Assembly (NCBI GenBank): GCA_964560755.1
Contig: CAZLLY010000004.1
Coordinates: forward strand, 1 to 36,287
Origin: an uncultured Candidatus Saccharibacteria bacterium
GTDB lineage: Bacteria > Patescibacteriota > Saccharimonadia > Saccharimonadales > UBA4665
DNA: 36,287 nucleotides
Direction of reading: 5' to 3'
The notes beneath the pieces are model-generated. The model saw nothing but the letters and a program-made list of their open reading frames with translations, had not been told where the DNA came from and searched no databases. The position numbers and the translations under genes are program-made. Of this stretch, positions 1 to 36,287 are shown piece after piece. Positions within the stretch are counted from its first letter, which is position 1. Every line of letters starts with the position of its first letter.

Positions 1-511
1 CGGCTTCCGGCAGGATAGCTAGATCTCCATTGAGCTGACAGTTTGAATCAAACGAGCCATCTGGCAAATATGCATACCATGTTTTGAGCCCAAACGATGT
101 TGTTTTCGTACACGGCTTGACGGACGATGCGTTACCCTGGATAGCCGTAGGGGACAAAAACTGCAAGAAAGCACCCAGCAGCAAGAACGTCGCCAGGCCT
201 ATTATAGCCCTCGTTATAGTAACTTTTGCCTTGGTCACCTTTTGCGGGTCGCCCTCGGAGCTCGCATACAATATACCGCCGTAAGTAATGCCCGCAACAA
301 CCGCAACTCCTGCAACAGAGGCCAGCAACACAATCGCTGGGTTGATATAGGTGTTAAATAGACACTTTTGTGCCGCATCAGCATTTACTTTATCGCCAGG
401 CTTATAACCACACCCTGCGGCATACGCAGGAGGGGCGGCCGCAACCGAAATAGCACCGAATACGAGCACCCCAGCGAGGATAAGACCGATACGCTTAAAC
501 ATTCTTTTCAT
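1..511 (-). CDS. Putative T4SS pilin-like (VirB2/TrbC-type) secreted membrane protein; 3' end runs off the left edge
   Basis: This ORF is absent from the supplied track because it is open at the window edge. Reverse-strand translation from the ATG at 509-511 gives MKRMFKRIGLILAGVLVFGAISVAAAPPAYA/AGCGYKPGDKVNADAAQKCLF..., a signal peptide with an AYA cleavage site. Two hydrophobic helices follow (INPAIVLLASVAGVAVVAGITYGGILY and ITRAIIGLATFLLLGAFLQFL), separated by a short charged loop (SSEGDPQKVTKAK). That is the layout of VirB2/TrbC-type pilins. I translated 170 codons with no in-frame stop down to position 2. The gene is divergently paired with the VirB6-like gene. Confidence 0.4.
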   Translation of the reverse strand, partial: MKRMFKRIGLILAGVLVFGAISVAAAPPAYAAGCGYKPGDKVNADAAQKCLFNTYINPAIVLLASVAGVAVVAGITYGGILYASSEGDPQKVTKAKVTITRAIIGLATFLLLGAFLQFLSPTAIQGNASSVKPCTKTTSFGLKTWYAYLPDGSFDSNCQLNGDLAILPEA

Positions 512-646
512 ATTTATACTATAACTATACTGCACGTGACTAGCTTTGCACAACCAGTTTGACCGAATGGCTATTGCCTCTAGTATTTCATCGGCAAATA
601 CTGTTTAATGATTGATAGATATTAACCTTAAGCTTTCTCTGTTTAT

Positions 647-3600
647 ATGAAAAAATCGATTCGTTTATGGGGGACCCGACTGCTTCTGCTCGTCATAGGC
701 CTTGTTGGTGTTATTAATGTTTTCCCGCCTTTGCAGCCCCACGCTTATGCCTACGACTGGCAGGGGTTAGATGCAAAAACAACCGGCTATAGTTACTACG
801 CTTCGATGAAGTACTGTGTGGAGGCATTATCCAGCTCGAGGACTACTCCGTATACAGTTAAGTTTGGGCCATCAATAAATCTTGGATCTCATTACAATAC
901 TACTAACGCTGTTGCGGTTTTGGGCTTTACCGCAAGTGACGGCGACAACGAAGATGGAATCATCGACTGTCAAAAAACTTCGGGCGACTTTACGGCAAAA
1001 AGTTTTGGCTACGAGAGTGACCATGACAAGTTTTTATCAGACCTGGGTTATGTAAAGGATGTCGCAAATAAGCAGTGGGTCTTTACCGATGGCGACACAT
1101 CAGCCAACGCCGTCAAAAGCCCTCCGAGTGCAAATAGCTCGTCGTCAAAATTACTTGCCAGGTTAAAAACTGTTGCAACTGCAAAAAATATCGCGACTGT
1201 AGTCACCCCCGAGATAAACTATCAGCTTGCTCGTAGCGCATTAAAGGGCAAGGGAGGCTCATGCCAGGCGAACATTACACTATTTTCTGAGCTCGGCGCA
1301 ACGCAGAGTCAATATGGCACCGGCAATGGCAAGCTCCGCACTGCGTCTATGTTTTGGCCTGATGGAGCCAGCGGGCCACAAAAAGTCGGCATCGAGCTCG
1401 GCGATGCTAAATGGCCATACGGCCTGGCCGCTTACCCCAACAACCCAGGAGCCTCAAATGAGTGGAGGACTACGAACTGCTATACCGTCTCGGATGACAT
1501 TTCCGAGTGGACGAGCCAGATCGCCAACACTGTTAGCGAGGCAAACGCCGCCCAGACCGCTGCGTCAAACACCGCCGCCATCAAAGCTGCGGCTGCCGTC
1601 TATGCGACCGACCTATGTAAGGGCAAAAGCGCTACACCGACATATAGTACTTCTGGGCAGTCTGGCGATTCACCGGCCACCCAATGTGCAAGTGCCATCA
1701 TTTCATGTATGGAAAACCAGTCAAACACCGGTGGTAGCATAACATCACAGATGACCATACCCGTCGAGCAGATGAGTCTACCTATGCTCGCAAAGTGTAT
1801 CGCAGAGTCAGGCAAAGCAAGAACGAAAGACACGGCCAAGATCCTTAAGGCCCTACAAGAACTGAAGGGTAAAGCAGACGAGGAGGCCGCCAAAGCGCGC
1901 GCGAATGCCGCGGCAGGAGCCTGCGACACCACCGCCGACCCAAACTGCAAAAGTACCGATGAGAACGTCGACCCCTGCCCGATGCCACAGGACACTGTTA
2001 TGCGCTGGTTGGCATGCTCACTAATCACTGCCGGAAGTGGGTTGGTTAATGGTTTCTACAATGCAATACAAGGCTTTCTATATACCCCGGTTGACCAAAT
2101 ATTTGACTCTACATTCCAAAAAGTATTCAACCGCTTTAGCGTGTTTGGCATGGCCATCATCGTCATAGCGGGGCTTGTCATGGTCATTGCGCAAGCAACG
2201 GGGAGCGACCTAGTAGATGCCTACACGGTCAAAAAGGTAATGCCACGGCTTGGTTTTGCCATCGTCGGCATAGCACTAGCCTGGCCGGTACTAAAACTCC
2301 TGATGACTTTGACCAACGACCTTGGTTTAACCGCTGGCGCCTTTATATCAGGTCTAGGTAGTGGCGAGGGTGGGCTGACTGGTAGTGGGGAAAACTCTTT
2401 TGGTATAGTTTGGGCCATTGGGCTCCCCGCATTAGCACTCGGTAAACTCGCGGTTAGTCTTGGTGCCTGGGGGTTGCTTTCACTGGTTGGTACTGGGCTG
2501 CTAGCATTGCTCCTTGGTCTATTCGTACTCGCCATCCGTCAACTCGTGCTCATCGTGTTAGTATTGATGGCCCCGCTCGCAATCGCAGCATCTGTTTTGC
2601 CTGGCACAGATAAACTATGGAAGTTTTGGCGTACAACCCTTATAACAACTCTCGCAATGTTCCCACTCATTATGCTATTCCTAAAATCTGGCGAATTTTT
2701 TGCCCGCATCGCCGGCAATATTGCACCTGAAACAGGTTTAAGTGGCGATGCATGGGCGATACTCGCGGTTATCGCATTCTTTGCACCGTATTTCATGCTA
2801 CCGTTTGCATTCAAAATGACAGGGGGGCTGGTAAGCAACATATTTGGCATGGTCAATGACCGCAGCAAAGGCCTATTTGACCGAATGAAAAACAACCGTG
2901 CCGAAACCAGAAAAGACCGCAAAAACAGAGCCGGACAGGGCCACCTATGGGACCCAAATAGTGGGTTCCAGAAGGCAATGAAGGGTAACACTTTAGCAAG
3001 TTGGGTAACCGATCCTAAGGGTTCATTCGCTTATTCCAACAAAGACAGGAGATCAGTAAACTGGATCCCCGGGCTCAAACGCGCTGGATACAGCGTAGCT
3101 TCAAAAATAGATGCAGGCCGCAATGAACATACGAATAAGCTCGTAGAAGAGCTTACAAAGATGGGCTACAATGATCGTGCTTTCCGCCTCCTCAGCGGCG
3201 CACACCACGGCCTAGAGGAAAGCACCCAGGGAAAGCTACGTGATGCCGGACTTTTAGGTAAGCGTATCGAGACTGTACAGGACTTACAAAAAGCAGCCGC
3301 TATATTGGCGAGTAGTACTGGAAAAGACGGCGCGATGACAAGTGGAGCAATAGGTGAGCGTACGGCTTCAAACGCCATCTTGCAAAGCCTAGGGCGGATT
3401 AGCACGCTATATCAGGACTCAGAAATGGGCAGGGCAAGCATCACAGGAGCAGGCATGATTGGTTTGGCATCGCAAGGTTATGGCGAGGCGGATGATATCG
3501 CCGCTTCTTCGGCCCTGCTAAGCCAAGACTCAGATCTAGATGACTCATCCATACACAGCATGGTGGTACAGGCCCAAAATGTCGGGGTGCGTGGACACCC

Positions 3601-4033
3601 GGAACTAAAATCTGGTTATGGTGTCGTTTATGACCCAGAAAAGAGGAACTTCGACGAACATGGTGTCGAGCTAGCTAGGGGTGGGTACATAAACGGGCTC
3701 ACGGGGCCCGGAGGCAAGAACCGCGCCAAGGAACTCGCGCTACGGTTGTCAACTCAAGATTTCAGTGTCGCAAAGCCTGAGTCATTCGACCGGATAGTGG
3801 CTGGCATTAGTGCCAACCTAGAATCTGGAGAAGCAACCACAGTAGAAGTCCAAAAACAGCAGCTTTTCAATCTGGGCGGATTCTACTCTACCGCTAGCCC
3901 TGCGTTTAAAGAGAAAGTTATTAAGTTCATTGAAGCTAATGGACTCACAGACGAATTCAGGCGACAGAGTCAGCAAGCCCCTGAAACAACCGGCGGAGGT
4001 CAACCTCCAGCCGAGCCTGCGAAGACACCATAA
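647..4033 (+). CDS. Large polytopic membrane protein, VirB6/TrbL-like T4SS channel component (signal peptide + Cys-rich ectodomain + >=6 TM core + ~370-aa C-terminal domain)
   Basis: This is a 1128-aa ORF. It starts with a signal peptide (MKKSIRLWGTRLLLLVIGLVGVINVFPPLQPHAYA/YD), followed by an approximately 440-aa Cys-containing N-terminal domain. A dense hydrophobic core lies at about nt 1990-2840 (e.g. FSVFGMAIIVIAGLVMVIAQA, LLALLLGLFVLAIRQLVLIVLVLMAPLAIAASVL, AWAILAVIAFFAPYFMLPFAF), followed by a long soluble tail. The VirB6 assignment rests on architecture and on the adjacent pilin-like gene, not on a diagnostic motif. Confidence 0.45.
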   Translation: MKKSIRLWGTRLLLLVIGLVGVINVFPPLQPHAYAYDWQGLDAKTTGYSYYASMKYCVEALSSSRTTPYTVKFGPSINLGSHYNTTNAVAVLGFTASDGDNEDGIIDCQKTSGDFTAKSFGYESDHDKFLSDLGYVKDVANKQWVFTDGDTSANAVKSPPSANSSSSKLLARLKTVATAKNIATVVTPEINYQLARSALKGKGGSCQANITLFSELGATQSQYGTGNGKLRTASMFWPDGASGPQKVGIELGDAKWPYGLAAYPNNPGASNEWRTTNCYTVSDDISEWTSQIANTVSEANAAQTAASNTAAIKAAAAVYATDLCKGKSATPTYSTSGQSGDSPATQCASAIISCMENQSNTGGSITSQMTIPVEQMSLPMLAKCIAESGKARTKDTAKILKALQELKGKADEEAAKARANAAAGACDTTADPNCKSTDENVDPCPMPQDTVMRWLACSLITAGSGLVNGFYNAIQGFLYTPVDQIFDSTFQKVFNRFSVFGMAIIVIAGLVMVIAQATGSDLVDAYTVKKVMPRLGFAIVGIALAWPVLKLLMTLTNDLGLTAGAFISGLGSGEGGLTGSGENSFGIVWAIGLPALALGKLAVSLGAWGLLSLVGTGLLALLLGLFVLAIRQLVLIVLVLMAPLAIAASVLPGTDKLWKFWRTTLITTLAMFPLIMLFLKSGEFFARIAGNIAPETGLSGDAWAILAVIAFFAPYFMLPFAFKMTGGLVSNIFGMVNDRSKGLFDRMKNNRAETRKDRKNRAGQGHLWDPNSGFQKAMKGNTLASWVTDPKGSFAYSNKDRRSVNWIPGLKRAGYSVASKIDAGRNEHTNKLVEELTKMGYNDRAFRLLSGAHHGLEESTQGKLRDAGLLGKRIETVQDLQKAAAILASSTGKDGAMTSGAIGERTASNAILQSLGRISTLYQDSEMGRASITGAGMIGLASQGYGEADDIAASSALLSQDSDLDDSSIHSMVVQAQNVGVRGHPELKSGYGVVYDPEKRNFDEHGVELARGGYINGLTGPGGKNRAKELALRLSTQDFSVAKPESFDRIVAGISANLESGEATTVEVQKQQLFNLGGFYSTASPAFKEKVIKFIEANGLTDEFRRQSQQAPETTGGGQPPAEPAKTP

Positions 4034-4053
4034 CATACATGTTAAAAACCTCC

Positions 4054-5085
4054 CTAGACAGCTGAGCCAGTGGTCGGCAAAGCACCAGCCTGAGACTGAG
4101 TAGGCTCTGGATAAGTAAACGGGGTACCCGTAAGCGTTTCGTATAGTGTGTTGAGCTGTTGCTCGTATACAGTAAATGTTGCTAGGTATCCAGCACCGTC
4201 AGCGTCGTCACCAGGCTTTCCTCTGTTACTGGCGTTTAGCAACATATCAAATGGGTCTTGTGTTTTGACCGCTTTGCCACCAACACCTAATACGGTACTG
4301 AACCCGTCGGCAGACGCAACCTGTATATCCCTTTGATCTTCAATGTAGTGCACTCTATTGTAACTCACGCTGACAAGTTCACCATTTGCGTCTATCCCAA
4401 ATCCATTGTCAAACAAATAATTCCTATTCACCCGTGGGTTGGATGTATTTTCGGCATGCGTAGCTAATTTTTGCGCAATAAATACATCCACGTTCTTGCC
4501 CTTGCGATCTTCCCACTGGCGCTGCGCAACACCATAGCTGTCAACTACAACAGGCTCTTCGAGCTGATATCGAAACTTTGTTTCTTTTGTAAGGTTAGTG
4601 CTAGGTTGAGTGCGAACAGGGGTTATACCTTTATCCCTAAGACCCTTCGCTACTGCTTGAGCATGTTGACGTACTGCACTTACTGTCGCACTTCGCCTCT
4701 CCGCACGCTCCGCATCCAACGATTGGCCTTCACGACGACTTAACCTCTCTCTGAGCTGCTTTTTAGTGTCACTCTCTGCATTTCGGCGTTGTTGTTCTGC
4801 ATCTAGTTGATTTTCCCACTGCTCACGCGCTCTTTGCTGAGGTGCATCGAGAGAAGCCTGTCGTGCTGCGGCATCTTGTTGGAGCTGGGCAGTTAGTTCT
4901 GCCGCCATAGCCGCACGGGCTGTGGTGGCGGCGATCTGCGCCAAAAGCTCCTGCTGCTGCCGTACAGTTTCATCCTCGGCAGGGCGGGGGATAGCGCCAC
5001 TACCGCGTAGCAGTTGCCTCATCCGTCGAGCAGGGCGAACATTGGGCTGTCTAGGGTATTCTGATGATCTTGGTGACTTTGTCAT
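4054..5085 (-). CDS. Hypothetical protein with a Q/A/R/E-rich coiled-coil N-terminal half and a globular C-terminal half
   Basis: This is a 343-aa ORF with no signal peptide or TM segment. The N-terminal region QQQELLAQIAATTARAAMAAELTAQLQQDAAARQ...ERAERRS looks coiled-coil. I recognise no catalytic motif. It converges on the VirB6-like gene with only a 20-nt gap. Confidence 0.6.
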   Translation of the reverse strand: MTKSPRSSEYPRQPNVRPARRMRQLLRGSGAIPRPAEDETVRQQQELLAQIAATTARAAMAAELTAQLQQDAAARQASLDAPQQRAREQWENQLDAEQQRRNAESDTKKQLRERLSRREGQSLDAERAERRSATVSAVRQHAQAVAKGLRDKGITPVRTQPSTNLTKETKFRYQLEEPVVVDSYGVAQRQWEDRKGKNVDVFIAQKLATHAENTSNPRVNRNYLFDNGFGIDANGELVSVSYNRVHYIEDQRDIQVASADGFSTVLGVGGKAVKTQDPFDMLLNASNRGKPGDDADGAGYLATFTVYEQQLNTLYETLTGTPFTYPEPTQSQAGALPTTGSAV

Positions 5086-5246
5086 AATAGTTTCTTATGT
5101 GAAGATTCACTTACGCAATAAGTACATTATACACCATGCTTGTGTTTTTTGCAAGGGGGTTGTGGTTATTGTGGTATATTTCAACACGTTTTGTCAGTCT
5201 GCTTTACAGAAGGGTAACGACCCTTGAACTAGTGTGTGTAAGGTGG

Positions 5247-8069
5247 CTATTTTGAGGAGAGGTGAGTGCGGAGGGTCTCGGGAGAGTGGGCGGCCATAAG
5301 GTGGGCGCGGGTGTGGTGACGCGTGCGGATTTGGAACTCGCGCACCGCAACAAAGATTGCCGCGGCGAGCAACGCCCATAGCCAGTCGGAAAAGCCGATC
5401 GGAGCGGCGTGGAAGTACGTGTTTATTGGGCTGTAGATGATGGCGACCACACAGGTCATCGACAGCGCCATGGCGCCCCACAGCTGCTTGTTATGGAACT
5501 GAAAACGAGTAAACAGACCGTGTTCGCTGCGACGCTGCAATATGTTGCACAGCTGCGCCAAAACGACCGTTAGGTACGTCAGCGACATGGCACTCATGTG
5601 CAGCACACTCTCTGGCGCTACGCCGCTTGCAGATAGGCCGTGACGCCAGTAGTACAGCAGGTAATTGCCGAACGCCAAACCACCCATAAGCGTGCCCGCA
5701 AACAGTATATCTGCGACGCTGTGGGGGTTAATGATATGCCTGCGCGTGTCGCGTGGTGGCTCGTGCATGAGTTGACCCTCGGCCTTATCATTGCCAAGTG
5801 CGGCAATAGGGAACAGCTCGGCGATAAGGTCGACCGCCAAAATCTGCATCACCGACATAGCAAGTGGCACATGAAACACTGCCACGGCGGCCAGACTCGA
5901 GAGGTTGATGGACAGCTCGGCAAAGTTGCTCGTTAGGCAGCTAAGGGTGCCTTTTTGGATGTTACGGAATATGGTACGACCCTCTTGGACCGCGCCAACA
6001 AGGGTGTGGAAGCTGTCGTCGAGCAGCACGATGTCGCTCGACTGTTTAGCGACGTCCGTACCCGTAACACCCATGGCCACGCCAATATTGGCACGTTTGA
6101 GTGCCGGTGCGTCGTTGATACCATCGCCCGTCACGGCCACAACCAGCCCACTCTGCTCGGCGAGCTCGACGATGCGCATTTTATCCTCGGGCGCAACACG
6201 GCTAAATATCGTACCACCGCGGCGGATATGCGCCAAAATCTGCTGGTCGCTGAGGCCAACAAGCTCTTCTCCGGCCACGACGACCAGGTCTGATGGCTTT
6301 TCGGCTAGTTTGGCGCGTACCGCTATCGCTCGTGCAGTAACCGCGAAATCGCCCGTTACAATAGACACTTTCATGTTCGCCGCACGGGCAGCCACCATCG
6401 CCTCGGGCACTTCGTCTCGCAGCGGGTCGACCATGCTTACCATGCCGAGGAACGTCAGGTCGCACTCGGCCGCCTCGAGATGTTGGTGTTTGGCGTCAAA
6501 ACCTGCCGGTAGTACGCGGTAGGCAAAGGCGAGGTTGCGCTGCGCCATGGCGGCGTGCTCTTCGTTGTAGTCTAGGAAAAACTGTCGATCACGGTCGCTC
6601 AAGGTGCGGACATGCTCGTGGTCCCATAGGTCGGTTGACTGTTCTAGTACGGTTTCTGGGGCGCCTTTGACAAAAAGATATAGTTTGCCGTCTACCTCGC
6701 GAACAGAGCTCATGCGCTTCCTGGCGCTGTCAAACGCATACTCTTTTTGTTCGGGGAATTGGTCGGCTAATTTTAATGGGTCGAGCCCCGCTTTGCGCGC
6801 AAGCGTGATGAGCGCGCCCTCGGTCGGGTCGCCAACCACGTGCCATTCGCCGTGTTCAGCATCTGGTGGGTTTACAAGTGCATTACTAGCAAGCGCACCC
6901 GTCTGGAAAAACAAATGTAGCCCCTGTAACTTCGCCCCAGACAGTGGTTTTTTGTTTGCATCGACGACTACGCCGTTGGTTTGGTACCCCGTACCCGTCA
7001 CCATGTACTCCGTTTTGCCGATCAATACTTGTTCGACGGTCATTTGGTTTTTTGTAAGTGTGCCGGTTTTGTCAGTCAGGATGATGTTGGTAGCGCCCAA
7101 TGTTTCGACTGCGCTTAGTTTTTTGACCAAGGCTCGGGAGCGGGCTAGTTTGGCGGCAGCGTTGGCAAGTGCTGTGTTTATTTCGGCGGGTAAACCTTGG
7201 GGTATGAGCGAGCTCGCGATGCCGATCGCAAAAAGGAGGGCATCTTTGACCGAGAGGTCGGCCATGATGGCAACGGGCAACAATATAGTACAAAGGACAA
7301 TCGTACCCTGCGTGACACGAGTCGCGATGTTATTCATTTCGCGCTGCAATGGGCTGAGCTGCTCGGGTGCGGCCTGGCTCAGGCTCGCTATGCGCCCAAT
7401 CTCGGTGTGTGCCCCTGTACCAACAACAACCCCCAGGCCACTGCCAGTCGCGACCGTCGTACCCATATAGACGAGGTTTTGCCGACCCGACATCGGTATA
7501 TCTGACGGTATGGCGTGTTTAAATTTGCGCGTTGGGTTACTTTCGCCGGTTAAGGCAAAGTCATTGGTGCTTAGTTCTTCCTCGGTGAGCACGCGTAGAT
7601 CGGCCGGGACGTTATCACCCGCCTCGATATGGACGACGTCGCCCAGTACGAGCTCGGTCGAGTCAACCTCGATAGCACTACCGTCGCGGTACACTCGAGC
7701 GCGCGCCACGACGAGCTTTTCGAGCGCCTGCAGCGTTCGCTCGGCCTTGTATTCCTGCATATACCCAATGGTCGTATTAAATAGCACCAGCAACACGAGT
7801 ACCGCGGCCGTACGTACGTCTCCCAGATAGGCCGAGAGGACACTACTGACGAGCAATAACACGATCATCAGGTCTTTAAACTGTCGGAAATACGTAACGA
7901 GCGATGATTCTTTTTTCTGGGCTTCTAACACGTTTCTACCCTGAACGGCTAGGCGCTCTTGGGCAACTAATGTACTCAAGCCCCCTCGTTTACTATGTAG
8001 CTGCGCCAACGTTTCATCAGGACTCAACCTGTAAAACGCCAGCTGTTTGTCGGTTCCCATTTTGCTCAT
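5247..8069 (-). CDS. Cation-transporting P-type ATPase (P2-type, Ca2+/Mg2+ family)
   Basis: This 940-aa ORF carries the actuator motif LTGESNP (TGES), the phosphorylation site DKTGTLT, the hinge GDGINDAPAL, and the TM4 motif IPQGLPA. It also has an N-terminal cation-ATPase-N-like segment and multiple C-terminal TM helices. Confidence 0.95.
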   Translation of the reverse strand: MSKMGTDKQLAFYRLSPDETLAQLHSKRGGLSTLVAQERLAVQGRNVLEAQKKESSLVTYFRQFKDLMIVLLLVSSVLSAYLGDVRTAAVLVLLVLFNTTIGYMQEYKAERTLQALEKLVVARARVYRDGSAIEVDSTELVLGDVVHIEAGDNVPADLRVLTEEELSTNDFALTGESNPTRKFKHAIPSDIPMSGRQNLVYMGTTVATGSGLGVVVGTGAHTEIGRIASLSQAAPEQLSPLQREMNNIATRVTQGTIVLCTILLPVAIMADLSVKDALLFAIGIASSLIPQGLPAEINTALANAAAKLARSRALVKKLSAVETLGATNIILTDKTGTLTKNQMTVEQVLIGKTEYMVTGTGYQTNGVVVDANKKPLSGAKLQGLHLFFQTGALASNALVNPPDAEHGEWHVVGDPTEGALITLARKAGLDPLKLADQFPEQKEYAFDSARKRMSSVREVDGKLYLFVKGAPETVLEQSTDLWDHEHVRTLSDRDRQFFLDYNEEHAAMAQRNLAFAYRVLPAGFDAKHQHLEAAECDLTFLGMVSMVDPLRDEVPEAMVAARAANMKVSIVTGDFAVTARAIAVRAKLAEKPSDLVVVAGEELVGLSDQQILAHIRRGGTIFSRVAPEDKMRIVELAEQSGLVVAVTGDGINDAPALKRANIGVAMGVTGTDVAKQSSDIVLLDDSFHTLVGAVQEGRTIFRNIQKGTLSCLTSNFAELSINLSSLAAVAVFHVPLAMSVMQILAVDLIAELFPIAALGNDKAEGQLMHEPPRDTRRHIINPHSVADILFAGTLMGGLAFGNYLLYYWRHGLSASGVAPESVLHMSAMSLTYLTVVLAQLCNILQRRSEHGLFTRFQFHNKQLWGAMALSMTCVVAIIYSPINTYFHAAPIGFSDWLWALLAAAIFVAVREFQIRTRHHTRAHLMAAHSPETLRTHLSSK

Positions 8070-8075
8070 GGTTAT

Positions 8076-8081
8076 AGTATA
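8076..8081 (-). promoter_or_regulatory. Candidate -10 box (TATACT on the minus strand) 6 nt upstream of the ATPase ATG; possible leaderless transcript
   Basis: The minus strand reads ...CCCCTATACTATAACCATG, and there is no Shine-Dalgarno sequence between the box and the ATG. Confidence 0.3.
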
Positions 8082-8172
8082 GGGGACGGATGGCTAGTTT
8101 TATAGAGGCATAATCGACCCAACGGCAGCATTTGACCGCGGAGCGCCGAATAATCCTAACCCAGATCTCAAA

Positions 8173-8283
8173 ACCCCTAAACTTCGTCACCCCCCGTGTA
8201 CGCGGGGGTCCAGTGATTACTAAAGTAGCTACAAGCTACTTTAAAACTATGACTGGATTCCCATTTTCATGGGAATGACGGGT
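8173..8283 (+). repeat. Copy A of an approximately 110-bp multi-hairpin repeat (inverted partner at 12631-12740)
   Basis: Copy A contains three hairpin modules. The first is CGTCA-CCCCCC-gtgtacgc-GGGGG-TCCAG. The second is AAGTAGC-tacaa-GCTACTT. The third is CTGG-ATTCCC-attttcat-GGGAAT-GACGG. The two terminal modules are imperfect inverted images of each other, giving a TIR-like layout. It lies in the intergenic space upstream of polA. Confidence 0.8.
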
Positions 8284-8310
8284 ATTGAGACTTGAGTATC
8301 CTATATAGCG

Positions 8311-8316
8311 TATAAT
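8311..8316 (+). promoter_or_regulatory. Candidate -10 box TATAAT 7 nt upstream of the polA ATG; possible leaderless transcript
   Basis: The sequence ...tatagcgTATAATaacagatATG has no Shine-Dalgarno sequence in the 7-nt gap. Confidence 0.3.
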
Positions 8317-8323
8317 AACAGAT

Positions 8324-10987
8324 ATGGAAAAAGAGGCAGGCCAAAAGCGACTCGTGGTTATCGACGGCAATTCGGTGTTTTACCGTGGCTACTATGCCAT
8401 GCCCAACCTTAGCACCAAAGACGGAACGCCGACCGGCGGTGTATTTGGGTTCGCCAGCATGGCACTAGAGGTCATCAAACGCTTGAAGCCCGACTATGTG
8501 GCGGTCGCCTGGGACAAACCAAAAACGAACATCCGAAAACGCCTCGCAATCTACCCGTCATACAAGGCAGGGCGCAAACCCGCTCCGCCTGACTTTTACG
8601 AACAAATCCCTGTTTTGCATGAGCTGCTCGATGCATTTGGCTGGCCACTGTATGAGCTCGATGACTATGAGGCCGACGATATCATCGGTACACTCGCGCG
8701 TCAGGCGAGTGAAGTAGGGGTTGAAACGCTCATCGTCACCTCTGATATGGACGCATTACAGCTCGTTGGGCCACTGACGAAGGTTTTTGCCATGAAAAAG
8801 GGCCTGAGCAACATCGAACTGTATTCGCCGGCTAGTTTTACTGCCAAATATGGGCTAGATGTTAGTCAATTCCTCGACCTCAAGTCGCTGAAGGGCGATA
8901 GCTCTGACAACATCCCGGGAGTGCCCGGTGTCGGTGAAAAAACTGCTATCCAACTACTCCAGGAATACAAAACGCTCGACGACATTTACGACAACCTCGA
9001 CCTTATGAAAAACACGCTCCGCGCCAAACTCGAGGCAGGCAAAGAAAGTGCCTACATGAGCAAAAAACTAGGCGCCATCTGGTGTGATGCGCCCGTACCA
9101 CTCGACCTCGAGCGTATGGACGGCCACCATGCTAACGCCGAGCTCATCGCCACTTTGCTTGAAAAACTAGAGTTCCGTAGCCTAGCTCGGCAGGTTCCGA
9201 CATCACTCGGCGTTGATTTATCGCAGGTTTCTAACCGAATAATCGACCGCGGATTGACGCTGCCAAAAAATGTCATTATCGATAATGAAGTAAAACTCAC
9301 CGAAGTTAAAAAGCCATCCCAGGCGGAATTGGTTATATATTCGCGGAGTGCAGGCGTCGCGGGTCGCGACCCAAGAGTACTCATCGTGTCGCCGTCGCCC
9401 GACCTAGTATATAGTTTTGACTTGTCAAAACTGCCTTCAGAGTCGGTCCTAGCACTTTTCGACTGGGAACACGCGGCCCTCACGGGCTACGACGTCAAAT
9501 CGTCACTTAAAACACTGCTCGGTATGGGTGTGCCAGGGGCAGATTTACCGACGGTAGGGCACGACGTGTTGGTCGGCTCATTTATCATCAATTCGCTGCG
9601 CCGTGAGCTTTCACTGACCGAACTCGGCGGCGACATCGGCTACGACGGGTCGCCGTTTGAGAGTCTAGCCGACGATGAGCTCCTAGCACGGGCTCCCGAG
9701 CTAGTCGCGGTACTCCGCGCCCTCACCGAACAACAAACAGACGAGCTCAGTAGCACCCCGAGCCTCCAGTCGGTCGCCGCAACCGTCGATTTCCCGGTTA
9801 TCCCCGTGCTCGCACGCATGGAATACCGCGGTATCCAGCTCGACACCGGCTACCTGGGTCGTTTTGCAAGCCAGATAGACGACACCATTTCTGACCTTGA
9901 GCAAGAAATATATGGCTACGCAGACACAGAGTTTAACATCGCGAGCCCTGCACAGCTCGCCGACGTTCTCTTTACGAAGCTCGACCTGCCAAAACAGGGT
10001 ATTAAAAAGGGTAAAACGGGCTACAGCACCGCCGCTAGCGAGCTCGACAAACTACGGTCATTACATCCCATCATCGACCTCATTAGCCAATTCCGCGAGG
10101 TGACAAAGCTCAAAAACACCTACGTCGACACCTTGCCACGCCAGGTCGACGGGCATAGTCGCATCCACACCACGTTCAACCTGACCATCGCCCAAACGGG
10201 ACGTCTGAGCAGCGTCGAACCAAACCTGCAAAACATACCCGTACGCACCGAGCTCGGTAAACACATCCGCACCGCTTTTGTCGCCGGAAAGGGCAAACGC
10301 CTGGTCAGTGCCGACTACAGCCAGTTCGAGCTCCGCCTAGCCGCCGCAATGAGCGACGACCACGAGATGATCGCGGCATTCAACCGCGGAGCCGATATAC
10401 ACCTTTTGACCGCCGCAGAAATATACGGACGCGACCCAGAGGATGTCACCAAACAGATGCGGTCGGCCGCAAAAACGGTTAATTTTGGTGTGCTGTATGG
10501 CATGAGTCCACACGGGCTGAGCGCTGCAACGGGCATGAATTTTATACAGGCCCGTGAGTTTATCGACAAATACTTTGAGCTGCGCAAACCGCTACTCGGC
10601 TACCTAGAGGGGCTGAAAGAGCAGGCTAAAAAGGCAGGCTACGTCGAAACATTGCTCGGCAGACGACGACTAATGCCCGACATCCAGTCGTCTAACTTTA
10701 TGGTGCGAAGTGGGGCAGAACGAGCTGCTATGAATATGCCCATACAGGGGACAGAGGCCGACCTGATGAAACTCGCCATGGTGGCCGTCGACAAACGGCT
10801 TGCGGCCGAAGCCCCGGGCGCCGACCAGTTGTTGCAAATCCACGACTCTATTTTGGTTGAGTGCGACGACATGGACGCCGAAAAAGTGGCACACATCCTA
10901 AAATCAGCCATGGAGGCAATCTACCCCGAGCTACCCGTAAAACTCGACGTCGACACGAGCATCGGCGTCAACTGGGGTGAGTTATAA
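8324..10987 (+). CDS. polA: DNA polymerase I
   Basis: This is an 887-aa ORF. The N-terminus has a 5'-3' exonuclease/FEN domain (VVIDGNSVFYRGYYA, GVPGVGEKTA). The C-terminus has family-A polymerase motifs: motif A DYSQFELRLAA, motif B RSAAKTVNFGVLYG, and motif C QIHDSILVE. Confidence 0.97.
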   Translation: MEKEAGQKRLVVIDGNSVFYRGYYAMPNLSTKDGTPTGGVFGFASMALEVIKRLKPDYVAVAWDKPKTNIRKRLAIYPSYKAGRKPAPPDFYEQIPVLHELLDAFGWPLYELDDYEADDIIGTLARQASEVGVETLIVTSDMDALQLVGPLTKVFAMKKGLSNIELYSPASFTAKYGLDVSQFLDLKSLKGDSSDNIPGVPGVGEKTAIQLLQEYKTLDDIYDNLDLMKNTLRAKLEAGKESAYMSKKLGAIWCDAPVPLDLERMDGHHANAELIATLLEKLEFRSLARQVPTSLGVDLSQVSNRIIDRGLTLPKNVIIDNEVKLTEVKKPSQAELVIYSRSAGVAGRDPRVLIVSPSPDLVYSFDLSKLPSESVLALFDWEHAALTGYDVKSSLKTLLGMGVPGADLPTVGHDVLVGSFIINSLRRELSLTELGGDIGYDGSPFESLADDELLARAPELVAVLRALTEQQTDELSSTPSLQSVAATVDFPVIPVLARMEYRGIQLDTGYLGRFASQIDDTISDLEQEIYGYADTEFNIASPAQLADVLFTKLDLPKQGIKKGKTGYSTAASELDKLRSLHPIIDLISQFREVTKLKNTYVDTLPRQVDGHSRIHTTFNLTIAQTGRLSSVEPNLQNIPVRTELGKHIRTAFVAGKGKRLVSADYSQFELRLAAAMSDDHEMIAAFNRGADIHLLTAAEIYGRDPEDVTKQMRSAAKTVNFGVLYGMSPHGLSAATGMNFIQAREFIDKYFELRKPLLGYLEGLKEQAKKAGYVETLLGRRRLMPDIQSSNFMVRSGAERAAMNMPIQGTEADLMKLAMVAVDKRLAAEAPGADQLLQIHDSILVECDDMDAEKVAHILKSAMEAIYPELPVKLDVDTSIGVNWGEL

Positions 10988-11017
10988 AACGCACCCAACT
11001 CTGGTAGAGTAATAGGT

Positions 11018-11437
11018 ATGGCCGAAGAACTATTTCACGTTGGCGTTAAAGCGATCGTACGTAACGGCGATGGTAGCGTTTTATTGGTACGAGAAACGGG
11101 GCATAGTGAGGCGTTTTGGGACCTGCCGGGCGGGCGGATGGAGGCGGGAGAAACGTTCGAGGCCACACTCAGGCGCGAGCTACACGAGGAAGTCGGCCTA
11201 AACGATATCGACACAGTTCAGCCATTTATGACGGTGCTGTCTAACAAACGTATCGCGGTCTCGGAAAGCACCGTAGGTTTGGTGCTAGTAACATATATAG
11301 TTACCGCTACATCTTTAGACACCCTCCGCGCAAACGAACCGAGGCTCGAGTTAGCCTGGGAAAAGCCCATGCAAGCCGCTGCACTACTGGCAGACAAATA
11401 CTCAAAAGATTTTTGTAACAAAATAGGGGAGTTATAA
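11018..11437 (+). CDS. Nudix hydrolase
   Basis: This 139-aa ORF carries a canonical Nudix box, GGRMEAGETFEATLRRELHEEVG. Confidence 0.9.
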   Translation: MAEELFHVGVKAIVRNGDGSVLLVRETGHSEAFWDLPGGRMEAGETFEATLRRELHEEVGLNDIDTVQPFMTVLSNKRIAVSESTVGLVLVTYIVTATSLDTLRANEPRLELAWEKPMQAAALLADKYSKDFCNKIGEL

Positions 11438-11443
11438 ACAAAT

Positions 11444-12334
11444 ATGTGGAAACGATTTGGCGAGTACCGCGAACGCTGCGCGGCAAAAAAACGTCTGAGT
11501 AGCCTGGCGATATTTCAGATAGTCGAGCAGGAGCTCCGCGTCGAAGTGGCTATCGCCAAACACCGTTGGCGTCAGCACACCGATTTTTCATACCTAGACC
11601 CCTATATCGAGGCCGCCACACAGCGTGCACGGATTGCCGAAAACGCTAACGACACAGATGCTGCGGCTGCAGCCTGGCTACTGGCGCTCATTTTGCGGTC
11701 GCCGCGTGCCGCTCAGGCCCAAATGCAGATGGATAAACACAAACATAGCTTCCACAATAAATCGGCACGCGTCATGGAACTGATCGATTTTAACGATGCC
11801 TATGTTTCGACGGTGCTTGCAATGCCAACAGATCATATCCATGAGTTTAATGCCGAATTCAAACGCATGATCGACTGGTTTTGCAAACGAGTTGGAGCCT
11901 GGGCGCTTTCCAATGAGCAGTTTGAGGCGATCGCACATGGACTGAGCCGCGAGATAGCCGTATACAACGCGGTTTACTCTGCCGGATTTGACGCAAAAAT
12001 GACCAACCGCACCGAGGACGCCTTTGGTATAGACCTACATATCCGCGAGCGAGAGACGAACAAACGCATCAGTGTGGATACCAAAACAAACTCCGCCTTT
12101 CACTACCGACTTATCGAACTTTTCAGGGAGGGCAGGCTTAGCCAAGACGATATCGACCTCGCGGAAAGGCGCGGCTATACCGCCGTCATGAACGGTCACG
12201 GCGAAGAAAAACAGCGCGTTATACTGTGGCGTATCGACCATGAAACCCTCGGCGACATCACCGACTTCGCTTTTGCCAAGACAGACCTACTGCTCGATGA
12301 GCTCCGCGGAATGTTAAACGAATATGGAGAATAG
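11444..12334 (+). CDS. Hypothetical protein; C-terminal half has a candidate PD-(D/E)xK (restriction-endonuclease-fold) motif
   Basis: This 296-aa ORF has an all-helical-looking N-terminal half. It is followed by ...SREIAVYNAV...TEDAFGIDLHIRERETNKRISVDTKT..., i.e. E...(G)ID...(V)DxK spacing like Mrr/restriction-endonuclease cores (nt about 12026-12088). It has no TM segment and no signal peptide. Confidence 0.35.
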   Translation: MWKRFGEYRERCAAKKRLSSLAIFQIVEQELRVEVAIAKHRWRQHTDFSYLDPYIEAATQRARIAENANDTDAAAAAWLLALILRSPRAAQAQMQMDKHKHSFHNKSARVMELIDFNDAYVSTVLAMPTDHIHEFNAEFKRMIDWFCKRVGAWALSNEQFEAIAHGLSREIAVYNAVYSAGFDAKMTNRTEDAFGIDLHIRERETNKRISVDTKTNSAFHYRLIELFREGRLSQDDIDLAERRGYTAVMNGHGEEKQRVILWRIDHETLGDITDFAFAKTDLLLDELRGMLNEYGE

Positions 12335-12335
12335 T

Positions 12336-12614
12336 ATGAACGAACGAGAGGGAACTCACACCATGGATGAAAAATTACAGAAAAAAATTATTCGGCAGCT
12401 CCGCGGCATTCGATTTTGGATGAGTTGTATGTGCATACTCATGCTGGTTGGGTTTGGCATACTGGGCTTCCTGACATTTCAGCTCGTCAGTACCATCCAG
12501 AAAGTCGAGAAACAGTTTTCGACCGTCCAGTCCCAGGCAAGCCAGGCGCTCGACGCCAAAAATAATCTCTGCGAAAACAGCCTCATCGCAAGCACAAGCG
12601 TCTGCAACAACTAG
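12336..12614 (+). CDS. Small single-pass membrane protein, unknown function
   Basis: The ORF track starts this gene at 12324. I prefer the ATG at 12336 because GGAGA lies 5 nt upstream and this start avoids overlap with the previous stop at 12332-12334. There is one TM helix (WMSCMCILMLVGFGILGFLTFQLV), followed by a short polar tail. Confidence 0.55.
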   Translation: MNEREGTHTMDEKLQKKIIRQLRGIRFWMSCMCILMLVGFGILGFLTFQLVSTIQKVEKQFSTVQSQASQALDAKNNLCENSLIASTSVCNN

Positions 12615-12630
12615 ATAGCTGTCTCTCAAA

Positions 12631-12740
12631 ACTCGTCATTCCCGTGAAAATGGGTTAGGTCATGGTTTTACAGTAGTTTATAGCTACTTCAACGATTTCT
12701 GGACCCGCGCGTACGAGGGGGGGTGACGAAGTTTTGGGGT
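12631..12740 (-). repeat. Copy B of the approximately 110-bp multi-hairpin repeat, inverted relative to copy A
   Basis: The reverse complement aligns to 8173-8283 over its full length, at roughly four-fifths identity by eye. Shared blocks include cttcgtcacccccc, gtacgcg, ggtccag, aagtagcta, ctact, taaaac, atgac, ccattttca and gggaatgacg. It starts 17 nt after the stop of the small TM gene. Confidence 0.8.
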
Positions 12741-12782
12741 CGTGAGTCAGACTAGACATACTTGACAATGTTTTTTTGACAT

Positions 12783-12806
12783 GCTACCTTGTAATAGAAA
12801 GGTAGC
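12783..12806. promoter_or_regulatory. Perfect 8-bp inverted repeat GCTACCTT-N8-AAGGTAGC upstream of padR; candidate PadR operator
   Basis: The palindrome ends 11 nt upstream of the PadR ATG at 12817. It is preceded by two TTGACA hexamers (12762-12767 and 12776-11781 should read 12776-12781). There is no T-tract after it, so a terminator is unlikely. Confidence 0.4.
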
Positions 12807-12816
12807 TTAAAGCATC

Positions 12817-13155
12817 ATGGACATAGTATCAACAGATGACAGTTTTGCCTCATTGCGAAAAGGTCTGCTCGAATTCGCTTTACTCCAGGTAATATCGGGG
12901 CAAAAAGTATACGCCGCCGACATACTTGAGCGGCTCAGCAACACACCATTTGCAACGAGCGAAGGTACGTTGTACCCATTGCTCTCCAAACTCAAGCAGG
13001 GCGGTTTAGTTGCGTACGACTGGGCCGAGAGCGAGTCTGGCCCACCACGGAAATATTACCGTTTGACGGCAGCAGGAACCGAACGACTCGCGGGAATGCG
13101 AGACTATTGGAAAGCGCTCGAAACAACATTAGATAGACTAGGAGAAACGTCATGA
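12817..13155 (+). CDS. PadR-family winged-helix transcriptional regulator
   Basis: This is a 112-aa ORF. The stretch LLEFALLQVISGQKVYAADILERLSNTPFATSEGTLYPLLSKLKQGGLVAYDWAESESGPPRKYYRLTAAG is a textbook PadR wHTH. Its stop overlaps the next gene's start (ATGA). Confidence 0.9.
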   Translation: MDIVSTDDSFASLRKGLLEFALLQVISGQKVYAADILERLSNTPFATSEGTLYPLLSKLKQGGLVAYDWAESESGPPRKYYRLTAAGTERLAGMRDYWKALETTLDRLGETS

Positions 13156-14270
13156 AAAAAGTAACAGCCATCAACTTAAACGGGCGAGCCTACCAAGTTG
13201 AGGAGGCGGGTTTTGCAGCGCTGCAAACCTATTTGAAATCTGCCGAGGAAAAACTTGCAAGCAACCCAGACAAGTCCGAGATTTTGGCGGATATCGAGCA
13301 GGCGATCGCCGACAAATGTGACGGTGTGCTGCAACTCGGCAAAAACGTGGTGTCAGCCGAAGCCATCCGAGAGATACTCGATAAAATCGGGCCGATCGAG
13401 GAAACGAGCGACACCAAAAAGTCAGAGAATGCTAGCGATACTGAACCTAAGGTGAAAAAACTATACTTACTGCCCAAAGAGGGCAAGCTGAGCGGTGTTT
13501 GCGCTGGTGTTGCTGCCTATTTTGGTATGGATGTCACCGTCGTCAGGCTGTTTTTTGTGCTACTTTTATTCCTGACACAAGGCTTTATGTTAATCGTCTA
13601 CATCGTCATGGCTATCGCAATGACAGAGGCAAAAACTCCCGAAGAGATCGCGGCGGCGCACGGCCGCCCAATGACCGCACAGGATATCATGAGCCGCGTA
13701 AATGTGCGCGCACCCAGCACGGAAAGCCTAAACCAGGTCGGCTCAACTATCAACCAAATCGGGCGGGTCATCGCCCAAGTTATCGCTATTTCCGCACTTA
13801 TCGTGTGGTCTATCGGCACGGCAGTTCTGGTCTGGTTGCTTTGGGCAATGGCACTTGGCTACATAAAACTGTACGACAATCTCGATTTTCTCAACGGTTG
13901 GCACCAGGGCGTGTTTATCTTGTGTGTATACCTGTTATTTGCATTACCACTACACTGGATATACCGGTCATTTATGGTAATCGGCAAAGGCCGAGGTAGT
14001 GAAGAGCTCTCAAAATCAACGAGGGTAGCTGCGGGCACTAGTATCGCTTTGTGGGCTTTTAGCCTGGTAACAATCGTCGCATTTGTCAGCTTTTATGCGA
14101 CTGATGTTGCGAGCTATGTACGCGCGCACCAAGGCTATATCGACATCGGCAAGAGTAATGTGTGCCTGGACCCAAGTCGTTGCCATCCAGCCGAAACCAT
14201 CGAACAACCTATCCAGCCGATCGAGGTTCAGTATAATACAGACACCACAAGTCCAGTCGAAGTACACTAG
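13152..14270 (+). CDS. PspC-domain membrane protein with an N-terminal DUF1700/HAAS-like helical domain
   Basis: This is a 372-aa ORF. The N-terminal segment FAALQTYLKSAEEKLASNPDKSEILADIEQAIADKCD resembles DUF1700. A PspC domain follows (KLYLLPKEGKLSGVCAGVAAYFGMDVTVVRLFFVLLLFL), then several more TM helices. It is translationally coupled to padR. Confidence 0.8.
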   Translation: MKKVTAINLNGRAYQVEEAGFAALQTYLKSAEEKLASNPDKSEILADIEQAIADKCDGVLQLGKNVVSAEAIREILDKIGPIEETSDTKKSENASDTEPKVKKLYLLPKEGKLSGVCAGVAAYFGMDVTVVRLFFVLLLFLTQGFMLIVYIVMAIAMTEAKTPEEIAAAHGRPMTAQDIMSRVNVRAPSTESLNQVGSTINQIGRVIAQVIAISALIVWSIGTAVLVWLLWAMALGYIKLYDNLDFLNGWHQGVFILCVYLLFALPLHWIYRSFMVIGKGRGSEELSKSTRVAAGTSIALWAFSLVTIVAFVSFYATDVASYVRAHQGYIDIGKSNVCLDPSRCHPAETIEQPIQPIEVQYNTDTTSPVEVH

Positions 14271-14272
14271 CA

Positions 14273-14318
14273 TTTTACCTGGGATATACTTTTAACAGAT
14301 ACGACTTTTACTTCATTT
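14273..14318 (+). repeat. 46-bp intergenic motif, copy 1 (most divergent)
   Basis: The sequence is ttttacctgggatatacttttaacagatacgacttttacttcattt. It begins 3 nt after the stop of the PspC gene. It has 9 mismatches in 46 positions relative to copy 2. Confidence 0.75.
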
Positions 14319-14446
14319 TGAAATTTTAGTGTTCAGTGGCTACATATCGAGCTATGTGGATCTCACGGATATTTACTGTAAAAAATAAAGGGTAGCGTAG
14401 TAAAATTGTATACATTTTAAGCCTATGACTCACTGCAACCATAAGC

Positions 14447-14452
14447 TATAAT
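14447..14452 (+). promoter_or_regulatory. Candidate -10 box TATAAT 9 nt upstream of the prgI-like ATG
   Basis: The sequence ...ccataagcTATAATaaacaggtaATG has no clear Shine-Dalgarno sequence. Confidence 0.3.
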
Positions 14453-14461
14453 AAACAGGTA

Positions 14462-15667
14462 ATGGCGACATATAAAGTTCTGCAGGATATCGAGGCAGAG
14501 GACAAGCTCGTTGGTCCTCTGACGCTCTGGCAATTTATCTATTTTCTCGGTGCAGCTCTCTGCGTCTATTTGGGTGCAATATCGGTACTAAAAGGTGTGC
14601 CATTCTTTCTAATATTTCTCGCACCTGTTGCGCTGTTTTTAGGGTTTCTGGCAATACCATGGGGCGGCGAGCAGCCAACTGAGGTTTGGGCGCTAGCAAA
14701 ACTCCGGTTTTTCTTGAAGCCTCGCCGACGCGTCTGGGACCAGGCGGGAATGACCGAATTGGTTACCGTAACAGCGCCAAAGCAAATCGAACGTGTTTTT
14801 ACTGATGGGCTCAGCCAAACAGAGGTGAAGAGTCGTTTGCACGCACTTGCAAGCACGCTCGACAGCCGAGGTTGGGCAGTCAAAAACGTCAATATCAATA
14901 TGGTTTCTGCTGCACCATCTTATTCTGCATCTGACAGGCTCATCGATGTGTCTTCGGGTGGTGCTGAAGTTCCTGCCGTCGACATCAAACCAGACGATGA
15001 CATCCTGGACGAGAGCGCAAACCCCATCGCCCACACCTTTGACACCATGATCGATCGGGCGGCAAGCGAATATAGAAAAGCCCTCGTCGACCGAATGAAC
15101 CAGCCGCTTCCTTCGTCGGGACATCAGAGCCCTTCGGCAGGGTTTGGTTTACCTACGAGCGAACCGGTCGCAGAGCAAACACAACCAATTCAAACCCCGA
15201 CCCAAGATGCCTCGCAGCCTACAGCTGCACCCGGTTTTTGGTTCACTTCGCAGCCAACTGCCCAGACCGACACCCCAGCCATAGATACACCCGACCCATC
15301 ATCAACAGATGACACTGCAAGCATCCCCCATGCGGGGGAACCGACCGACGAGGAAAAGGCCTTGCTTTCTCATTTGAAAGATGAAGAGTCGCAACAGACC
15401 GCAGTATACGGCCACTTAAAGACACTGAAAACTCCCGAACAAATCGAGGAAGAAGAGCGTGAGACGGCCGCTCAACAGGCTGAGATAGAGCGACAAAAAC
15501 AAGCCGCAGAGGCCGAGAGACGAGCGGCGGAAGCGGCCATGACATCAGAGAAACAGGCTGCTATAATAAACTTAAGCCGTACCAACGATTTCAATATCGA
15601 CACTATTGCGAGACAAGCCAAACAAGAGTTAGCTAACGATGATGAAGTAGTGGTACCGCTGCGATGA
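14462..15667 (+). CDS. PrgI-family (VirB3-like) T4SS membrane protein with a long low-complexity/coiled-coil C-terminal extension
   Basis: This is a 401-aa ORF. The N-terminus MATYKVLQDIEAEDKLVGPLTLWQFIYFLGAALCVYLG followed by a second TM helix matches my recollection of the PrgI family pattern (YxVPxxIxxEDKIxGxLTxRQ), which is normally about 120-150 aa. Here it is extended by a P/T/Q/S-rich region and an E/A/Q/R coiled coil. It sits immediately upstream of VirB4, as VirB3 genes do. Confidence 0.6.
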   Translation: MATYKVLQDIEAEDKLVGPLTLWQFIYFLGAALCVYLGAISVLKGVPFFLIFLAPVALFLGFLAIPWGGEQPTEVWALAKLRFFLKPRRRVWDQAGMTELVTVTAPKQIERVFTDGLSQTEVKSRLHALASTLDSRGWAVKNVNINMVSAAPSYSASDRLIDVSSGGAEVPAVDIKPDDDILDESANPIAHTFDTMIDRAASEYRKALVDRMNQPLPSSGHQSPSAGFGLPTSEPVAEQTQPIQTPTQDASQPTAAPGFWFTSQPTAQTDTPAIDTPDPSSTDDTASIPHAGEPTDEEKALLSHLKDEESQQTAVYGHLKTLKTPEQIEEEERETAAQQAEIERQKQAAEAERRAAEAAMTSEKQAAIINLSRTNDFNIDTIARQAKQELANDDEVVVPLR

Positions 15668-15704
15668 ATAACCAGATAATGACAGGCGGACAGGTGGAAA
15701 CCGT

Positions 15705-16571
15705 ATGAACCCAAACCAACAGCAATACTCTGGCATGCCAGCACCAGGTACTGGCCCGCAGCTCGCGCCACCTCCCGTGCAGTATGCCGCGCCCCCGACG
15801 GCGGCGCAACCAGGACAGGCACCTCCAACTCCTCAGCCAAAAACCAACCCCAACAGCACACAAAACACACTGCAAATAGCAGAAATACGCGATGGTATCG
15901 TTATTATGAATGACGGGTCATTTCGAGCGGTTGTTATGGCAAAAAGTATCAACTTTGACCTGATGAGCCCCCAAGAACAGGAAAGTGTTGAGTACGCCTA
16001 CCAAGGGTTTTTGAACTCATTGTATTTCCCCGTGCAGATATTTTTGCGGTCACAAAAAGTCGACCTGCAGCCATATATCGAAAAACTAGACAAAATCCGA
16101 ACCGAACATGACAATATGCTGCTCGCGATGCTCATGGAAGACTACATAAACTATATCGACCAGCTCGCTATGCAGACGAATATCATGGATAAGCGGTTTT
16201 ACATTGTGGTACCGTATTTTCCTGTCGCTGGGCCAGAGCTCGCGACGAGTCAGAATAAAAACTTCTTTAGCGGTTTGATGGGACTTTTCCAGAACAAAGA
16301 GAGCCATGTCGTGATAAATGACGCCGAGCTAGAAAAAACCAAAACCGAGCTGCGAAACCGCGTTCAGGCCGTACTTGGTGGTTTGCAGCCGTGTGGCGTT
16401 CAGGGGTTACCACTCGACACCCAGGAGCTCATCGAGCTATATTACGACACGTACAACCCCGACACAGCAACCAGACAACAGCTGAAAAACTTTAACGACC
16501 TTACCGCAGATGTCGTCACAAAGGGGCAAGGAATGGCGCAACAAGCACATTTGCAGAGGGAGATGCAGTAA
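15705..16571 (+). CDS. Protein resembling the detached N-terminal domain of VirB4/TrbE/CagE, preceded by a P/Q-rich segment
   Basis: This is a 288-aa ORF. The first roughly 55 aa are P/Q/A-rich. They are followed by LQIAEIRDGIVIMNDGSFRAVVMAKSINFDLMSPQEQESVEYAYQGFLNSLYFPVQIFLRSQKVDLQPYIEKL...RFYIVVPYFP...LPLDTQELIELYYDTYNP. This follows the pattern I associate with the first roughly 200 aa of VirB4-family proteins. Its stop TAA overlaps the ATG of the VirB4 ATPase ORF (TAATG), and AGGTGGA provides an RBS. Confidence 0.45.
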   Translation: MNPNQQQYSGMPAPGTGPQLAPPPVQYAAPPTAAQPGQAPPTPQPKTNPNSTQNTLQIAEIRDGIVIMNDGSFRAVVMAKSINFDLMSPQEQESVEYAYQGFLNSLYFPVQIFLRSQKVDLQPYIEKLDKIRTEHDNMLLAMLMEDYINYIDQLAMQTNIMDKRFYIVVPYFPVAGPELATSQNKNFFSGLMGLFQNKESHVVINDAELEKTKTELRNRVQAVLGGLQPCGVQGLPLDTQELIELYYDTYNPDTATRQQLKNFNDLTADVVTKGQGMAQQAHLQREMQ

Positions 16572-18484
16572 TGGCCAAGCAAAAACTCGACCCAGTGGCA
16601 GTAGCCCAACAGCAGCAAGCCCGCGAACAAGCAGAGGTTGCGGAGGCATTTCGTAAAGGCGTCACCGCCCTTCGAGATTTCATCGCACCAAGTAGCATCG
16701 ACTTTTTTGGCAACTATTTCCAGATTGGCACCCGTTTTGCCCGCACTTACTACGTCTACGGCTATCCAAGGCAAATTTTTACCGGTTGGCTCAGCGGGCT
16801 CGTCAACCTCGACGAAGTCATCGACATTTCTATTTATGTATATCCTGTTGAGAGCCAGGTCGTGCTCGACAACCTACGCAAAAAAGTAACTCAGCTCGAG
16901 GCCGGTCTACAGATCGATGCAGAAAAAGGCCGCGTGCGCGACCCCGCCAAACAGGCTGCCATCCTCGATGCCGAAGAAATGCGCGACAAACTACAGGTCG
17001 GAGAAGAGCGATTCTTCCGTTTTGGGCTGTACTTTACCATCTACGGAAACAGCCTCGAGGAGCTCGAGTTCATCACACACAAGGTTGAGAGTATGCTGGG
17101 CCAACAACTTGTTTACAGCAAGCCAGCGACCAGCCAACAAGAGCAGGGACTAAACAGTGTCGTCCCTCAGATGACCGACCAATTACAGATTAGACGCAAC
17201 ATGAGCACCGGCGCTATTAGTACAAGTTTTCCGTTTACAAGCGCCGACCTGACCCAAGAAAACGGCATTTTGTACGGCATAAATATGCATAACAGTGGCC
17301 TCGTCATCTTTGACCGGTTTACCCTAGAAAACGGCAACTCGGTTGTTTTTGCAAAGTCTGGCGCGGGTAAATCTTTCACCGTAAAACTCGAGGCGCTCCG
17401 TAGCCTGATGTTTGGCACTGAGATAATCATCATCGACCCAGAAAATGAATACGAGCGGATGTGCGACGCAGTCGGTGGTGCATATGTTCGCCTGAGTCTC
17501 AACAGCACGACGCGCATAAACCCCTTCGATCTGCCAAAAGTCGTCGATACCGAAGAGGCAGATAACGCGCTTCGATCAAACCTTATCACCCTACACGGGC
17601 TACTCAGGCTCATGATGGGCGGCGCACAGGCACAGATGATGGGCGGTAATTCGATGGTTATGCCTGCGCTTGCTCCAAGTGAAGAGGCCGACCTCGACGA
17701 GGCACTCATAAACACCTACGGCAAAGCGGGGATTACACAGGACCCTCTGACACACACCGGCATGCCGCCAACCATTAGCGACCTCTATGACACCCTCCTG
17801 CATATGGGAGGAAATGGGCCGCAACTCGCTCAGCGCCTCAGAAAATACACCAGCGGTACGTTTGCGGGTATATTCAGCCAGCAAAGCAATATAGACATCA
17901 ATAATCCACTCGTTGTTTTTAACGTACGCGACCTCGAGGATGAGCTACGCCCCGTTGCGATGTATATTGTCCTAAACTACATCTGGAACAAGACAAAGAG
18001 CGACCAAAAGCGCCGCATCCTGATCGTCGACGAGGCTTGGCAGCTCATGAAGTACGAAGATAGCGCAAATTTCCTGTTTAGTTTGGCAAAACGCGCTCGC
18101 AAATATAACCTCGGTATTACCACCATCACCCAAGACGTCGAAGACTTTATGGGTAGCCGAATGGGTCGAGCCATCGTCGCTAATGCCAGCATGCAAATTC
18201 TACTCAAGCAATCACCAAGCGCCATCGACGTATTGTCAGACGTATTCAAGCTAACAAGCGAGGAAAAAAAGCGTCTGGCGCAGTTCCCGGTCGGCCAAGG
18301 CTTGTTTTTTGCTGGGCAAAATCACGTCCATATTCAAGTCATCGCCAGCCCAACCGAAACCAGCCTTATTACGACTAACCCTGGGCAGATTCAGGCTATG
18401 CAGCAAGGTGACCTCAACCAGCCGCAGGGCACCATAGACTTAAACAACCAGCTTACGCCTGGTAGTATGAATAATTTCTCATGA
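16571..18484 (+). CDS. virB4: VirB4-family T4SS ATPase (middle domain + AAA ATPase domain)
   Basis: This is a 637-aa ORF. The stretch FIAPSSIDFFGNYFQIGTRFARTYYVYGYPRQIFTGWLSGLVNLDEVIDISIYVYP is typical of the VirB4 middle region. Walker A is FAKSGAGKSFTVK and Walker B is RRILIVDEAWQLM. At 637 aa it is shorter than typical VirB4 proteins of about 780-830 aa. Confidence 0.85.
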   Translation: MAKQKLDPVAVAQQQQAREQAEVAEAFRKGVTALRDFIAPSSIDFFGNYFQIGTRFARTYYVYGYPRQIFTGWLSGLVNLDEVIDISIYVYPVESQVVLDNLRKKVTQLEAGLQIDAEKGRVRDPAKQAAILDAEEMRDKLQVGEERFFRFGLYFTIYGNSLEELEFITHKVESMLGQQLVYSKPATSQQEQGLNSVVPQMTDQLQIRRNMSTGAISTSFPFTSADLTQENGILYGINMHNSGLVIFDRFTLENGNSVVFAKSGAGKSFTVKLEALRSLMFGTEIIIIDPENEYERMCDAVGGAYVRLSLNSTTRINPFDLPKVVDTEEADNALRSNLITLHGLLRLMMGGAQAQMMGGNSMVMPALAPSEEADLDEALINTYGKAGITQDPLTHTGMPPTISDLYDTLLHMGGNGPQLAQRLRKYTSGTFAGIFSQQSNIDINNPLVVFNVRDLEDELRPVAMYIVLNYIWNKTKSDQKRRILIVDEAWQLMKYEDSANFLFSLAKRARKYNLGITTITQDVEDFMGSRMGRAIVANASMQILLKQSPSAIDVLSDVFKLTSEEKKRLAQFPVGQGLFFAGQNHVHIQVIASPTETSLITTNPGQIQAMQQGDLNQPQGTIDLNNQLTPGSMNNFS

Positions 18485-18494
18485 GGAGTGTAGT

Positions 18495-21446
18495 GTGTCT
18501 ACGTTGTTAGATAATGATACAGACAGACAGAACGGGGTGTACGACAGCGACGCCGACATCGCTCGCCGCGAGCGTGGTATAAGCGCCGCCCAAGACGGAG
18601 CGCCGACTGATGCAATTGACATGTCTGCGTTCGAGCAAGACTTCGCGGGAAACAACGGCAGCGACAACGGTAGCAGTAACGGAGGAGGCGAAGATCCAGA
18701 AAAAAAAGCGGCTGAGGGATATGATTCTGCAGAATCCCCCTGGAAAACAAGTCTGGACGGTTCGCAGCCCGGAAAAAAACAGTCAAAAATAAAGATGTTC
18801 ATGAAAAAGCGGACAACATCCTTCGTTGCCGGCACCGTACTCTTTGGGATCATACTCGGCGGCGGAGCAGTAATACCAACACTAGAATCGTTTCACCTCA
18901 TACACTATGCCGAGACTCTCAAAAAGATACTTGCGCCAAGAACCGTACAAAAAAATACAAAAATTACAAAGCTGTATCGATGGATTCGTAACCCAGATGA
19001 CGTTGGTCGAACTCGGCTTACCATACTCCAAAACAGAAACCACCCAAAGCTTATTAAAAGCCTAACAGCTAGTGGGATCACTGTAGTTTCCGATGGAAGA
19101 TTAGGATATATGAGAGCGATCTCAATCGATCCCAGGAAACTCCCCAAATATAAAGGGCTTACCATGGAGGCGCTAAAATATCGGCTCGCCGAAGATTATG
19201 GCATTCCAAGATCGAAAATCACCGGTTCGGAAGGGGGGAACGCACGAGCCCTCATTGACTCTGTTCCGCAAAAAATCCAGAGGCAGATTATTGCAGATAT
19301 GGTCGAGTCAAGCGGGAAAGGTAAGGTGGGAGCGTTTTTCATGCAAAGACATCTTCGCAACTACTATAAAGTACCGACAATGTTTCACCCATTTAGAAGG
19401 CTTGAGGCCAAGCTAGAAGGCAAGATAAACACATGGCTTATAAATGCAGAGAAAAAACGGCAAAAAGTCCTCTCGGAGCGCAGGGAGCAAGCTAGGCAAA
19501 AACTAAAAGAGTTTCGAGCCAACCATGGTAGTGCGCTCAGAACGGTTGGTGCAAGCTTAATGATAGTAGGGTTTGCGTGTATGGTTCGAGATTTTTCAGC
19601 AGATATATCCGAACTAAACAGGGCAAACTTTATTGAGCCGGGTGCGATGTCCGGTAACGATGCCCTCGGTATGGGGGACCAGATTGAGGCAGATACCGAC
19701 CTTAATGACTTAAACGTTACCGCAGCTGTGTCGAATTTTTATGATTCAAAAGGGTTATCCCCACTTGACGCACCAGAGTTCAAAACACTGAACGGAACCT
19801 ACAACTATACTTCACTCAATACCGGTGACACCACCTACGACGATGCATATACTTCAGGCAGGAAACTACTCGTAAACGGATTCAGCTATGACAGCCCCAT
19901 AAAAGCAGCTGCTCGGTTTGTCAACGAAAAACTCGCCGGTGAGGCAATATGTAACCCTGTGGCACAAGCAGTCCAGCTCGCCATCGGAACCGCCCTATTT
20001 GTTGTTTCCGCACCCTCTGGTGGTGCGCTCGTTATCGGCGTTGCAAAAGGAGTTGTAGCCGGAGCAATTATAGGGGTCGGCATGAATGCCGCTGCACAAT
20101 GGGTAGCTGGTGAAGTGCCCGATATTACCCCTCACAAGGGCCCCTTGGGGGGTGCCCAGGACGTATACGGTCTCATCACCTCCTCTAATGCGGTAAATGC
20201 CTCGGGGGGTGGCAGTTTTCTGTCTACTCAGGCAACGACCGACCTCATGTACGCCGCCGCACAAAATGAAGCGCGTGAAATAAAATCTCAAAGCATTGCT
20301 AGTCGGCTATTTAACCCCAAAAGCTACAGCTCCATCTCGGGGAAAATTATAGATGGTATTAGCCCAAGTAGTACAAAAAATCTTGCCACACTCTCAAGCT
20401 CGTTTGCATCAATAGGCAGTACTCTCATTTCCTTGCCATCAAAACTATTTAGTGCTAGAGCTAGTGCGGCAGACTCCACAAACTATATCAGCGCCCTGAA
20501 TACTAGACTCGTGGGATTATCGCCAACCGTTGAGGCTATCGAAAACCCCGACAAGAGCGCCAATGAGCTAGCGGGGATATTTAAGTCGGCAGATCCGATT
20601 ACCCTCAACAACTACAAGACGAAAACAATGACCTGTACTGGCCGCGATATAGGCTTCCAGACAGACGCATCAACCGGGACAGAGTACCTCGACGCAAAAT
20701 ACTCTACGCTGCCAGACTTATATTCAGACACCTATGCGACCGCTGGGTGTGCTGACGACGGGGACAAAACATGGGTTATGATAAAAGATTTTATCGACAG
20801 TGTGCAGGCTTCAGATGAACTGTATTGCCTCGATACTTACATAAAGGATTCCGAAGCGTGCGACCACGGGGGGATGGGTTCGAACGCGTCTACTGTCGCA
20901 CCATCTCCTGCACCCGAGGCCGGATCTGGCGCCATAGGACCGGCAACGCTCCCAAGGGCGCAGGGTAGTTGGGGTGGGTATATAAACGGCAAACTAGGTG
21001 GGTCGGGGTCAGAAGACTATAAAAAAGTCTTGAAACCCATATCATCTGTCGGTCTTAAAGGTTGCAGCGGAAGCATCAGCGTGCCATATCTGCATCCTAA
21101 CGCCGCAGTGGCCGTAAAAGCACTCGATGACGCGTACACCAAGAAGTTTGGCTATGGACTCATATTTGAAAGCTGTTATCGAACGTACGATCAACAACAA
21201 ACGGCCTGGAGTAGGTATCAAAGTGGGGGAAATAAAGCCGCTAGACCAGGAACCTCAAACCACGGTTGGGGCCTAGCGATAGACGTTGCCATGACAAAAT
21301 ATGGTGGCTTTAGCTCACCAAATTACAAATGGTTGGCAGAAAACGGACCAAGCTTTGGGTTTAGAACGGGCGTTGTGAGCGGCGAACCATGGCACATCGA
21401 GTACGCCCGTCCAGTATCAGCAGAAAGCGAGACCAGTAGCTTATGA
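18495..21446 (+). CDS. Large membrane protein with a C-terminal M15B/VanY-type D-Ala-D-Ala carboxypeptidase-family domain
   Basis: This 983-aa ORF starts at a GTG, with GAGGAG 5 nt upstream. The N-terminus is acidic and G/S/N-rich. TM helices include TTSFVAGTVLFGIILGGGAVI, LRTVGASLMIVGFACMV and a glycine-rich hydrophobic block, IGTALFVVSAPSGGALVIGVAKGVVAGAIIGVGM. The C-terminus (nt about 21057-21420) reads SCYRTYDQQ...ARPGTSNHGWGLAIDV...GEPWHIEY, matching the SxxRxxxxQ / SxHxxGxAxD / EPWH pattern of VanY-family zinc peptidases. Confidence 0.75.
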   Translation: MSTLLDNDTDRQNGVYDSDADIARRERGISAAQDGAPTDAIDMSAFEQDFAGNNGSDNGSSNGGGEDPEKKAAEGYDSAESPWKTSLDGSQPGKKQSKIKMFMKKRTTSFVAGTVLFGIILGGGAVIPTLESFHLIHYAETLKKILAPRTVQKNTKITKLYRWIRNPDDVGRTRLTILQNRNHPKLIKSLTASGITVVSDGRLGYMRAISIDPRKLPKYKGLTMEALKYRLAEDYGIPRSKITGSEGGNARALIDSVPQKIQRQIIADMVESSGKGKVGAFFMQRHLRNYYKVPTMFHPFRRLEAKLEGKINTWLINAEKKRQKVLSERREQARQKLKEFRANHGSALRTVGASLMIVGFACMVRDFSADISELNRANFIEPGAMSGNDALGMGDQIEADTDLNDLNVTAAVSNFYDSKGLSPLDAPEFKTLNGTYNYTSLNTGDTTYDDAYTSGRKLLVNGFSYDSPIKAAARFVNEKLAGEAICNPVAQAVQLAIGTALFVVSAPSGGALVIGVAKGVVAGAIIGVGMNAAAQWVAGEVPDITPHKGPLGGAQDVYGLITSSNAVNASGGGSFLSTQATTDLMYAAAQNEAREIKSQSIASRLFNPKSYSSISGKIIDGISPSSTKNLATLSSSFASIGSTLISLPSKLFSARASAADSTNYISALNTRLVGLSPTVEAIENPDKSANELAGIFKSADPITLNNYKTKTMTCTGRDIGFQTDASTGTEYLDAKYSTLPDLYSDTYATAGCADDGDKTWVMIKDFIDSVQASDELYCLDTYIKDSEACDHGGMGSNASTVAPSPAPEAGSGAIGPATLPRAQGSWGGYINGKLGGSGSEDYKKVLKPISSVGLKGCSGSISVPYLHPNAAVAVKALDDAYTKKFGYGLIFESCYRTYDQQQTAWSRYQSGGNKAARPGTSNHGWGLAIDVAMTKYGGFSSPNYKWLAENGPSFGFRTGVVSGEPWHIEYARPVSAESETSSL

Positions 21447-22771
21447 GTATTTCCCGCGGAAGCTTGTTGATCTCGGCTCGGTTCTCATTAGTTTTATTCC
21501 TGTGTTTGATAGTATTACTTTCACCATTATCGAGTGTCGTATATGCGCTTTCAGACGAACAATACAATGTCATAAGTAAAGGCATATATGCGTTCGACGT
21601 CGATATACCAAGCTGCGTCACATCGACCGATCAAGCATATATCGACCAGCTGGGGTCTTCGGACACAGGCGTTCCGTCTGCAGATGTCAAAGAATGGGTT
21701 GAAAAATATGGTAAACAGGCCTACGAGACTGGCCAGAAATATCACCTTCCTTACGTTGCAATTCTTGCTCAGGCAGCGCTCGAATCGGGATGGGGAAGGT
21801 CTGGGCTCACGAGAAAAGCAAACAATTTCTTCGGAATCAAGGCGGGAAGTTCTTGGGATGGTGAGGTTGTGTATATGGACACCGGAGAACAAACTAAGAC
21901 AGGTGAATCATACACTCAAAAAGGCGCCGCTTTTCGTAAGTACCCAACAGCGCAAGATGGATTTGACGGGTATGGGAAGTTCATAACCGAGAATAGCCGC
22001 TACAAAAAAGCACTTGCTTATCCAAACGACCCTGCAAAATATATCTCTGAGATAAAGGCGGCAGGATATGCAACCGATGTTAAATATGTCAGTAAAAACG
22101 TCAGCCTCCAACAAAAAATTGAGTCACATATTGTCTCACTGAATAACCCTTCGTTACCTGCGTCAAAAAACGTAGTGTTTTCCACGCCTAACCCAGTTGC
22201 TTCTGGGGGTACCGACGGTACAAGTACCCCTACGGATAGTTGTTCGGTCACTAACCCCGAAACACCTGGTGGGGCAGTAACGATCGTAGGTGATAAAGCA
22301 TTTCCCCTCGCAGTCTCAAGCAGAAAAGAAGTGTTGAACCCCAAATCATACAGCAACAGCACTGTGCACGTAACGTACAAGGCGAATGACATTCTCGCAA
22401 AAAAAGGAACGAGGGTTGTTGCGATGGTTGGGGGCAAAATAAGGGTTTCTCCGAACACCGACGCGTGTAGCACACGGTTCGTACAGATATATAACCCGAC
22501 TAGCAATATTACCGTCACAAACATGCACCTTAGCGGTGATATAGCCGTGAAGTCAGGGGAGACTGTTACGGCCGGTGCTGCGATCGGCTACATAACCCCA
22601 GGAGTTAACAAGCCTGGGTATAGTGGGGGTTGTGGCGTTTCACATCTACATATCGACGCCGTAAAGGGGCAAAAGCGCCCCAGTTGCTCAAGAATGGGAT
22701 GTAGTAACTCGTCGGTTTTCGTCAGCCTAGGCGACGAACTCACTAAACTCTATAACGCTCTGCCGAAATAG
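21443..22771 (+). CDS. Secreted bifunctional cell-wall hydrolase: N-acetylglucosaminidase (FlgJ/LytD-type) domain + M23/LytM-like domain
   Basis: This 442-aa ORF overlaps the previous gene by 4 nt (ATGA). It starts with a signal/anchor segment (LISARFSLVLFLCLIVLLSPLSSVVYA). The glucosaminidase motif is AILAQAALESGWGRSGLTRKANNFFGIKAG (nt about 21690-22100). The C-terminal M23-like region is GTRVVAMVGGKI...VKSGETVTAGAAIGYI...GGCGVSHLHID (nt about 22295-22735). The expected first HxxxD zinc motif appears as YKAND. Confidence 0.75.
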   Translation: MSISRGSLLISARFSLVLFLCLIVLLSPLSSVVYALSDEQYNVISKGIYAFDVDIPSCVTSTDQAYIDQLGSSDTGVPSADVKEWVEKYGKQAYETGQKYHLPYVAILAQAALESGWGRSGLTRKANNFFGIKAGSSWDGEVVYMDTGEQTKTGESYTQKGAAFRKYPTAQDGFDGYGKFITENSRYKKALAYPNDPAKYISEIKAAGYATDVKYVSKNVSLQQKIESHIVSLNNPSLPASKNVVFSTPNPVASGGTDGTSTPTDSCSVTNPETPGGAVTIVGDKAFPLAVSSRKEVLNPKSYSNSTVHVTYKANDILAKKGTRVVAMVGGKIRVSPNTDACSTRFVQIYNPTSNITVTNMHLSGDIAVKSGETVTAGAAIGYITPGVNKPGYSGGCGVSHLHIDAVKGQKRPSCSRMGCSNSSVFVSLGDELTKLYNALPK

Positions 22772-22780
22772 GAGGTACCC

Positions 22781-24187
22781 ATGCAAAATTCATACTACAA
22801 CGCTATGAGTCAAAGAAAAATTACCAGTATCCTCAAATTTTTTGGTGCTATTGTAATACTTATCATCGTTGTTGTAACTCTATTTTCTATCCAAACAAGT
22901 TCATCACCAACTATTACGAAACTACCTATCGGCCATGATGTTTCTGCGGATTTAAATGATAATGAAGTGGTGTCGTTCAACGGTGTTAGTTTTGCAAAAT
23001 ATGATTTGAATACCAACAAATCTACGGTTTTGTTGTCCGGATCTTTGTGGCCGAAGTTTGGTAGTATTAACTGGGCAGGGGATTCAGGTGCGTTTGTTAC
23101 GGTCAACGGATCAATCTATGCAACTCCTTTTGAACAATTCGCCGACCAATATGATCTTTATAGTTATAGTAATGATGATCTAGCGAATAACTTCCTGTGG
23201 TATATCGATTTTACTTCCGGGTCTGTACGCCTCATCAGCAACCAAACAGTGCTTGAAAGGTCATATTATTATGACGCGAAAACCGAATCAGCATATTTTA
23301 GCGAAGTAGCCGAAGCTGAATCAGAGGGCGGAGAACCATCGCTTCGAACTGTTTTGAAAAAATATACGGTGCGCGACATGTCGTTAACATCTACTCTAAC
23401 AGTGCCTTTGACGTCCAATATATCCATCAATCCCTGTGGGGAAACTCAGCTATGTGTATATGGAGAAAAGTTAGATGGCGTATACGAACTAGGCCTGGTT
23501 TCCGATACAGCGTACACTGCGAAAAAAACCGTAGTTGGTAGGGTAGTCACCTCGTCAACCCCAGATATTTTCTATCTACTAACAGCCCTTTCCTCGAACG
23601 ATGAGATGCAGTTATCCGAAGACAGTGCTGGTATTGTTGGAAACTACTCAGTGTCTCAATATATCCTGAGTACAAATAATGAGATGAAGCTCCCCATCAC
23701 TATTGATTCATTAGACCAAATAGTTGCTTTTCCAAATGGAGAGTCGCACATATTCACAAAACTTGGTGCTACCGGAACTGAAACCATTAACCGCTCAAAA
23801 ACACTACTTGGCATAACACGGACTACCACCAAAGAGAACGTGGGCCTTTCACCAACATTTATGTCTAAGTTCGTGGAGACCCCTGAAGGGCGCGGTTTGT
23901 TGGTGCACGATATAACCGGTGATTATTATTATATCGGAAGTGGTGATGTCAAAATTGCACAAAGTACCGCCGTTGAATCGACCATTACGTCGTGTACTAA
24001 TACATATGGTTTGGGGTTAGTAAATAATAGCGGCTCCTATATCGTACGGTTTGTCGAGTCGGGCTCAACACAGTCTGATATTTCTGCATTTAGCACTTGC
24101 GTAAATAAAACACCCGAAACGTCATTACAGGCTAGCCTTGATATCATACTATCTGCGTACACAGATGGGCCTGCATTAAACATTTAG
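22781..24187 (+). CDS. N-terminally anchored extracytoplasmic protein, unknown function (AT-rich gene)
   Basis: This 468-aa ORF has a strong RBS (AGGAGG 6 nt upstream). It has one N-terminal TM helix (ILKFFGAIVILIIVVVTLFSI), and the rest is rich in S/T/N/Y and beta-strand-like. GC is visibly lower than in neighbouring genes: one 60-nt line I counted was 32% GC, against 58% for a polA line. It is the last gene of the T4SS-like operon. Confidence 0.6.
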   Translation: MQNSYYNAMSQRKITSILKFFGAIVILIIVVVTLFSIQTSSSPTITKLPIGHDVSADLNDNEVVSFNGVSFAKYDLNTNKSTVLLSGSLWPKFGSINWAGDSGAFVTVNGSIYATPFEQFADQYDLYSYSNDDLANNFLWYIDFTSGSVRLISNQTVLERSYYYDAKTESAYFSEVAEAESEGGEPSLRTVLKKYTVRDMSLTSTLTVPLTSNISINPCGETQLCVYGEKLDGVYELGLVSDTAYTAKKTVVGRVVTSSTPDIFYLLTALSSNDEMQLSEDSAGIVGNYSVSQYILSTNNEMKLPITIDSLDQIVAFPNGESHIFTKLGATGTETINRSKTLLGITRTTTKENVGLSPTFMSKFVETPEGRGLLVHDITGDYYYIGSGDVKIAQSTAVESTITSCTNTYGLGLVNNSGSYIVRFVESGSTQSDISAFSTCVNKTPETSLQASLDIILSAYTDGPALNI

Positions 24188-25233
24188 CCTAGCGGCAGTA
24201 TTGTACTATCAGTAAAGTGTTTTATAACCACGTCGGCGTCGGTGGTGGTTAAAAATGTTTGGTGCGATTGTAGGTAACTGGTTAGGGCTCTACGCCGCGC
24301 ACCGTCTAGCTCGCTAAATACGTCGTCGAGCAGTAACACGGGCGTTATACCCCTAGCTTTTTCAATAAACTCAAGTTCGATGATTTTTAACCCTAAAATG
24401 ACCGTTCTCGTCTCGCCCCGACTCGCAGCATCAGTGGCGGCATGCCCGTTCATAGACACTGCGACGTCCTCGCGGTGGGGTCCGTATGCCGTGAAACCAC
24501 GCGCCACGTCACGGTCGATCGCAGTTTCGAGAGTATGTAACAAGGTAGATTCATATGATTCGGGTAAAAATTGCGATTTATATGAGATAGACACCTCTGT
24601 ATCCGAATGAGACAGGGTTTTATAGAGTTCATATAGCTTTGGAGCTATTTCTGCTATTAGTTCGCCCCGCGAGCGTGATATGACCGCTCCCAGTTCACTC
24701 AGACGTAAATCCCACGGAAATAATTCTTCGCGACTGGTGCGGCCGCGCTTGAGCAAAGCATTGCGCTGTGCAAGCACGCGGCGGTAATTGCGACGAAAAC
24801 TCGCGTAACCCGGTTTGGTTTGCTCGAGTATGTCGTCGAGATATTGGCGTCGAAACTCTGGGGCACCGTGCAGTAGTTGTAAGTGGTTTGGCTCAAATAA
24901 AACCACTGGAAGTGTATGGTCGTGCGTTAGGCGGAGATATTTTTTTTCATCAAACTCAAATGATTTTTGCTGTTTTGGCTCAGTGACTATTTTAACCGTA
25001 CGAGTCGAATCTACGTCAGTCCTTGCGTCCAAACGCATCCACGGCGCACCAAAAGCTATGAGCTCGGCGTCATTCACCCTATACGACCCGCCGACCAACA
25101 CAACCTGTATCGCCTCGAGTAAGTTCGTCTTCCCGCTGCCGTTCGGCCCAACGATGATATTCACCCCTTCACCAAACTCAAAGCTTGCGTCGATGTACGA
25201 GCGATAATTTTGTAGCCTAATATCACACAGCAT
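24184..25233 (-). CDS. recF: DNA replication and repair protein RecF
   Basis: This is a 349-aa ORF. It has an N-terminal Walker A motif (NIIVGPNGSGKTNLLEAI), a C-terminal Walker B/D-loop (VLLLDDVFSELD), and the conserved position downstream of dnaN. Confidence 0.95.
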   Translation of the reverse strand: MLCDIRLQNYRSYIDASFEFGEGVNIIVGPNGSGKTNLLEAIQVVLVGGSYRVNDAELIAFGAPWMRLDARTDVDSTRTVKIVTEPKQQKSFEFDEKKYLRLTHDHTLPVVLFEPNHLQLLHGAPEFRRQYLDDILEQTKPGYASFRRNYRRVLAQRNALLKRGRTSREELFPWDLRLSELGAVISRSRGELIAEIAPKLYELYKTLSHSDTEVSISYKSQFLPESYESTLLHTLETAIDRDVARGFTAYGPHREDVAVSMNGHAATDAASRGETRTVILGLKIIELEFIEKARGITPVLLLDDVFSELDGARRRALTSYLQSHQTFLTTTDADVVIKHFTDSTILPLG

Positions 25234-25260
25234 TGTTTATAGTATACGCAGTCTTTATGT

Positions 25261-25306
25261 TTTTACCTGGGATTATATATTAACAGAGGTGAGTTTTACT
25301 TCATTT
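25261..25306 (+). repeat. 46-bp intergenic motif, copy 2
   Basis: The sequence is ttttacctgggattatatattaacagaggtgagttttacttcattt. It fills the dnaN-recF spacer, and its last 2 nt overlap the dnaN stop codon. It differs from the reverse complement of copy 3 at 2 of 46 positions. Confidence 0.85.
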
Positions 25307-26396
25307 AGCTTTTTAGTGGCATGATAATGTGTTGGTAGTCGGTATTTGCAGGGTCAGATAGTAACACTGGGTCAACTTTGCCGTTAAAACTTATCGTAAC
25401 TTCTTTGCCATTCATAACCTGCAGAGCATCATGTAAATACCGTGAGTTTAGGGTTATCGAACCGTTTCCTTTTGCGACAACTTTTGCGGTTGCGTTGTTT
25501 TCACCGAGCTGCGATGCAACGGCGCGGATCCAGATACTTTCACTCGCCTCGTCAACACTAAGGACGATACTACCCGCACTCTCCCGGGCAAACAGGCTTG
25601 TCACTTTGACGATACCAACGAGTTCTGACCGCGGAATCGTCGCAGTCGTCTCAAATGAGCTTGGTATAAGTTTGCGATAGTCTGGGTACCGACCTTCTAT
25701 TAGGCGAGCAACAAGCTCGACATCTCCCGCGATAAACTGGACTTGTTGGTCGTCATAAGTAATAACAACGTCGCCTGAAAAATCGTTTATTATACGTAAA
25801 ACATCATGGAGTGCAGTCGCAGGAACAAGTAGGGAAATGTCTTCGTCGGTCGTAACGAGACGTTTTTCAGCCAACCGATAACTATCGGTAGTCGCAATAT
25901 AGAGTGCTCCATCGACAGAGTGTAGTAACACGCCAGTTAAAACCGGGCGACTATCGTCGTTCGAGGCGGCAATAAGCACTTGCTGCAAGCCTTGTTTGAG
26001 TAGTGGGGCAGAAACGGTCAGCTTTTTACCTTTTTCTATCGCAGGCATAACAGGAAATTCTTCAGCGCTCACCCCGTTAATAACCGATTTATATTGGTCG
26101 GTGGTTATTTTTAGGCGCTGTTCGTCTTGCTCTATTTCGATAACACCACTCGGTAGCCCCGTAACTAGGTCTTGGATTAGTTTTGCAGGGACCGTTATGG
26201 AGCCGTCTTTTTGGACTTGTGCGCCGATATGGCTTTTGATCGCAATATCTAGGTTGGTAGCCGCGATAGAAAGCTGATTTTCCTGAATAGAGAGTAGTAC
26301 GTTGCTAAGTATCGGTAGAGTACTCCTTGTACTAGCTACTCGTGCAACATAATTTAGTGCTTTTGCTAGATTTTCCTGAGTAACTTTCAGTTTCAT
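25305..26396 (-). CDS. dnaN: DNA polymerase III beta sliding clamp
   Basis: This is a 363-aa ORF. The N-terminus MKLKVTQENLAKALNYVARVASTRSTLPILSNVLL is typical of DnaN. The three-domain length and the position between dnaA and recF also fit. Confidence 0.95.
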   Translation of the reverse strand: MKLKVTQENLAKALNYVARVASTRSTLPILSNVLLSIQENQLSIAATNLDIAIKSHIGAQVQKDGSITVPAKLIQDLVTGLPSGVIEIEQDEQRLKITTDQYKSVINGVSAEEFPVMPAIEKGKKLTVSAPLLKQGLQQVLIAASNDDSRPVLTGVLLHSVDGALYIATTDSYRLAEKRLVTTDEDISLLVPATALHDVLRIINDFSGDVVITYDDQQVQFIAGDVELVARLIEGRYPDYRKLIPSSFETTATIPRSELVGIVKVTSLFARESAGSIVLSVDEASESIWIRAVASQLGENNATAKVVAKGNGSITLNSRYLHDALQVMNGKEVTISFNGKVDPVLLSDPANTDYQHIIMPLKS

Positions 26397-26653
26397 ATCA
26401 AGTTATCCCCTCTGTCTTATTACAATTTAGTTTTCTTAAAAAGGAGTAGTTATTATAGGTGGTGTGGAAAGAGTGGAAAACAGTAAAATAACAGATTGAA
26501 ATAGTAGTGTAGGTTGTGTAGAAGGATAGGGTTAAGTTGTTTACGATGCTGCGGAAAAGTCTAGGTTTGTACACAGTGTATTTCTGGGGCCACAGACTAG
26601 GCTTAAAGTATCCACTAGTAAGGGGGGTGTTATACACAGCTACCCCACAAGCA
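26397..26653. other. dnaA-dnaN spacer with an AT-rich tract and degenerate DnaA boxes (possible second oriC module)
   Basis: An AT-rich tract lies at 26411-26460. The near-consensus box TTATACACA at 26630-26638 has 1 mismatch to TTATCCACA. Weaker 2-mismatch boxes lie at 26463-26471, 26472-26480 and 26608-26616. Confidence 0.4.
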
Positions 26654-28033
26654 TCACGCATAGAGTTGCTCCTTGATAGAGTGGTATGCTTCGCGGACAT
26701 CTGGGTCTGACTGGATGGCGAGGTCGAGTTTACCAACCGAATGGATGGCGGTAGTGTGGTCTTTTCGGCCGAGCTCCTGAGCTATTTTTGGGAAACTGAG
26801 GTGGAGCTCACTCCGCATAAGGTACATCGCAAGGTGTCTTGGGCGAACGATATCTTTGTCTCGTTTCGGGCTAAGTATATCCTCGACCGATATTTGGAAA
26901 TGTTTAGCACAAACCTCGATGATTTGTTTAGCGCTCAGGTGTTTTGGCCTAGTGCGGGCGGCACTCATAATACTTTGTACCATTGACAGGGTTGGGTCTG
27001 TTGCGCGCATCTCGCAGATTGCGAGAAGTTGGTTGAGGGCACCTTCGAGCTCACGGATGTTTGTCTGGACGTTTGTTGCGAGATACTCAGTAACATCGGT
27101 GGGTAGGGTGAAAGACCGACTCTCGGCCTTTGACTGTAAAATCGCACAGCGCGTTTCGAAGTCAGGGTTCTGCATGTCGATGGTCATCCCCCATAAAAAT
27201 CGACTGCGGAGGCGGTCCTCGAGGGCGTTAATGTCTTTTGGTGGTTTATCACTGCTCAGGATGATCTGCTTTTCTGCCTGGCGGAGGGCATTGAAGGTGT
27301 GGAAGAACTCTTCCTGGATTTTTTCTTTGCCCGCGATGAACTGTATATCGTCGATGATAAGAACATCCGCGTTTCGGTAGTAGCTTGCAAAGTCGGTGTT
27401 TTTTTTGAACCGCAGTGCATCAACAAACTCCTGAACAAACTGCTCGCTCGTTATGTATACCACACGGGCCTCGGGGTTATTGTTTAAAACTGCGTTTCCA
27501 ACCGCCTGGATAAGGTGAGTTTTACCGATACCAACGCCACCATAGAGGAAAAGAGGGTTATATTTCGTGCCTGGCTCGGCGGAGATAGCCTGGCAGGCTG
27601 CATAAGCGAGCTCGTTGCCCGACCCCACGACAAAGTTTTCAAAGGTGTAGTCACGGTTGATGCCACGGCGGTAGGTGTGGGTGAGGGGGCTTTTTGGCGC
27701 ACTCGAGATGAGGCTGGGCTGCCTTTGGTTGGTTGGCTGTGGCTGCGTCGGCGCCTCGTCTTTTTGAGGTGCGGTTAAGCCGGAGTGAATTTTGCAGCGG
27801 AGTACTCCCGTCGGCAGGCCATTTCGGGCGAATACTTCATCGAGCAGTTGGGTATATTTACCTTCGATCTGGCTACGGACAAATATGTTTTTGACGCCAA
27901 CCACGACCGCCTCATCACTCAGCTCGAGCAGTACGGTATGGCGAAAAAAAGTCAGAAAATTAGCCGAAGAAAGCCCAATTTCTAGGTCGCCGAGCACCCC
28001 CTGCCAAATTCTATCAAGATCAACCGCTGCCAT
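26654..28033 (-). CDS. dnaA: Chromosomal replication initiator DnaA
   Basis: Walker A is GGVGIGKTHL and Walker B is VLIIDDIQF. The C-terminal DnaA-box-binding domain contains KDHTTAIHS. I place the start at the ATG at 28031-28033 (MAAVDLDRIWQ...) because GGAGGGG lies 2-4 nt upstream. The track's 28084 start adds 17 residues with no RBS. Confidence 0.95.
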   Translation of the reverse strand: MAAVDLDRIWQGVLGDLEIGLSSANFLTFFRHTVLLELSDEAVVVGVKNIFVRSQIEGKYTQLLDEVFARNGLPTGVLRCKIHSGLTAPQKDEAPTQPQPTNQRQPSLISSAPKSPLTHTYRRGINRDYTFENFVVGSGNELAYAACQAISAEPGTKYNPLFLYGGVGIGKTHLIQAVGNAVLNNNPEARVVYITSEQFVQEFVDALRFKKNTDFASYYRNADVLIIDDIQFIAGKEKIQEEFFHTFNALRQAEKQIILSSDKPPKDINALEDRLRSRFLWGMTIDMQNPDFETRCAILQSKAESRSFTLPTDVTEYLATNVQTNIRELEGALNQLLAICEMRATDPTLSMVQSIMSAARTRPKHLSAKQIIEVCAKHFQISVEDILSPKRDKDIVRPRHLAMYLMRSELHLSFPKIAQELGRKDHTTAIHSVGKLDLAIQSDPDVREAYHSIKEQLYA

Positions 28034-28056
28034 ACCCCTCCAACGTTTTAGTAAGC

Positions 28057-28196
28057 TGTGAATAACTATAGCGGTAGTGCGCAAAGTTTTCCACAGTAGC
28101 TTTTACAACTCCCTACAAACAGAGTCTCTGTATTTTATCCACAGCCAACAGTCCAATCTGTTAAGCTGTGGAAAAGACTTGGCATCGGGTGGATAA
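28057..28196. other. oriC candidate: cluster of five DnaA boxes between dnaA and rpmH
   Basis: There is one perfect TTATCCACA at 28135-28143. The other boxes each have one mismatch: TTATTCACA (reverse complement, 28057-28065), TTTTCCACA (28087-28095), TTTTCCACA (reverse complement, 28167-28175) and TTATCCACC (reverse complement, 28188-28196). dnaA and rpmH diverge from this spacer. Confidence 0.7.
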
Positions 28197-28315
28197 GCTG
28201 CTATACTATCGACCGAAGTAACAACAGATGTGGCGTAAACCATGAACGCGAACAGGCATGCTCAGCGGTTTACCTATGCTATACTTTTAGTAACCTAATT
28301 TAAACTGGAGTCAGT

Positions 28316-28453
28316 ATGCCTAAGCGAACCCACCAACCAAAAAAACTACACAAATCAAAAGTACATGGTTTTATGAAGCGTATGGCCTCAAGGGCTGGTC
28401 GCGCAGTTTTGCAACGCCGCCGCAACAAGGGCCGCGCTCGCCTCGCCCAATAA
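28316..28453 (+). CDS. rpmH: 50S ribosomal protein L34
   Basis: This gene is below the ORF-track size cutoff. My own translation is [45 protein letters not shown] (45 aa), which is classic L34. It lies immediately upstream of rnpA. Confidence 0.93.
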
Positions 28454-28503
28454 TAGTCCAAGGTTGACAGTAAGGACGGCGACACGGCCGTACCATTTAT
28501 TAG

Positions 28504-28845
28504 ATGATCGAAGTCAAACATCGGTTTCATGGCCACGCGAGCCTCAACTATCTGCATAGCAAGGGCAGAGTCGTTCGCGCCAAGGGGATGGGACTTAAAT
28601 ATGTCGACAACCCCAAACGGTCCAAGTACCGAGCGGCTGTTATAGTTAGCAAAAAGGTGCATAAATCTGCCGTGGTTCGCAACAGAATCCGCCGCCGCGT
28701 GTACGAGTGCATCCGCCTCAATGTTGCGCCGGACCAAAAAGTAGACTTCGCCTTTATGATATATACCGACGCAGTCGCAGAGATGTCGGCCGACGCACTG
28801 AAGACATTGGTAACGGGGCTTTTATTAAAAGCAAAGATAACGTAG
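28504..28845 (+). CDS. rnpA: Ribonuclease P protein component
   Basis: This 113-aa basic protein carries the RNR motif region KSAVVRNRIRRRVYE. It sits in the conserved rpmH-rnpA-yidC order. Confidence 0.9.
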   Translation: MIEVKHRFHGHASLNYLHSKGRVVRAKGMGLKYVDNPKRSKYRAAVIVSKKVHKSAVVRNRIRRRVYECIRLNVAPDQKVDFAFMIYTDAVAEMSADALKTLVTGLLLKAKIT

Positions 28846-28887
28846 CGAATCACAACGGGTACGACACTCAGACTGCACCTAAGATAT

Positions 28888-28933
28888 AAATGAAGTAAAA
28901 CTCACCTCTGTTAATATCTAATCCCAGGTTAAA
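28888..28933 (-). repeat. 46-bp intergenic motif, copy 3 (inverted relative to copies 1 and 2)
   Basis: The plus strand reads aaatgaagtaaaactcacctctgttaatatctaatcccaggttaaa. It lies in the rnpA-yidC spacer, 43 nt after the rnpA stop and 68 nt before the yidC ATG. Confidence 0.85.
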
Positions 28934-29001
28934 TACTGGTCTCTAGCCTACCACCCGTAAATCTCCTGTGGTACACTAGATCAAACGAGGTATCAATCAC
29001 T

Positions 29002-29940
29002 ATGTTTCAAGATTTTGTTGTCCAACCTATTTTTAACCTGTTAGTGTTCATTTATTCTATTATCCCTGGCCATAATTTTGGCTTGGCACTGATCATCTTT
29101 ACCGTAGTTATCCGTATGGCGCTCTGGCCGCTTGTTAAAAAGCAACTGCACCAAACGAAAATTACTCGCGCTCTACAACCAGAGCTAAAGCGTATCAAAA
29201 AAGAAGCCAAAGGCGACCGCCAAAAAGAATCCGTCATGATGATGGAGCTGTACAAGGAAAAGGGCGTTAACCCCTTCGGTACGCTCCCTATATTGGTCGT
29301 ACAGATGGTCGTGCTCATTGGTCTGTATGTTGGCCTTACCAAGGTAATAAAAGACCCGCATCAGATATACAACTTCGCCTATGGGTTTTTACAAAACACC
29401 GACTGGCTCAAGCACCTTTCCGCGAATATATCGGCGTTCGACAACACCCTGTTTGGGGCGGTTGATCTGTCGCGTCCGGCTGTTGGCACGCAGGGGCTGT
29501 ATATACCGGCATTGCTGCTCGTTATCGGTAGCGCCATCATGCAGTACATTACCAGCAAACAGATCTTGCCTTCGGGTAAGGATGCGCCAAAGTTTGGCGA
29601 TATACTGAGACAGGCCAGCGAAGGAAAGCAAGCAGATAGCGCCGATGTGAACGCCGCAGTTGGCCGCAGCACGGTGTATATCATTCCGGCGATGGTGCTG
29701 TTTTTCACCATAAACCTCGCAGCTGCACTTAGCCTGTACTGGTTTGTCGGTAGTATCGTCGCCTACTTCCAGCAGCGCGCTGTACTTGGCCAGGACGAAG
29801 AAGAAATGGAAGCACTCGCCGATGAGCCAACCAAAAAGGTTAGAGACGTGTCTAAAATCCCCGAAGCAGAAGTTGTAACACCTCCTAAAAAACAAAAACC
29901 CCTCAAGAAGAAGTCTGGCAGTAAAAAACGAAGGAGGTGA
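29002..29940 (+). CDS. yidC: Membrane protein insertase YidC (short monoderm/Oxa1 type)
   Basis: This is a 312-aa ORF. The segment GLALIIFTVVIRMALWPLVKKQ is typical of the YidC core. It has multiple TM helices and a highly basic C-terminal tail (KKQKPLKKKSGSKKRRR). Confidence 0.92.
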   Translation: MFQDFVVQPIFNLLVFIYSIIPGHNFGLALIIFTVVIRMALWPLVKKQLHQTKITRALQPELKRIKKEAKGDRQKESVMMMELYKEKGVNPFGTLPILVVQMVVLIGLYVGLTKVIKDPHQIYNFAYGFLQNTDWLKHLSANISAFDNTLFGAVDLSRPAVGTQGLYIPALLLVIGSAIMQYITSKQILPSGKDAPKFGDILRQASEGKQADSADVNAAVGRSTVYIIPAMVLFFTINLAAALSLYWFVGSIVAYFQQRAVLGQDEEEMEALADEPTKKVRDVSKIPEAEVVTPPKKQKPLKKKSGSKKRRR

Positions 29941-29945
29941 CACCG

Positions 29946-30419
29946 ATGGAAAACCAAGACATAGAGGCAGCAATCCAGTATGCGAAGAAATACATAGAGG
30001 ACTTGTTGTCGTTTTTTGGGCTTAATACCGACGTTTATGCTACGACCGAAGACGGCGAGGTTATCGAGCTAAACATCCCGTCGACACATATGAACGGCTT
30101 TTTGATCGGCCAGCATGGTGATACCACGCGGTCGCTGCAGTACGTCGTGAGCAATGCATTAAAAAACCAAGGCTATGCACATTCGCGGGTAAATGTTGAC
30201 GTTGCCGACTACAAGAAACAGCGCGCAGAGCGCCTGGCTGAGGATGCAGAGCAGTGGATACAAAAGGTCAAAGACACTGGCGAGACATATATTTGCAAGC
30301 CAATGAACGCTGCAGACCGTCGAACGGTCCACCGTGTCGCATCTGAGGCGGGTATCTCGAGCGAGTCGGATGGTGAAGGGCGCGAACGGCACATTGTGCT
30401 TAAGCCCGCCGAGGAATAA
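29946..30419 (+). CDS. jag: Jag/KhpB-type RNA-binding protein (KH + R3H domains)
   Basis: I prefer the ATG at 29946, with AGGAGG 8 nt upstream, over the track's GTG at 29937. The R3H motif region is MNAADRRTVHRVASEAG. The gene occupies the conserved position after yidC. Confidence 0.88.
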   Translation: MENQDIEAAIQYAKKYIEDLLSFFGLNTDVYATTEDGEVIELNIPSTHMNGFLIGQHGDTTRSLQYVVSNALKNQGYAHSRVNVDVADYKKQRAERLAEDAEQWIQKVKDTGETYICKPMNAADRRTVHRVASEAGISSESDGEGRERHIVLKPAEE

Positions 30420-30422
30420 CTT

Positions 30423-31427
30423 GTGCGCGGCAGCTACGGCCTAGGAGACCCGCGGATCGTCGTGTTGGGCGGGGGAACGGGTAGTTTTGTTGTGCTCAGC
30501 GCGCTCAAAAAACTCACGGCCAACTGTACGGCTATTGTGAATATGTGTGACGACGGCGGTTCAACCGGTGTGCTGCGTGATGAACTCGGAGTATTGCCCC
30601 CGGGCGACGCGCGGCAGTGTTTGGTGGCGCTCAGCGAAAGCCCTGATATGCGCGACGTGTTCAACTATAGGTTTGAGGCGGGTGGGCTAGCGGGCCAGTC
30701 ACTCGGTAATATCATACTGTCGGGGCTAGAACTACAACAGGGTAGTTTTGAGAAGGCTGTTGAGGTGGCAAGCCGTGTACTGAGGCTACGGGGCAAGGTG
30801 TGTCCTGTGGTACTCGGTGACCATAAACTAGTTATGCGTGATGGTGAAACCGAGATCGTCGGCGAGCACTCTATAGATATGCACCAGATCGTTACAAAAG
30901 ATGCGCGCGTACGGCTAGAGCCGAGGACGGTGCTGAACCCGGCGGCCGAAAAAGCTATCGCCGAGGCAGACCTGGTGGTTATCGCGCCAGGTAGTTTATA
31001 TACGAGCTTGCTTCCCATTTTTTCGGTCAACGGGATGGCGCAGGCACTGCAACAGACGGAGGCGCAGGTAGTGATGGTTGCGAGCCTCGTGAACAAGCCG
31101 ACGCAAACACCCGACTGGCATGTCGTCGACTACGTACGAAAAGTCGAGGAATATATAGGTGACGGGGTGGTTGACACGGTGTTATACAACGGGACGGATA
31201 TACCCACAGAGCTCCTCGAAAAGTATGCCGAGGCCGACGAGCACCCGATAGGCTGCGAACCGGAGCGTTTTGCTGAGATTGCTGCAACGCCCGTGCAGGC
31301 GGGACTCGTTTCGTCAACGATATCGGTGCAAAACCCGGCCGATACGGCGATACGGCGAACACTTATACGACACGACACCAGCCGTCTTGCCGACGAAGTT
31401 GCGTCGTTATTGAGTGTAGGTAGATAA
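30423..31427 (+). CDS. yvcK: YvcK/UPF0052 (CofD-like) family protein
   Basis: This 334-aa ORF starts at a GTG with GAGGAA upstream. Family hallmarks are VVLGGGTGSFVVLSALKK and DDGGSTGVLRDELGVLPPGDARQC. Confidence 0.85.
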   Translation: MRGSYGLGDPRIVVLGGGTGSFVVLSALKKLTANCTAIVNMCDDGGSTGVLRDELGVLPPGDARQCLVALSESPDMRDVFNYRFEAGGLAGQSLGNIILSGLELQQGSFEKAVEVASRVLRLRGKVCPVVLGDHKLVMRDGETEIVGEHSIDMHQIVTKDARVRLEPRTVLNPAAEKAIAEADLVVIAPGSLYTSLLPIFSVNGMAQALQQTEAQVVMVASLVNKPTQTPDWHVVDYVRKVEEYIGDGVVDTVLYNGTDIPTELLEKYAEADEHPIGCEPERFAEIAATPVQAGLVSSTISVQNPADTAIRRTLIRHDTSRLADEVASLLSVGR

Positions 31428-31477
31428 AGCACAAACCAAGTAAAATCTACAGATACAAATAGTCCGTATGCGGTAAA

Positions 31478-31497
31478 ATTGTAAAAATTCTTACAAT
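31478..31497. promoter_or_regulatory. 7-bp perfect palindrome ATTGTAA-N6-TTACAAT overlapping a TACAAT -10-like hexamer upstream of the SGNH hydrolase gene
   Basis: This was read directly from the sequence. It lies about 70 nt upstream of the GTG start at 31569. Confidence 0.25.
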
Positions 31498-31568
31498 ATA
31501 TTTGCGTAGCGGGGCAGTTTACGGTACTATGTGGATGAAACCTATAAACGGAGCTTGGGAGAAGCGCG

Positions 31569-34496
31569 GTGCGGTACCATACATTTTCTAGGGCGGGACT
31601 GGTTGTGCTATGTTTGGCTATACTCATGAACCCGCTTGGGGCGGCTGCTCTAAATGCGCTTCTAAATAACACGCCGCTTTGGTTGAGCGATACGGTCCCG
31701 ACGGTTGAAAAAATTGCCGACCTGCCAAACAATGTCGTGCCCGCGTCATCGCCAAACGACTGTGAAATGAAGCCATCCCAGCCAGGCGCAGCCCCGACCT
31801 GTGAGGTAGTGACTTCGATCGGAACGTACAATAACGGTATCTTTGACGATGGTGTCCACGGCAGAGGCACAATGAGCGGCACACTCTTTCAGTACTCGGG
31901 CAACACAGGGTATACGTTCGTGCAGTATAGTGGCACTAAAGTTGGTGGGTATCGAGCCCTTGACCCGTCGAAACTAACGTATTCTAGTGGAAAATACCGT
32001 TATGCGGTTCCGCTCGATTTCACGCTGCTAGCTGGGAATGGTCAGGCGGCAACTGTCGCAACGCCAATGGCATTCTCAAATAACGGCAAATACATGGTAA
32101 CGATCGGTCTGCTCGGTACTGGAAATGGCATCATGTTGTTTGACATGACGACGCTGAAGGGGAAAGTGATCGCCAACATGCAAGGGGCGACTATATACGA
32201 CCAGACTACTCCTGGGGCGGGCAACCTAGCGGTGAGCGATAATGGGCGGTTTGTCGCAAGTGGAATAACTGAAAAAACGGCCGCTGGTGTCGAAAAAGGG
32301 CTACGTGTGTATGATACGTCGACATGCTTCGATCAGCTGATGATAGACTACAAAATACGAAATAGCTGCGAATACAAAAACATCTGGACGGGAACGATGC
32401 GCGGCGTTTCGTATGGAAGCGGTATCGCCCTGCAAGTCGGTAATGCCGAGCGGCCGCTAAATGTTCGTTTTGCTGCGAATAACAAAGTGACGTTTAGCGC
32501 TATTACCGACTATGTCTCACCTACAAACTTCCATGCCGCCACTTATTCGGCGACAGTCGACTCGGGCACTGCACCCCATATAGCCGTGCTCGGCATGGGT
32601 GACTCGTATATCGCAGGCGAGGGAGCCTACTATTACCGAGCGGGCACAGACACGTGGAACAACCACTGCCACACGTCTTGGCTGTCGTACCCATACACGC
32701 AGGGGCGGAAATATTACCCAACGGTGCAGTCGGTGGCATGCTCGGGCGCGGTGATGGACGACATAACAGACTCTAACGATAGGTATACTGGGCAGGTCAA
32801 TAATAAGAAACCATTTAATGACAGAGCAAATGCGGATCTTATTACCGAGGAGTTTATTCCTGGATATTCTAACCAGCTAAAGTTCAATATAGACTATTCT
32901 CCACAGAGTGTGTTGATATCTGTTGGCGGGAATGATGTGGGGTTTGCAGATGTAATTAGTCGTTGTATAAGCGTTGACAGCTGCTACAACACCTATGAAG
33001 ACCGCTATGAGCTGATGAAGACCATTATTGACGCATATCCAACACTTATAAAAACGTATGAAAAAATAAAAACTACTAATCCTGGAGTACGAATCTATGT
33101 AAGTGGATACCCGCAAATTGTTAACCCAAACCCAGTAGCCGGTGCATGCGCTGTTAATGTGCACATGAACGCCGCAGAGCTACAGTTTGCGAGCAGGCTT
33201 ACGACGTACCTCAACACTGTCATTGCGCGCGCAGCGGGTCAGACGGGAGTGTTATATGTAAACAATGAAACGGCGCTAAATGGCTATCGCCTTTGCGACA
33301 GTGGGCCTTCTAAGGCTGTCAACGGGTTAACCCAGGGTGACGACCTGGCGCTACCAGTAAACATCCCGCTAACCCGGTTGTATACGATGATCGGCATCGG
33401 CCGGGAAAGCTACCACCCCAACGCTCTTGGCCACAAGCTACTTGGGAACAATATAGCCAACCAGACTAAACGTTTTACGGCTGCGATGCCCGCAAAATCC
33501 CCCGCGTGGAGCCCGTTTGTTGATGCTACCAATGCACTTTTATCTGGAGCACCCAAAACGGGTCGACCAATCGAGCATGTCACATGGACCGAGCTTACCA
33601 AAACGCAGTATTTTTACGAACGTGGCAAACCAGTAGTCGTTGACTACGGTGATGCAGATGTACAGCCAGGAACAAATGTGCAGATCATCATAAACTCCAC
33701 ACCAACACTTCTGTACGATGGAAAACTTGACCCATCGACAGACAAGCTGACGGTGCGGTTGCCTGAAAGTGTTGAGCCAGGCTTTCACGAGCTTCACCTA
33801 TATGCCATGAATAGTGCCGGGCAGCGGATAGATTACCGCGACGTCGTGTATGTTGGCGACGATGCTTCTGCAACACCATCGTGCCATTTTACCGACGCTG
33901 CCAGAAATGTCGACGGTAGCCTGCTCGATGCCGATGCTGATGGTATAAACGACGCATGCGATGGAACTATCGGCGACCAGGGTGCTGATGCGACAGATAT
34001 TACGGCAATCCCCGAGGAGCAGCCATTTATCGAGGAAGCGCCAGAGGTAGACGAAACACCTCCTCCGCCTGATCAAAAAGATGATGAGTCGGACGCAGAA
34101 ACTTCCTCCACGCCTACGGCTGTAGATACGTCAAGTCAGGTTGATGAGCAGATCCTTTCCTCTACGCCTGCAGTTGAAAACGCATCAAATCAGGCGAATG
34201 CTCAGGTTCTCTCGGCTGTATCTATCCAGCCCGCCCAGACATTTACGTTGCCGTTGGCTGAGACGCCAACCTCGGCTTATATAGCTACAGTTGTGAGTAA
34301 GATTAGTGCACAAACAACGGAGGTCGGTTTAGTGTTGGGCACCACAGACACGCCGCATGGCTCAAGCGTAGCAAACACAAAACAAAAGATCACCTCGGGC
34401 AGTCGTGTAATGCTCTTTTTACTCGCTGCAGTCGGTGGTATATGCCTTGTTGGGCTTCTGGCCTTTTGGCGGAAGCGTCGATCTGCTACCATATAG
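31569..34496 (+). CDS. Large surface-anchored SGNH/GDSL-family hydrolase (esterase/lipase-type) with an N-terminal repeat/propeller-like domain, acidic stalk and C-terminal TM anchor
   Basis: This 975-aa ORF starts at a GTG with GGGAG 8 nt upstream and has a signal peptide (RAGLVVLCLAILMNPLGAAALNA). The SGNH blocks lie at nt about 32580-33440: block I VLGMGDSYIAGEG, block III SVGGNDVGF, and block V ESYHPNALGH (ExxH in place of DxxH). The N-terminal roughly 330 aa has propeller-like strings (NNGKYMVTIG, SDNGRFVASG, LRVYDTST). A DADADGINDACD calcium-binding-like motif follows, then a D/E/P/T/S-rich stalk. The C-terminal TM helix VMLFLLAAVGGICLVGLLAFW is followed by RKRRSATI. There is no LPXTG motif. 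Confidence 0.75.
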   Translation: MRYHTFSRAGLVVLCLAILMNPLGAAALNALLNNTPLWLSDTVPTVEKIADLPNNVVPASSPNDCEMKPSQPGAAPTCEVVTSIGTYNNGIFDDGVHGRGTMSGTLFQYSGNTGYTFVQYSGTKVGGYRALDPSKLTYSSGKYRYAVPLDFTLLAGNGQAATVATPMAFSNNGKYMVTIGLLGTGNGIMLFDMTTLKGKVIANMQGATIYDQTTPGAGNLAVSDNGRFVASGITEKTAAGVEKGLRVYDTSTCFDQLMIDYKIRNSCEYKNIWTGTMRGVSYGSGIALQVGNAERPLNVRFAANNKVTFSAITDYVSPTNFHAATYSATVDSGTAPHIAVLGMGDSYIAGEGAYYYRAGTDTWNNHCHTSWLSYPYTQGRKYYPTVQSVACSGAVMDDITDSNDRYTGQVNNKKPFNDRANADLITEEFIPGYSNQLKFNIDYSPQSVLISVGGNDVGFADVISRCISVDSCYNTYEDRYELMKTIIDAYPTLIKTYEKIKTTNPGVRIYVSGYPQIVNPNPVAGACAVNVHMNAAELQFASRLTTYLNTVIARAAGQTGVLYVNNETALNGYRLCDSGPSKAVNGLTQGDDLALPVNIPLTRLYTMIGIGRESYHPNALGHKLLGNNIANQTKRFTAAMPAKSPAWSPFVDATNALLSGAPKTGRPIEHVTWTELTKTQYFYERGKPVVVDYGDADVQPGTNVQIIINSTPTLLYDGKLDPSTDKLTVRLPESVEPGFHELHLYAMNSAGQRIDYRDVVYVGDDASATPSCHFTDAARNVDGSLLDADADGINDACDGTIGDQGADATDITAIPEEQPFIEEAPEVDETPPPPDQKDDESDAETSSTPTAVDTSSQVDEQILSSTPAVENASNQANAQVLSAVSIQPAQTFTLPLAETPTSAYIATVVSKISAQTTEVGLVLGTTDTPHGSSVANTKQKITSGSRVMLFLLAAVGGICLVGLLAFWRKRRSATI

Positions 34497-34499
34497 CTA

Positions 34500-35099
34500 A
34501 TGCCTAAAGCCAAATCTAAACCCACACCCAAACTCACCAAACCCCAGAAACTCCATCAGTTCCTAAAGAATATATCAGTTAAACAGTGGTTGCTGATCGT
34601 CGTAGCAATTGTACTCGGCATATACGTAACACTCCGCATTATTGACGCTGTACGTTATAGCACCATCAAAAAAGACATTACAACTATTGGCGAGGAGATC
34701 AATCAGGCGACGCCCGCCAGCGAGTTTAAGTCTGAGCAATACTGTGAATACTCAAGTATGAAGTTCCAAAAAGGGCCGCGTGGCTGCCATGTCATTAGCT
34801 ACATGAACTATGCCGACATTGATATTAGTAGAGCTAGCGAGATTGCGGACGCATCAAAGAAGCTAGTTGAAAAAAGATATTCACTTAAAGAACACCACAC
34901 CATTTTCCAAGATAGAACTGTCATCAATGATTACTTGTTCCAAAGTAATGGCACGTGGTGTTTTTTCAATTCAAAATATTTGCCTCAACAATCTATTGCA
35001 CCAACCAGGACAGAAATATTCAAGAACGAAATTAATGGGCTACTCATCAGCATCGGGTGTTCAGGCAATGCTATGGCTGAGTATTTCCCACTAAATTAG
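34500..35099 (+). CDS. Small N-terminally anchored Cys-containing protein, unknown family (intact copy of the tandem array)
   Basis: This is a 199-aa ORF. It has a basic N-terminus (MPKAKSKPTPKLTKPQKLHQFLK), a TM helix (WLLIVVAIVLGIYVTLRII), and an ectodomain containing QYCEYSSMKFQKGPRGCHV...GTWCFF...GCSGNAMAEYFPLN. It starts 3 nt after the SGNH hydrolase stop. Confidence 0.65.
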   Translation: MPKAKSKPTPKLTKPQKLHQFLKNISVKQWLLIVVAIVLGIYVTLRIIDAVRYSTIKKDITTIGEEINQATPASEFKSEQYCEYSSMKFQKGPRGCHVISYMNYADIDISRASEIADASKKLVEKRYSLKEHHTIFQDRTVINDYLFQSNGTWCFFNSKYLPQQSIAPTRTEIFKNEINGLLISIGCSGNAMAEYFPLN

Positions 35100-35105
35100 A
35101 AAAGA

Positions 35106-35694
35106 ATGCCTAAGTCCAAACTCACGAAACCCCAGAAACTCCATCAGTTCCTAAAGACTATATCAGTTAAGTAGTGGTTGCTGATCGTAGTAGCTATCGT
35201 GCTCGGCGTATATGTAACGCTCCGCATTATTGACGCTGTACGTTATAGCACCCTTAAAAAAGACATCACAACCATTGGTGAAGAAATAAACAAAGCCGCT
35301 CCTGCTACCAAACATAAACCAGTCCAATACTGTGAGTACTCGAGTATGAAATTCCAAAGAGGCCCACGTGGATGTCATGTCGAATATTATGCTTACTACG
35401 AAGGTATTGATAAAGAAAAGGCCATATCAATCACTGACGAAGTGAAAAAGATTGTAGGAGAGAAACACGAGCTGACAAAAAATGACGACATTGTACCGGA
35501 TAAACAGAAGATACTAGCATATTCTTTTGAAGACTTCGGCACGTATTGCTATATATGCATACTATTACCAGAAACCAGACCCCGGGCCGATGACAGTTAA
35601 CTTCCTTGGGGGCAGGCAGGAGATAACGGGGTTATTTGTTGGAGCTGGATGTTCTGGTAGCGCAATGGCTGAGTATTATCCGTTAGGATGGTAG
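35106..35694 (+). pseudogene. Disrupted paralog of 34500-35099 (in-frame TAG plus a frameshift)
   Basis: From the ATG at 35106 the sequence reads MPKSKLTKPQKLHQFLKTISVK*WLLIVVAIVLGVYVTLRIIDAVRYSTLKKDITTIGEEINKA...QYCEYSSMKFQRGPRGCHV.... The TAG at 35172-35174 replaces the CAG of copy 1. Homology to the copy-1 C-terminus (EITGLFVGAGCSGSAMAEYYPLGW* versus EINGLLISIGCSGNAMAEYFPLN*) continues in the +1 frame from about 35555-35565 to the stop at 35692-35694. Confidence 0.7.
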
Positions 35695-35697
35695 CCC

Positions 35698-35754
35698 ATG
35701 CCTAAACCCGCACCCAAACTCACCAAACCCCAGAAACTCCACCAACACCAATAG
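35698..35754 (+). pseudogene. Truncated third copy of the same family (18-codon N-terminal remnant)
   Basis: The sequence ATGCCTAAACCCGCACCCAAACTCACCAAACCCCAGAAACTCCACCAACACCAATAG translates to MPKPAPKLTKPQKLHQHQ*. It matches the first roughly 15 codons of copies 1 and 2 and then ends. Confidence 0.6.
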
Positions 35755-35765
35755 ACGCCTCGACC

Positions 35766-35812
35766 AAATGAGGTAAAAGTCAACCCTGTTAATATCTCAT
35801 CCCAGGTGAAAA
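35766..35812 (-). repeat. 46-bp intergenic motif, copy 4
   Basis: The plus strand reads aaatgaggtaaaagtcaaccctgttaatatctcatcccaggtgaaaa. It has 6 mismatches in 46 positions relative to copy 3. It ends 10 nt before the ahcY stop codon. Confidence 0.8.
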
Positions 35813-35821
35813 CGCAGTATG

Positions 35822-36287
35822 TTAGTAGCGGTATGTTTCGGGTTTGAATGGGCCTGTTTTCGATAGGTCAAGGTAGTCGGCCTGCGTGTCGGAGAGGGAA
35901 GTGAGCTGGCCACCGAGGGCTTCGACGTGAACCCTTGCGACTTTTTCGTCGAGCTCTTTTGGTAGCAGGTGGACGCCGATCTCATAGTCTTTGGTCCAGA
36001 GCTCGATTTGAGCGAGGACTTGGTTGCAAAATGAGTTACTCATAACAAAACTTGGGTGTCCGGTAGCGCAACCAAGGTTAACCAAACGGCCCTCGGCGAG
36101 CAAGATTATGCGGTGACCATTGGGGAATGTATAGAGGTCAACCTGAGGTTTGATGGTTTCTTTTACGATACCCGCAACGGCGTCGAGCTCGGCAACCTGG
36201 ATTTCGATGTCAAAATGCCCAATGTTACTGACAATGGCGGTGTCTTTCATGTTTTTCATGTGCTCGGCGGTGATGATGTCGCGGCAG
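35822..36287 (-). CDS. ahcY: Adenosylhomocysteinase, C-terminal part (5' end beyond the right edge)
   Basis: The sequences [46 protein letters not shown] and the C-terminal [10 protein letters not shown] are hallmark SAH hydrolase sequences. The reading frame stays open to position 36287. Confidence 0.93.

Follow-up and report, generated by a model that had tools for sequence, protein, structure and literature searches.

The window, the whole stretch of DNA that was analysed (one contig of 36,287 nucleotides), comes from an uncultured Saccharibacterium and carries a T4SS locus in two pieces: a pilin gene and a VirB6-like gene at 2-4033, and, next to the replication origin, a six-gene operon at 14462-24187. 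Its features, with positions counted from the first letter of the window, are as follows.

2..511, minus strand: first VirB2-like T4SS pilin gene, 5' part (170 of 249 codons), PF18895; gene cut by the contig end
647..4033, plus strand: VirB6-like polytopic membrane protein, 1128 aa; PF19590 record, NF046089 below cutoff
14425..14452, plus strand: promoter-like site, ATGACT-16-TATAAT, a weak lead only
14462..15667, plus strand: PrgI/VirB3-like protein, 401 aa
15705..16571, plus strand: TrsD-like protein, 288 aa
16571..18484, plus strand: VirB4 ATPase, 637 aa
18495..21446, plus strand: '+1' protein with M15 (VanY) peptidase head, 983 aa
21443..22771, plus strand: '+2' cell-wall hydrolase, GH73 and M23, 442 aa
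22781..24187, plus strand: '+3' membrane-anchored beta-propeller protein, 468 aa

The six operon genes are co-directional, with spacings of 37, -1, 10, -4 and 9 nt in the ORF coordinates, exactly the tight arrangement described in an earlier note on this DNA, and the stop of the '+3' gene overlaps that of recF by 4 nt. Profile searches and, for the sixth protein, structure prediction agreed with the domain identities proposed there for the six proteins (PrgI, VirB4 N-domain, VirB4, M15, glucosaminidase with M23, and an anchored protein), including the T4SS homology of the PrgI-like and VirB4-like ORFs. The extent of the T4SS given by the earlier note holds for the operon, but the machine is larger, as the VirB6-like gene at 647-4033 and the pilin array, whose first gene is at 2-511 and which continues off the contig, had been missed. 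The promoter-like site has its 3' edge 10 nt before the PrgI start codon, and the region contains no more of these sites than expected from shuffling.

The PrgI/VirB3-like protein matches PF12666 (E 6.4e-8, 33.5 bits against a Pfam cutoff of 27), with two N-terminal transmembrane helices by hydropathy (17-35 and 47-65) and a long, acidic, coiled C-terminal tail. The TrsD-like protein had no match in the Pfam scan and hit the NCBIfam TrsD model NF041427 under its cutoff (E 1.6e-6), while its orthologs at loci L081 and L082 have precomputed Pfam records for PF26593 (TraC-like). It aligns with positions 2-116 of 752 in CD1110, 99-233 of 894 in VirB4_plasma and 19-131 of 792 in TIGR00929, and VirB4 matches the same three VirB4 models only from about position 170-290 on. 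The two proteins cover complementary parts of full-length VirB4 models, and the TrsD-like protein is a homolog of the VirB4 N-terminal domain that stands as a separate gene product. VirB4 itself was identified by NF045971 conju_CD1110 of NCBIfam (367.8 bits against a cutoff of 325), with further Pfam matches to PF19044, PF12846 and DUF87, a Walker A motif AKSGAGKS and a Walker B motif ILIVDE at residues 483-488. Its best solved structure is the Gram-positive Thermoanaerobacter VirB4 4AG5 (E 2e-49 versus 1e-6 for TrwK), providing support for the monoderm-type core that had been claimed. VirB4 also weakly matches the archaeal import ATPases CedB (E 5.5e-16) and CedD (E 4.9e-7), far below the cutoffs.

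Downstream of this core, the operon encodes three peptidoglycan-cleaving domains, namely M15, GH73 glucosaminidase and M23. The '+1' protein consists of a conserved, polytopic membrane scaffold of ~800-850 aa ahead of a C-terminal M15 head (VanY PF02557, 52.3 bits against a cutoff of 25, residues 865-971, nt ~21087-21407), which has both zinc and catalytic motifs (H923-x6-D930 and E964-x2-H967); the scaffold was detected by jackhmmer in 59 of 60 loci. The '+2' protein, a predicted secreted or anchored cell-wall hydrolase, combines Glucosaminidase PF01832 (114.2 bits against 30.2) with Peptidase_M23 PF01551 (31.5 bits against 28.7). Its GH73 domain is closest to FlgJ structures (E 1e-15) and has a catalytic-Glu motif ALESGWG at 112-118, and its M23 domain has HLH at 401-403 and a non-canonical first zinc motif, H309-x6-D316. 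The N-terminal hydrophobic segments of the hydrolases fit Sec export. For the '+3' protein the Pfam scan yielded no match, and an AF2 model from a 62-sequence alignment (pLDDT 89.4, pTM 0.88) depicts an N-terminal transmembrane anchor, a beta-propeller ectodomain and a small C-terminal alpha/beta domain, resembling WD40, TolB and lectin propellers in Foldseek with target TM-scores of at most 0.59. Its remote homologs (n=119) are 450-510 aa long, and the family also occupies the last operon position at L051, L063 and L068.

The outlying piece is separated from the operon by ~10.4 kb of housekeeping genes (P-type ATPase, polA, NUDIX, PadR, PspC and others). The 647-4033 protein has a signal peptide, an ectodomain of ~450 aa, about six transmembrane helices at 497-722 by hydropathy and a large hydrophilic domain at the C-terminus. 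Its designation as VirB6-like rests on sub-threshold or precomputed matches: our own Pfam scan was negative, a precomputed Pfam record gives PF19590 TrbL_3, and NCBIfam NF046089 (CD3337/EF1877 mobilome membrane protein) matched under cutoff at E 1.4e-6. Among its homologs, 4 of 34 match PF04610 TrbL/VirB6, and homologs lie immediately upstream of PrgI in 58 loci. The pilin fragment, divergent from the VirB6-like gene, scores 30 bits with PF18895 T4SS_pilin, whose cutoff is 26.6. For this organism there is a second assembly (L083, 99.98% identical over window positions 1-4346), which contains the full 249-aa pilin gene and four more pilins of 94, 129, 132 and 136 aa, all five above the PF18895 cutoff, and minus-strand pilin arrays were present in 49 of 52 relatives. 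The VirB6-like protein and the VirB2-like pilin array belong to the same T4SS machine as the operon.

PrgI-TrsD-VirB4 followed by recF-dnaN-dnaA was found in ~60 of 80 Saccharimonadales species-level genomes, a recurrence from which it follows that the arrangement is not due to chance. Median identity was 47% for PrgI (71 loci), 78% for the TrsD-like protein (79 loci) and 86% for VirB4 (80 species), compared to 63% for DnaA, 62% for DnaN and 57% for RecF; the higher value for VirB4 than for these three points to a core gene under strong purifying selection. A scan of all large ORFs of the window turned up no relaxase, VirD4/TcpA, integrase or plasmid replication gene, in agreement with the earlier note, and a 5.4-kb leftward extension, where mobility genes lying just outside might have appeared, encodes only HSP20, PGA_cap, a ComF-like phosphoribosyltransferase adjoining the pilin array, and HIT. 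Neither the window nor the extension contains a tRNA, and GC content is like that of the flanks, with no compositional island. Conservation beside recF-dnaN-dnaA in these species bears out, through the synteny test that had been suggested, the view of the locus as chromosomal among core genes rather than an ICE or plasmid remnant. The window is one contig, and a coupling protein or relaxase could sit elsewhere in the genome; it is common for Patescibacteria to have VirD4 homologs at a distance from virB4 (Quinonero-Coronel et al. 2025, PMC12102498).

The end of the operon behaves differently. In the nearest relatives, whose VirB4 is 96% identical, identity falls to 28% for the '+1' protein, the '+2' position is taken by another domain family, and two unrelated genes stand in place of '+3'. 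The '+1' heads found across 60 species include VanY, M23, CHAP, GDSL lipase, Exo_endo_phos, GDPD, alginate lyase, amidases and a beta-lactamase-like domain, and the '+2' protein varies across species in the same way. These three terminal genes, which change quickly, look like the part of the machine that faces the host and determines specificity. We did not find the contrast between a near-invariant VirB4 and replaced downstream genes in the available text of the cited literature, and the available part of PMC12102498 describes neither this contrast nor a conserved '+1' scaffold with swappable heads.

In Candidatus Southlakia epibionticum ML1, the T4SS locus SEML1_0004-0019 was found by Tn-seq to be essential for epibiotic growth (Wang et al. 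2023, PMC10633639), and the locus here matches it position by position, with the operon as the counterpart of SEML1_0010-0004. PrgI and the TrsD-like protein are positional orthologs of the essential SEML1_0010 and SEML1_0009 (PMC10633639), the '+1' architecture matches SEML1_0007 (essential, 1114 aa, DD-peptidase domain at 951-1105), and '+2' holds the position of SEML1_0006 (essential, two lysozyme-like domains and a cysteine peptidase). Read from the dnaA-dnaN-recF side, the shared order is binding-domain protein(s), a multi-domain wall hydrolase, a ~1000-aa protein with a C-terminal DD-peptidase (M15-fold) domain, VirB4, a ~290-aa TrsD-like protein, PrgI, VirB6-like protein(s) and a divergent VirB2-like pilin array, and both loci lack a relaxase and a coupling protein. 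Unlike that of S. epibionticum, the cluster here is split by the housekeeping genes, has a single VirB6-like gene where S. epibionticum has two, and five pilins to its six, shows no NTF2/VirB8-like gene in the window, carries GH73 and M23 in its hydrolase, and ends in one anchored beta-propeller in place of PEGA/Ig-like and prealbumin-like proteins. The host-interaction role put forward in the earlier note agrees with the published essentiality of these orthologs. Its view of the architecture as poorly defined has been overtaken, as T4SS architecture has been described for Patescibacteria (PMC12102498) and reviewed (PMC12857230). The former describes relaxase absence, TrsD, PrgI, VirB6, pilin arrays and dnaA proximity; the locus here shares with those systems an MPF-FATA-related VirB4 clade, TrsD and PrgI adjoining virB4, VirB2-like pilin arrays, the lack of a relaxase, an unlinked T4CP and dnaA/dnaN proximity, and no essential difference from the part available was found. 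Because such a relaxase-less machine has already been described and is essential in a cultured relative, the locus adds a further example of a known system and is not a new machine.

The trs and tra operons of pGO1 and pIP501 run in the order VirB3-TrsD-VirB4-membrane protein-hydrolase, parallel to the operon here. In pGO1/pSK41 (trs) and pIP501 (tra), of the MPF-FATA type, a separate TrsD/TraD also precedes VirB4 (TrsE/TraE); upstream lies a VirB3-like protein, and a membrane protein and two-domain wall hydrolase follow. A monoderm envelope with no outer-membrane core is common to these systems and the locus here. In contrast, the former are plasmid-borne, transfer DNA, lack VirB2 pilins and have a relaxase, a coupling protein (TrsK/TraJ), oriT and a surface adhesin, whereas the locus here is chromosomal, has pilin genes and showed none of the conjugation parts. 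TrsD is specific to the pGO1/pIP501 subclass (PMC12102498, available part).

We consider it likely that the locus is a chromosomal, vertically inherited T4SS of Saccharimonadia without relaxase or coupling protein, derived from monoderm (MPF-FATA, pGO1/pIP501-like) conjugation machinery and serving as a non-conjugative conduit at host contact. The basis from this analysis is gene content, homology, synteny beside recF-dnaN-dnaA and a window free of mobility genes; the function of the T4SS in this organism is one that we infer from sequence. TrsD would serve as the detached N-domain of VirB4 and PrgI as its tether, and VirB4 would power the assembly of a membrane channel built on VirB6 and of a pilus of the VirB2 type. 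Sec-exported hydrolases would cleave peptidoglycan to let the structure cross the cell's own wall, and would probably also breach that of the host, an action beyond the own wall that is suggested by their variability, leaving the machine to act as a conduit at the epibiont-host contact.

What might pass through such a conduit is less settled. It is possible, and we hold it only tentatively, that host nucleic acids, nucleotides or other building blocks are taken in through pilus and channel by a cell unable to make them itself. Relaxase- and T4CP-independent import systems are known, with Helicobacter pylori ComB and archaeal Ced as precedent for nutrient or DNA import (PMC11665869), such a role has been proposed in reviews (PMC12857230, PMC11665869), and a 2026 preprint reports tubular structures that may be T4SS pili at the interface of a host-RNA-feeding Patescibacterium. 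The ComF-like gene beside the pilin array and the weak CedB and CedD matches point the same way, but the latter are generic P-loop similarity, and nothing beyond the VirB4-type ATPase is specifically homologous to ComB or Ced. ComB depends on ComEC, a competence channel that S. epibionticum can do without although the T4SS is essential (PMC12857230), so any import would be ComEC-independent.

It is doubtful that the hydrolases only remodel the organism's own wall for assembly, in a VirB1 role, with their variability reflecting neutral drift and no host specificity. VirB1-like two-domain hydrolases are standard in Gram-positive T4SSs (PMC12102498, available part), and FlgJ, nearest to the GH73 domain, is an assembly hydrolase. 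However, own wall chemistry should be stable from one relative to the next, yet these genes are replaced at 96% VirB4 identity, the heads include enzymes for non-peptidoglycan polymers (GDSL lipase, GDPD, alginate lyase), and each ortholog is essential in S. epibionticum (PMC10633639).

Delivery of effectors or toxins at a host bacterium, like that by the bacteria-killing T4SS of Xanthomonas and with the hydrolases as weapons, has been proposed in the literature (PMC10633639, PMC11665869, McLean et al. 2020) and is an unlikely account here. The wall-cleaving domains within the operon and the polymorphic lytic, lipase and nuclease-like heads would suit it, but the hydrolases bear N-terminal hydrophobic or signal segments and the M15 head forms one protein with a conserved polytopic scaffold, so Sec-exported structural or accessory parts fit better than T4SS substrates. 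To our knowledge, T4SSs of this type that translocate effectors depend on a VirD4 coupling protein together with a recognition domain, neither of which was found in the window.

That the locus is part or remnant of an ICE or plasmid, an ordinary Gram-positive conjugation module with its relaxase, coupling protein and integrase outside the window, is highly improbable: every recognisable part is homologous to conjugation proteins, the window is a single contig of the genome and many Patescibacteria carry VirD4 homologs elsewhere (PMC12102498, available part), but the same chromosomal site recurs across species with VirB4 conserved above DnaA, window and extension lack mobility genes and a compositional island, only 15 of 109 relaxases in the Patescibacteria dataset lie near virB4 (same source), and the orthologous locus, unlike conjugation genes, is essential for growth (PMC10633639).

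Bordetella pertussis Ptl and Brucella VirB resemble the locus here in functioning without a VirD4-type coupling protein; unlike it, they are diderm systems with VirB7/9/10 outer-membrane cores. McLean et al. 2020 likened the Saccharibacterial small-protein array to ptx/ptl, and the members of this 'secreted array' are now recognised as VirB2-like pilins and not as toxin subunits (PMC12102498).

The earlier note had described six co-directional genes at 14462-24187 (+), and this operon was borne out in its coordinates, its strand and its gaps of 37, -1, 10, -4 and 9 nt. Profile searches likewise reproduced the domain calls for PrgI, the VirB4 ATPase, VanY/M15, and Glucosaminidase plus Peptidase_M23. 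Two further parts absent from that description, a VirB6-like gene and a pilin array, were also found. The full machine comprises pilins, a VirB6-like protein, VirB3, TrsD, VirB4, a scaffold-peptidase, a hydrolase and a propeller, and in this lineage it lies in two pieces.

Features of the T4SS locus in the window (coordinates, strand, assignment and its basis; +1 to +3 are the three genes after virB4)
2-511, reverse: T4SS pilin (VirB2-like), partial, running off the contig; PF18895 above cutoff
647-4033, forward: candidate VirB6-like protein, 1128 aa; precomputed PF19590 TrbL_3, sub-cutoff NF046089
14462-15667, forward: PrgI/VirB3-like; PF12666 PrgI above the Pfam cutoff
15705-16571, forward: TrsD-like, 288 aa; NCBIfam TrsD and N-terminal VirB4 alignment
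16571-18484, forward: VirB4 ATPase, 637 aa; NF045971, PF19044, PF12846, DUF87
18495-21446, forward: +1, 983 aa; VanY/M15 at residues 865-971
21443-22771, forward: +2, putative hydrolase; Glucosaminidase and Peptidase_M23
22781-24187, forward: +3, predicted anchored beta-propeller; AlphaFold2 model, Foldseek

In the profile search, VirB4 scored 367.8 bits against NCBIfam NF045971 (cutoff 325) and also matched PF19044, PF12846 and DUF87. Its best structure match was PDB 4AG5 (E 2e-49), with TrwK at E 1e-6, and its Walker A (AKSGAGKS) and Walker B (ILIVDE) motifs are intact. Homology places it in the monoderm (MPF-FATA-related) type, and hundreds of relatives at 83-96% identity were found, nearly all in Saccharimonadales metagenome-assembled genomes. 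The 288-aa protein encoded before it had no match in Pfam or, by phmmer, in the PDB, and its match to NCBIfam TrsD fell under the NCBIfam cutoff (E 1.6e-6); the orthologs of close relatives have PF26593 TraC-like as their precomputed family. Three full-length VirB4 models align to this protein over their first ~120 positions and to the 637-aa VirB4 only from about position 170-290 on, and the two open reading frames share one base; VirB4 thus appears to be divided between a TrsD-like N-domain protein and a second protein with the rest. This arrangement fits the pGO1/pIP501 subclass of monoderm conjugation systems, as presented in a Patescibacteria survey (Quinonero-Coronel et al. 2025, PMC12102498). 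A promoter-like -35/-10 pair at 14425-14452 ends 10 nt before the PrgI ATG with no obvious Shine-Dalgarno seen between them, and there are hints in the sequence of a leaderless or near-leaderless PrgI transcript; neither promoter nor terminator scans yielded more sites than shuffled sequence did, so the site is without statistical support.

The 1128-aa protein at 647-4033 is assigned as a VirB6-like subunit with moderate confidence. It has a signal peptide, about six predicted transmembrane helices and a large C-terminal domain, it matches NF046089 (the CD3337/EF1877 mobilome membrane family) at an E-value of 1.4e-6, under cutoff, and its precomputed Pfam record is PF19590 TrbL_3; PF04610 TrbL/VirB6 was matched by 4 of 34 homologs. 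The grading is only moderate because three Pfam scans of the window protein, both whole and in sub-regions, gave no match and did not reproduce TrbL_3; a bias filter or differing versions might account for this discrepancy between precomputed and fresh results. Literature searches returned nothing for PF19590 or PF26593. The VirB6-like family profile found only noise among PDB sequences. By tblastn, neither the transmembrane region of the VirB6-like protein nor the +1 scaffold had a match in 72,556 plasmids, so neither protein can be tied to TraF, TrsF or other named plasmid proteins. A word-index search had returned only the query itself, and orphan status was ruled out by tblastn, which located a homolog just upstream of PrgI, with at most one gene between, in 58 other species-level loci.

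The partial pilin gene is divergent from the VirB6-like gene. In L083, a second assembly of the same organism that runs leftward past the window (99.98% identity over 4346 bases), there are five pilin genes, each above the PF18895 cutoff. Of 52 loci, 49 have such an array ahead of the VirB6-like gene, one to nine pilin genes long and always on the opposite strand. Beyond the pilins, L083 encodes PGA_cap, HSP20, ComF-like phosphoribosyltransferase and HIT proteins, with the PGA_cap gene between HSP20 and the pilin array and the ComF-like gene (L083 770-1444) adjoining HSP20. This ComF-like/HSP20 border parallels SEML1_0020 and SEML1_0021 of Candidatus Southlakia epibionticum ML1, so conservation extends to the cluster's far border.

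Between the two pieces, about 10.4 kb of housekeeping genes (4054-14270) part the VirB6-like gene from PrgI; upstream from the operon these encode PspC, PadR, an unknown 296-aa ORF, NUDIX, polA, a P-type ATPase and an unknown 343-aa ORF. The split is restricted to this lineage, namely the window and the relatives L001, L002, L081 and L082. In the window, L081 and L082 alike, the PadR regulator and the PspC-domain membrane protein (12817-14270) immediately precede PrgI, and they lie outside the cluster in most species; the pair could be an envelope-stress sensor beside the operon.

The window locus is a mirror image of SEML1_0001-0019 in S. epibionticum ML1 (Wang et al. 2023, PMC10633639). There, dnaA, dnaN and recF are followed by a pair of exported proteins with binding domains, a lysozyme/cysteine-peptidase protein of several domains, a 1114-aa protein ending in a DD-peptidase domain, VirB4, a 294-aa protein, PrgI, two large VirB6-like proteins on either side of an NTF2-like one, and finally six pilins. 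Tn-seq found nearly all genes of that T4SS locus to be essential, with the NTF2-like SEML1_0012 as the clear exception, and essentiality for epibiotic growth is known only for these S. epibionticum orthologs (PMC10633639). The Patescibacteria survey describes a distinct VirB4 clade related to MPF-FATA together with TrsD, PrgI, VirB6 and VirB2 arrays, nearly absent relaxases, unlinked VirD4 homologs and proximity to dnaA/dnaN (PMC12102498). The VirB4 type, upstream PrgI-TrsD, pilin array, dnaA/dnaN site and lack of a linked relaxase or coupling protein are all shared between the window and these chromosomal T4SS of Patescibacteria/Saccharimonadia. A T4SS region had also been noted already in TM7x and across the phylum (McLean et al. 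2020). Given the published survey and Tn-seq locus, the proposal of a candidate host-interaction machine is correct but not new; the feature is real, was correctly read, and is a further example of a recently well-described system. No T4SS before the saccharibacterial one had been reported as essential to its own carrier, and the system is a central problem for understanding ultrasmall epibiotic bacteria. The window provides no new kind of system, but a well-resolved case from the environment and a pattern of conservation across species that could guide experiments.

Conservation was compared over 80 species-level loci of Saccharimonadales. PrgI, TrsD and VirB4 are adjacent in 71-79 of the 80, and recF-dnaN-dnaA, found in the window on the opposite strand directly downstream of the operon (24184-28084) and followed past dnaA by yidC, jag/khpB, cofD and a 975-aa GDSL hydrolase, lies 5-8 kb downstream in 51-60. 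With both blocks recurring in about 60 of 80 species, synteny is conserved across related genomes. Median identities over the 80 loci were 86% for VirB4, 78% for TrsD and 47% for PrgI, compared with 63% for DnaA, 62% for DnaN and 57% for RecF, so that VirB4 and TrsD are more conserved than the replication proteins encoded a few kb away. The T4SS locus is core chromosomal and under strong constraint, not a mobile element.

Downstream of virB4, both +1 and +2 carry catalytic residues, and their motifs identify them as putative VirB1-type wall hydrolases within the T4SS operon. The M15 domain of +1 (residues 865-971) contains H-x6-D and E-x2-H, the GH73 domain of +2 contains ALESGWG, and its M23 domain has HLH with a non-canonical first motif. 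Since hydrophobic segments are present at their N-termini, these hydrolases are probably Sec-exported. The first ~800 residues of +1 form a single family, present in 59 of 60 loci, whose profile gave only noise against PDB sequences. Sizes and positions after virB4 are kept across species: first a protein of ~800-1300 aa, next one of ~400-800 aa, and last one or two of 150-530 aa. At the C-terminus of +1, the head comes from at least 11 Pfam families, which replace one another between species: VanY (11 cases), M23 (5), Exo_endo_phos (3), CHAP (2) and GDSL lipase (2), and, in one case each, alginate lyase, phage lysozyme, either of two amidases, GDPD and a beta-lactamase-like domain. Across species +2 is just as modular, with Phage_lysozyme2 (32), CHAP (8), M23 (7), GDSL (6) and NlpC/P60 (5), and further C39-like, SLT, GH73, Amidase_3 and GH3 domains. 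The heads include lipase, phosphodiesterase, alginate lyase and nuclease-like domains besides peptidoglycan hydrolases.

The sixth gene, +3, had been called an anchored surface protein, which agrees with its modelled N-terminal membrane helix; its predicted fold is a beta-propeller, followed by a small C-terminal domain. The AlphaFold2 model (pLDDT 89.4, pTM 0.88) required a 62-sequence alignment from a full HMMER search, as the single-sequence prediction was unusable (pLDDT 36), and Foldseek matched it to WD40, TolB and lectin propellers. A word-index search again returned only the query, and orphan status was ruled out by exhaustive HMMER searching, which recovered 119 relatives; the family thus comprises at least 119 divergent proteins of ~470 aa, nearly all 450-510 aa, with four almost invariant cysteines (C219, C225, C405 and C440). 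No NTF2-fold VirB8-like subunit was found by sequence in the window, and the sole bitopic candidate modelled was this propeller. Elsewhere, the proteins at the last operon positions carry binding domains of the PEGA, Ig-like or carboxypeptidase-regulatory-like kind, or fall into no recognisable family.

The interest of the locus lies mainly in the contrast between a motor (VirB4 and TrsD) that exceeds DnaA in conservation and envelope-facing genes that are replaced between close relatives and have their heads swapped. In the two closest contigs, L081 and L082, VirB4 is 96%, DnaN 87-88% and PolA 79-80% identical to the window, whereas identity falls to 27-28% for +1, the +2 gene encodes a Phage_lysozyme2 protein with no relation to the window's GH73+M23 protein, and the +3 position is taken by two ~220-aa genes. 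The best relative of +2 (53% identity) is in the more distant L003, and members of the +3 family also close the operon in L051, L063 and L068, a mosaic that suggests cassette exchange by lateral shuffling between lineages. We tentatively propose that the three genes after virB4, a membrane scaffold with a swappable C-terminal enzyme head, a multi-domain hydrolase and an anchored binding protein, might be a fast-exchanged "drill-head" cassette that fits an otherwise invariant T4SS to the envelope chemistry of one particular host and so sets host range. The conservation contrast makes these last three genes candidates for host-specificity tests; no description of such a mosaic was found in a non-exhaustive literature search.

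Taken from homology, architecture, synteny and the lack of mobility genes in the window, the locus is quite probably a non-conjugative host-interface conduit. VirB4 and TrsD, tethered by PrgI, would power the building of a channel based on VirB6 and of a VirB2-type pilus, and exported hydrolases would open peptidoglycan for the machine. As the hydrolases turn over and some heads do not target peptidoglycan, their targets would at least partly be the host envelope. The roles proposed for such systems are to deliver effectors, to exchange signals, and to take up nutrients or nucleic acids (2025 review PMC12857230; 2024 perspective PMC11665869), and the more specific functions considered here overlap within the conduit reading and are not exclusive. 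Uptake is a possible, if somewhat unlikely, function; remodelling of the cell's own wall only, which the wall hydrolases might serve, is doubtful, with their turnover and the heads not aimed at peptidoglycan speaking against it; and effector delivery is decidedly unlikely.

That the operon is an ordinary ICE, a conjugative MPF-FATA T4SS or a plasmid remnant is highly improbable, as no relaxase, VirD4/TcpA coupling ATPase, integrase, plasmid replication gene or tRNA was found in the window, GC content matches the flanks with no compositional island, and the same site near dnaA among core genes is occupied in about 60 of 80 species rather than patchily. The absence of mobility genes, as the earlier note had stated, held among the large ORFs of the 36-kb window: no ORF matched a relaxase (MOB) family, VirB4 was the only P-loop T4SS ATPase, and T4SS-DNA_transf and CD1115 gave noise-level matches on VirB4 itself only. 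Relaxase and coupling protein were also absent from the genes called on the 5.4-kb leftward extension.

Finally, several observations were made beyond the operon. A 112-aa ORF in the dnaN-dnaA interval (26398-26736, reverse strand) was rejected as a conserved small gene, with one weak match in the loci of 80 relatives. The 975-aa protein (31569-34496) contains a GDSL lipase/acylhydrolase domain, has hydrophobic segments at either terminus, and might be one more surface enzyme that acts on the envelope and is encoded close to the origin. Beyond it, tandem paralogous ORFs of 199 and 140 aa (34500-35099 and 35178-35600), of no known family, are 60% identical over 126 residues and each carry an N-terminal membrane anchor.

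Follow-up and report, generated by a model that had tools for sequence, protein, structure and literature searches.

A TrsD-family protein of a Candidatus Saccharibacteria genome probably corresponds to the N-terminal part that is missing from the VirB4 ATPase encoded downstream

Two adjacent genes in a genome of Candidatus Saccharibacteria, here called ORF1 and ORF2, encode complementary, non-overlapping parts of a full-length VirB4. Our best explanation, which we hold with considerable confidence, is that ORF1 is a protein of the TrsD family (Pfam 'TraC-like', PF26593), i.e. the first half of the VirB4 N-terminal domain (NTD) made as a polypeptide of its own, and that its gene directly precedes that of a VirB4 ATPase with a shortened N-terminus, ORF2. 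Both genes would be part of a chromosomal, origin-proximal, MPF-FATA-type type IV secretion system (T4SS). The arrangement has already been published, and the locus represents an ordinary case of it, not a new kind of split. The features of the window, that is, the whole stretch of 36,287 nucleotides analysed, are collected in Table 1.

Table 1. Features of the gene pair and its upstream neighbour, in window coordinates.
Feature	Position	Strand	Basis
PrgI-family (VirB3-like) membrane protein, 401 aa	14462-15667	+	Pfam PF12666 PrgI, residues 5-92, E 6.4e-8
AGGTGGA, Shine-Dalgarno-like	15692-15698	+	6 nt 5' of ORF1 ATG, read from sequence
ORF1, 288 aa	15705-16571	+	
P/Q-rich head, ORF1 residues 1-50	15705-15854	+	Composition; predicted disordered
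TrsD / Pfam 'TraC-like' domain, ORF1 residues 51-268	15855-16508	+	AF2 model, structure and profile matches
Junction: GGGAG (16558-16562), ORF1 stop TAA (16569-16571), ORF2 ATG (16571-16573)	16558-16573	+	Read from sequence
ORF2, 637 aa	16571-18484	+	
ORF2 residues 1-226: short leader and second half of VirB4 NTD	16571-17248	+	Profile, alignment, fused-homologue model
ORF2 residues 227-637: VirB4 C-terminal ATPase (motor) domain and short tail	17249-18484	+	phmmer, Pfam, motifs

The sequence-only reading that preceded this analysis had described two ORFs joined by a TAATG overlap, and their positions are confirmed by the sequence. As one base is common to the ORF1 stop codon and the ORF2 start codon, the two frames differ. 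The gene of the PrgI-family protein, which has a long, low-complexity and coiled-coil tail, is the first of a PrgI-TrsD-VirB4 triplet, and the Shine-Dalgarno-like sequence that follows it supports translation of the proline/glutamine (P/Q)-rich head of ORF1 from 15705. As for the translational coupling also proposed by that reading, the junction itself is favourable, with GGGAG 8 nt upstream of the ORF2 ATG, but the 1-nt overlap is kept in only 46 of 86 related Saccharibacteria loci, most of the others having spacers of up to 211 nt. With a spacer between the genes in about 40% of related loci, the pair does not depend on coupling by way of the overlap; judging from the sequence, such coupling is plausible here, although not universal among related loci. 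In all 86 loci, the small ORF1-type gene is adjacent to the ORF2-type gene and directly upstream of it.

The homology of ORF1 with the VirB4 N-terminus, first proposed from the sequence, is upheld by structure, by profiles and by natural fusions. The folded domain was modelled by AF2 with a mean pLDDT of 82.5, and residues 51-268 of the model superpose on residues 15-212 of TrwK/VirB4, i.e. they adopt the fold of the first half of the NTD. In a wide VIA-align search, 7o42_A (TrwK/VirB4) ranked first, with Z 9.2, an rmsd of 3.4 Å and 171 aligned residues. Foldseek, suggested beforehand as a check, returned TrwK/VirB4 chains at all of ranks 1-11 (best E 7e-4). The identity between ORF1 and TrwK in the structural alignments is about 11-13%. 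Profile matches of ORF1 are weak when taken alone (E 1.6e-6 to 1e-2, all far under the curated cut-offs): residues 53-166 match positions 2-116 of the 752 of the CD1110-family model, and the match to VirB4_plasma covers positions 99-233. The best NCBIfam match is TrsD/TraD NF041427 (E 1.6e-6, residues 52-169 against positions 15-142 of 201), with 28.1 bits against a curated cut-off of 200, so that ORF1 is not a member by NCBI's threshold. ORF1 is thus a distant relative of the staphylococcal TrsD prototype. Scanned locally with Pfam, ORF1 matched no family, even at a threshold of E 10, because PF26593 is absent from the Pfam copy that was used. A precomputed PF26593 match exists for P0001, the database protein identical to ORF1, and 99-100% of the nearest Atlas clusters carry PF26593 'TraC-like' (score 0.97). 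A phmmer search of ORF1 against PDB sequences yielded chance matches only, driven largely by the P-rich head.

This head, also pointed out in the sequence-only reading, is real. Residues 1-51 of ORF1 comprise 45% P+Q and 86% P/Q/A/G/S/T/N, have no predicted secondary structure and reach block pLDDT values of 47-75 in the AF2 model. A comparable head is found in 120 of the 120 nearest protein clusters (20-127 aa, median 61, with a median P+Q content of 39%), many of these heads having in common MNPNQQxY-like and KTNPNS end motifs. In other classes of the phylum, the matches start at about residue 45 of ORF1 and mostly lie in open frames that are about 230-290 aa long, and the fused VirB4 homologues described below have no such P/Q-rich head. 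It is a conserved, probably disordered extension of Saccharibacteria type, which might serve as a tether or spacer in these homologues.

ORF2 is a VirB4 ATPase that lacks the beginning of the protein. Its motor domain carries the Walker A (GAGKS) and Walker B (IVDEAW) motifs in translation, residues 227-601 match the VirB4 C-terminal domain of T. pseudethanolicus (4AG5; phmmer, E 2.1e-49), and Pfam reports P-loop_TraG, AAA_10 and DUF87. ORF2 also exceeds the cut-off of the CD1110 family (NF045971, 367.8 against 325 bits, E 1.1e-109) and is the only match of this type in the genome. It is short for a VirB4, as had been noted at the outset: residues 15-588 cover positions 169-734 of the 752 of the CD1110-family model, and the coverage is 292-893 of 894 for VirB4_plasma and 238-732 of 792 for TIGR00929. 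A complete NTD is not found within ORF2, CD1110-family positions 1-168 being uncovered and the equivalent of TrwK 15-212 residing in ORF1.

That the two ORFs together make up a full-length VirB4 holds true, as indicated by the complementary CD1110-family coverage and by alignments to P0124, a natural fusion of 899 aa. ORF1 residues 52-271 align to its residues 15-229 with 40% identity, and ORF2 residues 13-610 to its residues 308-890 with 51% identity. Residues 331-899 of the P0124 model in turn align to TrwK 217-823 (Z 24-28). The break thus falls between TrwK residues ~212 and ~217, and the classical NTD spans TrwK 15-400. A split at the boundary between the membrane-proximal and motor domains, as initially proposed, is not borne out: the break is in the middle of the NTD, and ORF2 keeps the second half of the NTD along with the motor. 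In the AF2 model of P0124, the domains are confident and the linker (residues 226-310) is disordered; the pTM of this single-chain model is 0.48, and the first half is not placed confidently against the rest. As that half does not superpose on TrwK together with the rest, the model is silent on how the parts pack.

Homologues in which both parts form one protein of ~900 aa amount to about 69 protein clusters, some of them named Berkelbacteria. In a FastTree phylogeny rooted on a single long branch, the fused forms are a single clade nested among split forms, their parts re-joined via a disordered, P/A-rich linker. P0122 (711 aa) is a natural fusion between PrgI and TrsD, which aligns to residues 1-141 of the PrgI protein of the window with 37% identity. 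We did not retain P0121 as a true ORF1-ORF2 fusion: with its garbled junction and truncated end, it was treated as a frameshifted gene call in a metagenome-assembled genome (MAG). P0311 (582 aa), which is 94% identical to fused forms, is either a true split or has a mis-called start, and P0343 is identical to the fused P0316 over 570 aligned columns and is therefore most likely an internal-start call.

The split is natural, as the sequence-only reading proposed, and it is not unusual. Among the 86 related Saccharibacteria loci, none has both parts in one frame. ORF1 matches occur in 38 of 41 relatives and in 384 of 401 genomes sampled across the phylum (a sample that includes one unpublished genome, G194); among the 150 phylum matches listed, all are in separate open frames of at most 422 aa. 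Over 8000 protein clusters with lengths of about 260-350 aa belong to the ORF1 family, and among the best 150 of its 2393 representatives at 50% identity, only one is fused. The arrangement is standard in Patescibacteria and on many Firmicutes plasmids, and was published as 'TrsD next to virB4' (PMC12102498). As the two-gene state is found on Firmicutes plasmids as well as throughout the phylum, it is likely to be an inherited trait of the system rather than one born in this genome.

In the work of Quiñonero-Coronel et al. (2025, Microb Genom; PMC12102498), TrsD ranks first in abundance among the T4SS components of Patescibacteria, adjoins virB4 and shows a remote homology to the VirB4 N-terminus. 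The protein is reported there to be essential in Southlakia (S. epibionticum). Saccharibacteria cannot grow as epibionts without their T4SS (Wang et al. 2023, Cell, PMC10633639), and SEML1_0009 (293 aa), encoded between PrgI and a 612-aa VirB4, was scored essential (PMC10633639 Table S1). The pairs published in Patescibacteria, including SEML1_0009 and SEML1_0008 of Ca. Southlakia epibionticum ML1, have the same order as the window (PrgI, a protein of ~290 aa, a VirB4 of ~610-640 aa), and we see no substantive difference between them and our locus. The 1-nt overlap, the chromosomal location near dnaA and the lack of a detected coupling protein are likewise common to the Southlakia/Patescibacteria T4SS and the window. 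The word TrsD is absent from the main text of Guglielmini et al. 2014, and the remote homology is accordingly cited after PMC12102498. That article neither maps the break on a VirB4 structure nor gives a description of the P/Q-rich head, and no VirB3-VirB4 fusions are reported in it. The PrgI-TrsD fusion and the clade of fused TrsD-VirB4 proteins found in this analysis go beyond that work.

Staphylococcal plasmids of the pGO1/pSK41 type (MPF-FATA), with TrsD/TraD and TrsE/TraE, and related Firmicutes plasmids also encode a small protein directly upstream of a VirB4-like ATPase of ~620 aa, with a large peptidoglycan hydrolase after it. Examples are a Planococcus plasmid pair ('TrsD' of 345 aa and a DUF87 protein of 624 aa) and a Pontibacillus plasmid pair (275 aa and a CD1110-family protein of 622 aa). 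Unlike the locus of the window, in whose genome VirD4 was not found, the pGO1/pSK41-type systems are conjugative or mobilizable, and the plasmid homologues are only 23-31% identical to ORF1. Full-length VirB4 proteins (TrwK of R388, PDB 7O41/7O42/8RTB; CD1110 family) have the whole fold that ORF1 and ORF2 reproduce, but in one polypeptide rather than in two with a break inside the NTD. In the crenarchaeal Ced DNA-import system, CedB and CedD carry VirB4-like NTD parts on two products proposed to act together (PMC11868833); however, these are paralogues with an ATPase domain in each, whereas here only one product has an ATPase domain and the second consists of half an NTD alone. Finally, the VirB3-VirB4 fusions of some conjugative systems, cited in PMC12102498, show that gene boundaries near the VirB4 N-terminus are plastic in evolution. 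P0122 is their analogue within the TrsD family, although such fusions go in the opposite direction (joining, not separation), the window having three separate genes.

Full-length VirB4 might be the later fusion of a TrsD-like gene and a HerA-like ATPase, the locus of the window being 'never fused' rather than 'split', a scenario that we consider possible but rather unlikely. It would agree with the occurrence of the two-gene layout in Patescibacteria, on plasmids of Firmicutes and, in at least one record, on an actinobacterial plasmid, with ORF1-like sequences on haloarchaeal plasmids, with the derived appearance of the only fused Patescibacteria clade and with the different VirB4-like NTD parts of archaeal CedB and CedD (PMC11868833). 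Nevertheless, TrsD is present in the pGO1 subclass only among the MPF-FATA prototypes (PMC12102498), and full-length VirB4 is the rule among the profiles and structures that we examined, the VirB4-family models having 752-894 positions and TrwK 823 residues.

We find it quite improbable that ORF1 shares no more than an old fold with the VirB4 N-terminus and works apart from the ATPase, e.g. as a chaperone-like or substrate-binding protein, with ORF2 as a VirB4 that is short by nature and does without this domain. The ORF1 fold also matches a chain of the type VII ESX-5 pore complex and type III secretion chaperones with Z 5-7, likenesses that in our view reflect a common alpha/beta arrangement and no kinship, and TrsD does not adjoin virB4 in Gracilibacteria (PMC12102498). 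However, the TrwK match stands out from these other folds (Z 9.2 versus 7.3, with 171 versus 103 aligned residues), the two ORFs complement each other exactly in their coverage of VirB4, which breaks at TrwK 212/217, a whole clade joins both parts in canonical order with 40-51% identity to ORF1 and ORF2, and the genes adjoin in every one of the 86 loci. As for a stop codon created by a sequencing or assembly error within a single VirB4 gene of ~900 aa, we reject it as next to impossible: although ORF1 and ORF2 differ by a single frame shift at their 1-nt overlap and artefacts such as P0121 (564 aa, an apparent read-through fusion) do occur in MAGs, independent contigs from the runs of another study cross the junction without gaps (X5 record 7, 16434-16767; X6 record 8, 16300-16638), none of the 86 related loci is fused and many have spacers of 22-211 nt, the listed phylum matches are all in separate short frames, and the two genes also exist separately in cultivated S. 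epibionticum. The X10 sequence, probably DNA, covers only 16300-16348.

Given TrsD as the first NTD half, homology with R388, for which the NTD limits and contact residues have been described (PMC9259494), allows a mechanism to be sketched. TrsD would dock non-covalently on the second NTD half carried by ORF2 and might thereby complete the membrane-proximal face of the ATPase. By the same analogy, ORF2 would bear most of the VirB3/PrgI-binding surface, equivalent to TrwK 248-394, and TrsD the surface for the N-terminal tail of VirB8 (TrwK 17-38, 149-165 and 180-217), along with a minor VirB3 contact; a protein with these two contacts would probably be an adaptor between the motor and its membrane partners. 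The TAATG overlap and the internal Shine-Dalgarno sequence would favour roughly equal synthesis of ORF1 and ORF2.

Placing TrsD on the VirB4 structure, at TrwK 15-212, gives it a concrete and testable role, and the rare TrsD-VirB4 fusions, some of them named Berkelbacteria, together with the PrgI-TrsD fusion, support a three-way assembly of PrgI, TrsD and VirB4. It is tempting to go one step further, although we deem this unlikely, and to envisage the TrsD half-NTD as a stoichiometrically independent adaptor, more than a piece of VirB4. In R388, the docking surface for the VirB8 tail is used by the 'outside' VirB4 subunits only. Saccharibacteria have no known VirB8 homologue (PMC12102498); as none is detectable, a membrane or pilus partner other than VirB8 could be recruited by this surface together with the P/Q-rich head. 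If TrsD were such an adaptor, Patescibacteria and pGO1-type systems could build a VirB4 assembly with TrsD on some subunits only, and the ORF1/ORF2 pair would be a natural tool to dissect the roles of the two NTD halves.

ORF1, a TrsD-family protein, is followed by ORF2, an N-terminally short VirB4 ATPase, and four independent lines of evidence (profiles, fused homologues, structure and database annotation) agree that ORF1 is the VirB4 N-terminal part lacking from ORF2, as the sequence-only reading had proposed. ORF2 covers positions 169-734 of 752 in the CD1110-family VirB4 model (367.8 bits, above the cut-off), 292-893 of 894 in VirB4_plasma and 238-732 of 792 in TIGR00929. ORF1 gives weak matches at the complementary N-terminal positions of these models (2-116, 99-233 and 19-131, respectively), and its best profile match is the TrsD/TraD model (E 1.6e-6). 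The two parts are found as single proteins in about 69 clusters of 806-910 aa, most of them 850-910 aa (P0124, P0125, P0209 and P0276-P0342), some of which are named Berkelbacteria or Patescibacteria. Residues 52-271 of ORF1 align with residues 15-229 of the fused protein P0124 at 40% identity, and residues 13-610 of ORF2 with its residues 308-890 at 51%. Between the TrsD and ATPase parts, the fused proteins have a P/A-rich linker, predicted by modelling to be disordered. As for annotation, a database protein identical to ORF1 carries Pfam PF26593, a family that the Atlas calls 'TraC-like'.

Features of the VirB4 region in the window
Feature	Coordinates	Strand	Length	Remarks
PrgI-family (VirB3-like) protein	14462..15667		401 aa	upstream of ORF1; Pfam PF12666
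ORF1	15705..16571	+	288 aa	
ORF2	16571..18484	+	637 aa	
Two overlapping genes, three peptidoglycan-hydrolase domains	18495-22771			downstream of virB4

Modelling of ORF1 with AF2 from 106 sequences gave a mean pLDDT of 82.5, with the head unstructured. Among 48,161 PDB chains, the best match to this model is TrwK, the VirB4 of plasmid R388 (Z 9.2), with residues 51-268 superposing on chain residues 15-212 (rmsd 3.4 Å over 171 residues), and the top 11 Foldseek matches are all TrwK chains. From residue 331 on, the model of a fused homologue matches TrwK 217-823 (Z 24-28), and its residues 524-879 match the C-terminal domain (CTD) of T. pseudethanolicus VirB4 (Z 40.6). R388 VirB4 has its N-terminal domain (NTD) in residues 15-400 and its CTD from about 400 onwards (PMC9259494). 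On these models, the break maps to mid-NTD, between TrwK residues ~212 and ~217. The boundary initially assumed, between the membrane-proximal domain and the motor, is therefore wrong, because ORF2 retains both the second NTD half (residues ~36-226) and the motor (227-601). The CTD crystallised from T. pseudethanolicus VirB4 (PDB 4AG5/4AG6) covers residues 210-588 of that protein's own numbering, and this classic structural model thus seems to be a 'short' ORF2-type VirB4 itself.

The split is natural. Of 41 relatives, 38 have an ORF1 match, as do 384 of the 401 genomes sampled in the phylum (383 of 400 without the unpublished G194); all 150 of the ORF1 matches listed are in open frames of at most 422 aa. 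More than 8000 protein clusters have a length similar to that of ORF1, and only one fused protein is found in the best 150 of the 2393 representatives at 50% identity that match ORF1. In the window, the last A of the ORF1 stop codon TAA (16569-16571) is the first base of the ORF2 ATG, and the two ORFs are therefore in different reading frames. The motifs AGGTGGA and GGGAG are found 6 nt 5' of the ORF1 start and 8 nt 5' of the ORF2 start, respectively. At each of 86 Saccharibacteria loci, the ORF1 homologue has the ATPase gene directly after it, and the two are never in one frame (0/86). The same 1-nt overlap is found in only 46 of these loci; gaps of 0-4 nt are present in 11, overlaps of 8-59 nt in 3 and spacers of 22-211 nt in 26. 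The stop/start overlap is thus frequent, yet not obligatory. An assembly error at the junction is ruled out by contigs from runs of another study, which bridge it without gaps, by the separate frames of all 150 listed matches in the phylum and by the absence of fusions at the 86 loci.

A tblastn search with the ORF1 core yielded matches on 432 plasmids, mostly of Bacillus and other Firmicutes, with some of haloarchaea. One of them, a 345-aa protein annotated 'TrsD' on a Planococcus plasmid, precedes a 624-aa DUF87 ATPase and then an M23 peptidase. In Pontibacillus, a plasmid encodes an ORF1-like protein of 275 aa that overlaps a 622-aa 'CD1110 family' VirB4, after which comes a large peptidoglycan hydrolase. 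As the same two-gene layout exists on Firmicutes plasmids, it was probably inherited with an MPF-FATA-type system. In the region 4980-6650 of L094, a Haloarcula pelagica plasmid, a hypothetical protein of 557 aa begins with the match and precedes a protein of 762 aa, which points to a further domain arrangement on haloarchaeal plasmids. A FastTree phylogeny of the ATPase parts places the fused forms in a single well-supported clade lying within the split forms; the two 'split' members of this clade (P0311 and P0343) are probably gene calls from internal starts. The fusion would then be secondary, although the tree is a quick one rooted on one long branch. Another type of natural fusion is P0122 (711 aa), in which a PrgI/VirB3-like N-terminus and a TrsD domain are joined by a long Q/M/P-rich linker. 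It is the equivalent of a VirB3-VirB4 fusion, with the detached VirB4 half-NTD; a survey of Patescibacteria reported no VirB3-VirB4 fusions (PMC12102498).

The presence of polA, recF, dnaN and dnaA nearby places the T4SS cluster on the chromosome, close to the origin. A position close to dnaA has been reported before, as has the fact that most clusters lack a relaxase (PMC12102498, PMC10633639). Downstream of virB4, a 983-aa protein has a C-terminal VanY/M15 peptidase, and the next gene codes for glucosaminidase and M23 domains; the plasmid homologues likewise have a large hydrolase directly after virB4. The genome (1.18 Mb, 95.5% complete) harbours a single VirB4 locus, no match to the VirD4 family PF02534 and no second ORF1-like gene. 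Six relatives (G008, G020, G023, G031, G032 and G039) have a second, divergent ORF1-like gene elsewhere (~30% identity, open frame of ~212-230 aa), which may be part of a second, mobile-element T4SS. Related loci come from Candidatus Saccharibacteria or Saccharimonadales MAGs, among others, and the sequencing runs containing the locus are wastewater and sludge metagenomes.

The initial description of the ORFs, their overlap and the P/Q-rich head of ORF1 was accurate, since all agree with the sequence (45% P+Q in residues 1-51). Such a head is present in all 120 nearest clusters (20-127 aa, median 61; median P+Q 39%), with recurrent MNPNQQxY-like and KTNPNS end motifs in many. In other classes of the phylum, matches begin near query residue 45, and most of them are in open frames of ~230-290 aa. 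The head is absent from the fused forms, and the Q/M/P-rich stretch of P0122 is a linker between domains. The best reading of the head is as a disordered spacer or tether, characteristic of Saccharibacteria-type homologues. A comparable low-complexity feature is the tail of the PrgI-like protein. Of this protein, only residues 5-92 match the PrgI model, after which come a P/T/Q/S-rich stretch and then a charged coiled-coil-like helix.

The arrangement is not unusual, as had been thought, but already published. TrsD is the most abundant T4SS component of Patescibacteria, with 2,272 homologues, 1,664 of them associated with virB4; it shows remote homology to the N-terminal part of VirB4; in MPF-FATA systems it occurs in the pGO1 subclass only, and it is essential in Ca. 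Southlakia epibionticum ML1 (Quiñonero-Coronel et al. 2025, PMC12102498). In that strain, SEML1_0009 (882 nt) lies between the genes for PrgI (SEML1_0010) and a 612-aa VirB4 (SEML1_0008), has one base in common with the latter and was scored essential (Wang et al. 2023, PMC10633639, Table S1). The locus thus exemplifies a known arrangement, and the sequence-only reading holds in substance but not for the position of the break or the rarity of the arrangement. Our analysis adds the mapping of the break on structure, the fused clade, the PrgI-TrsD fusion and the description of the head.

In R388, VirB3 wraps round the VirB4 NTD, and 29 of the 30 top VirB3-VirB4 pairs in the co-evolution/contact table are in TrwK 251-390, which is equivalent to ORF2; few, lower-ranked pairs are in the ORF1-equivalent segments 9-19 and 54-65 (PMC9259494). 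The VirB4-VirB8tails pairs examined from the same source are nearly all in TrwK 17-38, 149-165 and 180-217, all equivalent to ORF1. No VirB8 homologue was detected in S. epibionticum (PMC12102498). From the distribution of these contacts, we propose by analogy that TrsD would dock on the NTD half retained by ORF2 and complete the membrane-proximal face, bearing the surface bound by the VirB8 tails in R388. PrgI would mainly contact ORF2 and also touch TrsD, and the natural PrgI-TrsD fusion P0122 fits such a three-way PrgI/TrsD/VirB4 assembly.
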